A stretch of 64,000 nt of DNA from Vicugna vicugna (Eukaryota): the NCBI GenBank assembly GCA_013265495.1, contig MU058226.1, positions 520,741 to 584,740 on the forward strand. The letters run 5' to 3'. The notes under the pieces were generated by a model. That model was not told the DNA's origin. It saw nothing but the letters and a program-made list of their open reading frames with translations, and ran no database searches. Every line of letters begins with the position of its first letter. The stretch's first letter is position 1. The position numbers and the translations under genes are program-made. Shown here piece after piece: positions 1 through 64,000 of this stretch.

Positions 1-219
1 GTTTTCTGCTTCTCCTATACTGTCTCCTTGGGAACCTGTGTCCTAACTACCTCCCTTGGGGCCACTTTCTCTATTACCTGTATTATGTTTGCCTTTTGCT
101 ATTATGTCTTGTTCCTTTGTTACTTTTCTTTCCAGGTAAATAAATGTTTCATAGTTTAGGGAGAGCAGGAAGCGTGTGGGTATAGAAAAGGCTGTGAAGG
201 CCCAGCTCATGACTGATGA

Positions 220-9358
<9,139 letters not shown>

Positions 9359-9550
9359 AGAATTCACCCACCCATTCTGGAATGTGACAGTCCATCCCTT
9401 TTCAGGAGATGACACCAGGCATGGGGATGAAGGAGACACTACTGCCACCTGCCCCTGACAACCCCAGCCCCCACCCCATGGCTTCCCTCTTTTGCATCAC
9501 CACCACTCCTAATCCCCCCACTTCCTGATTTGTCAATTTTTTTTAACAAA

Positions 9551-9556
9551 ACTAAA
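9551..9556 (+). terminator. Probable non-canonical DDX39B poly(A) signal ACTAAA
   Basis: No AATAAA on + between the stop and about 9600. ACTAAA is followed by a GT-rich element (tgtgtctgtggt). Confidence 0.55.
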
Positions 9557-9595
9557 AAACATATGTGTCTGTGGTATCTGTAAGCGCTCCGTCCC

Positions 9596-9601
9596 TTTAT
9601 T
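9596..9601 (-). terminator. MCCD1 poly(A) signal AATAAA
   Basis: tttatt on the + strand, about 280 nt downstream of the MCCD1 stop codon. Confidence 0.7.
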
Positions 9602-9882
9602 GGATTTGGGGTGAGATTTTAGGGCGTAATCCAGAGTAAGTTCCTATAGGGACTGTGCGCTGCTGTGGGGCCAAGGTCAATGGGAGGTGTCAAACTGGGG
9701 GATGTGACTGAAAAGACTGCAGAGGCCGTGATTCCTCACTGCTTTCCATATCCTGGCCCTTTGTGGAGGATTCCATTTTCTTAGTGGCTGGGAGAGGCCG
9801 GGGTGTTCCTGATTGAAGGGCTGGGGAGAGTGGTATGCAGTATTGCCAGTGTTGGAGGGTGAAGTGCAAACTGGTGGAAAGC

Positions 9883-10768
9883 TTAGGCGTCTCCTCCCGG
9901 GCTCTCCCTGTGTCTCATCTGCTCTTTCAGCTTCTGGATCTTGAGCACTAGGGCCTGGGCTTCCCAGGCCCCCTCTTGACCTTCCAGCAGGGCCTGGTAT
10001 AGCTCCAACTGCTGTTCCAGCAACTCCTCAGCCTGGGCCAGCTCATCTGTGGGATGAGGCTGGGGGTCCTGGGAGAGGGAGCATTAGGGAGGGAGCATCA
10101 GCTAGGGCAGGAGGCTGAGGCTCACTGAAAGGAATTATGTGTCTTTCCAGTTTTTCAACCTCATTAGTTTTAAGGTCCTCTACTGCAGAGCCAAGGTTAA
10201 CTTCCTGTCTTAGGCATAGGCCTGGGGCTGGATGGGAGAGCAATTAGAGATCACAGCCCATGGGCTATGACTTGACTCCCTGTGCAGCATGTGGGGTTAT
10301 GGGAAGGGGAGGACTTGCTGTCCCAACCCACCCCAAAGAAATAGTTAACTGTTAGGGGAAATTCCTGTTCAAGGACTTCGTGGGCTGTGAGGAGGGAAGG
10401 GTGCGGTAGAGGGTCCCCTGAGGTCTGGAGTGGTCTGGGGGCAGGGAAAGTTCCGGGAAACTGGGTTGGGACTAGGCAACAAGCACCTGGGTTACGGGTA
10501 GTGTCTGCTTTCAGCTGGCCTTTGTTATGGGATGAGATGGAGGTGATTCCCTGTACCCCCCCAGTACAAATTTGCCCTCCAGCCTCACTCTTGGTCCACT
10601 TACCCTGGGGGGTGACATCTTCCCACTGCCTGTAGAGCTGGTCTCTTCTGTACTTGCCTTGGGATCTTGGGAGAAGCGCCTCCAGGAGCCCTGAAGTGCA
10701 TAGGGCCAGGATGGCAGGAGGAGGAGGCGGCAGCAATGTCCAGAGAGCCAGGGCAGAGGGAAGACCAT
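9883..10768 (-). CDS. MCCD1: Mitochondrial coiled-coil domain protein 1, 116 aa; exons 10768-10604 and 10068-9883
   Basis: MVFPLPWLSGH…GKMSPPR|DPQPHPTDELAQAEELLEQQLELYQALLEGQEGAWEAQALVLKIQKLKEQMRHRESPGGDA*. Phase-0 GTAAGT…CCCAG intron. Syntenic position next to DDX39B. Confidence 0.95.
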
Positions 10769-12249
10769 GGCGGGTGAGGCAGGGAACTGGTCTCTGGGCT
10801 GTAGCCTCGCTTCAGTGCCTGGCCCTGCCCCTGCCCTGCTCTGCTGCACCTACCCACCTCCTAACCTGGCCCCAGAGTCCAGGAACTCATGTTCCCTGAT
10901 GTGAAAATGTTCCTGCCAGGGTAGGCAGTACCTTAGAATTCTGGTGCCTAGCCTACTGCATGTCTAATGTCTTTTTTCTTAGAATGTGTTCTCATTCCTC
11001 TCAATTCTGCAAGGTAGGAATTACACTACTGGTTTGCAAATGAAATGCTCAGTTTCATTCAGCACTCACTGATTCAGCAAATACCAGTTAGAGCCCACTC
11101 TGGACCAGATGTGCTCAAGACTCTACAGCTGGTTGGTGGAAAATCCTGGAGGATTCATGACCAGGTCTCTGACTTGAAAGCTCATACTTGTCCTGGCTCA
11201 AGTATTGATTGATTCTCCCTTTATTTCCCTTTCCTGTTCTTGCTGTCCCAGAGGGACCTTTTTTTCTTGCCCCTGTTGTACATTGCACGTTGTACGGGGT
11301 TACCTTCTCTGGTAAGTCTGGACACCGTACGCTGGGACACTGGTACAGGTTTCAAGCTTTGTTGAACTAGTTAGCCCTCCCATCAAAGATGCACTAGAAC
11401 AAAAGCCCTGTTCACCCATTGTGTGTGAACCTTGTGTATACATATTGGACTTTCTGCAGTGTGTCCTGAAATGTCCTATTGTGGCTGAAGGGCACAGCCA
11501 CAGCCCTGTGGGCAGAGGTGGCTCATAGGGAGTAGATGGTTCCAGCTTTGGTCACCTGGGAAAAGGCAGGTCCTCAGAAAAACATGCTTCAGAAAGCAAG
11601 ATTGCTGGAGAGTGGACAGCTTCTGGCCAGCTCACTATCTGGGACATCACACTGAATTCAGAGGGAAGATTGCCTCTGTCATGGTGTGGGGATCTGGGAA
11701 CCAGGGAGGGAGACCTTCCCGGAGGTCAGTGGTTTTTAACCTTGGGGGACTGAAACACCTTTAGATGAGGTCAGAGACCTCAAGTTCCCCATTGGCTAGC
11801 AGGTTCCCACTTTTCAGTGAAAGAAGAACCAAGAATCCCTGTAAAATTTTGGAGGAGAGAAGCTCTCTCGTTTCTTAAGTGATAGGGTTATGCATGGTTC
11901 ATTTTTGAATTGCAATGTATTCACAGCTTTAAGGCTTAATTATTGGGACATAAGAGGCTCAAACTACTGTTGCTACAGATATGGGAAACTATCTAGTATA
12001 AGGTTAAACAACCCACAGTAACACTGAAGCAAAACTAACCTCGTTTATAAATTAAAGGCAAGATCAGCAGCTATTAAGAAAATAAATGAAACTTCTATAG
12101 GGCAATCAAAATGATGCACTAGTAACAAAATGTCCTTCCTGAAAACTGGACATTTCAACCATCTGAACTTCTATTTTAGGTTATGAGTTACAAAATGGAC
12201 TAACACCCAATAATTTACAGTAGGTCATTCTAAGCCATAAGAATCTGTG

Positions 12250-12880
12250 TGTCGGAGCCAGCCGACAATCGATCAGGTCCAGAAACCTGTGCTGCAGGAC
12301 TGAGAAAAGAAAGACAAGACTAAAAGGAAGACAAGACTAAAAGGTGGGGCGGAGAGGGTCTCACTCTAGCCCGCAAGACGCTAGGTCAAGAGTGGACCTC
12401 GAGTTTATTTCCAGCAGTTAATTTATATGCTTTTAACCCATAGGCAACGGTATCGTAGTTATGATCTATTAGCAATGTGTACTAAAATCATTAACTTGTG
12501 TATTGTTACATACATCATTATTGTTTATAGTTCTCATCAATCAAGACTAACCGTTCCCCAAGAGCTAACATCATTAATTACGGTTATTGTTCCTCTAGGC
12601 TAACATCGTGACTTGTGTATTGGTAACTCAGGTGATTGTTACTAAGATCACTAACTTGTGTGACCTGTATCTCTCTTTCCAGAAGCCCCTGTTCTTAATA
12701 ACTCAATGGCATCAAGATGTTTTTCCGACTCCAAATGCACCTGCTGTTTTTCTAACAAAGGGGTGGCGGGACAGAGATTGTCTTTGCTCAGTCAGCCTTA
12801 GAGCCTGACGCCCCGCACTCTGGGAGTTTAGGCCCAGTTTCTGTGCTCGGCAGCCCTCAGGTCATGAGTGGCACCCCGCA
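12250..12880 (-). mobile_element. Solo LTR, ERV class II (ERVK/beta-like), 631 bp
   Basis: TG…CA termini and a perfect 6-bp TSD TCTGTG (12244-12249, 12881-12886). The minus strand starts TGCGGGG and carries a TATA (about 12427-12422) closely followed by AATAAA (12409-12404). Confidence 0.85.
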
Positions 12881-13730
12881 TCTGTGGATCTGGCTTTGTT
12901 CGTCTGTGGGAATTAAAGAAAAGGCTAGTATTTGGGTTAGTTCAAATCTGTTGGGTAAGCTGGGATCTCACAATCATGGAAATGAAGGAATGAAGATAGA
13001 TAAATGTTTAAACCTAGATTTACGTTACTGTGTATATTTTTTTGTTACTTCTGAGTGTTTAGTAGTCTCCCTCTCACCCCCCATTTATATGAAAAGGCTT
13101 TGTTTATGTCTAGTAGAGCCTTAATCAAATGAGGGCTCTGGCCTGGCCTCTGCAGGAGGTGCCTGTCTTCAGCCAGGGACAAGCAGACGATTATGGGAAG
13201 CATCAACCACAAGGTCAAGGGATTGTCGAGCTCCCTGAGGCCAGTGTACCGATGCCGCCCTTTAATATTGCATCTTACCTGGCAGATTGGCAGGACTAGG
13301 GTGACTGACATGAATCATAGCCTTCATGTGAAACTCTTGTGGAGCTGGTTTCCTAGATATATTGAAGTCCACCCATTACATTAATGTGAGAGCTTACTGA
13401 CTGTCAGAGACCCTGTTGGCCACTTTTTGTTCCTGTCACAGGTGACCTTCATGATAACTTTTGAAGAGCGCTTTCTCATTTCACGTTTTTTTTGCATGTG
13501 GATGTTCAGTTGTTCCAGCAACATTTGTATGTTCTATTTCTGGGTTCTCTATTCTGTTTCGTTGATCTATTTGTGTACTCTTTCACCAATACCACACTGC
13601 CTTGATTACTGTAGCTTTATAGGAAGTCTTGAACTCAGACACTGTCTTCAAGTGTCCACTGACTTTGTTCTCTTATGGTGTGATGGCTCTTTTGCCTCTC
13701 CATATAAACTTTAGAATCAGTTTATCAGTA

Positions 13731-14202
13731 CAGACATACCTTGGAGATATTATGCATTTGGTTCCAGATCACTGCAATAAAGCAAGTCACATGAATTTTT
13801 TGGTTTCCCAGTGTATAGAAAAGTTATATTTACACTATACTGTAGTTTATTAAGTGTATAATAGCAGTCTGTCTAGAAAAAAAATGTACAAGGGAGTAAG
13901 GTATAGCTTAGTTAGAGTGCATGCTTAGCATGCATAAGGTCCTGGTTTCAATCCCCAGTATCTCCATTAAAAAATAAATACATAAATATATAAATAATCA
14001 ATCTAATTACCTCCCCCCCCAAAGATTTTAAAAATAAAAACTAAAAAACAATGTACATACCTTAATTTTAAAATAATGCTTTTGGGAAAATGGTGCTGAT
14101 AGACTTGCTCAATGGAGGGTTGTCACAAACCTTCAGTTTGTAAAAAATGCCAGAATCTGTGAAGTGCAAAAAAGCAAAATGCAATAAAGTGAAGTATGTC
14201 TG
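13731..14202. mobile_element. Internally deleted Tigger1-type DNA transposon
   Basis: TIRs CAGACATAC…GTATGTCTG with a TA duplication on both sides. Both ends match recalled Tigger1 termini. Confidence 0.85.
13891..14045 (+). mobile_element. Vic-1-type camelid SINE inside the Tigger1 element
   Basis: tRNA-like head ggtatagcttagttagagtgcatgcttagcatgca…ggtttcaatcccc, A-rich tail, and TSD of about aaaa(a/c)aatgtaca. Confidence 0.85.
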
Positions 14203-17200
14203 TATCCACAAAGTAACCTGCCAGGATTTTGATTGAAATTATGTTGAATCTATTGACCAAATTGGGAAGAACTGACATCTTGATAATTTTGAGTCTTCTA
14301 TCCATGAACATGGAATATCTCTCAACTTACTTCTTTGATTTCTTTCATCAGAGTTTAAATTTTTTTCCTCATATAGAGGAAAAAATATATTGTACATATT
14401 TTGTTAGATTTATACATAAGTATTTCATTTTGTGGGGTGCTAATGTAAATGGTATTGTGTTTTTAATTTCAGCTTCCAGTTGTTTATTGCTGGTGTACAG
14501 GAAAGCGATTGACTTTTGTATAGTAGGGCTTGTATCATGCAGCCTTGATTAACTGTTAGTTGATGGTACCAGGAGTTTTTTGTTGTTGTTGTTGATTCTT
14601 TGGATTTTCTACATACATAATCATGTCATCTGCCAACAAAGACAGTTTTATTTCTTCCTTCCCAATCTGTATACCTTTTATTTCCTTTTAAAGTCTTATT
14701 ACATTAACTAGGACTTCTAATATGATGTTGAAATGAAGTGGTGAGAGGGGACATCCTTACCTTGTTCCTGATCTTAGCAGGAAAACTTCTAGTTGCTTAC
14801 TGTTAAGTATAATGTTAGCTGTGGGGTTTTTGTAGATGTTCTTTATCAAGTTTAGGAAATTCCCTTCTATTCCTAGTTCACTTAGAATTTTTATAATGAA
14901 AATTGGTTTCTGTCAAATATTTTTTCTGCATCTATTGATATGATTATATGATTTTTCCTTTTTGAGCCTCTTGAGGTGGTAGATTACATTAATTGATTTT
15001 CAAATGTTGAACTAGCCTTGCATACCTGGGATAAATCCCATTTGGTTGTGGTATATAGTTCTTTTTATACATTGTGGATTTGGTTTGCTAATATTTTGTT
15101 GTGGACTTTTGCATCTATGTTCATGAGAGATATTGGTCTATAGTTTCTTTTCCTGTAATGTTATTGTCTGGTTTTAGTATTAGGGTAAACTGGCCTCACA
15201 GAATGAGTTAGAAAGTGGTCCTTCTGCATCTATCTTCTGGAAGAGATTGTGTAAAGCATTGGTATAATTTACCAGTGAATTTATCTGGGCCTGCTGCTTA
15301 CTTTTTAAAATTATTTTTTGAATAACATTAGATTTACAGAAGGGTCGTAAACCTAGAACACAGCATTCTCGTTACCCAGCTTCCTTTAATGTTAGCATCT
15401 AACAAAACCACGTTAAGACTAAGAAACTAAGAAATTAAAATTGGTACAATGCTATTAGCTAGGCTATAGACTTTATTTGGATTTCATCAGTTTTTCCCCT
15501 AATGTCCTTTTTCTGTTTCAGGATCCAATCCATGGTACCTTAATGCATTCAGTTATCATGTCTCCTTAGTCTCCTCTGATCTCTTGAGTTTCTTAGTCTT
15601 TACCTGTTTTCATGACCTTGAAAAATTTGAAGAGTAATGGACAGATCATTTGGAGAGTGTGACTCAGTTTGGGTTTATCTGATATTTTCAGATAATCAAA
15701 TTGGGATTATGGGCTTTAAGGAAGAGTACCGTAGAGGCAAAGTGCCCTTCTCAGCACATCATGTCAAGGGGCGTGTGGCCTTTATCACCTGATTCAGGTT
15801 ATGTCTGCCAAGTTCTCCATTGTTACACAATTAGTAGTAATTTTTCCCTTTCCATATTCCATTCTTGGAAATGAGTCGCCAAGTCCAGCCCACAGTCAAG
15901 GGGAGGAAAATTAAGCTCCTCCTGGAAGGGGGATTCTCTTCATGTATTACTTCATGTATTACTTGGTATTATTCTATAAGATTCGTCTTTTCTCCCCACC
16001 TTAAAATTTTTTTTCAATCATTTATATATTTCAGTATGAACTCAGTATTTATTTTATATTTTGGGTTATAATCCGATACTATTGTTATTGTGATGCTCAC
16101 ATTGTTCCAACTTTGTTCACAGGGAGCTCTTTCAGGGCTCCTGTGTCCCTCTGACATGGCCCATTTTGGGAGAGCTGCACTTCCTTTCTAAGGATCCTTG
16201 GTTCCTTTTATTGGAGAATGGTATTTAGAGACCAGGATCTGGACACTGGGTGCTCATTTCACTTTTCTAAAGAGGACCCAGAGTTTCCAAGAGCTGCCCA
16301 AATGCATGCAGGCACGTAAGAGGCTCCCACTTCAGCACCACATTAGAGCTTGTTCAGTGCAGCCTGTGCTACTCAACATAATGGCCAGTTCTCCATCCAC
16401 GACTTCACTCCTTGAAGCTTCTGTTTTTTTTAACCTGTAGGCCTTAAATATTAATAATTTAATTCTCTGATGTTTGGAGATTTTCCTAAAAGAAAATTTT
16501 CATGTTTGTTAACAAATTCCACTTACAAAATTGAAGAATAGGCAAGAGGAAAAGACAGCAGAGGGAGGATTCAGTTATATTTTGCTTTTGTGTAGAGTCT
16601 TTCTCCATTCCTGCTGCTCTTTCCCTGTCCCTGGGCTAGGGTGAAGGCTGGTCTCTTGGACTATGAGAGAAATAATGATGTGGAATCATCTTTCTTCATC
16701 ATCTCCCCAAACCCTTTGATTTCTACTGTCTGTGCCCATCCTCTCTCTCCAGCCCCTTGCTTTTTCTCTCAGCTAGGGCCCAGTATCTTACCTAGAGCCC
16801 ACTCCTCAGTGGGAAGGGGGCCATTTTTACCACTGGAGGGCAGAGGAGGAGAAGAGAGGGCAGGGCCCCAGGCTGTGGGAGAAGGTACAGCAGGAATGAA
16901 GGAGGTTAGAGCCAGAAGGACTTCCAAATGAGGGTGAGATGTGAGTGATCAGTGACTGAGGACATTCTCAGCATCTCCATGTAGAAGGGAAGGGAAGGCC
17001 CTTGGGAACAGGGGCTGAGAGCCTTGGCAGGGTCTGGACGAGATTCACCCCACCCTCACCCCTGTCCTCTGACAACACTTCACCCCAGGTCACACTGAGG
17101 GAGTTCCTCTTTGGGAGGACCCCTACAGCTATCCAGCTCTGGTATGCCTTGTCATCCCCAAGTCAGGACCCCCTGAGTCCTGAGTCCGCAGTCAGCTCAG

Positions 17201-17719
17201 CATGCTGTTGGCAGGGGAGGAGTCTAAGGCTCGGCCTCGGCCTCTCGGAGTGTGATTGCCTCAGGGTCCTCCTTGTGAATTACAGCAACCCTGGGCAGGA
17301 ACACTGGATGCAGGAGAGAGACAGCCAGGAGAGCGAGGGTGGGGCCCCACCTCAGCTTCCACACAGCAGTGCCTTCTCCCTTCCCCAGCCCCAGGACTTC
17401 TAAAGAACAGAGCAGGAAAGAGACACCCAGGACCCCACACCTCTCTGCCAGAAGTCTGTCCATAAGTGTGCCCACCTCCAGTCCCACTGCAGTTTTAGTG
17501 CCTGCCCCATGCAGAGATCTAGGTGGGTGCAGAGAGTGATCCCGCAGTGCTCTTTCTTCAAATATCTGTGCAGCTCAGTTCCTCACCTGCTTCAAGTCTG
17601 CTCAGCCATCACCTCCACGAGGCCCAACCTGACTCTCTTTTAAAGTGCCACCTCTCCCATCACCTTGCATTGATTGTTGACTTTGCATTCATTATTTTTT
17701 CTCTGCATCTCATATCATT

Positions 17720-18237
17720 TTCTCATAGCGTGAAGTTATCTTTTTCCAAAGATGACCTCAATAGCACCCCCTCCCAACATGCTCTTTTGCAGTGTGACCT
17801 CACTGTCCCCTATCTAGAGGTGGGGCCTAGTTCCCCTCTTTTTGAATTGATTACTGGCTTTGATGGCTAAACATGAGAAAGGTGACAGTGCATGACTTCT
17901 GAGGTTCCTACATAAGTTGCCTTGTGCTTTCTGACTTGTCCAGTTGAAACACTCCCTCCTGGAACCCAGGTGCTAAGCTGAGAGCAGCCCAGCCACATGG
18001 AGAAGCAGGTAGAGGGCGATGTAGGCCACTGGCTTAACAGCCCTAGTGAGCTCCCAGCCGACAACCAGCACCACCTGCAGCCCCGTGAGGGAGCCCTCTG
18101 GAAAGTTCTGAACCAGTAGGGCCTCCAGATGACCGCAGCCCTAGCCCAGTCACACGGAGCAGAAGAGCTGCCCACTGAGCCCCATCAACCCACAGAATGA
18201 GAAGGAATAAAACAGTTGTTTTGGGATAACAGGAACA
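17720..18237 (+). mobile_element. ERVL-MaLR (MLT1-like) LTR within L2 remnants
   Basis: Characteristic MLT1 motifs (cagccacatggaga…cagccgacaaccagc…actgagccc…aataaa). Subfamily not resolvable by eye. Confidence 0.6.
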
Positions 18238-18641
18238 CATAACATATAATTTACCACTATTACGATGTTTATTTATTGTCTTTCCTGTCAGATGGTAAGC
18301 ATCAGGAGCAAGTATTTTGTCTGTTTTGATTAAATGATCACCAGTCCTAGAACAAAGTCCTAGAATAAAGTAACAGCAAATAGGTGACAATTTTCTTAGG
18401 AACTGAACCTTTGTGGTCTTTTTCCTATTTTCCAAGAAGCAACAAGCCATCTTTCTTATCACCCCTCCCCTTCTACTTCTTATGTATGCATAATTTCCCT
18501 TGCCTTTGAATGAGACTTAAGTGCTGACACAGAAGCACTCACTAAATATGTGTAAATGAATAAATAAATGCTGTGACAGATTCCTTAAAGCTGGGTGTGA
18601 GGCTAGAAGAGGGGAGGTTAACAGTGTTGGGTTTTGGAGGT

Positions 18642-18830
18642 TGTCTTAGTCAGTTCAGGCTGCCATAACTGAATAACACAGGCTGCGTGGCTTAAACAAG
18701 AGAAATTACTGTTCTCACAGTTCTGGAAAGAAGTCCAAGATCAAACTGCCTGGAAATTTGGTTTCTGGTGAGGGTTCTCTTTTTGGCTTGTAGATGGCTG
18801 CCTTCTCACTGTGTCCTCACATGGCTTTTT
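18642..18830 (-). mobile_element. MaLR (MLT1/MST-like) LTR fragment
   Basis: tgtcttagtcagttcaggctgccataac…ctcacagttctgga…ctgtgtcctcacatgg is a typical MaLR LTR end. Confidence 0.7.
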
Positions 18831-19843
18831 GTCTGGGGAGGAGCTTGTGTTCAAAGCCCTGTTCTGGTTCTAGGAGCCCCCAGAGGCCCTGGGGAAGTCC
18901 TGCTGAGCAGGAGGAGGGACAGCTGGATTGCCTGTCCTCAGCCCTGTGGCCACACGAGGGCGCCCCCACACCGCTGTCAGATTTTGACTGAGCTGCCTCA
19001 AAGGGCCTGGGCTGTGCAAATTGGTCAGAGATGGCTGACCTGAAGGCTGGGTAGCAATGGGGGAAAGAAGTAGCTTCTGAGCAGCCCTGGATTGCACAGG
19101 TGTCAAGGTCAGGGATGGGACAGGGATTGAAGGAGAAGAGAGTTCAGGAGCCTTGTGCCAACTCTTGAGGTTTCTGTCTCCCCAATGTGACCCCTCTCTC
19201 CAGCCCCTTGGTGACAACACCCTGGAAAACTGAAAAGAAACATTTTCTTCTACTCTCTGTTTCTTTTCAGTACTCCTTGATGGAGCAACAGTAACAACAT
19301 CTGTCTAAGTTTTTCTCAGGAAGGATACATGAGAAATTGGTAAAATGGTCATCTCTGGCAGAGAATCTGGGTGCCTGGGGTCTGGGTCTGGGGAAAGAGG
19401 AAAATTTCCCACTGCAAACTCTTTGGAATTTCTTGAATATATATATTGTTTAACCTTTCTCCCCCACCTCCAAGAATACTAGCTCCAAGAAAGCTGTATC
19501 TTCTCTAGGCTTTGAAGGGCCCGGCACGTGGAAGATGCTGCATTAGAATTTGCCGTGGGAATAGCTATACAGAAGAAACTTGTTGTTTATTGAAACAATA
19601 CATTTTTGAGGAACTGACAAGGCAAACACATTTGGGCTTAGGGTACTAAATTAGTGAAGTAACTAAATTAGTGAAGTAACATAGCTTTCTCAGCCCTAAA
19701 TTTCCTATCTCTGGTGTTAAGGAGATGCCTTCTACCCTTCTGGTACAGGAAGGGTACCTTTGACATGGGATATTTATTTCCTGCTTTCAGGGGAACAAAG
19801 GAGGGTCAGGATGTTTTTCTTGCATTGCTATTTCTTAAGTAAC

Positions 19844-20330
19844 TGTCTATGAAAATTCAATTAACCATCAAGTTAAGAAGAAAAAAGGCGTATTTTATTC
19901 CAGCCAAATAGGATTATAACCCCGGGAAGCAGATTCTCAGAAAGCTCTGAGAACTCTTCTACCTGTTAGAAGTCAAAAGCACAGTCAACTACATTTTCTA
20001 GACAAATGATTGTACATCAAAATGACATTTCCATAAAGTTCACCAGGACACATAGTCCAGGTAGGCATATACAAAGAGAGCAGCAAGTCACCATGACCCG
20101 CTATAAGCAGAGGAAGACCGTATTCTTTTGAGAGGTTACATTGCTAGTGTCAGAAGAAAGAAAGAAAAAAAAAATCTTTAAATTTAAGCAGGCACTCCCA
20201 TATTTGAGGCAGTGTAATGAAAATACACACATTGCACATTAGGGAGGGAGGGGGTGCAAACAGGCACAGAGATAATTTTATGTTTAATTTTTTTCTTGTT
20301 TTGCCTTAAAATATAAATTTTATTTCATCA
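19844..20330 (-). mobile_element. ERV1-class solo LTR (487 bp) nested in an older MER34-like LTR (about 19580-20402)
   Basis: TG…CA ends with a 4-bp TSD TAAC (19840-19843, 20331-20334). The host element's minus-strand start TGAAGGGGAGCAGAAAATACCACCTCAAAA is MER34-like. Confidence 0.7.
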
Positions 20331-20452
20331 TAACGTTAGTTCAAAATAATCAATATGCCAAAAATGTATATATTTTGAGGTGGTATTTTCTGCTCCCCTT
20401 CAACTCACAAACTCAGGGATATGGAATGAAGACAATTTAAAAATACAACAAT

Positions 20453-20575
20453 GGGGGTGGAGGGTATAGCTTGGTGGTAGTGTGCATGCTCAGCATGCAC
20501 AAGGTCCTGGGTTCAATCTCCAGTACCTCCATAAAATTTTTTTTAATTCTTAAAAAATAAAAGGTTAAAAAAATT
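20453..20575 (+). mobile_element. Vic-1-type SINE
   Basis: tRNA-like head, with TSD aaaatacaacaa on both sides. Confidence 0.85.
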
Positions 20576-21151
20576 AAAATACAACAACACAGGGGTCACT
20601 GTTACACTGGGAAAGTAAGATTTAGGAGATTTGTGAGTCTTCTTGCAGTGCTGTTTAGACAGATTTCTAAACATAATGGCCAAAGTCATTTTACCAGACT
20701 AGATTTCTGATGTTCGGTGTCATTACGATTGTGCTCCTCCTTGTAGTTAACAAGCATCAAGGAAACTGATCTCTTTGGGAATCTCTATCTGGAGTCTTCA
20801 GGCACCTCTCCAGGTTGAAAGACAAGGGCGACTTCACTCTGTGGCATCAAGTTCCCTGGGGGCTGAGTCTTCTTCTAGAAGAGTCCAAGGGGAGGGGTGA
20901 GAAGCAGATGGTCCTGGCAGCCTGGACGATTCCGGAAAGAACAGCTCAGGAAAAACTGAGCCTAATCTGGCTATCCCTTCCGGGTTTCCTCAGACAGCCC
21001 CTGGACCAGGACTCAGGGAGACAGTGTGACAGCTCTCGGTGCTGGCGAGGAGGGATCAGGGCAAAGTCCCAGGTCCCCGGCAGGGCGGGGTCTGGGGCGG
21101 TGCTCTCAGGGTCTCACCGAGGACGGGGTCTAGGGTGGGGAAGTTCAGTGT

Positions 21152-21310
21152 TGGGGATTCCCCATCTCTTGAGTGTTTCACTTTCTCTCTCACAACGTGT
21201 GTAGGGCGCTCCTGCCTGGACACTCATGACACAGCCCCAGTTCTCACTCCCACTGGGTGTCCTGTTTCTAGATAAGCCAATCAGTGTTACCGCAGTTCTC
21301 TGTCACAAAG
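21152..21310 (+). promoter_or_regulatory. MHC class I promoter: enhancer A, ISRE, SXY module, CCAAT, degenerate TATA
   Basis: TGGGGATTCCCCA (21152-21164); GTTTCACTTTCT (from 21175); X2 TGACAC (21227-21232); Y position ACTGG (21252-21256); CCAAT (21277-21281); TCACAAAG at the TATA position (21303-21310). Confidence 0.9.
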
Positions 21311-21379
21311 TCCGTATGGACGCCCCACCCCCCTCAACTTCCCCACTCAGGATCTCCTCGGATTCCGAGCAGGCGGGTC

Positions 21380-24300
21380 ATGACGGCCAGAACTCTCCTC
21401 CTGCTGCTCTCGGGGGCCCTGGCCCTGACCGAGACCTGGGCGGGTGAGCGCGGGGTCGGGAGGGAACGGCCTCTTCTGGGGAGGAGCGAGGGGGCGGCCC
21501 GGTGGGGGCGCAGGACCCCTGGGGAAGGCGCGTCTCCACAGCTCTGCCCCAGCATCCACCTCGGCCCCGCCCTGTCCCTATCCTCCCCTGTCCCTTCCTG
21601 TTTCCCACAGAATCCTCTCACCCATTCAGGTCTCGTGCCGCCCCTTTTCCGTGTTGCGAGCCCCTCGCCCCGTCCGCCCTCCTGGCCCCACCACCTGGGA
21701 CCCAGAGACCCCCGCCAGGAGGAGGGTCGAATCTCAACCCCTCCCCGCCCCCAGGCCCCCACTCCCTGAGGTATCTCTACACCGCCATGTCCCGGCCGGG
21801 CATCGGGGAGCCCCGTTTCATCTCCGTCGGCTACGTAGACGACACGCAGTTCGTTCGGTTCGACAGCGACGCCGCGAATCCGAGGATGCAGCCGAAGGCG
21901 CGGTGGGCGGAGCAGGAGGGGCCGGAGTATTGGGAAGAGAACACACAGAATGTCAAAGTTTCTGCACAGACGTTCCGACTGGGCCTGAACATCCTGCGCG
22001 GCTACTACAACCAGAGCGAGGCCGGTGAGCAATGCGGAACCAGGTCAAGGTCAGGATCCTGCTCCCCCAGTGTGGCCCCGAGTTTCCGGGTCCAAGCCTC
22101 ATCCCGGGGTCCGCCTATCTGCCCAGTGTTCCGATAAGAGCCCGCGAGGTTTCTTTTGGGTTAGTTTTCCCTTTATTCTGAAAAGGCTCTGACCAGTCAC
22201 AGCCGGGAGACTTCCTTCGGGGGCGGGGCCAAGTGGGCGGGACTAATTTCAGTGGCTGGGTCAGGGTCTCACACCTACCAGTGGTTTTGTGGATGCGATG
22301 CTGCGCTGGACGGGCGCCTCCTCCGCGGATACAATCAGTTCGCCTACGATGGCGATGATTACATCGCCCTGAACCAGGATCTTCTTTCATGGACCGCGGC
22401 GGACACGGCGGCTCAGATCACCCAACGCAAGTGGGAGGCGGCCGGTGAGGCAGAGAAGAACAGAGCCTACCTGGACGGGGCATGCGTGGAGGAACTCCTA
22501 AGATTCCTGGAGAACGGCAAGGAGATGCTGCAGCGCGCAGGTACCAGGGGACGCAGGTGCCTACTGGATCTCTCGTCTGGCTAGGACTGTTGTCCCTGTG
22601 CTAGGGGAGGAAAACGGGATCGACGCCAGAATACCGCCTCTCCTATTCATGGGGAGATGTAGGAATCCAGACCAAGTGCTCAGACTGGGTACCAAAGAGT
22701 GCCTCGCGCTTCTCTGTAGACAGTTAAGGGATCTAGCTGTTCTGGGGATGGAGGGGAAGATTATCTCTGAAACAACTTACCAGCGGTTTCTTTGACTCTG
22801 GCAGTGGCTCTGGGAACCTTGGGGAACTCTCTCAAGCCTTGTTCTCTGTCCTACACTCAGGGTGTTGGAGATCTGACTCCAGCTTTTCAGAGTCTCTGGG
22901 CCTCCCCTCAATCCAGGACCAGAAATTCCTTTTCTTGGCCTCAGAGACCTGCCTCCCATCCTGGGCTATCTCACTCATTCCAGAAATTTCTGAAGAATAA
23001 GAAATTATCCCAGATGCCTGTGTCCAGGCTGGTGTCTGGGTTGCACTTCCTTCCCACACCCCAGTTGTTCTCTCTATTCTCACAACGGTCACATGAGCCC
23101 TGCTTCATGTGGCCCATGGGAGTTACTACAAAGTTCCTAAATTCCCTCACCTTTCTCCTCAGACCCTCCAAAAACACATGTGACCCACCACCCCATCTCT
23201 GACCATAAGGTCACCCTGAGGTGCTGGGCCCTGGGCTTCTACCCTGCGGAGATCTCACTGACCTGGCAGCGTGATGGGGAGGACCAGACCCAGGACATGG
23301 AGCTCGTGGAGACCAGGCCTGCGGGGGACGGGACCTTCCAGAAGTGGGTGGCCCTGGTGGTGTCTCCTGGAGAGGAGCAGAGATACTCGTGCCACGTGCA
23401 GCACGAGGGGCTTCAGGAGCCTCTCACCCTGAAATGGGGTGAGGAGGGAGACGGGGGTGGAGCTTCTTCTCAGGTATAGCGGAAGCCCTTCTGAAGACCT
23501 TCAACAAGGTCGGGACTCAAGCCTGAGGTTGGGCCCCTTCCCTTCTCTTTGCAGAGCCACCTCCTCAGCCCACCGTCCCCATCATGGGCATCATTGTTGG
23601 CCTGGTTCTCTTTGTGGTCATTGGAGCTGTGGTGGCGGGATTTGTGATCTGGAGGAAGAGGCGCTCAGGTACATAAGGAAGGGGAGCTGAGCTTTCTAGT
23701 CTCACTTCGGGGGTGATTCAAGCCCAGGTAGATGTTTGCCTGCCTCGTTAATGGGAAGTACCATCCCCACACATGTGCTTTCCCAGTGTGGGTCCCTATC
23801 TGCTAACATTCCTTACTAAAGCATATATGAAAATGAAGGACACATTATTCACTGTGATGAATCTCGTGATGGAGACCTGATTCCCAGCAGTCTCAAAATA
23901 GAGGGAAAGGTTGATGCTGAGGACAGACCTCCAGGAGGGCAGTTGGTCCAGTCACCAAACATGTACTTTCCTTATGTTTCCTGATCCTGTCTTGGATTTG
24001 AGATCACAGTTCTGGAAACTACTCTGGGGGCCAGGACCAGGGCATTCCTTAAGACCTCATGACCCTGCTTCTTCCCTGGCCTCTCACATGATGTTTTCTT
24101 CCTACAGGTGAAAAAGGAGGGAGCTATGCTCAGGCTGCAAGTAAGTACGGAGTGAGTGTGGTTCCTGAGACCCTTGTGATGGTGGAGCCGAGAGGCCATG
24201 GGGGGACCTCACCCCCCTCAGAGTTCCATCTCTAGTTTCTCTTCTGTGGGTTCTGATCACGTCCTGGTTTTGTTCTCCCCCAGGCAGTGACAGTGCCCAG

Positions 24301-24500
24301 GGCTCTGATGTGTCTCTCACGGATCCCAGAGGTGAGACACTGGGGGCCCTAGACTGGGAGAGGGGTTGGGGCAGAGGGGATACTGTGGGTGTGGGGATTC
24401 TCAGAGTGGGACATTTTGAGCATGTGGAGGGCTGTTGAGAATGTCAGCACTTCCATGACTGACCTGAATCGGTTCCTGATTCTTTTCTTTCACAGTGTGA
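21380..24500 (+). CDS. MHC class I heavy chain, 361 aa, probably non-classical (class Ib); exons 21380-21443, 21755-22024, 22265-22540, 23163-23438, 23555-23668, 24108-24140, 24284-24331, 24496-24500
   Basis: Leader [21 protein letters not shown]; alpha1 [10 protein letters not shown]…YYNQSEA; alpha2 with C101/C164; alpha3 with the CD8 loop [12 protein letters not shown] segment; full tail [28 protein letters not shown]. Canonical exon sizes 270/276/276/33/48 and an open 1086-nt frame. Confidence 0.97.
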
Positions 24501-24791
24501 GACAGCTGCCTTGTGAGGGACTGACTGATACACGATGTGTTCACTTTGTGACTTCAGATCCCCTGACTCCTGTTTCTGCAGCTGCACCTGAATGTGTCTG
24601 TGCTCCTATTAGCACAATGTGAGGAGGTGGGGAGACTGGCCCACTCCTGCCCCCCACACCCCTCCCCACCCTGACCTGTGTTCTCTTCCCTGGTTGACTT
24701 TCCTTTTCCAGCAGAGGTGGGGCTGGGCCGTCTCCATCCCTGTCTTAACTTTGTGCTGCATTTTATAATAATGTCTTACTTTCCTAATGAA

Positions 24792-24797
24792 AATAAA
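24792..24797 (+). terminator. Class I gene poly(A) signal AATAAA (second copy at 24850-24855)
   Basis: AATAAA about 290 nt after the stop, in a typical class I 3' UTR. Confidence 0.8.
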
Positions 24798-26049
24798 TCT
24801 GGATGTGAATTTGTTTTTTTTAAATGGTGCCATGATTTGTTGATGGGATAATAAAGGTGAGGATTCCTAAAGTTTGAGAGAGGAAATGTATGTGCTGAAA
24901 ACCTTCCAGAAGCCACATGTTTGCTCTGCTGACTCTGTTGCAGGTGGGGCAGGAGGAGGCTATGAGGAGCCGAGTGTCGAAAGGGCCTGTGCCCAGTCAG
25001 TACTCAGTCCATTGTGGGCTTTGAAGTGGTTACTGCTGGGGTGGGTCATCTTTGCTGTTCGTGTGTCCTTGTCCCTTCAGTAGAACGTTGTCCCACCAGG
25101 ACCTGTGACCACAGGGGCTGACATTACCTGGACCTTGTTTGTCTCTAGGACCGTGGCCAGTGAGGGCTTTATGTGGCCAGGTTAGCCTAGCCTTAGCTCC
25201 CACCTTTTGGGTGTTTATTTGTTGTTTCTTTGTTTCTATAGAGGTTGTTGCCTTGATTTGTGTATCATTCTCCTCCTGTTGTCCCCCATCTCTGACAGCT
25301 GGAGGAGTCGTTTTGCCTGTCATTGTCCCCACAAAGCCCAAGGCTGTGTATCTGCACATAGGAGACTCTGTGGTATCCAGAGATGAATTTTCAGATTCAT
25401 CCAGCTCTTGCCCTCCTTCTAGGGTTTGATTGTTCTTTCCATACTTCCCCGAGCCTCCTCAAAGGAACCAGATTCTGGTATTAGCAGAAAGGAGGGAAAC
25501 CATAATTTCTCATCTTAGGTAAGTTCCTGTTGGAGTTCTGCTCTGCTTGCCCAGCCACTCTCCCTGCCCTTAGCTCTAGTAATCCTAGTGCTCCAATCTA
25601 AATGCATGGATTTATACAGCAGAGTCTAATTTAGGTTTATATTTAGTTGGAAAATAGGACCCATAAGTCAAGGATCATTTTTTTTAACTACTTCATTTAT
25701 TTAGATTTTGTGTGTATGGAAGAGGAGGTAATTTAGGTTTATTTATTTATTTTTTAGCAGAAGTACTGGGGATTGAACCTGGGACCTCCTGCATGGATAA
25801 CATGCACTCTTCCACTGAGATATACCTCCCCCAGGATCATTGTTTTCTGAAAAGAAAACTGTAATTGTGTGATGTAGTGTAAGGAGGGTTAGTTGTGGGG
25901 AAGGGGAGAGCAGCACTTATGAGAAAAGTTCAAATGCAATTGATGTCAATGTGAGTAGATGTTGTGCTGTAGCTGCTACAAACCAACATTTGGCCTGAGG
26001 TTACATTAATAAAGATATTATCTTTAGAATAGGGAGATGCTTTACATTG

Positions 26050-27220
26050 ACCATTCATTCAACTGATATCAGTTGTATGCCAGTTAGATGAGTGAGATTT
26101 TGCATCTGGGAAACATCATTGAAGTCAGAACAGAAAAATTGCTGGCCTTGTGGAGCATATATTCTATTGGGAAGAGACAGACTACATACTATCAGCATAG
26201 TAAATGAGGAAAGTGTTCTGTTACAAAGGGATAAGTGCTAAGGAAAAGATGCAGGGGGAAGGCAATCCAGAGTGTGGGGACGGGGGTGGGGGGACAAGGG
26301 AGGTGGCTATTTTACTAGAGTGATCAGTGTGGGTCCCACTGGAAGGTGACCTTGAGGAAAGATTTAAAGGACATGAGGAATCATCCCTGAGGATGTCTGG
26401 GGGCAGTTCTTTCCAGGCAGGGAGAACCTCCAGGCAAGTGCTTCAGGGCAGAAGCACATCTGTGCGTTGTGCGCAAAGTGAGGAGGCCAATATGACTGGA
26501 GCAGAGATAAATTGAGAGGCGGTCAGAGGTATGGCCAGATCATGTAGGCCTGGAAGATATTAGAAAGGTTTTGACTTTTGCTCCAAGTGAGATGGGAGTT
26601 TTAAGACAGTTTTAAGAAGAGGGACATGGTATGACTTCTCCTTTAAAAGGATCACTTTGCTGTGCTGAGAACAGAATTGTGAGGCAAGGGGTGAGTGGGG
26701 CAGTAGGGAAAGCAGTGGGAAACTAGTTCAGTGTCTAGACTGGAGATGTCCATTGTTTCGACTGATGTGTGAGCAGTAGATACAGTGGGACGTGACTGGA
26801 TTCTGGATACGTTCTAAAGATGGACTTTACAGCATTTCCTAAAGGATTAAATCTGGCGTATGAGAAAGAGGAGTCACGGAGGACATCCTTAATTTTGGAC
26901 TATGGAAGTAGAAAGATGGAATTACTGTCAGCAGAGATATGGAAGACAAAAGGGCATATTTTTTGAGGGGGAGTGCATTATGAATATTTGGTTTAAGAAA
27001 TGTTGGAGCTGAGATTTTATCAGAAATATAAGTCAGGTATTTGGATTGGCAGTTGAACAGATGAGTCTGGAGTTTAAGAGAAATGTCTGCTCTGGGGAAA
27101 CAGATTTGGGGGATGATGCCATAGAAATGATATTTAAAGCCTTGAGAGCTGATGAGGCCACCAAGGAAGGCAGTGATGGCTGTAGAAGAGGAAGGAACAG
27201 AACTGAACCCTGGACCCTCC
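26050..27220 (-). mobile_element. LINE-2 remnant
   Basis: cattcattcaa terminus and purine-rich L2 antisense text. Boundaries approximate. Confidence 0.65.
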
Positions 27221-30200
27221 CCACCACCAACGCTGTGGGATCTGATCAGACCACACATCTGAGCAGACTCCACCATTCTGGCTCCGGGTCTACAAGGCAC
27301 GAAGATCCTGGAGTCCCAGTCTTTCCTTTGTACAGGAAACCCCTGGACATATTTTTAAGATTCAGAAAGTCTGGAGTCGAGTCTGAGATTCTAGATTCAC
27401 AAGGGTGGTGCTGATGCTGCTGGTCTTCAGATCACACATGTGATAGCAGTAACATAGACCAGGATTTCCATGTGGCTGGACATCAGCCTCACAGGAAGGG
27501 CTTGTGAAATAAGCAATTCCTTGGTCTTGTGCCTAATACTCTGAGAAGGGGGTTCTGCGGAGAGGCCCGAGCATTTTGGAAAAAGCAGCACAAACAATCC
27601 TGGTGCTCAGCCAGTTGGGAACCATCGAGGTTAGGGATAGAGAATGCCCAGAAAGGGGTCTTAAATCCACATTTAAAGGATTTTTTTCTTTTTCTTTCAG
27701 AAGGAAAAGGGAGTAGCTATATCGTCAATTATGAGATGTGACGTTGGGATATACATGTAGTTCTCTCTACCATGGGGCATAGTCAGGTGGAAGATTTAGG
27801 AAGTGGTTTATAATTCAGTATAATGAAAAACTCTGAATTCTTGCTCTTTGAAATTATTCTCCAGAATGAGTTCTCATTCACTCTTGGAGCAAACAATAGA
27901 ATCTAAAATTTTTCTAATTTAAGCATAAAGTACTATATGTATGTGGGGGGTATGTATATCTGATATGGGGCATAAAATTATTTATTTTTATTTTAAAAAA
28001 TAATTTTTTTTCCTTTAACAGAGGCACTGGGGATTGAACTCAGGACATCATACACGCCAGGCATACACTCCACCTTTGAGCTATATCCCCCACCCAGCCT
28101 CATATTATTTTGGGAAGGCCACAGAGCCAGGCTTGAGGCTGCATGGGAACAGAATCCACAATATCCACCCTAGGCTGGGTCCCACATAGGAACATTTGTC
28201 CCTGCTGCTGGGCACAGATGTCACTGCTCACACCAGAGAACCCCTCAGGCTGGACATGGACCCTGTGGCTAGGACAGCTGTCACTACGGCTCCTGACAGC
28301 TGGATGCTGTGTAGCTCCCGTTCGTACTGCCCTCGCCGAATGCATTATGCACAGTTCCAGCCTCTCTGTGTCACCACGTCCTGAGAAGAATCTGACCTGC
28401 ATGGTGGAGCCTGAGCTTCCTGCTCTGTCCACCTGCAAGAATGTTTCGGAAAATGGACTTTCCTCTTTTATGGAAGGAAGCGGTCTCTGCCTCCTACCAA
28501 GACTCTGTTCATATGGCATTCTCCTAATCTAGGAAGAGAGCTCAGGTTCAGGGGACGAAGGATGGAAAAAGAAGGTCAAATTTCAATTCTTACAGCAAAG
28601 ATCTGTGACTAGCCCTGGATCTGGTACACTGTAGGCACGCGGATTTGGCTGAAAGAACAAGTGACTAATAAATGACACCCAAGGTAGAGGCTTACTTGCT
28701 TACTCTTACTCTGAATTTCTAGGAATCAAAGCCCAAACAGGCCCCTGGGAGGTGGAGAGTGTGAAATGATCCCCCCAAGTAATGCATAGGAGCAGCTGGT
28801 GGATTGACTGGCTGGTCAGGAACTTCAGTAAAATAAAGTTGGAAAACAGGTGAGGGAGAGATGTGTTCATGGACCACTTGCTATTAGCAGAGTGGGTAAA
28901 GATGCGGGTGTGCGGGGGTGTATGCCCAGAAGAGGGTAAGCATGTGGTGGAGGCTGCTTGTAATTGGGTGGGGGATGTGAATTGATGGAAGGTGTCACTT
29001 AGCCTCTCCCCAGCACCACAAGGTTTGCTCGTGAAGTCCCTGTACAAAGTGGCAGTGACAGCAATGTAACTTTCCACTCTCCAAGGATTCCCTGGCATCT
29101 GCCACTGCTGATTACTCAGTCCTCAATTAGCAGTTTTGAAAAGAGAAAAAGGTGAAATTAATTAAGAACAAAACAGAGTTGTCTGAGATAAATATGTCAC
29201 CGCAGATATAGGAGAGATTTAAACAATCATAAAATTATGAAGAAATTGATGTCAATGGAAAAGACTTACTGCAGGTAAATAAGTTAAAGAAGTTGAATTC
29301 CCCAGGGAGAAGATGTAGTTCAGTGGTAGAGGGCATGCTTAGCAAGCAGAAGGTCCTGGGTTCAATCCCTGGTACCTCCATTAAAAAATAAATAAGCCTG
29401 AAAAAATTTCTGTTTCCCTTCAACCATATCCAAAATGTTTTACAGGTAAGCCTTACCAAACCTTCAAGGAAAGCTCCTGATCTACATAAAATATTCAAGA
29501 GAATGAAAAATATAGGGAAAAGCCAAACAAATCATTTTATTAGTTAAGAATAACATAAAACCTAAAATCAGGGAACACATAAGAAAAAAAGGCATAGGAA
29601 AATCACTTATAAGATAGTAGATGTGAGAAGAATGGTAGAGTATATCCAACAATGTACTAAGCAGTTAAATAATTTGACTAAGTTATCCCAAAAATACAAG
29701 GATATTTCAACTTTAAATCTTTTGATGCAATTCACTACTTAAAAAATAAAAAAGGGAAAATTATATCTTAGCAGATATAGAAATTACTGCAGATGAAATG
29801 CAACACTCCATCTGACCCACACTTCTTCAGTCCTCTTCCAGTGTTTTAAAATTTATCTTTTAATTAAAGTATAGTCAGTTACAATGTATCAATTTCTAGT
29901 GTACAGCATAATGTCCCAGTCATACATATATGTGCATATATTTGTTTTCATATTCTTTTCATTAAAGGTTATTACAAGATACTGAATATAGTTCCTTATG
30001 CTATGCAGAAGAAATTTGTTTTTTTATCTATTTTTATATATAGTAGTTAATATTTGCAAATCTAGAACTCCCAAATTTATCCCTTCCCACCCCCTAGTCC
30101 TCTTCTCTTTTTAAGGACCCATTAAAAGATTAGGCACTCACCCCAATAGTCAAGATATTCTCCATTCATGCTTTTAGTCACATCTACAAAACCCCTTTTG

Positions 30201-30805
30201 CTGTGTATGGCAACATATTCATAGGTTCCAGTGATTAGAGCTTGGACATATTTGTGGGGCTGTTATTCTGCCTGCTACATCATATATGGTGATTCAATGA
30301 AGAAATATAACATTATTTAAAGTCCTAAAAGGTGAAAGGGGAGTATGTGGAGGGAAGCATTGTATAAGAGATGATGGCTAAGAATTAAGGAAATGTATAC
30401 AGAGTGGTAAGAATGAAAAGAGATCCACATTGAGTCATACATATTTCACTGGAACATCAGATGATAAGGACAAATGATAATCTTAAAAGTAGCCGCAGAA
30501 GAAAAACAGATCTAGAAAGGAACTATGTTTAGATTGTGGCTTCTTCCTGTCAGGAATGACAGCCGGAAGACAATGAAATAACATCGTCAAAGGTGAAGAA
30601 AGCAAAATCAAACTAGGAATTTGAGACTGAGAAATCTCTCTTTCAAGTATAAGTTAAAAAAATATTTTTATATAAATAAAATTGTTGATTTAGTAGTAAA
30701 ATATCTACTCTAAAGATGTTTATGAGGTCATAGAGGTATAAAAGCAAGCAGATAAATTAATTGGTAATGATTAAGTACATGTAAATCAATACTGTATAAA
30801 ATACT

Positions 30806-30944
30806 GGGGGAGGATATAGCTCAAGTGCTAGAGCACATGCTTAGCATGCATGGGGTTCTGGGTTCAATCCCCAGTACCTCTTCTAAGAATAAATAAATAA
30901 ATAAACGTAATTACCACCCCCTCAAAAAAAAAAGACTCTAAAAA
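30806..30944 (+). mobile_element. Vic-1-type SINE
   Basis: Full head and tail, flanked by the duplicated aatactgtataaaata. Confidence 0.88.
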
Positions 30945-31469
30945 AATACTGTATAAAATATAAATGTGGAGTTAAAAGCACAGTTATAAGATAAATAAAA
31001 TGCTTAATATGTTGTGTTATAATTTCTTCACACAGCCTCCTACACCTACCTAGGCTATATCATCCATGAAGATGGAGAGACCTTGATTCTTTTTACTCAG
31101 ATTCCAGTCTGTATACACAGTAGCCAGAATAAAATAGCTACTAAAGTACCCAGTATAAAAATAGCTATTCCAGCTATTCCTGCAAGTCCTTAAAAGACCA
31201 GGTATGGTGATGCAAAAGCACAATTAAAAAAAATTTGAAGGGGATGACATCAGAGAAAATAGTGGTTTAGGGAACTTGAAAGACTTGTGCTCACATAGAA
31301 CAATGAAAAAACTAGTAACAGCAGTCAGAATCAAGTCTATCAGAACCCAGGAAAATCATGGAGTATTTACAGCGACTAAGAAAAAGCTAAAAATAGAAAA
31401 AGGCAACAGAAACTCGGTTGTTTTGTGGTGTCTTAACTTTGACATATTCCATCCTCCCCAGCTCAGCGA

Positions 31470-34400
31470 TCAAAAACATTGCTGAGAAATATTCCAGGTT
31501 TTCCCTTATTTAAGAAAAAAAAATTGTAAGTGATCTCAGTGGCGTTATTATTCAGTATTATTATTCTCAACCTTTTAAAGAAGCTTAAAAGTCTATGGGA
31601 CACATCTTTTCATAGCAATACATTAAAATCTATTTTACTCCTTAAAATGGCCATTTAGAATTTTATCATATGACCTTTCTTTTGGGGACAATGGAAATGT
31701 TCTTTATCTTCACTGTGGTAATGGTAACATCGATGTATAAAATTGCCAGAACTCAACCAGCTGTGCATTTCAAATAGATACATTATAGTGTATGTAAAGT
31801 GTGTCCCAACCAAGTCGGTTTTAAAACCATCCTCCTCTTTGGAATCTGTACTTTGGTTATGTAAACCAACCAACCAAAGAAAACACCTTGTTCTTGTTGC
31901 TAAGAGCTTACACCCTGCACATCTGGAAGTAGAGTCCCCATGTCTGCAACTTACTCTCAAGTGGTCCAGCTATTACTCAAGAGTAATAGCTGTCTGTGTA
32001 TTCAGAGGGAGAGCAGTTATGATACATTTTAATAAATGACAGAATTAGATAAAGAATAAATACAAAAGTTAGAAATAATAAAAAAATCTTTAAAAATATA
32101 TTTCCCCTGTAGCTTTCATCCTTGTTCTTCACGCTTCCTTTCTTCAACACTTTCTCCCTCCCTTTCCCCCCTTTTCCAGTCTCACTTACATCTTATCCCC
32201 TGCACACTGGAGCCCCACCAGCTAACGCAGGTGACTGCATCCACCTACAGGTCAGGTACCCACAGGCGAGTAGACGTCGCCAGGGCAATTTGTAAGCTAT
32301 GCCTGGACCCGCTGTTACTGGATCCTTTCAGTGAAGTCACTCCAGTCTCAGATGGAAGTCACACCAGGTCTAAATTACGTTCCCCACGGAAGTAGGCAGA
32401 ACCTCGGTGGTTATTTCCTGGATTCTTAGTCATTGATTTTCAACCAGACAGGCAGAGACGGATTCAAAGGGGACTTTCCGAGGGGACCCCTTGCTTCCTG
32501 GGGTGGGAACGAGAGGCTGGGGGAAAACGGGAAGTCATTTTTGTTCTTAGATTCAAAATGAGTCTGATTCCAGGTCCTTCTTCCGGCTCTACCGACTCCG
32601 AATTCAGGCAGGTCTTCTTTTTCACAACCGTTAGTTTGAGAACCAGAAACCTAAATGCAGCTCGCTCCCCTCCCAACTTGCACATAAGTTCCTTTATTAT
32701 TCTTTTATATCAGTGAACAACTTTTATTTCCTTCAAGGTTTGGGGAATGAGTGATTTCCAGTCCTCCCTGTGAATTCTGGCCCCGCAGACTTGAAAACAC
32801 TCCAGGGCCTCCCTGCAAAGTCCCGCCTTCGGTGATGTGAACATCCGCTCAGTTTCATTTCTGGACTCAGCGGTGAAGCCAAAAATATGCGGAGATAAAG
32901 ACGCCACTATGTTTGTGAGTCCAGGGGTACAAAGATGACAGTGGAGGGAGAAAATGCCTTTTATGGGGTAGAGCAGAGGGGGCTGGAAGGAGCATGTGGG
33001 GCAGGGAAAACACTTTGTACGAAAGACAACCTGGGAGGGGAGGGTGGGTGGGGCGGGGAGCAGCCCCAACCCTGAACCCTGTACCATCAGGGCCTCTTCC
33101 ACCCCAGAATGAATAACATTGGCTTTATCTCTGATTACAATCATCTCCAGATGCTGTGCAACAAATCTGGCATATTATTAATATTAAAGTATTGAGTCTT
33201 TTTTTTTTTTTTGGTGGGATGAACTGAATGACACAGTTTGCTGGCACTGCCACAGCTAGAAGTCCTCCAGTGAGGGTTGACATTGTGGAGCAAGGTGCTT
33301 GGGACCCGCTGTCAGGAGACCTGGGTTCCATCTGCCTCTCTATATCTCACTATCCTTCTTATCTTTAGCTGAGAATGGGTACAGGACCCAATCCCTGACT
33401 GGCTAAATAAATTATGATGCTCAAAGTAATTAACTAGTAAAAATGGATGTAAAATCTAAGAAATGGTTAGAACTTCCTAATGCATGACATTTCCATCCAC
33501 AGAAAAAGTGTAGGATAGGGGTCTTAGCGGAATGCTTAGTAATGGTAGGCAGAGTTCAACTTGAAGAAGCATTTGTAGGAAGACAAAGATGAAATGAACA
33601 CAGTTCCTGGTCCTGGAGTGGCTCATTGTCTAATGAGGGGAGTATATGATGGTCATATGGGGTTCAAGGCAGGGCATGCTGGGTACCATTAGGTTCAAAT
33701 TATGGGCTGGACCAGTGGTTCTAAGACTTGCCAGTGCATTAGAATCACCTAAGGGAGCTTTAAAAGATTTGGAGGTCTGGGTCCAACCCAAGGGATTCAA
33801 TTGGTTTTGGCCATGGCCTGGGCATACAGGTAGTAAAAACTCTCCAGCTGGTTTTTGTTTTCTTTGAAGGATAGTTGATTTACTATGTTGTTTTAATTTC
33901 TGGTGTACAGCAAAGAGATTCAGTTATATATATATATATATATATATTCTTTTTCATTATAGGTTATTATAAGATATTGAATATAGTTCCCTGTGCTAGA
34001 CAATAGGACCTTGTTTATCTATTTTTGTGTGTGTGTATATGTATTTTACATATAGTAGTTCGCTAATCCCAAACTTCTAATTTATCCCAAACCCCACCCC
34101 TTCCCCCTTGGTAACCATAAGTTTGTTTTCTATGTCTGTGAGTCTGTTTCTGTTTTGTAAATAAATACATTTGTGTCATTTTTTAGATTCCACATATAAG
34201 TAATGTCATATGATATTTATCTTTCTATTTCTGACTTACTTCACTTGATATGAGAATGTCTAGGTTCATCTATGTTGCTGCAAATGACATGATTTCATTC
34301 TTTTTATGACTGAGTAGTATTCCATTATATGTATATATCATATCTACTTTATCTAATCATCTGTCAATGGACATTTAGGTTGCTTCCATGTCTTGGCTAT

Positions 34401-35276
34401 TGTAGTGTCCAGCTGGTTTTAATAAGCAGCCAAATTTGAGGACCATAGTGTAGGTATTCCAAAGACTAAGAGATGTGTGTTGGCACAACTTTCAGTAGAA
34501 GGAGGTTTACAGGATAGCATTATTGTTATTATATTATTATCAAGATACAGTTCATATATCACATAGTTCACCCTTTTAAAGTTACAGTTAAGTGATTTTT
34601 AAGATAATTCCAAGTTTTACCACCAATCCCACTCTGTAATTGGGATGATCTTGTAGGATGTGCAGTTCTGATGGGTTGAAGGCAGAGAATAGTCCATGGG
34701 AGGGTGATGCAGAAGCAGTGGCATCCTGGTGGGACAAGTTAAGGAGATGGGCCACTTTTACTGCAACTCAGGGAACATATCACCAGAGAAGTGGGGGGTG
34801 ATGCCAGACAGCTGGTTGTGGCAGCTGGGGCATCAGTGAGGGAGCAGAGGCATTATGTGTTATATCTGCAGACAGGGCAGCTGTGGATGGCTTGGGCATC
34901 ACGGTTATAACTGAGGACAGGTACAGGTTTAGGAGACCTTTGCGGTTCTCTAGGCTGAAGTAGATGAAAGCCTGGACTAAGGTAGCTGCTGTGGGATGGA
35001 ACAGGGGTTGGGGGAGCTGATGGTGAGTCCAAGAAAGGCAGGGGGAAAGGGATCAGAGGGGACCAAGCTGGTGGTGTTGCCAGAGAACTAGGGGGACAGG
35101 GAGAGGCTGGTGTGCTGGGAGGTGTAGAGTCTGCTTGTAGACCTGTTGGATTTGAGGGGCAGGTGGCCCCAGAGGTGCAGATGTCCTGAGGCAGGTTGGA
35201 AAGGGTGTCTGGAGAGAGGTTGGCGCTGGAGTGGATCATGGGGAGTGGCCTCACTGGGCTTGTGATCCCTGTCCCC
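31470..35276 (+). repeat. Inverted segmental duplicon, left copy (partner 48188 to about 50897)
   Basis: Reverse-complement similarity traced block by block. 34769-35276 is identical to the reverse complement of 48188-48695, and both give the same 133-aa spurious ORF. Confidence 0.93.
33856..34407 (-). mobile_element. 5'-truncated LINE-1 3' end, present only in the left duplicon
   Basis: 13-bp TSD TCCAGCTGGTTTT (33843-33855, 34408-34420). Absent from the right copy near 49065. Confidence 0.88.
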
Positions 35277-38139
35277 CCACCACCCCGCTGCGGGGGCTGA
35301 ATCTAGAGGTGGCTCTGGCTAAGTCCGACACTTACCGGATGAGGCTACAGGAAAGGAGACCTGGCTGGGTCTTGGAGTCATTGGGAAGAGGAGGAGGAGA
35401 TCATAATGGTGGTAACATCTAGGAGAGTGAGGCAACTGGGGAAGTGGTTTCTGAGAGGCAGAGGTGGCTGAAATCTGCAAATAGGTCTACAAACCTGATC
35501 CCCAGTGACCCTGCCAATAATGTTGCTGTGTGTAGCTGAGGGAGGGGCTGTGGGAGCCAACACTGGGAACGAAGAAGCAGTGAAAGACCAGCCAGGTGGC
35601 TGTCTCTAGAGGAGGTTGGTGAGACCAGAGCTGCTCCTGGCGAGGAATCTCCTCTGCTGGGGAGAGTGGCAGTGATCTGGGTGCTTCTGAGGTTGGGCTG
35701 CTAACACTTAGCTGCTCAGAGCCCTTCCCTGTGGCTTTTGACTGCACTCAGCCCCAGTCACACCTCCGTGGAGATTCTTTAAAAAAAAAGTTTTCCCAAT
35801 CTGAATATGCGTAGTTTACTGTACAGCAATCATACCACAATAAAGGTGTTAAAAAAAAAAAAAAGAGGAGAAAGCTTAAACAAACAAACCAAGAAGGAGA
35901 AAAAGTTTCCAACAATAGCAACAACAACCAAAAAAAAAAAAAAAAAAAAAAAGGAGGAGAAATCCTCCAAAAGAAAAAAAAAGCTTTCCCAGCTCTCATT
36001 TTTCTCTGGTGGCTCTGGTACTAGGCCCAGCCCACTGCCTTCTCCCTGACTCATTTTGTCTGTTCATTTGGCAGGGCTCAAGGGCCTACAAGAGAATCCC
36101 TCCTTCTGATTTTTTTTTAACGCAAGTTATTTCCTCCTTCTGATTTAATTAGAAGAGTCTAGATTTTCTTTTTTAGCTGGAGAAAGGCGAATCAGATGTT
36201 TTAGTTAATTTTCTAAAGCAGCATCTCCGCTACTCAGGCAGTTCTAAGACAAAATCATTGTCACGTGGCTGGACCACGTCCTCCTGCTTCTGTCCAGCGC
36301 TGCCTTTTTTCCACCCCTGGGTACCACCGCTGGTGAGTGGGGTTCAGTGAGGTCCTCAGGCAGGAGGCTGGGGCATTTCCAGGGGTCCAGGAAGGTTTCG
36401 GTGTCACTCAAGTGTCTGTTCAGGACTGTCCTTCCCCTTTCTTCCCAATTCCGGCCTCTTCTAACAGGGAGTTTCCAGGAGGCTGTGCTCAAGGGGCCTC
36501 AGTCCCTGGAGTTAGGGACATTTTTCTAGTGACCAGAAGCTCTAGGAAGGGTCCCCCCAAAACAAGTACTTTTACTTGTTTTCTATATTAAGTAATTCTG
36601 TAACTGCATGGCAATCTTAAAAAAATTTATTTTTTTCCAAAAAAGCAGCATGTCCTACTGTAAATCTCCACTTCCATGTCACTGGCCAGAATTACATCAG
36701 ATGGGCACCCCTGACCAACCACTGGAATGAAGGTGGGGTTAATCACCTAAGCAATGATGTCAACCACATATACTTTGAACTTATATGGTTATGGTATATA
36801 CTGTTCCCATTGTTTCAATGGTCACTCAGAATTCTTTTAAATGAGGGCTGTTTTTTTCCCCTAATAGTCTAAGGTTAATTGGTATTTTGGGGGCAGAGTG
36901 GAGGTAAGAAGGTTTATTTATTTCTTTTTTTAGAGGAGGTACTGAGGCTTGAACCTAGGACCTCGTGCATACTAAGCATTTACTGTACCACTGAGCTATA
37001 CCCTCCCCCCTCCAGTGTTTTATCTTATCTTCCTCTTGAAGAGAAGATACTTAACAGGCTTTACCTTTTCTCTGAATGACTTCCCTCCAAACCCAACTTT
37101 AATAGCGTGATGGAGTTTTGGATGCAGTAATAAGCCATGTGAAAATCAGGGAAACACAGCAAGATACGCTTTGTAGTGCAGGAACCATCTTGTTCTGCAG
37201 CAGAGCTGGAGCAGAGTGCCTGGTCTCTGACTCTAGGGTGATAGGAGCCAGGTGAAAGAAAATGTTGGATATGGTGTTTCTGCTAAAACAACCCCTTTAT
37301 ATGGGTCAGCATTTTGCCTGGTTACATTTTGTAAAGCTTCACTAAAGCTCAGGTGAACACTATAACCTAACCTTTTCTCACTCCACTCTGGTCTTTACAT
37401 CCTGCCATGTAGCTCAGAACAGTCATTGTTGCTGATGCTTAAAAGGAAACTCAAGAGGAGTGACTCTCAGTCTCAAGTCAAGTTAAGGGAAGAGGAGGTC
37501 TAGAGCCGTCTTCTGAAGCCTCGTTGGGTCCATGTTCTAGGATGAGTTGAGAACAGTCACTCATGTCACTCAGCTGCTGCCCTGTCCTTTTCCATGGACA
37601 AAAATATATGACAAGATCAGTGAACTGAGAGTTCCATGCCCAAACATGGCTTGGTACTGGACTGGTAGAGACAAGGGATTGAAAAAATAAGTCCAAACTC
37701 CTTCCCTGGAAAATCTGAGTCTTACGGTCTTGTTTCCTGGTATCCCAGTTGATTCTTACCTTTACATGCTTTGTGTGATGTTTCTTCTTCCTCTAAATGC
37801 CAATTATCACAGCAACAAATACAAAAACAGTAGCCATGAATCTCTGCCACAATCCCTAAATTGCGGGCATGCCTGAAATGGGATTGTTACACTGAAGATT
37901 TCTGCATGCCCTCTCTCTTTCTCTCTCTGTTTCTTCAAGAGAGGAAATAAAAACATGGAGCAATGCCTTCAAAATTCAGAAGGAAGAATCCTGGCACGGA
38001 ATTCGTCACCTAGCCAAACGATCCATCAAGCCAAAGAATAATACATTTTGAAGTACCTATCGTGTACTTTAAATATGCTCATAAGAAACCACTAAAATAT
38101 TAATTCCACCAAAATGAGAGAAGGTGTAAAATAGAGGAA

Positions 38140-38620
38140 GTGTGCATATCCACATTAATTGCAGCATTTTTCACAAAAGCCAAGAGGCGGAAGCAACCTG
38201 TTTGTGCATTGACAGATACATGGATAAAGAAAATGTGGTATACACGTATAATTGAATATTATTCAGCTGTAAAATGAAGGAAATCTTGTCATTTGCATGG
38301 ATGAGCTCTCAGGACATTATACTGAGTGAAATAAGCCAGTCACAGAAGACATACTGCATGATTCCACTTACATAAGGTACCTAAAGTAGTCAAACTCTTA
38401 GAAACAGAAAAGATAATAGTGGTTGCCAGGGACCAGTGGGGAGAGAAGCCTGGAGAGTTTTTGTTCAATAGATAGAGAGTTTCAGTTTTGCAAGATGAGA
38501 GAGTTCTAGTGATCTCAATAATTTATTTATTTAATATTTAACACCACTGTACTGTACACTTAAAAATGGTTAAGTGCTAAATATTACCTTATGTGTTTTT
38601 TTACCACAATAAAGTTACTT
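38140..38620 (+). mobile_element. LINE-1 3' end (old L1M-type)
   Basis: tggataaagaaaatgtggtatac…gaaataagccagtcacagaag…tacacttaaaaatggttaag…aataaa. Confidence 0.75.
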
Positions 38621-38677
38621 AACCCTATTACTCATTGTAAAAGAAAACACATTAATTAATTAAAATGTATTCATGTG

Positions 38678-38807
38678 AGGGGAGGGCATAGCTCAAGTGG
38701 TAGAGCACATGCTAAGCATACTCAAGGTCCTGGGTTCAATCCCCAGTACTGCCTCTAAAAACAAATAAGTAAACCTCATCACCTTCCCCTACAAAAAAAT
38801 TTCTTTT
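38678..38807 (+). mobile_element. Vic-1-type SINE
   Basis: 14-bp TSD AATGTATTCATGTG (38664-38677, 38808-38821). Confidence 0.9.
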
Positions 38808-41771
38808 AATGTATTCATGTGGATTTACCATTAAAAAAAAAGAGAAGAGAAAGAAGTAGACTACAGAAGACTGGACATACAACACAGAAGAAAGACGCAA
38901 GATACTTTCTACCTCAGCTACCAAACACGGACCAGCAGAATCAGCACTGCATGAAAACCAAGCTCACAGTTCCCATCCTTGGCACTCTTAATCAATCTGC
39001 ATCTTAGTAGGATGCCCAGGTGACGCCACTGCACTTAAAAACCCTGCCAAGATGGCGGTGGAGGGAGATCCCTAGGAGGGTGGCTCTGCTCCAGATGTAG
39101 AAGAATCCAGCCCAGGTGGGAACACGTCAGAAGGGCCCAGGAGGGATAGTTCTAAGAAGGAAAAATTGATAGAATACCCAAAGTATCCTCACTTCTTGAA
39201 AGAGTCATCCAAATAGAAGAAATGGCAAAGTTGAATTAGTGACAGCTACGTAGAAAATAATCAGACGAAAACAAAGGCAATTATTAACTCCAGGGAGAAC
39301 AAGAGGTTGTGCAGAAAGTGAGAAGTAGTAGAGTTTACATACGAGAGCATTAGTCATGGAAAAGAAAACACTGAGTCAGCTAAACATGATTCCCATTTAA
39401 ATATACTGGGAAAAAGAAGGAATGGGAAGAATGAAAGGAAACAATGACTATTAACTATTGCATCAGCCACTGTTGTGATGCAACCGACAGTGGCTGCAGC
39501 AGAAAAATCAAGCAGCAGTAGTAAAGGCATGGTGTTTAGAGATTTGGAAGTAAAAGCCAAAGGAATCAGCTGAAAAATATTGAAAGCAGTCACCTCTGGG
39601 AAGGCAGAAATTGAGAGGAAACAGACAGGACTACAATATAGTACATTTCATGAGAAATCTTGTGCAGATATTTGACTCCTTAACTTACAGGCAATTGTGC
39701 CTTTGATTAAAATAACCACAAAAAAATTGAATGGGTATAAAATTTTATGCTTAGTGACAACTGACGACAACAAATGATACTTGTGAACTGACTAAAAAGC
39801 AAGAATACTCAAATGGAAACATACATGCACAGGTGTGTGGATGGCATCAATCCTGAATAAAAACGTGAAAGAATTTGTCAATATACACAAAGCTGGGTAA
39901 ATAGATGGGTGAATGAATTCTTTATCCCAGCCACCTTACCGTGCACCTTATGAACCAGGGAGAGAGGGAACAGTACCTGACTAGGACCCTTCATCATCAT
40001 CTTGCTTCCAGGCAGGTCCTGCTGCAGAAGGCACTCCCCTCAGCTGCTTCCAGTCTGTGGGAGGTCCCCCCTAGCCCACTCTGCCATCAGTGCTTTACCT
40101 GGGCGGGGCTAAGTTTGTCCTGACTGGAAAAAGCACTACGCACACGCATGCCCCAAGACCAGAAGTTAGGAAGGACTAAGCATCAGGTGGATAAATATCT
40201 CACCTCCCCATTTGCCTTGCAGAAATCATTCTGAACTGATGGAGAGACATGCTGATGTATGACTGATTCACTCACATTCCGTGTTCCTTTACTCTCTCAT
40301 CAGCCTAGTCCTCAGCAGTCACTTCACCCCAGGAGCAGACAGACCCCTATTCTTATAATCAGGAAACCCCAAAGCAACGTCCCTGTCCCCTCCCCTAATG
40401 TCACTCTTCAGCTCTGCTTCATCACATGAGGGTTCCAACTATTCAGGGAAGATTTCCCCCTCAGGGGCAGCCCCTGAACATTGGCCCAGGCGTTCCATTG
40501 CATCTTCTCCCAGCCCTGTATGCTTCTGTTGTGACTCTGTCAGTCACTGGGAGCTGGAGGGGTCAGGGGGAGCAGAATTTTCAGTGCTGCCTCGAGGCAT
40601 GGAGATATACCTCTCCTTCTCTGATATCCCTTTCCAGACCCAGGAAATAAAACATAGACCAGATATGTGTGTTTAAAGAGCATTAAAATTTATAACGTGA
40701 AATTATAAAGATACTGCAGAGTGAAGTAATGGATATACAAGTGCGACGGGGGTGAAGGGAACATCAGGTTTCCAGAAACCTACAATAAGTCTCCTCAGGA
40801 GGAGCGGCAATGAAGGAATTTACAGATAAATCTTATTTATAATAATATAACCAGTCCATTTAATATATTACTCTAATATAATAAGAATAGTGTTAAATAG
40901 TGTGGAGCAGCTGGAAGCACCTCATATATATTCCAGTTTTAGTCCTATGAACCTCACTTGGAAATAAACAGTTTTTCTCATTTTGTGGATGAGGAAACTG
41001 AGGTATCAAGAGGGAAATTTCCAGTCAGACCAGAGTGGGGAGCTGAATTTAGGCCTCCCAGGTGCAGAATCTAAGCTCCCGCAGTTGAATTGATCTGACT
41101 ACGAAGACTTAAATTCCAGTTGTGAGGCTACTACGGCGGTGTGGAGCCAGGTCTTGTAGGCTAATGTGCTCTGGAAAAAAAGAGAAACCAATAAATAAAT
41201 GACCAACTGGTTGCAGAATATTGCTTTCTATTCCCTTAGAGATTCTCCTTCAGTTGCTCCAAAATCAGACTCTGCCTTTCTCCGAGGGACGACGACACTC
41301 CTCCTTTGTTCCCGCTCACCCCACTGTCCCCCGCCCTGGCTGGAATCCTCCCCTGCCTCCCTCAACATCATCACCTGTCCCTGCTTCCAGAACCCTCCAT
41401 GCAAGGGACAAAAGTCCACAGGACTAGAGGACAAGATCCAGGAGTGGACACTTCAGTCCAGATGCCTCCCTCGACCTGGTGCCAGGCTGCCCACCAGACA
41501 GACCCTGGCTCCATGTTCCTCCAGGCCTGGGAATGGACACACACACAACTCCTTTCTCTCCTCACTTCTCAGGCCGCTTCACCTGCGCCAGCACCTGCAT
41601 CTCAGGCCCTGACCTCCCACCTGCAGCCCAGCCTCCTGCCTTCCCCAGGCCCTGAGCCAGTAGCTCCTCACTGGAAAGCCCACTGGGAAGCCCAGGTGAC
41701 CTGCAGGCCCAACTAGAAAAACTGGGCCGCCCCAGGCTCTGTACCTGACCTGACCCTGGAGCAGCCCCTGC

Positions 41772-41965
41772 TCACAGAGGCCTGGCCCCGCCCCGCCCCT
41801 CACTCCCCACCCAGGCTCTCGGGCTGCACTTGGCCTTCCCTGCTCCTTCCTGGTCCACTGGCTCCTGAAATCTCAACTCCACCCCAAGTGCTGCTGCTTG
41901 GCGAAGCTGCACGTCCCTCCTGCCCTGTTCCAAGCAGGGATTCAACCAGGACCTGCCCTCACTAC
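41772..41965 (-). other. Vestigial MIC cytoplasmic exon 6 (now 3' UTR)
   Basis: Acceptor CCCCTACAG|GTAGTGAGGGCAGGTCCTGG… resembles MICA exon 6 (GCAGGTCCTGG; LRFQ versus LGFQ). It is in frame with exon 5 beyond the TGA. Confidence 0.65.
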
Positions 41966-42405
41966 CTGTAGGGGACCTGCTTCTCAGTGTGGCTAGACCT
42001 CTGATTCCAGGATCACCTAGACCCTCGCAACCAGCACATGATCCAACACATCCCCCTAGATGAGGCCTGGCGGGCCTGAGAGTAGCAAGAAAGGGATGAA
42101 AACAGAGCACACAACCGTCACTGCCACCCAGTCTCATCCAGAGCAAGGAGAGGCCCCAGCCAGACTCTAAGGGCCCAGCCTAGCCCTGGCTTTGAGCGGG
42201 GCTGAGGGCTTAAAGCAGATGTGGCTCCCATTCCCCTCACAAATGTCCATCACCCACTTCTTGTTGCAGAGGCTTGTTATCTTCTCGTTTCTGTGCAGAG
42301 GGGCATCTAGGGGACCCTACATCCTAGGCAGAGCACCCCGCTTCCCTCCCTCTGCCCAGATTTCTTACCTGGGCTCTCCACAGCTGATGTCGTCGTCTTC
42401 TTGGA

Positions 42406-45400
42406 TCAAAACATGATGGAAATAACACAAACCACAGCAGCAGCCAGAATCAGCCATGGGCTCCAGTGCATCAGGGTATTTCCTGGGAAAGAGCCTTCTT
42501 ATAATCCTGGCTCCCTCTCCCCGACCCTGGTCTCTGACCCTCCCAGGGATCACCCCAGCCTCACCAGAGGACGCAGGGTGTGCACTGTGATTCCCGCTGT
42601 GGTCCTCGTGGCACGTGAACCTCTGCTTCTCTCCTTGGGGAATATTTATGGTCACCCAGGTCCAGTAAGTTCCGTTCCCATCAGGCAGGACACCCCCAGA
42701 CTGCTGGGCATCCTGGTTCACGCGGTCCTCATCCTGAAGCCAGGCCACTGAGATATTCCGGGGAAAGAAGCCAAAAGCCCAGCAGGACAGGTTGACCCTG
42801 CCCTCCAAGGCCTGGCTGAGGGTCACGTTCACTGCTGGAGGCACTGGGAGCACAGGGCCAGTGAGGCTTGTGGCCACACCCTGCTCCCCTCTAAGGGAGA
42901 CGAGAGAATGGGGCTGCTCCCCACTACCTCTCCAACTCTGGCTGAGCCCTCACCCACCCCAGCCCTTCTCCAAGTCTGCTCGACACCCTGGGGCCCAGTT
43001 CCTTTAGACAGGCAGGAGGATGGGCCGAGACTGGATCTACATGTGATGCTGAGGAGGGAGATGTGAGGGCTGGGCTCTCAGGGACCAGGAGGGAACCTGC
43101 TGTGACAGAAAGGCTGGGAGCCAGGGGGCCGACCCCCAGTCTAGGAGCTTCCTCTCCTGCCTGACACCCACCTTCCCTGGGACAGTTTTCTGTCAGAGGG
43201 CCCGCTGCTTCCCTGGATTACTGTCACTGGGATGGTTCCTTCCCCTCCCCTCCTGTACCTGCCCGTCTCTCTACAGATGTTTAACAGAACAGCAAATCGC
43301 AACACAACATGCCAATGCGACATACATGCACCCGGACTGTAGGGAGGGTTTCTGTGGGCAGAGCTGGGGCGGGGAGGCTCCAGGGGTCTGGGACAGGAAG
43401 GCCCCGGCCCAGGGTCAGTACCTGTTCTGTCCGTGAAGCCCATCCGGGACTCCACGTAGCTCTGCAGTCTTGCACAAAGCTCTCCCTGCACATGGGCCCG
43501 GTAGTGCTTGCTTTGAAAGCCATCCGTGTCCCAGGACTTCTTGATTTCCATGGCCAAGGTCTGATCCAGGGACTGGGGCACTCTACATCCATGGGTCTCC
43601 AGGTGACAGGAGAGGAAGAGCTTCCCATCATAGCAGATACTCCTGAAGCCCCTGGCCTGGCCATCTTCTCGGATTTCACAGCCCACAGTCTCCTGCAGGG
43701 AATGCAAGCCTGCCCCCACCGAGCAGTGACCCTCCGGTTCTGGTTCCATGTCCTTCTGCCCTTCGGCCCAAGTGAGAAATTCCAGCCAGAGGGCTCCCTC
43801 TCTGCTGCCCTCCATGTCTTCCCTGTGCGGGCTGAGTCATGGTCACCTCCCTGCTGACTTCACAGACCCCCCTTCCTCAGCATTCCCCTCCCCCACCAAA
43901 TCCAGGGAAAAGAGACAGATCCCTGTTCTGGGCCCAGACTTGCCTGGGAAATGCCTCACAGCACTTTCGCCCCTTCCCCACTCTCACCTCCTTTCTCCTC
44001 CTGCAGGGACATTGTTTCTGCCAGAAGTTGTCTGAGGTCCCTTCCATTCTCTGTCAAGTCCTTGATCTCTGTGTCCCACGTCTCAGCTGCAAAGTCTTCT
44101 GCCCACGGTCCCTGGGGCTCTGCCCTGCCCTTCCCACTGTCATAGTGCAGGAAGGCCTGACCATCCAAGCGTCCCTCAGCTGAAAAGCTCGGCTGCACAA
44201 ACCCGTCCTGGCACAGCACTGTGAGGCTGTAATGGAGACTGTGCGATCCTGGGGAGGACGGAGTGCAGGTGAGACTGCTTTCTGGAAACGAGGGCCCATC
44301 AAATGTTGAACAGAAAGGTTCTGCTGTCCTGACCTTCTCCAGATCTCAAGGATGCACAACAGGCATGTGTACCGAGGGACGAGAATGAGGATTTCCACAC
44401 AGGAATAAAAGGAAAGGAGAAAGGAAGGAGCTAGGAACTGAGGAATGAATTGGGGGAGGAGGACAGAGATGGCAAACATGTAGGACAGGTGCCAGGACAG
44501 GGCAACACTGGCTCCCTAAGGGTCCAGGTAAGAGGTCCGGGGAGAGGCTGGCCTGCGGAGGAAGGGAGAGGCAGAGAGAGGCAAGAAGACCAGGGTGAGG
44601 GGAGGTGGACCAGAAGGGAGGCAGGGGCCCTAGCAGGCCCAGGATCAGAGGGGCCCACCTGGCAGAGGGCTCCTTGGTCAGGGGTGGGTCAGGGGTGGGT
44701 CAGGGTGAGGTGGAGAGCGAGGCCTGCTGTCTGTGGTGAAGGCTCACTGGGGACAAGGTGGAGTCAAGGGAGGGTGAGGCAGGAGGCAGAGGGGCCTGCG
44801 GGGCTGGCTTGTGGCACTAACAGAGTTTCAGGTAGGCCAGTGCCCCCCGGGGGAGCTGAAGGAGGGGGTCTGGGTCCAGAGTGCAAGAGGCATGGTGAGG
44901 CCCCACTTAGGGAGGGGAATAAACCTGCCAGTGTGCCCTGGGGAGAGGTAGGTGTTGAGGGATTCAAAGGGTCAATGCAGTGTGCCCAAGGACCATCTAG
45001 AATTAGAAGGAGGGGCTGGCAAGAGAAAATAGAACTTCAGTGCCTAGTGCACATTGGAAAGGACCTACATGGTGGGAGTGGTTTGGGGGGCAGGTCTTAC
45101 CCCACAGAGGGGTAGGGTCAGACATCCAGTGCAGGAGGGGTGGTGCTGGGAGAAGGCCCCTGTAGGGAAAGGCCAGCCCACCAGGTGGCATAAACAAGGA
45201 CTTTGGATACATGATTGAGGTAGTGATAGCTCACTGGGGTCAAGGGACCAAAGAAGATATTGAAGGCCAAGGAGCTGGGCAGTTGGACCAAGGATTCTTT
45301 CAGGGGGAAGGGTTGCAGAGGGGATCATGCCTGGGATTGGGGTACAGGGGATGAGTGGGGCTCAAGGGTGACTCTGGGAGACCTTGGGTTAGGGTGAAGA

Positions 45401-48002
45401 CAGAACAGGAGGAGTGCTCTGGGTGAGGGACCTTGAGAATACTGGTTCCCAGAGGAGGGGGCTTGTGACTGATGAGAACTTGGTGAGGGTCCAAGGCAGG
45501 TGGGCAGGGGTGGGAGCAGGGTAAGGTGCCATAGGGGGAGGTGCAGAGGGACCAGGGCAAGTGCAGTCCAGCACCTGTGGGGTGGAGAGTGGAGGCCTCA
45601 AGAGGGTGAGTTCAGCAGCATGCACAAAAGTAAACTCAAAATGGCTTAAAGATTTGAATGTAAGACAAGACACTATAAACTTAAGCCTCTTAGAAGAAAA
45701 CATAGGCAAAACATTATCTGACATAAATCTTAGCAGTGTTCTCCTAAGGCAGTCTACCCAGGCAATAGAAATAAAAGCAAAACTAAACAAATGGGACCTA
45801 ATTAAACTTATAAGCTTTTGCACAGCAAAGGAAACCATAAACAAAACAAAAAGACAACCTACGGAATAAGAGAAAATATTTGCAAATCATGTGACTGACA
45901 AGGCTTAATTTCCAGAATATACAAACAGCTCATATACTTTAATAACAAAAAAAGAAACAACCCAATCCAAAAATGGGCAAGACCTAAACAAGTAATTTTC
46001 CAATCAAGGTATACAAATGGCCAATAAGCGCATGAAAAAATGCTCAGTATCACTAATTTTTGGAGAAATGCAAATCAAAACTACAATGAGGTATCCACAC
46101 CAGTCAGAATGGCCATTATTAAAAAGCCCACAAAAGATAAATGCTGGAGAGAGTGTGGAGAAAAGGGAACGCTCCTACACTGCTAGTGGGAATGTGGTTT
46201 GGTGCAGCCGTTATGGAAAACAGTATGGAGATCCCTCAAAAAAACTAAAACTAGACTTACCATGTGATCCAGCAATCCCTGGGCATATATCCAGAGGGAA
46301 CTCTAATTCGAAAAGATAAATGCACCCCAGTGTTCATAGCAGCACTACACACAATAGCCATGACATGGAAACAACCTAAGTGTCCACTGACAGGTAATTG
46401 GATAAAGAAATTGTGCTGCATCTTCTTTGTCCATTTATCTTTTGACGTGCACTTGGGATGCTTCCATGGCTTAGCAACTGTAAGTAGTGTTACTATTAAT
46501 GGTGGGGTGTGTGTATCTTTTTGAAGTAGTGTTTTTGTTTTTCTTAGATGTATGCGCAGGAGTGGAATTGCTGGGCCATGTGATGGTTCTGTTTTTGGGT
46601 TTTTAAGAAACCTCCATATTGTTTTCCATAGTGGCTACACCAATTTACATCCCTACCAACAGTTTTCAAGGGTTCCCTTTTATCCACATCCTTGTCAACA
46701 TTTGTTATTTGTGTTCTTTTTGATCATGGCCATTCTGACAGGTGTGAGATGATATCTCGTTTTGATTTTGATTTGCATTTCCCTGATATTAGTGATGAGA
46801 AGTTTTTCATATTCTTGTTGGCCATCTACATTTCCTCTTTTGGAAAAACGTCTGTTCAGTTATTTTGCCCATATTTTAAATGGGTTGTTTGTTTGCTTTT
46901 TAATTGAAGTACAGTTGATTTAAAATGTTGTATTAGTTTCTGGTGCACAGCATGGATGGACTTGGAGGGCATTGTGCTGGGTGAAATGGGCCAGACAGAG
47001 AAAGACAAGTACTCTAAGACATCACTTACATATGGAATCTAAAAAAGTACAACAAATACAACAAACTAGTTGAATATAACAGAAAAGAAACAGACTGGCA
47101 GATGTAGAGAAGGGACGAGTGGTTACCAGTGGGGAGAAGGAAGGGGGAGGGGCAAGATGGAGGTGGAGGATTAAGAGGTACAAACTATCTGGTCTAAAAT
47201 AAGCTATAATATTGTACATCAACTATACTTCAATTTAAAAAATATGATATTGTAAAATAAATATATAAATAAAATTTTAAGTGGTTTTAAAAAACTCAAA
47301 AAGGAAAGAAAAAAAGAAAAGAAATGTGGTCGGCACTTGGGCCCTTCCTGGAGCTCCCTAGTCACTAAAAAAAGGCCTTAAGTCCAGGGACTGAGGTTCC
47401 TGGAGCACTGTCTGCCTGGAATTTCCTTTTACCCACAGGCAGCGCAGGGAAGAAGGCTGGGCAGAAAACAGCAAGAAAAAACAGTGCTCAGGCATCTGAG
47501 AGGGCAAAATCCCCCTCAAACGGGAAGGAATTGGTAAACTCCAGCATCGGGGTTGGGGGAGCGGCGTCGTCGGGGTGATGGTGGGGGGAACACGGGTGTG
47601 GGGGCAGCCTTCCGACCCAGGGGTGTCAGAGGACTCAGGTCTGAAGAAGAGGAAGGAGGGAGGGACGGTGGGTGCAGCCCGAAAAGAAGCTGGAAAGAGT
47701 GCAGAAGCCAGACTGAGCTGTGACGGGAACAGGCGGCACCCGGCTTCCGGCCCCCTCCCCGACCTTACCCTACCTCTCCCCATCTCCCCCAGCTCTTACC
47801 CCGTTCCCCGCTCCCCGCTCCCCACCCGCGCCGCACCGCCAGTGAGTCGGTCCCCTCGACGCTCAAGAATTCCACGGGACCCCTGAAGCCGCCCCAGGCT
47901 CCCGGCTGCGAAGCTCAATGAACCCCACTCACCGGCTGTGGCACCTGGGGTTAAAAGAAGGACAACAACGGCTGGAAACATCAGGACAAGGAGAAGCCTC
48001 AA
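42406..48002 (-). CDS. MHC class I chain-related (MIC-family) NKG2D ligand; exons 48002-47933, 44248-43988, 43709-43422, 42843-42565, 42482-42406 (stop); 324 aa from TTG or 317 aa from ATG 47981
   Basis: alpha1 [16 protein letters not shown]…LDGQAFL…PQGPWAED…[17 protein letters not shown]; alpha2 [16 protein letters not shown]…YDGKLFLS…QTLAM; alpha3 VPPAVNVT…[12 protein letters not shown]…[13 protein letters not shown]. All align with MICA/MICB. Phase-1 GT-AG introns; exons of 70/261/288/279 nt. Orthology to MICA versus MICB cannot be assigned. Confidence 0.9.
45620..47320 (+). mobile_element. Composite LINE-1 insertion in MIC intron 1 with an internally inverted segment
   Basis: 45620-46410 is sense ORF2 ([15 protein letters not shown]…[16 protein letters not shown]); about 46415-46950 is antisense; about 46950-47320 is sense 3' UTR with an A-rich tail. 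Confidence 0.85.
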
Positions 48003-48187
48003 GGCCTAGACTTTTCCAGCCTCCCGGAGGCTGCAACCCAGCAACAGAAGGCGCCGGGACGGAGCGCTCAGTGCGGCAGTCCTGAGCAACTCCACAAGTT
48101 AGCCTGAAAGCACGCCTCCCGGCCTGGCTGGGAGACTAAACTGCAGCCACTGACTCAGCCACGGGGGCGGGGCAGGGACCGCGGGGA
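48003..48187 (-). promoter_or_regulatory. MIC CpG-rich proximal promoter/5' UTR
   Basis: GC box GGGGCGGGGC (about 48164-48172) and AP-1 TGACTCA (48151-48157). CpG-rich from about 47730 to 48190. Confidence 0.65.
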
Positions 48188-50897
48188 GGGGACAGGGATC
48201 ACAAGCCCAGTGAGGCCACTCCCCATGATCCACTCCAGCGCCAACCTCTCTCCAGACACCCTTTCCAACCTGCCTCAGGACATCTGCACCTCTGGGGCCA
48301 CCTGCCCCTCAAATCCAACAGGTCTACAAGCAGACTCTACACCTCCCAGCACACCAGCCTCTCCCTGTCCCCCTAGTTCTCTGGCAACACCACCAGCTTG
48401 GTCCCCTCTGATCCCTTTCCCCCTGCCTTTCTTGGACTCACCATCAGCTCCCCCAACCCCTGTTCCATCCCACAGCAGCTACCTTAGTCCAGGCTTTCAT
48501 CTACTTCAGCCTAGAGAACCGCAAAGGTCTCCTAAACCTGTACCTGTCCTCAGTTATAACCGTGATGCCCAAGCCATCCACAGCTGCCCTGTCTGCAGAT
48601 ATAACACATAATGCCTCTGCTCCCTCACTGATGCCCCAGCTGCCACAACCAGCTGTCTGGCATCACCCCCCACTTCTCTGGTGATATGTTCCCTGGGTTG
48701 CAGTAAAAATGGTCCATCTCCTTACTTTGTCCCACCGGGATGCCACTGCTTCTGCATCACCCTCCCATGGATTATTCTCCTCTGCCTTCCAACCCATCAG
48801 AACTGCACATCCTACAAGATCATCCCAAACAGATGGTGGGGAAGGTGGCACAACCTTGGGATCATACTAAAACCCACCTAACTGTATGCTTTAAAAAAAA
48901 GAATTATGTGATATATGAACAATATCTCAATAATAATAATATAATAACAATAATGCCACCCTTAAAGCTTCCTTCTACTAAAAACTGTGCCTTATTGCCA
49001 ACACACATCTCTTGGTCTTTGGAACATCTAGCCTGTTGTTCTCAAATTCGGCTGCTTATTAGAACCACCTGGGGAGTTTTTACTATCCATATGTGTAGGC
49101 CATAGCCAAAACCAATTGAATCAGTATCCCTTGGGCTGGCCTTCGTATTTTTTAAAGCCCCCTCAGTGATTCCAATGTGTAGGCAAGTTTTAGAACCACT
49201 GGTCTAACCCTGGTTGAAACCTCCTTGATGGTACCAAGTCTGCCCTGCCTTGAACCCTATCTGACCATCTTACACTCCTCCCATAAGCTAACAAGTCACT
49301 TTAGGATCAGGAACTATGTTCATTTCATCTTTGTCTCCCTGTAGATAAATGCTTTTTTCAAAGTTGTACTCTGCCTCTCAATACTAACCATTCCACTAAG
49401 CTCCTTATTCTACACTTTTCCTGTGAGTGAAAATGTCAGGCCTCAGAAAGCTTTAACAATTTCTTAGATTTCATATTATTTTTATTAATTAATTACTTTC
49501 ACCATCACAATTTATTTGGCAGTTCAGGGATTGGGTCCTGTCCCATCTCAGAGAGATTCTTTTCATTGCTGAAATTCACAAGGGTAGTGAAAGTATAGAG
49601 GTAGATGGAACCCAGCTCTTCTGAAAGCTGGACCCAAACCCTTTCCTCTGTGTCAGTCCTCCTTCAAAGACTTGCTAGCTGTGGCAGCTCCATCTAACTG
49701 TCTCATTCAAGTCACCGCACCACCCACCCTTCAAAAAAAAAAAAAACTTAATGCTAGGTTTGTTCCACCACATTTGGAGGTGATTGCAATAAGAGAAAGC
49801 CAACTACTGGGATGTGGGAGAGGCCCTGATGGTCTAGGACTGCAGATTTAGGGTTTTCTCCTGGATCTAGCCATGGCCGCCCCTCCCCCATCAAGCAAAT
49901 AGCCCGGTGAGTACTGACTTCCTGGTGGGTAACTGACCTGTCCCAAGTGAGTCAGGTATGTTCGTGGGTTCGAATATGCAGGGGATAAGCTGTAAAGCAG
50001 AGAGTGGGAAAAGGAGGGAGCGAAGGGGAAAAGGCTGAAGAAAGGAAGAGAGAAGAAAAAGAGAGAGAAAAGCTACCGGGGAAATAAAATTTTAACGATA
50101 TAATTTTATGATTTCTGACTTTCATTTTTATTCTTTATTTATTTTATTCTGTCGTGTATTCGTTTTGTTATAGGTGTTTGAGTTCTGTCTGAATATGTAA
50201 ACAGCTATTATTGTTATTGGGGGACCACTTGAAAGAAAGTTGCAAACATCAGGACCCTTTAACTTCAAATGTGCAGGGTGTAGCTCTTAGAAACAAGAAC
50301 AAAGTGTTTTGTTTGTTTCTTTTGTTTACCTAAGTATAAATTACAAAGAGGATGGTATTTTTAAAACTAGCTGTGGTGGGGAATGTATGGCTCAGTGGTA
50401 GAGTGTGTGCTTAGCTTGCACGAGGTCCTGGGTTCAATCCCTAGTACCTCCAAATTTTTTTTAATTGAATAAATAAATAAACCTGATTACCTACCCCCTC
50501 CAAAAAAAGAAAAAACTTCTTTCATTTAAAATATAAAATTAAATAAATAAATAAAACCAACTTTGAAGGGACATAATTTACATACAACATAATGCATCTA
50601 TTTGAAATGCACAGCTGGTTGAGTTTTGGCAACTTACACGCCCACGTCACCATTACCAGAATAAAGATATAGAACATTCCTACTGTCCCCAAAGAAAAGC
50701 CTTGTGACATAATTCCATGCAGCCAATATAAGTAATAAGATAGATTTTAATGTGTTGCTATGAAAAGATGTGCCCAAGACACGTTTAAGCTTTTGTAAAA
50801 GCTAAAGAACATGCTGAATTATAATGCCACTAATACCACTTACAAAATACATTTTAAATAGAGGAAAACCTTGAAGATTTCTCACCAAAGTTTTGAC
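48188..50897 (-). repeat. Inverted segmental duplicon, right copy (MIC upstream region)
   Basis: Reverse-complement match to 31470-35276. It carries its own SINE (about 50378-50550) and lacks about 750 bp present at about 32300-33040. Confidence 0.93.
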
Positions 50898-53705
50898 ACT
50901 GGTGTCTCCAGGGAGTGAGATAACTTGATGACTTACAGTTTGTCTGAAATGTTGGAATTTTCCTTTAGTATAAATTTGGATTTGTATGGGAGTAGGTCAG
51001 GGAGATAATATTTGTGCTGAAAAATATTATGATGTTAAGAACCAAAGTCAATAAGCTACAGATGTTTAAAAACCAAAATGTTAACTAAAATCCAACACTA
51101 GAAACTGTATTTTGAAATAATCCTTCACATTTTCAAAGCCTCGAATCTTTCAAAGTCTTTTTGAAAAAGGGTTGTTTTTAGTAGAGTAGACATATGTAAA
51201 CAAACAAGAGTAAGAGGTGCGGGCTACAATAAAAAGAATTGCAGATTGAGTGGGGACACACGGGATCCTGGCACAGTTACACTCAAACCACTTTCGACAA
51301 CCATATTGTCCTAGCGTTCTCCAGGCAGGAAAAGGGTGGAGTAAATCTTGTTCCTAGAGCCTGGATTTGTCCTTGAGAAAAGTTAGTCTTTCAGAGCAAG
51401 TCTGAGGAACGATACTGACTTTCTGATTTGAAAAAGCTTCAAGAATGCTGGGCAATGACAGTGTCTCCGTAAGAGCATCCAGCCCATGTGGGTGATGTTC
51501 ACTGTGGCTCTCGGGTTGGCAACAGCTCAAAGAGAGGACACAGAGAAACTGCACCTTCAGGTCCAAGGCCCCCAGGAACTTCCGGGCCAAGTGCTCCAGT
51601 GAGGGTTGGGGTGGCGGCGAGGAGGCAAAGAAACTCACATTAATAACCTGAGAGGAAGAAAACACCGAAGTGGGAACCAAAAACCTTCACACTCATCCGC
51701 GCTCCCCTTCCTGTTGGCATTGGAGGGGAACCACGCGGCTCTGGGAGGAAGAGAACAGGTGGCTCCTTGGTGATTTCTGATGAGCTTAAATTGAGGGGAG
51801 ATTGTAAATTTTTTCCTTTGGAAGGTAGGCTTCAAATCCTCCACTCTGACTGGTTTACCAGGTTCCTCCTGATAAAACACAAAAACAAAGCCTGATTCTT
51901 CCTGCCAGTAGGTCTGCACTCTCCTCAACAACTCTATTTAGGGCTGTAGCCCAATAGCTCCTACATCTTGGGGCCCCCCAAAAGGACCCTATCACTTCAG
52001 CAGCACGCAAGGAGATCATTTCTAGGGGGGAAAATGCATAATCTCCTTGAATTCCTGAGATTTTTACATTTACTCAATGACTTTGTAGATGTTGATTTAA
52101 TCTTTGAACATCTTGGAATTAATTTGCTTTGACTCTGTGTGTAGAACTGGAAGCAGGTAGCAAGGGACTGATCCTGCTCTATTGCCCCACCGGGTGGCTC
52201 TTTTATGCAATCTCTTTTATATAAGAAATTACGAGCCAATGAAATCCATAGCTAGGGAAACAATCAACTTTCCATTTCAGCAAATGTTTCAGTGTTCCAG
52301 CTTGCCTAGTAATAATGTTCTAGCTTTACCCCAGTCTTAACAGTTTAAAATTTCTATTTTTGTTGGCATTGATTTTTAAATAATTCACGTAGACTACATT
52401 GGGTTTATGGCAGTAAGACACCTCAAATCAGCTACAGAATTAAGGCAGGAAAATAAATATGTGGTTCTCCATCGAGTAACTGCTAACACCATCTTTAAAA
52501 TGTATCAGCACTGAATCCAGTCACTTCTCACACCTCTACTGCTTCCACCTTAGAACCATCCTCTCTACAGTAGTTAACATGTGCACTTTAGAGGTGGGCT
52601 CCCTGCTGACTCTCATGCCCTGCTGTCCATTGCCCACATAACAGACAATGTGATCTTTTAAACTGTGAATTAGAACACATCCTCGCCATCACATTGCATG
52701 TAACACTCCAGTGTCTTCTCCTCTCAGGCAGAATGAAATCCCAGTCCTTCACCACTTCTACAAGCCCTTTGTGCCAGGGTCCCTCTCACCACCTGGGCCT
52801 CAGCCCCCCATCCCCCACTCTCAGCCCAGCTCACTTGTCTACTTTCATGGGCCTCTGACACTGCCCGGTTCTGTCCCAGGGCTCTTGCCTCTCCTGTGAC
52901 ACCCCAAGTGCACCTCCTCTCCAGAGACTAAGATGGCTGCTCCCCCAACAATTCAGGTCTCTGTCCAAGTGTCCCATGGTCAAGTCCTCAGAAACATCAT
53001 GTCCAACAGACTAGCTAAAATATATGGAAGGCTATTTAAATATAAGACTATTAATCAGACATTGTTCATAATGGTAAAAAAAAAAAATGCCAGTGCTACC
53101 TGGGTCCATGCTTTGAGAACCACACTAGAACCACTTTCCTGGAGAAAGAGTGAGGGTTTATCAGTCTAGTTTAGTGTCTAGTATTGGAAGAGAGGTATAG
53201 GATAAACCAGACCACATCCAGCCCATCCTGGAACCCTACTCCCACCACAGAGATCCAGTGTTTGGTTGCCTTGGTGTCACAGGAATGGCAGCCAGCAAGG
53301 TGCGGACCAGATGTGGCAGTTGGAGAGGGCGATCTGGAGGCAGTGCTCTGCATTCAGCACCTGGGGCTGCTGCAGCTATGCAGACCCACTCCTTCACACT
53401 CAGGTCCTTCCTCAGCCCTCAGAACATTGACCTAAAGGTCTTCTTTGCTACACCTAGGCTGTTTGGGCCTACGATGTGACGAGAGGAGCTCTGACCATAC
53501 TCTCTGATCCAAAGATAAGATAACATATTCTGACAGGCATGAGCAAATTTATAGGGATTACAGAATGGGTTAATAATGAGAGCCCTGAAGTGCTGGCACA
53601 TGGCTTCAATCAGGTGTCCTGGGAGAAACACTAGTGATTTCTTTTTGTAGACACTAGAGGGCGTTCTGAGATTGCCGAAGCTATAAGCATTTTGTCCACC
53701 TACCA

Positions 53706-53762
53706 ATAAATAAATAAATAAATAAATAAACAAATAAACAAATAAATAAATAAATAAATAAA
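53706..53762 (+). repeat. (TAAA)n tetranucleotide repeat
   Basis: Direct reading: imperfect ataa/acaa array. Confidence 0.9.
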
Positions 53763-54578
53763 ATCCTGCAGATTGGGCCTTCCTGTTGGAATCAAGATTT
53801 GGTCCATTTCCTTGACCAAACAAATTGCTTCTGTCGATTAATCATCCCTTATTTTACTTTTTAATGAATGAAAGATATGTAAAGAAAGAAAATACAATTA
53901 AAAAAAAGAAAACAACATACTGAATTAAAATAGTAGTAAACATCCTTGTCCAAGGACTGATGTAAGTTTTAGACAATTTAAAATAATTTTTTGAGTTACA
54001 GTTGATGTACAATATTACATAAGTTATAGATGTACAATATAGTGATTGACTATTTTTATTAAAGGCTATACAATTTTTCTTATCTTGATTAAGGTAAAAG
54101 AATTACTTTATCAGAGTTTTTTTAAAATTTTTTTCATTTTGAGTTTGTCAGTTTTGCTTTGTCTCCTTTGGAATTAGCTTTTGCTTTGTTTTGATTTGGT
54201 TCAAAATTCAAAAGCTTTAAAAAAGGTAAGTCTCTCCCACTCCTGTCCCATCCCTGACAGGCAACCACTAATATTACTTTCTTATTTATTCCTCCAAAGA
54301 CACTTTATGAATATGCAAGCAAACATAAACATATATGTATAAATTCTTTTCCCCTTCATACAAAACGTAATGTGTGCTATCCTGCACCTTGCTTTTTTAC
54401 CCTTAACATTGTATGATGGAGACCACCATTAGGATATATCAAGAGTATCTTACTTTTTTTTACTTACAGTACTTTCTTGTATGAAATGCAGTACTTTCTT
54501 GTATGCAATGCTTCTTAACCAATTCCCTACTGATAGTCATTTGGATTGATTGATTGATTGCTTTTAAAACCAACACTA

Positions 54579-56315
54579 GGGTGTGGGGTTATAGTTCAGT
54601 TGGTAGGGTACATGTTGAGTATGCACAAGCTACCTGGTTCCATTCCCAGTAACTCCATTTGTTTTTTGTTTCTTAATCTTTTAAATTTTTCATACTTTAT
54701 TATTTGTATTGATAGGTTAAGAAAGTAGAATTTTCCTAAGTACTGTTTCATAGATAATGTTCATAAGCAGCACACAAAACATTCAGTTTCACAAAGAGTA
54801 ATGTTCAATGATCCCTCTAAATGCAGTTTTAATCGTTTCTTTAAGCTAAGTGCAAGAATAATACAATAAGCTCAATACACACAAAACCTGTATATGTATA
54901 TCCTGAACTACAAAAGTGGTTTCCACAGCCATGTATGGTTTTAGTCAGGAACACATTTTCACAGTGAACAAGTACTAACAAATATGTTAATAAAAAGTTA
55001 CTGCAAATGCTTATTCTGCCATCAGCTTTTTCAGCAACACCATTCCTGCTGCAGAAGGCACTTATTAGAAGCTTTAATCTGGACCTAGGAAAATGAGTTC
55101 TCTTAAAAATTGACAAATAGTGTATTATAAGGTTTTAAATCAAATAAGCCTTCCAACACAAAAGCAGTCACATAAAACTTTTAGTTTCTCAAAAAATAAG
55201 AAACAAAAAAATTTAAAATCACTCTTGTTATCTAAAGAAAAGAGTATTAAAACAAATTATCTTAAGACAAATAAACACTCCTACAAAAGGCTGTATTTTC
55301 TTATATCATTTTCTCCTTAAAAGAAACACAAATCAGTTCACTACCTTTTAATAACTTCTTTGACTACTGTAGTCTAAAAACTTTAGAATACATGAAACAT
55401 GTCTTTATGAGCGATCATAAAGTCAAAGGTGCCTTTTAAATTTCATGTATTAAACAGCTACAGTACAGCCTACAATGGCACAAATACACCTAACATATAA
55501 ATACTACTTCATTTAAATGGTCAAAAGTCAGAAGGAACTGAACGGTTTGCAAGGTACTTTGACATATATGTGGTCATTAAAATCCAATAAGTAATTCAAG
55601 TCTGGTAATATAATGGCAGGCAATTAAAGGCTCAAATATCACTCTAAAATCAAAGACATGAAAATTAAGACTGAAAACTTTGTGGTTCTCCACCTTTCAT
55701 TCACATGGCTAGATATCAGGACCTTACTGTGAAAAATACAGTTATTAAATGTGGTTTCCCCAGAAGACAATGAAGCTTCAGAAAGTACAAAAGGTGTCAA
55801 GACCCACAGTTTGCTTCATCAAATGCTTTTCTAGCTTGTTTCAATTCTTCATTCCTAGTAAGCAAGTCTTTAAACCTAGCAAACTTTCTTGGGTCCTTTC
55901 AAATCAAAAACGGTATCTTCAATTTGTACAAGACCTTGTCTTCCAATTGACATTGCCTTGTGAGTCGTTGCAGTGATGAACTCTATGACAAGGTCTTCAA
56001 GAATATCCACTGACTCAGTATAAGGATTCTGGTCATCCCCAAACCCATACACCATATATCTTAATTCTTTAGAAAAAAGTCTCTTTCTTTCACCCTGTCT
56101 ACCTTCTGTACCTCTTCCAATTTCTTCATTTTCTTCTTCAAACCGATTCTGAACTTGGCCTCCGCTACTGTGCCCAAAGGGGTAAGGGAAAAAGCGGGCT
56201 GGAACAGAGGTGTTCACTCACAGTGAGGTCTTCTTCACCTGCCATTCCACCAGCCTGCCACCTCCAGCAGCCTCCTGCTTCTGCGTGCCCAGTACCTCCA
56301 TTTGAAAAACTAAAA
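54579..56315 (+). mobile_element. Vic-1-type SINE split by the TAF13 retrocopy
   Basis: Head at 54579-54660 and tail after 56288. Own TSD taaaaccaa(c/t)a(c/t)ta at 54565-54578 and 56316-56329. Confidence 0.85.
54662..56287 (-). pseudogene. TAF13: TAF13 processed pseudogene (CDS remnant 56245-55797, long 3' UTR, poly(A) remnant)
   Basis: MAGEEDLT…FEEENEEIG…RKRLFSKELRYMVYGFGDDQNPYTESVDILEDLVIEFIT…HKAMSIGRQG with a frameshift near 55905. AATAAA at 54701-54696. TSD CCCAGTA(A/C)CTCCATTTG at 54645-54661 and 56288-56304. Confidence 0.95.
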
Positions 56316-58289
56316 TAAAACCAATATTACAATGTGTAATTTTGAATAGTCATTTTACAGATATGCCAGTATGTTTTCGGACACATTCCTAGAAGTAGGA
56401 CTGCTGGACGTATGCATTTTTTAATTTGGACAGAGATGGCCACATTGCCCTTCATAAAAACGTTACCAGTTTACAGTCCCATTGGCAATATAATTGAGTA
56501 TCTGTTTTGGTGTGGTTATTTTTTAAGCTACAAAAATATACAGAGATCCATATTTGGGAGCCATCCACATATAAACGATATTTAAATCCCGGGACTGGAT
56601 GAAAATAGAGTGATTAGGAAGGCAGTAAGAACGGACTAAGCAGCCTAGGTAAAGTTCTTAAACATGCCAACATTTAGAGCAAAAGGAGCTGGCAAAGGAG
56701 ATTGAGAAGGAGCAGCTGGTATGGGAGGAAGAAAACTAGAACTCTATATGTCACAGAAGCTTTAAAGGTTGTGGGGTGGTGGGGGAAGCATAAATATAAA
56801 TTAATACAATCACTTCAGAGAACAATTTGGCATCACGTGGTAAAGATGTGCAAAAATTCCACTCCTACTAACATATCCAAACAGGACACACAAGCGACCA
56901 AGGAGAGATGCTCCTAAATATTCATTGCCGCAAAAACAACCTAAAGGTCAATGAAGAGAAAATATGAGGTACATTGTAGCATTTTTATACAATGAATACC
57001 ATCGAGAAATGAAAATAAATGAAGTATTTGTATAAACGTGGATGTATCTCCTATACAATGTTGACTGAAAAAGAAAGCTACAAAAAAAAAAAAAGTAAAA
57101 AAAAAAAGCAAGCTACAGAATGATACATTCAGCAAGGAGCAATTTCTAGTCTTAAAACATACCAAATGAAAGGATTTTTAAAATTTTTTTTCATTTCTTT
57201 CTTTTTTTTTTTTTTTCTGCCTTAACACAGGCACTGGGGATTGAATCCAGGACCCTCCTGCACACCAAGCCCATGCTCTACCACTGAGCTATATCCTCAC
57301 CCTCTGATTTTTAGAATTCTTAACAAAACATAAAAGCATACACAAAATTCAATACAAACACACACACACACACACCCCTCAGGCTGTCCTTGCCTGTAAA
57401 GTGTTAACTGAAACACATGCATATCAGAACAATGCAAAATGAGGACTGTCTGCATATATTTCTACTCTTTACCATATATACCACATATAGCAAATGATAC
57501 TAAAGTGTGACAAGCCGACAAACCTGTGTGGTAACTCCATAAAGCTTTCTTACAATTCTCTGTTCCTTTCTTCCAGCTCAAACTACTTCATAATAAAATT
57601 TGTGAAGTAGATCCAAAAGAAGTGAGCAAAAGAAAGAAAAATGTTATCAAGTGTGGGAAGCTGCTACTGGGAGGTAAAGAAAGATGAGCTCATAGACCTC
57701 TCTATTAGAATGAACTGTACTCAGTCTGTTAGTGACCTTGACCACAGCAGACTTCCTTGAGGAATGTGAGCTGAAGTCAGAATGAAGTGAGCAGAACCAG
57801 GAAAGAAGGATGAAGAAGGACCACAGGCACAAATAAGCCTTAGGTGTCAAACTCTGGGGGTGTGGCAGGGTGGGCAGGAGTGGAAGGCAGAGGTGGGGTT
57901 GGATTCTGAGCATTCTTCTTTGGATCTGAAGCTTAGAGAAAGGGCATTAACATTTATTTAGCTCTTTCCACAATCTTCAGAGAGATCTGAAACAGTTTTC
58001 ACAACTGAAGAATGAATTCCTCCAATAGCTCCTGGGTCCCTTGGAGAAATTAAGTACTTTGGCCTGTTTTCGGAATACAGAGACAGTCATGTGAAGTTCC
58101 TGGGGGCTAGACCTCACAATCTGGGCCATTATTCTCAATGGTGTGTGAAAAATCAGTAGATTTTGCTTTCCAGAATAATTTTTTAAAAGAAAGTTCTTTG
58201 TTAGAATGTTTGCAGTACATGTATCTGACAAAGGATTTATATCCAGAGTATATAAATGACTCCTATGACTTCATAATAAAAAGACAAAA

Positions 58290-58640
58290 AGCACAGGGAA
58301 CTATATTCAATATCTTGTAGTAACCTATAATGAAAAAAGCATTTGAAAATGAATATATGTATGTAAATGTATAACTGAAACATTATGCTGTACACCAGAA
58401 ATTGACACAACATTGTAAACTGACTATACTTCAATTGAAAAAAAAAAAAAGAAATCCTCGATAAACAAGTTTCTAATGTATAGCACAGGGAACTGCGTTC
58501 AGTATCTTGTAATAACCTATTATGAAAAAGAATACAAAAAAGAATAGATATGTATAGCTGAATTACTATGCTGTATGCAAGAAACGAACACAACATTGTA
58601 AATCAACTATACATCAATAAAATTTAAAAAGGGAAAAAAA
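58290..58640 (+). mobile_element. Two tandem LINE-1 3'-end fragments within an older L1 remnant
   Basis: Repeated gcacagggaact…atcttgta…taacctat…caacattgtaaa…actatac…A-tail units. Confidence 0.7.
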
Positions 58641-61600
58641 GAAAAAAGTAACAACAAAAAATGAATAAGACTTAAACAGGCACTTTACAAAGAAAGATAC
58701 ATGAATGGACAACACATATATGTGAAAAACTTCCCAAGATCGACCAGGGAAAATACAAAGTCAAAACACACTGACAGACCACTGTGCACCCATCAGAAAG
58801 GCTAAAAGAGCTCCAAAGCCCTGACATCTGACACCTCCACGTTGTTCAAAAGAAGAGAGTAAAACAAATGTACCAAACAATCCAGGATAATGATATAAGA
58901 TCGTATGTAAGATTGCAAGCCAACATACTGTGACTTGTAGTATTTCAGAAAAGAGAGAGATCAACGTGGCCAGAGGAGGCATTAAGGGTTTTGGGGGCAG
59001 AAGGTAGAATCGACTGGGAAGTAGCTTGCTTCTTTGCAGCATGTGTACTAATTGCCAGGAACTTTAGGGCAGTATCTCGTTTAATCTTCACCATGTTCCT
59101 GTGAAGAGGAACCTTCCATTTTAGAGATCAATAACTGAGAGTCTGAAATTTAAGTAACCAGTCTACAACATCACCCAGGAGCAAAGCTGGAGGGATACCC
59201 AGGACATCTGCCTCCAAGCCTGACTGTTTCCATTATCCCACCTCAGGACTCCTAAGAGAAGGGAGGAGTTTGAATGGGTTGTGAGACTGGGGACAATGCA
59301 TGAGCTAGATCTGCACTAAAACAGTGAAGAAGCACCCTCCCTCCCCTCACCCCATGCCCTCCTCCAAGGACTGCAATCATCCCCTCTGACCCTCTGATTT
59401 ACCAGGCACCCCTTACTCTCCCTCTCCCCACAATGGTTAAGAGAATAGGGGAGGGAAGAAAGAGAAATTGCTTTTGCCTTTCTTGGCCTCTTTCTCCAGG
59501 GGTCTCTGCCTTTCTGCCTTTTACTTTTCCCCGCACCAGCGGATTCACTTCACAGTTGAGTGCCTACTGTGTGCCAAGAGCTCTGCCTTCCTCTGGGGAT
59601 AAGAAAACGAGAAAGACAGCTCCTGCCCCTCAAAGAACTTACTGTCTAGGTGGGAATGATTGTAACAAATTCCTTCAGTGTTAAAATTAAGTATCATCCC
59701 CATCATCGGAGGGAGGACAGGGATAATTCAGGGAAGGTGACCTGGATGGAGCTGACACATAGGGTTTGACAGGTTCCAGAACTCTCTTTATTGCAATTCA
59801 AATCTGGACACAGGTAAATAATGTCTTTCTGACTGAATTCCTTTCAGTCTTCCTGAGAGATGGGCAAGCTCATTCTGGAACAAGGAAGACAGGTGGGGTG
59901 AAGAGACCACTCCCCAAGGACATAGGCCCAGGACACTTGTGTTCTCCTGGCCACCACTGCCCACCCACACTTCTCCCAGGACCAGCCTTTTTCCAAACCT
60001 TTCACAGCCCTTGACTATATTCTGTGGTGTTCACCGTGGATACCCTGGCCACAGCCAGCCTCAGAGTCAGACTATTGAGAAACAGAGCAACACTGATCCT
60101 TGCTGAATTAATATGGGGAGCTGAAGTCTCTCTGAGTCAGAGATAAACTTGGCAGGTCAGCCTCATTAAAAGCTTTAATTACAATTCCAGGGGGTTAGCG
60201 CATAGCTCAGTGTTGGAGTACATGTTTAGCATGCAGGAGGTCCTGGGTTCAATCTTTGGTACCTCCATTAAAAATAAATAAATCTAATAACCCTCTCCCT
60301 GAAAAAAAGAGAAAAAAGAAAGTTTCTTGGTGATGGCTGCACAACGATGTGAGTGTATTTAATGCCACTGTACTGTACACTTACAAATGGTTAAAATGGT
60401 ACCTTTTTTTAATAGACTTTATTCTTTTAGAGCAGTTTCAGGTTCACAATAGAAATGAGCAGAAAATACAGAGTTCACATATAGCCCTCCCCACCTACAC
60501 ATATATACTCCCCTACCCTCATCATCCCTTCTCAGTGTGGTATATTTGGTACAATCTATGAACCAACATGGGCACATTATTATCAACCGAAGTCCATAGT
60601 TTACATTAAGGTTCACTCTTGATATTGTACATTGTGTGGGTTTTGACAAATGCATAATGACATGTTACATGTCATTAAAATGGTACATTTTATGTTATGT
60701 GTATTTTACCACAATGGAAAACAAAAACAAAACCAGAAAAAAAGAATGCGTCTTCAAATGATCTGGTGACTAAGAATGGAAGTTGAGACTAGTCAGAGGC
60801 TAGGAAATCAGACATGAAAACGGATTTTTAAAAGCATAATATTTAATTGCTGAGGAGTCGTCTCAGCATAAAAATACTTATAATCCCATGGTGACCCAAC
60901 GAAGAACAATGTAAACTCAGAATGCCAGGGACCTTGTTTTGCAGACCCTTGGTTTATTCCTGCAGACTACAAGCAGAGAGCTGATTCTGAGATTTGAGGT
61001 AACATTATCTGGATTTGAGAAAAGAAGACTTCAGTTTGCAGACTTTGCAGGAGAGACCATACTGTCCGTTGTTGAGAAGAGGGGCGTTGGTTTACGGTGA
61101 GTGGTGGAATATGTATAAATTGAGATTAAAGGAGATAGTCTCCCAAAGTGGACAAAGCCTGAAACTTCTCTCCTCAGCCCTCCATTCTTTCTCCTTCTGC
61201 CTTCAGATTGACAGAAGCTACAAGTCAAAATAAGTGGTTTGCTACCCTGGTCTCAAGCAAGTCTTCACTGGTCCCCATCTGGGTCGTTTCGATTGGTTTT
61301 CCCAACCAAACAGCACCCCCATGCTCCAGCGAGGGGACAGCAGCAAGGCCACCATCACGCTTCTTTGCAGCTTAGCCACCAGTCACAGCTGGTGGGGAGT
61401 GGTGGCCCTCACTTGCTCTCCCTGAGTCTTGGGGTATACTCTGCAACCAGATACTCGCATTTGTCTTTGCGAAGGGCCTGGACATTGCACTATAATAAAG
61501 GTGTGTGTGGAGAGTTTGTGAGCCCAGTCCTAAATTGGTTTGGGGGGCTTGAAGTTTTTTAGTGACTCCCTGAGACCCGAGAGAGTGGAGGAGCCACATC

Positions 61601-62039
61601 TAATGACTTGACTCTGCTTCCGGTCTCCTCCAGGCCTGCAGAGAGCTTGGCCTTGGCAGGAGTGACGTGGCCTACCCTTCAGGTGTAACTCCACCAGCCA
61701 GAGCAGCCCAGGAGGGGGCTGGCTAGGAGTCCAGACAAACTGAACTGGCCATTAAGGTTCTGGGTCAGACTCCAGGCAAACACGGGACTGACCAGGCTTA
61801 GGTCTGGATCCAAGCACCCACCCTGCCTCTGGCTCTCCCTCTGGAATGGGGCTCTTGCCCAGGAAAGAAACACACCACCTAGAGCAACTAACCGATTGTA
61901 ATCTAAAAAACAGAGTTGTGTTGTTTAGAGGGAAATGGGGAAGGTGTTTTAGGGGTTGATGGGAAGACAGGTGTTCAAGGGCTCTATGGACCACATGGGG
62001 AAAGGGGCTGCTGGGCGCCTAGAGGGCGGCGAGCCCGGG

Positions 62040-62180
62040 AGCCCTGCAGCTGGAGATTTCCTAGGCCCGCCCCTCCCCCTCCTCTGGGAGGCCGTCTTCT
62101 TGGCAGACAGCAGATAGATGCATGACAAAGGGGCTATGATGGCTCTGTCCTGGGGGTTGGGGAGATGGCTGGGGAAAGGC
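62040..62180 (+). promoter_or_regulatory. POU5F1: POU5F1 (OCT4) distal enhancer CR4 with composite Oct-Sox element
   Basis: GCCGTCTTCTTGGCAGACAGCAGATAGATGCATGACAAAG matches the recalled CR4. Oct-Sox AGATGCATGACAAAG at 62116-62130; site-2A-like CCCCTCCCCC at about 62070. Confidence 0.9.
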
Positions 62181-62674
62181 CCCTCCTGTTTCAAAGCACA
62201 TCTCTCCACCCCCACCAGGACCCTTAATCTATCTGCCTTTTGGGCAGTTAGTGGTTTAGAGGTAAATACAGCTCCAGCCCTGCTGCCCTGTAGATCCTCC
62301 AGCAGACCTGTAGGAAGTATTGAAATGCAGGTTACAATTGGTTGCCCAAAAGTATGTACAGATGGTCTGGAACAGGGGCTGTATGATATAGATTCAGAGG
62401 GGAAAAAAAACAAAAAAAACCCCCATGCTCAAAGGACTCCCAGATACCACCAAGGCTGCCACAGTCAGGAGGACCCCCACCAGAACACTCAGACCCTCAG
62501 AAGGAAGATGCCGAGACATGACCCCAGCAAACAACCCCAGACCGAGCTGAGATGAAGTGACGCCTAAGTCGGCAGAGGTCCATGTCCCAGACTCAGGATT
62601 CTGGCTTCCAAGCTGTAGGGAGCTCTGGTCCACAGCCTTTCCAGAGCCCCCCTCAAGTCACCTCGGGGCCTTCA

Positions 62675-62780
62675 TTTAGGGCAAGTTTGGGGAGCAGACA
62701 GACAGGCATCATCCCAAACAGACAGTCTGAAATCTATTCTCTTGCAAACAGAATCAAGGACTAGGCCAGCAGCCTGAGCC
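62675..62780 (+). promoter_or_regulatory. POU5F1: POU5F1 upstream conserved region CR3
   Basis: …GAAATCTATTCTCTTGCAAACAGAATCAAG… at the expected spacing between CR4 and CR2. Confidence 0.6.
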
Positions 62781-63079
62781 CTTAGGACAGGCCCAGAAAA
62801 ATAGACCCTGTGGGAGAGAGAGCTTAGGACAGGCTTCCTGTACCCCCTCCCCAAGTCACTCTCCACCCTCTCTGCATCTTTTCGCCAGCCCCCCTAAACA
62901 AAGGCTTGGGGGACTGGGGGAGGGGTGGGTGTCAAGGCTGGACGCCTGAGTCCTCTAGAAGGGGACGGGATACCTGGGTCCCAGCGGGGGGCCCGTCTGA
63001 GGCTCAGTCTTTGAGGGGATGTGGGGATAGTTGCTGGAGCTCTTGAGGGGGGGTTGGGGGCGGGGGGGTTGGGGGGCAG

Positions 63080-63260
63080 GAAGCTGTCCCCAGGGGAGCC
63101 ATCCAGGCCCATTCAAGGGTTGAGCACTTGTTTAGGGTTAGAGCTGCCCCCTCTGGGGACCAGGATTGTCCAGCCAAGGCCATTGTCCGGCCCCCTTCCC
63201 CCAGTCCCTCCCAAAGCCTCTTTGAACCTGAAGTCAGATATTTTTTTCTCCCCCCTCCCT
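63080..63260 (+). promoter_or_regulatory. POU5F1: POU5F1 proximal enhancer CR2 with NR5A (LRH-1/SF-1) sites
   Basis: CCATCCAGGCCCATTCAAGGGTTGAGCAC…CCAGCCAAGGCCATTGTCC matches the recalled CR2. NR5A motif CCAAGGCCA at 63174-63182. Confidence 0.85.
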
Positions 63261-64000
63261 CCTTGGCTTTCCCCACCCAGGGCCTAGGGCTGGAGGCCTG
63301 GGCTGGGAGGTGGGGGAGGGAGAACAGTCAACTACAGTGCGGATATTCGGGTCCCTGAAGGGGGGAGGGTGGGTAAGAAACCTGATGTGTGCGACCCACA
63401 GTGGGGGATCCTTCAGGGGGTGTCCGATCCCTCTGTCTGGACAAAGGTTGGGAGATTCAGGCCCAGTTGGTCCAGAGCTAGCCCTTAGAAGGGAAAGTGG
63501 GGGTTCAATCCTTGGGTCTGGTAGGTGAGGGGGCTCTGGAACCAGGAAACCGGGGTATAGAATGGAAGCCTTGTCTGGCAGTCAGCTCCTGGCGATGGGG
63601 TGAAATTTGGCAGGCTGGGCAGATGGGTGCCGGGCACCATCGCAACTTTGGGGTAACTGAATCTGGCCAGTAATCTGGATGGGAATGTCTAGGTTCCCGG
63701 ATTGGGGTGGGGGAGGACAGCAGCCGGGGTCTGCTAAGGAATTGAGGCGTACCCCCAGCAGTACTTGGCACATTACAACGAATGTTTGAGGAGCTGGCTG
63801 GCTGGGCTCCAGTGACAGTGCCAAGGTCTTTGGAGAGGGGTCCAGCACCCGGGCTTCTGGAAATCGTGCAGGAGGTGTGGAAGGGATCCCAGACGGCTCC
63901 CGATGTGCGCGGACGGTGGAGAAGGAGGGTGGCTTGTCGGGAGTTGGAAGTGAAGGTCCGCATGGGGGACTTGCAACCAAGAGCCTTGGGGTCTGGGGCC

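Follow-up and report, generated by a model that had tools for sequence, protein, structure and literature searches.

The DNA analysed here, a 64,000-nucleotide stretch of Vicugna vicugna (hereafter the window), is the mammalian MHC class III/class I border. Named from their translations, a DDX39B-like gene presumably occupies 0.4-9 kb and a MCCD1-like gene lies near 10.5 kb. At 21300-24400 on the plus strand, between the MCCD1-like DNA and the MIC pair described below, lies an MHC class I gene (Pfam MHC_I) whose alpha1 frame is open, and a TAF13-like retrocopy was recognized at 55876-56217 on the minus strand (Pfam TFIID-18kDa, E 2e-17). By its motifs, we take 61900-63500 to resemble the POU5F1 upstream enhancer region; this putative enhancer region is located on the right side, some 14 kb away from the MIC promoter.

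The gene under study is, as judged from its sequence, a MIC (MHC class I chain-related) gene. The best PDB matches of alpha1 and alpha2 were human MICB/MICA structures (E 8e-28 and 7e-17, respectively), alpha2 showed 95-96% identity to dromedary MICB models (14 of 18 candidates passed), and the exon layout was class-I-like, with an Ig C1-set alpha3 (Pfam). The open frame comprises 317 residues in five coding exons; it starts with the ATG at 47981 and stops directly after the membrane helix. The first-pass annotation had placed the entire MIC gene between two perfect repeats, which holds for the coding exons, while the 3' end (poly-A site) was not located. The gene is made up as follows:

48003-48187, minus strand: MIC proximal promoter and 5' leader, 185 bp, GC 0.67 (predicted, motif matches only)
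47933-48002, minus strand: MIC exon 1 (leader), codon 1 TTG, in-frame ATG at 47981 (alignment)
43988-44248, minus strand: MIC exon 2 (alpha1) (alignment, PDB match)
43422-43709, minus strand: MIC exon 3 (alpha2) (alignment, PDB match, dromedary models)
42565-42843, minus strand: MIC exon 4 (alpha3, Ig C1-set) (alignment, Pfam)
42369-42482, minus strand: MIC exon 5 (transmembrane), stop at 42408-42406 (alignment)

Predicted promoter motifs were a GC box at 48170 and an AP-1-like site at 48157, and simple-pattern searches of 47982-48700 for heat-shock, NF-kB, CCAAT and TATA elements gave no match. The dromedary MIC models P0002 and P0003 end at the same point as the MIC of the window, the deer MIC proteins P0007 and P0009 are longer (383-405 residues), and tail-like codons persist downstream of the stop; camelid MIC may lack a cytoplasmic tail. 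With regard to the leader, codon 1 is TTG compared to Met in dromedary P0003, and the in-frame ATG is codon 8. At least 15 changes in 69 bases are needed to turn exon 1 into the dromedary leader, compared to 5 in 258 for alpha1 and 4 in 285 for alpha2; this excess may reflect fast leader evolution, a third source of exon 1 or an error in the model. Within intron 1, 45935-46911 is a 70% self-inverted stretch, which we take to be, probably, two opposed L1 pieces.

The old inverted duplication and its MIC relic

Beyond the perfect repeats, diverged homology had been noted between the two sides of the gene. This was recovered as four aligned blocks at 80-82%, with 1345 of 1652 columns identical; in left coordinates, they cover 31473-31807 (81%), 31818-32215 (80%), 33083-33851 (82%) and about 34409-34641 (82%). 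Two copy-specific insertions had been named as well. The SINE announced near 50378 of the right arm appeared as expected, as an alignment gap with a tRNA-like head at 50381-50452 by Rfam. As for the L1 of the left arm, the left-only insertion itself was confirmed by a 13-bp target-site duplication, and 33856-34407 is presumably an L1. No target-site duplication was found around the right-only SINE or around the left inner insert (35277-36262). The arms and their insertions are:

31473-34639 (31473-32215, 33083-33851 and 34409-34639), plus strand: left arm of the old duplication, 80-82% (alignment)
48828-50894, minus strand: right arm of the old duplication (alignment)
about 33856-34407, no strand assigned: left-only retroelement insertion (13-bp target-site duplication at 33843 and 34408)
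50378-50560, plus strand: right-only tRNA-derived SINE, 3' end approximate (alignment gap; Rfam tRNA match 50381-50452)

The first-pass annotation had missed that homology resumes between the repeats, as a relic of MIC exon 1 and part of intron 1 at 36263-36633. Here, 36267-36388 aligned to 47998-47877 (MIC exon 1 and donor) at 72% over 123 columns with a score of 100, compared to a maximum of 43 in 200 shuffles. The relic exon 1 has 23 open codons, the first of which is ACG, and tblastn with the three domains detected no alpha1-alpha3 remnants downstream of it in 36334-41600. The left inner parts are the following:

35277-36262, plus strand: left-only DNA in the place of the relic's promoter, 986 bases (no significant match to 48003-48187)
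36263-36388, plus strand: MIC relic with a 70-bp exon 1, ACG in the start-codon place, intact donor and start of intron 1 (alignment)
36439-36633, plus strand: MIC relic, intron-1 block (alignment to MIC intron 1)

Compared with the 185-base MIC promoter, 35277-36262 reached a local score of 26, where shuffles gave 23+-3 and 56 of 300 scored equally high. Long A-rich runs are present in this left-only DNA at 35780-35990. Since the left arm contains a MIC relic, the old duplication, on the evidence of the alignments, sets a MIC gene opposite a truncated version of it; the perfect core is upstream DNA common to both.

The core repeat and its copies in related animals

The claim at the root of this work was a perfect inverted repeat on either side of MIC. 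Positions 34769-35276 indeed matched the reverse complement of 48188-48695 in 508 of 508 bases, with 0 mismatches, and no extension of the match was possible on either side, so that these coordinates are exact. A run of 508 matches would occur by chance with a probability of 1e-49 to 1e-36 at a flank identity of 0.80-0.85. Differences numbered 0 of 508 in the core and 307 of 1652 in the flanks (Fisher p=2e-39). Three levels of identity were distinguished, namely the core at 100%, a shoulder at 94.5% and the old arms at about 81%. The shoulder (127 columns, with 7 substitutions and 2 indels between the copies) differed both from the flank (p=5e-5) and from the core (p=1e-5), and the total stretch with more than 90% identity between the arms amounts to 637 bp.

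34769-35276, plus strand: left copy of the 508-bp perfect core, upstream of the MIC relic (exact match; contig of run X12 with the same ends)
48188-48695, minus strand: right copy of the 508-bp perfect core, upstream of the MIC gene (exact match; contig fork)
about 34640-34768, plus strand: left shoulder, 94.5% to the right shoulder, candidate older conversion stratum (alignment)
48696-48827, minus strand: right shoulder (alignment)

The core, which resembles and may be a decayed L2 element, has a GC content of 0.57, compared to 0.34-0.43 in the outer flanks and 0.56 in the left inner flank. Biased conversion was considered as the cause of the rise in GC from flank to core and was rejected, the left inner flank being equally GC-rich. 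G-quadruplex-like runs were found close to the inner core edges and none wholly within the core.

Whether the two cores differ in the underlying reads had been set as the test for an artefact of assembly or polishing, in which one core is overwritten by the other. A word search of public runs with 47300-50340 listed 24 runs, 20 of which shared at least half of the words (0.81-0.95); these 20 carried five organism labels, came from seven studies and were all contigs, none from RNA. Four of the 20 (X1, X4, X8 and X12; four labels, four studies) were aligned to 34410-35770 at 80% likeness. Run X1 and the source of the window may be related; X4, X8 and X12 come from other studies. The four animals are closely related: in about 500 bases of the left inner flank, they show 0-2 differences from the window.

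In all four runs, core contigs forked at 35276, where one branch entered the left inner flank and the other was a loose end that matched the right inner flank exactly over its first 30 bases. In run X12, the core was a single contig with ends exactly at 34769 and 35276. The left-only inner DNA, checked over 35247-35770, was likewise present in the four runs. Core/flank depth was 1.64, 2.21, 1.88 and 2.25 in X1, X4, X8 and X12, respectively, per-contig depth not being the same as copy number, and at 80% likeness a second, diverged contig on the core was detected in none of them. Gaps in contig coverage (34410-34639 in three of the four runs, 34727-34768 in X12, and the right outer flank) were not counted as absence. 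As far as contigs allow, the proposed test thus gave two real copies in each of the four runs.

It is true that the perfect identity comes from one assembly, and that the left outer flank at 34410-34639 was covered in just one of the four runs. However, an overwritten core is highly improbable in view of the single core contig that, in every run, was joined to both inner flanks at approximately double depth with no diverged second contig. The roughly 95 differences expected at flank divergence are thereby excluded, although a few could hide, as each lowers core depth by only 3%.

Runs X1 and X4 each had one contig over 34640-35276, which was right-type at six shoulder sites in X1 and all left-type in X4. 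These single contigs of shoulder and core could represent longer tracts or collapsed bubbles, the expected depth ratio being 1.81 versus 2.0 and the observed values 1.64 and 2.21, and were left aside as evidence.

Among the four runs and the window, a small sample, variable sites numbered 3 of 508 in the core (34776, 35076 and 35273) and 3 of 494 in the left inner flank. The core is thus as variable as the neighbouring DNA, and therefore selection does not explain its identity. Purifying selection on both cores as a regulatory, coding or RNA element might be suspected from their position next to the MIC promoter and from a GC content above that of the outer flanks (0.57 vs. 0.34-0.43), and both could alternatively be copies of a young transposon. 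Apart from the equal variability of core and flank among animals, several observations make these explanations very improbable: Rfam gave two SINE tRNA heads and no other family in 31000-51500, none of the three frames that overlap the core had a Pfam match, the longest open frame was ordinary (62 of 500 shuffles), and one of the two core copies serves a relic. With regard to a young transposon, a search of the window found no third core copy, and depth in the runs was only about double.

Run X8, in which the shoulder bubble was uncollapsed, was informative on how the copies differ. Both of its shoulder contigs had the left-type base at 34768, which could also be explained by the right copy having newly mutated in the other animals; its left-type contig had a private base at 34776, and the contig that enters the left inner flank had a private base at 35273. 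The pattern at these three sites suggests that differences between the copies come and go, and the perfect 508 bases are a snapshot of a patch that is at least about 99.5% alike in relatives. At 35076, three of the four core contigs had A and both window copies have G. This is suggestive of a joint switch of both copies; since contigs collapse single-base bubbles, a collapsed bubble would look alike, and one or both copies may carry A.

Probable gene conversion between the arms

Taken with the old age of the arms, a perfect core had been said to call for recent conversion or crossover. In line with this, we observed three strata of identity and a core as mutable as its flank, and the fork recurred in four of four runs. 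Recurrent ectopic (interlocus) gene conversion between the inverted paralogues is the probable explanation, where the mechanism, the occurrence of more than one event and the break sites are what we infer. The comparison behind this reading covered the window and the four closely related animals.

The old inverted duplication would have placed a MIC gene (minus strand) opposite a 5'-only relic (plus strand); the homologous DNA upstream of each measures about 3 kb. Repeated ectopic conversion would then have transferred the promoter-proximal part of this DNA from arm to arm, a break in one being mended with the other, 13 kb off on the same or the sister chromatid, as template. The tract end at 35276/48188 would be sharp because homology ends there, and outer tract ends would vary, which would give the strata at 100%, 94.5% and 81%. 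By corrected divergence, the shoulder event lies at approximately 27% of the duplication's age, and the core was last homogenized at less than about 3% of it.

Once above the minimal processing segment, the core would maintain its own recombination competence. The human minimal segment for gene conversion is given as 337-456 bp (PMC3966225), which is exceeded by the 508-bp core, and mammalian conversion tracts are described as usually a few hundred bases and seldom above 1 kb (PMC3961182). The identity usually needed to start conversion is about 92% (PMC3966225), and the arms here, at 81%, are far below this value, so the core has either long been kept alike or was born of a rare event.

A single recent template switch, or one long conversion of 508 bp with no ongoing exchange, would account for the sharp inner edge. 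It would also be in agreement with an inner edge that is the same in the four runs and an outer edge that is the same in X12, as from a common ancestor. However, the 94.5% shoulder requires a second, older event (p=5e-5 vs. flank), and the outer border of the core differs in one animal (X8), which makes a single event quite unlikely.

The proposed conversion shares with known interlocus gene conversion a patch of near identity, a few hundred bases long, in nearby duplicates, above the minimal segment, and differs from it in that the duplicates are about 81% identical instead of the usual 92% or so, the patch is non-coding and the partner is a relic (PMC3966225). A short near-perfect core (782 bp, 99.9%) in older inverted duplications of related genes is also described for HsInv0209 at KRTAP5-10/5-11; in that case, identity between the duplications is 94% and both orientations have been genotyped, in contrast to 81% and one known orientation here (PMC3961182). 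In HsInv0030 at CTRB1/CTRB2, exchange between inverted paralogues likewise re-pairs upstream DNA with gene bodies, but swaps first exon as well as promoter between two expressed genes, with eQTL support (PMC6748972), whereas here the point of exchange would lie upstream of the promoter, with a relic as partner. As in the MICA/MICB family and camel MIC, the gene lies between DDX39B/MCCD1 and the class I region and has alpha1, alpha2, alpha3 and transmembrane exons (PMC6829570). Pig MIC-1, which makes no protein, and MIC-2 are similarly a non-coding copy beside a coding one (PMC9693445). What sets the gene described here apart is the predicted lack of a cytoplasmic tail, along with its head-to-head relic.

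The process as such is well known, and what is unusual here are the strongly diverged surrounding arms and the relic partner. The repeat was not described in the literature found on camelid and artiodactyl MIC; the main camel class I paper, which lay outside this search, may describe the relic.

Possible inversion and its meaning for camelid MIC

A crossover between the cores would flip 12,911 bases (35277-48187), with MIC and the relic both inside. Recurrent inversion is compatible with conversion, in that some exchanges would be crossovers and both orientations would segregate today. Human MICA and MICB point towards DDX39B, the same as the intact gene here, which we counted against inversion.

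On the one hand, the geometry is inverted and the repeats at both ends are highly identical (508 bp exact; 637 bp above 90%), with sufficient length for a flip of 12.9 kb. Repeats at human NAHR inversions range from 654 bp to 24.2 kb with more than 90% identity, and the 637 bp are just below the 654-bp minimum of the 24 inversions concerned (PMC6748972). HsInv0209 itself probably breaks in the 782-bp, 99.9% patch inside its 94% duplications (PMC3961182). On the other hand, neither a joint nor a strand change was observed in the four runs, which is of limited weight since contigs ending at the core would not reveal one. The ratio of repeat to spacer is low (0.04), and the frequency of human inversions rises with that ratio (PMC6748972). 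In the consulted part of the camel MHC synopsis, alpaca and camel organization is near-identical and the word 'inversion' is absent, gene-level synteny being a weak test (PMC6829570). Altogether, we regard segregating orientations as possible though unlikely.

The coding exons and the proximal promoter of MIC would come through a flip intact. A large effect on expression is not expected and is less likely than the first-pass annotation implied, because both the 185-bp promoter and an identical 508-bp core would stay with MIC before it met DNA that is about 81% identical. It is equally doubtful that the 12.9-kb segment with the window's only intact MIC undergoes recurrent flips among South American camelids via a 508-bp repeat maintained by conversion and sustained by a dead paralogue. 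If this were true, an NK-cell ligand gene would lie, depending on orientation, by the side of the class I gene or by that of the putative POU5F1 enhancer, and MIC orientation alleles would escape SNP-based MHC typing.

Recurrent conversion would make this locus a clean, strata-dated case of recombination sustained, at the promoter of an immune gene, between paralogues otherwise too diverged (81%). In practice, short-read assembly, variant calling and promoter PCR of camelid MIC will mix two loci here. Should both orientations exist, the camelid MHC would have a hidden structural allele, one that PCR could type at low cost.

Follow-up and report, generated by a model that had tools for sequence, protein, structure and literature searches.

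The human MICA allele MICA*008 is very common, and its GPI anchor alters shedding, trafficking and viral evasion. The anchor goes back to a frameshift (PMC4410604, PMC10316631), and the protein has been described as maturing slowly and as carrying a signal that most predictors miss (PMC10316631). GPI signals are also reported to have arisen several times independently among CEACAM proteins (PMC2832619), as for pig CEACAM60, in which a single nonsense change in the transmembrane exon produced a GPI anchor that PI-PLC releases and the tail exon is degenerate (PMC13212111). ULBP2, an MHC class I-like NKG2D ligand, is described as GPI-anchored through a canonical C-terminal signal (PMC10491789). 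Here we describe the MIC gene in a 64,000-nt stretch of Vicugna vicugna DNA (the window, meaning the whole stretch that was analysed). Its truncation is real and camelid-wide, and a GPI anchor is plausible as a prediction from the encoded C-terminus. Our preferred reading, to which we assign a probability of roughly 55%, is that camelid MIC is a lineage-fixed, GPI-anchored NKG2D ligand.

Structure of the camelid MIC gene and its surroundings

The minus-strand gene of the window is camelid MIC and comprises five GT-AG exons followed by a relic of exon 6. Its product differs from the alpaca RefSeq protein XP_031544167.1 at a single one of 301 mature residues, and a PDB search with this alpaca orthologue places the alpha1-alpha2-alpha3 ectodomain nearer to MICA/MICB (best matches with E about 1e-90 to 1e-78) than to classical class I molecules (1e-42). 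The ectodomain matches both Pfam PF00129 and PF07654, the MIC exon order of leader, alpha-1, alpha-2, alpha-3, transmembrane (TM) and tail exon is present, and a class I gene in the same window places it inside the MHC class I region. All on the minus strand, the coding part of exon 1 (47933-47981) specifies a leader of 16 residues with, by eye, a 7-residue hydrophobic core and an Ala-x-Ala end; exon 2 (43988-44248) encodes the alpha-1 domain, exon 3 (43422-43709) the alpha-2 domain, exon 4 (42565-42843) the alpha-3 C1-set domain (PF07654, 42.5 bits) and exon 5 (42369-42482, flanked by AG/GT) 38 codons covering a spacer, a hydrophobic segment, a stop and a relic tail. The product size of 317 or 324 residues given in the initial annotation is correct, with 317 residues counted from Met 47981, where XP_031544167.1 also begins, and 324 from a TTG at 48002.

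This TTG (48002-48000) aligns with the camel start Met, so that the upstream ATG is gone and the remaining Met 47981 stands in a weak start context. About half of 23 leader positions (47933-48002, minus strand) differ from the camel RefSeq leader, against 94% identity of the mature protein, and the divergent leader with its TTG possibly stems from gene conversion or from a different exon-1 copy. Camelid RefSeq models further use two alternative acceptors on the minus strand, one at 44281 that adds 11 residues including an extra cysteine before alpha-1, and one at 42747 that drops 96 nt, equal to 32 alpha-3 codons with the first Ig cysteine among them. Part (32 codons) or all of alpha-3 is missing from most camel models and from both camel proteins derived from Logan contigs. 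Such skipping is no camelid novelty, as it recurs in models from deer, cattle and sheep, among them tailed deer and cattle MIC models.

Elsewhere in the window, an MHC class I gene at about 21400-24500 (plus strand) has open alpha1, alpha2 and alpha3 frames and, by eye, transmembrane and tail exons. An intronless-looking match to Pfam TFIID-18kDa (PF02269, 63 bits) at 55879-56217 (minus strand) is probably what we take it to be, a processed TAF13 copy. The 5' region of MIC has an inverted partial duplicate (31473-36554 on the plus strand versus 50894-47339 on the minus strand), including a block of 887 nt with 92% identity (34409-35276 versus 49072-48188) and, near 36270-36334, an exon-1 remnant that has no ATG and a leader similar to that of rhino MIC. 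The 64,000-nt window showed no second alpha1-alpha3 set, and MIC is likely single copy in camelids, judging from word-filtered protein searches.

A stop codon shared by camelids at the end of the transmembrane exon

Exon 5 carries an in-frame TGA (42406-42408) directly after a hydrophobic segment of 16 residues (42409-42456) and 37 nt ahead of its donor, as the initial annotation had pointed out, except that the peptide given there contained four alanines where exon 5 encodes three. The TGA precedes the basic residues, so no basic stop-transfer sequence or cytoplasmic tail follows the TM segment; both persist behind the stop as an in-frame, untranslated relic that fills the 37 nt up to the donor (42369-42405; SKKTTTSAVESP). 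The GCT tract is indeed (GCT)3, and the suggestion of a route other than that of MICA*008 holds, given a nonsense change and no GCT-tract frameshift.

Whether this TGA is fixed or polymorphic had been left for comparison across camelids. We retrieved 13 camelid MIC proteins (alpaca, dromedary, Bactrian and wild camel records, a MetaClust entry and two Logan contigs), 12 of which end at the TGA; the remaining one is a model that runs on into intron 4. A sequencing error or a rare null allele is thereby ruled out as the source of the TGA. Since one assembly contributes several of these proteins as isoforms, independent sampling comes down to four species from two tribes; these are the camel and llama tribes, whose split is dated to about 16 Myr ago (PMC5577142), and the stop common to both predates this split. 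Both Logan-derived camel proteins terminate at the TGA and span exon junctions, which means that spliced transcripts carrying it exist in camels. Our word-filtered protein searches found no tailed camelid MIC, and a metagenome scan gave one unrelated locus only, at 31% identity. Among 97 non-camelid proteins, 44 have a recognisable TM segment, and the four tail-less ones among these 44 all represent one sheep/goat paralogue.

The camelid C-terminus as a predicted GPI attachment signal

GPI signals have been described as a small omega residue followed by a non-Pro residue at omega+1 and a small one at omega+2, then 8-12 hydrophilic and 15-20 hydrophobic residues, with an unstructured polar linker upstream of omega (PMC10491789), for which we considered about 10 residues. 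The camelid C-terminus, proposed as such a signal in the initial annotation, agrees with this pattern on four of five features. The candidate omega, omega+1 and omega+2 residues, as predicted from this pattern, are Ser-Ser-Gly in both camelid lineages and lie at 42565-42571 of the window (minus strand), starting with the omega Ser codon TCC at 42571-42569 and ending with the first base of the Gly codon, which is split between exons 4 and 5. They are followed by a spacer of 8 residues (Kyte-Doolittle, KD, -0.63) and a hydrophobic end of 16 residues (15 in camels; mean KD 2.79), and the region back to omega-10 is polar (KD -1.31). The feature that may depart from the pattern is the fold of this linker from omega-10 to omega-1, which is modelled as a strand: In the AlphaFold model (26 sequences, mean pLDDT 69.6), the last alpha-3 strand of the full-length form (295-300) stops two residues before omega, and extending to residue 300 it suggests that the linker is not unstructured in this form. 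In the isoform with truncated alpha-3, the linker would be unfolded. In some GPI proteins, Thy-1 for example, the omega site lies at a domain end.

The omega column holds Ser in both camelid rows and in none of the 24 others (20 Pro, 1 Leu, 1 Ala, 1 Thr and 1 gap). An omega-like triplet near the junction is also present in 8 of 24 tailed outgroup MIC rows, so that the triplet alone is weak evidence. Exon 5, with its 38 codons, is shorter than in the 11 outgroup rows counted (40-49 codons). The initial annotation had explained the conversion by one nonsense change; the nonsense stop is real, and this account is nevertheless too simple because exon 5 was also shortened and Pro was replaced by Ser at the proposed omega. 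As far as the alignment tells, the conversion consists of the stop, the exon 5 shortening and the Pro>Ser exchange, which may have come in any order.

The hydrophobic segment might instead stay uncleaved in the bilayer, so that the MIC protein would be transmembrane without a tail or would exist in both TM and GPI forms. It is strongly hydrophobic (best 15-residue KD 3.03, as high as in tailed MICs) and a 16-residue helix in the AlphaFold model, and the proximity of the omega site to a folded strand would suit an uncleaved segment. ULBP2 occurs in such a mixed TM/GPI state. For pig CEACAM62, whose stop falls close to the TM end, a membrane-spanning form has been described (PMC13212111). However, 16 residues with no charged residue behind them are short for a stable bilayer span by textbook standards, exon 5 has lost 2-11 codons relative to the 11 outgroup rows, and retention in the membrane leaves the camelid-specific omega Ser unexplained. 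We consider retention unlikely and a GPI anchor on camelid MIC plausible, as predicted from the C-terminal pattern.

Decay of the tail exon behind the stop

In the initial annotation, an open frame at 41772-41965 (minus strand) was taken as a still-open exon 6. When each AG between 42368 and 36000 is treated as a possible phase-1 acceptor and compared with how exon 6 begins in 22 ruminant proteins, the weak acceptor of this frame ranks 236th of 484, which leaves the region to intron 5. Rank 1 goes to the acceptor at 41170 (EHISLQDL versus EPISLQDL; score 27.6, next 9.3), which has 85% pyrimidines and no extra AG compared with 45% and three extra AG for the acceptor at 41965. The open frame at 41772-41965 has no Pfam match. 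Set against three ruminant tails, it reached p=0.03-0.05 in shuffles at a low score of 25, a likeness that we count as chance next to the exact junction match at 41170. Other frames of the 41170 exon match the sperm whale tail (LAYKTW, then HNW past a gap), and these matches in shifted frames indicate a deletion and a frameshift, behind which stops follow (TAA at 41111-41109). By these comparisons, the true exon 6 begins at 41170 (41040-41170, minus strand, with an approximate lower boundary) and is decayed, as is expected for a tail exon behind an old stop; a candidate ATTAAA lies at 40864. A further strong acceptor in intron 5, at 42075 (minus strand), is homologous to that of an alternative exon in an oryx MIC model, and its frame is closed in the window by a TAG after six codons.

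A stop at 37 nt from the donor would escape nonsense-mediated decay under the 50-55 nt rule, as had been proposed, given no exon junction further downstream. In 14 RNA or presumed-RNA runs from 5 studies, we found 0.28-0.39 of the words of 41700-44400, a share of words and not of reads placed on the locus; the predicted share is 0.31-0.32 for exons 2-5 alone and 0.38 with the formerly proposed exon 6 added, and we draw no evidence from these shares.

Constraint and relaxation in camelid MIC

Without stop-transfer residues, the protein could also be poorly anchored and trafficked, be released into the ER lumen and then be degraded or secreted, so that camelid MIC would be a transcribed gene under relaxed selection with loss of function under way. 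For MICA*008, degradation by ERAD is described when anchoring fails (PMC10316631). The camelid gene shows signs that, read from its sequence, point to relaxation, namely the lost upstream ATG with only a weakly placed Met remaining, a Val>Glu exchange in the alpha-3 core (F strand, Glu in New World camelids versus Val/Met in 24 of 24 outgroup rows), an Arg inside the hydrophobic segment of one camel Logan protein (P0056) and the omission of alpha-3 from most camel models and both Logan proteins. The strong leader difference between camels and the window would fit loss as well. We simulated neutral evolution up to 18 amino-acid differences with indels assumed at 0, 0.05 or 0.1 per substitution, and 25%, 9% and 3% of runs, respectively, kept the frame and the splice sites intact; this neutral survival of 3-25% speaks for loss of function without being decisive.

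Several observations speak against such a loss. Alpha-3 skipping extends to tailed deer and cattle MICs, and the window alpha-3 scores 42.5 bits on the C1-set model, inside the range of nine outgroup proteins (38.6-50.3). No frameshift or internal stop ahead of the TGA was found in any of the camelid proteins retrieved, yet exon 6 of the window is decayed, and no tailed camelid MIC turned up in the protein searches. Over about 16 Myr per branch, the alpha1-alpha2 region of camel and window has diverged at just 6-9 of 183 residues. In the main camel comparison, these domains differ at 6/183 positions versus 12/117 for alpha3 plus exon 5 (Fisher p=0.022), with no such contrast in a hippo control (56/182 versus 42/118, p=0.45); for other camel alleles the contrast is weaker (9/183, p=0.10; 7/166, p=0.055). 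All camel-window differences are younger than the stop, and we see in this a hint that the receptor-binding platform (alpha1-alpha2) may still be under constraint. We regard loss of function as a less probable course; should the protein be degraded, camelids would amount to a lineage naturally deficient in MIC.

A model for camelid MIC and tail-less MICs in other lineages

Under the preferred reading of a GPI-anchored ligand, a nonsense change would have arisen late in the transmembrane exon before the camel/llama split and been joined by the shortening of exon 5 and the Pro>Ser exchange just upstream, turning the TM segment into a C-terminal GPI-attachment signal. The leader would bring the protein into the ER, where the GPI transamidase would cut after Ser291 (Ser302 in XP_031544167.1) and GPI would replace the last 26 residues. 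The alpha1-alpha2(-alpha3) ectodomain would then be displayed on the surface as a lipid-anchored ligand able to bind NKG2D, and the tail exon, no longer used, would have decayed.

Tail-less MICs are also encoded by a caprine paralogue (goat XP_017894316.1, sheep XP_060259283.1 and bighorn XP_069419609.1; P0017, P0028, P0093 and P0094), which ends directly after the hydrophobic segment like camelid MIC. It differs from camelid MIC in stop position and lineage, its omega column still holds Pro, and the species that carry it have tailed paralogues too; its tail-less form appears to be independent of that in camelids. An internal donor of this paralogue removes most of alpha-3, and in ibex, muskox and one goat model skipping occurs near this point of alpha-3. 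A peccary MIC model (P0068) shows a 4-residue tail after the TM segment and Ala-Cys-Gly at the omega position, and its short tail may be a modelling artefact.

A fixation of about 16 Myr in camelids, apparently with no tailed MIC, and the sheep/goat parallel offer natural replicates for asking whether NKG2D ligands gain an adaptive advantage from GPI conversion. A bolder and rather improbable proposal would be that the sole MIC of camelids was remodelled into a ULBP-like ligand, GPI-anchored via a selected omega site and with alpha-3 mostly spliced out or reduced to an unfolded stalk, family-wide for at least 16 Myr; the caprine paralogue would then be convergent, and MIC-to-GPI conversion would be recurrent and selected in mammals (human allele, camelid fixation and caprine paralogue). 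For camelid immunologists, the immediate consequence is that camelid MIC has no cytoplasmic tail.

Comparison with known systems

The truncated C-terminus is already present in RefSeq models. In literature searches we found no description of a camelid or ruminant MIC anchor, and in passages of a camel MHC synopsis (PMC6829570) we found no mention of the truncation; a characterisation of camel MICA (HLA 2019, doi 10.1111/tan.13510) may contain one. With MICA*008 (MICA A5.1 group, as described), camelid MIC shares the ectodomain, a TM exon that ends early and the absence of a cytoplasmic tail, and MICA*008 is still classed as a MIC despite lacking stop-transfer sequence and tail. MICA*008, however, is a frameshift allele that segregates beside tailed alleles and MICB, whereas the camelid change is an in-frame nonsense mutation found in each of the four species retrieved, and it comes with a signal of canonical appearance and a predicted anchor. 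Like pig CEACAM60, as reported, and primate GPI-CEACAMs, camelid MIC has its stop in the TM exon and a degenerate tail exon; CEACAM60 belongs to another protein family and is a duplicate beside an intact CEACAM1, while no tailed camelid MIC was found beside the truncated gene. ULBPs have no alpha-3 exon and are located outside the MHC. Camelid isoforms that omit alpha-3 would have the alpha1-alpha2-GPI layout of ULBP/RAET1 proteins, from which the camelid gene differs by its alpha-3 exon and by its best matches, which are MIC. The precedents of CEACAM60 and MICA*008 mean that the route to a GPI anchor is already known; what appears to be new is its family-wide fixation in a MIC gene, together with the parallel tail-less paralogue of sheep and goats.
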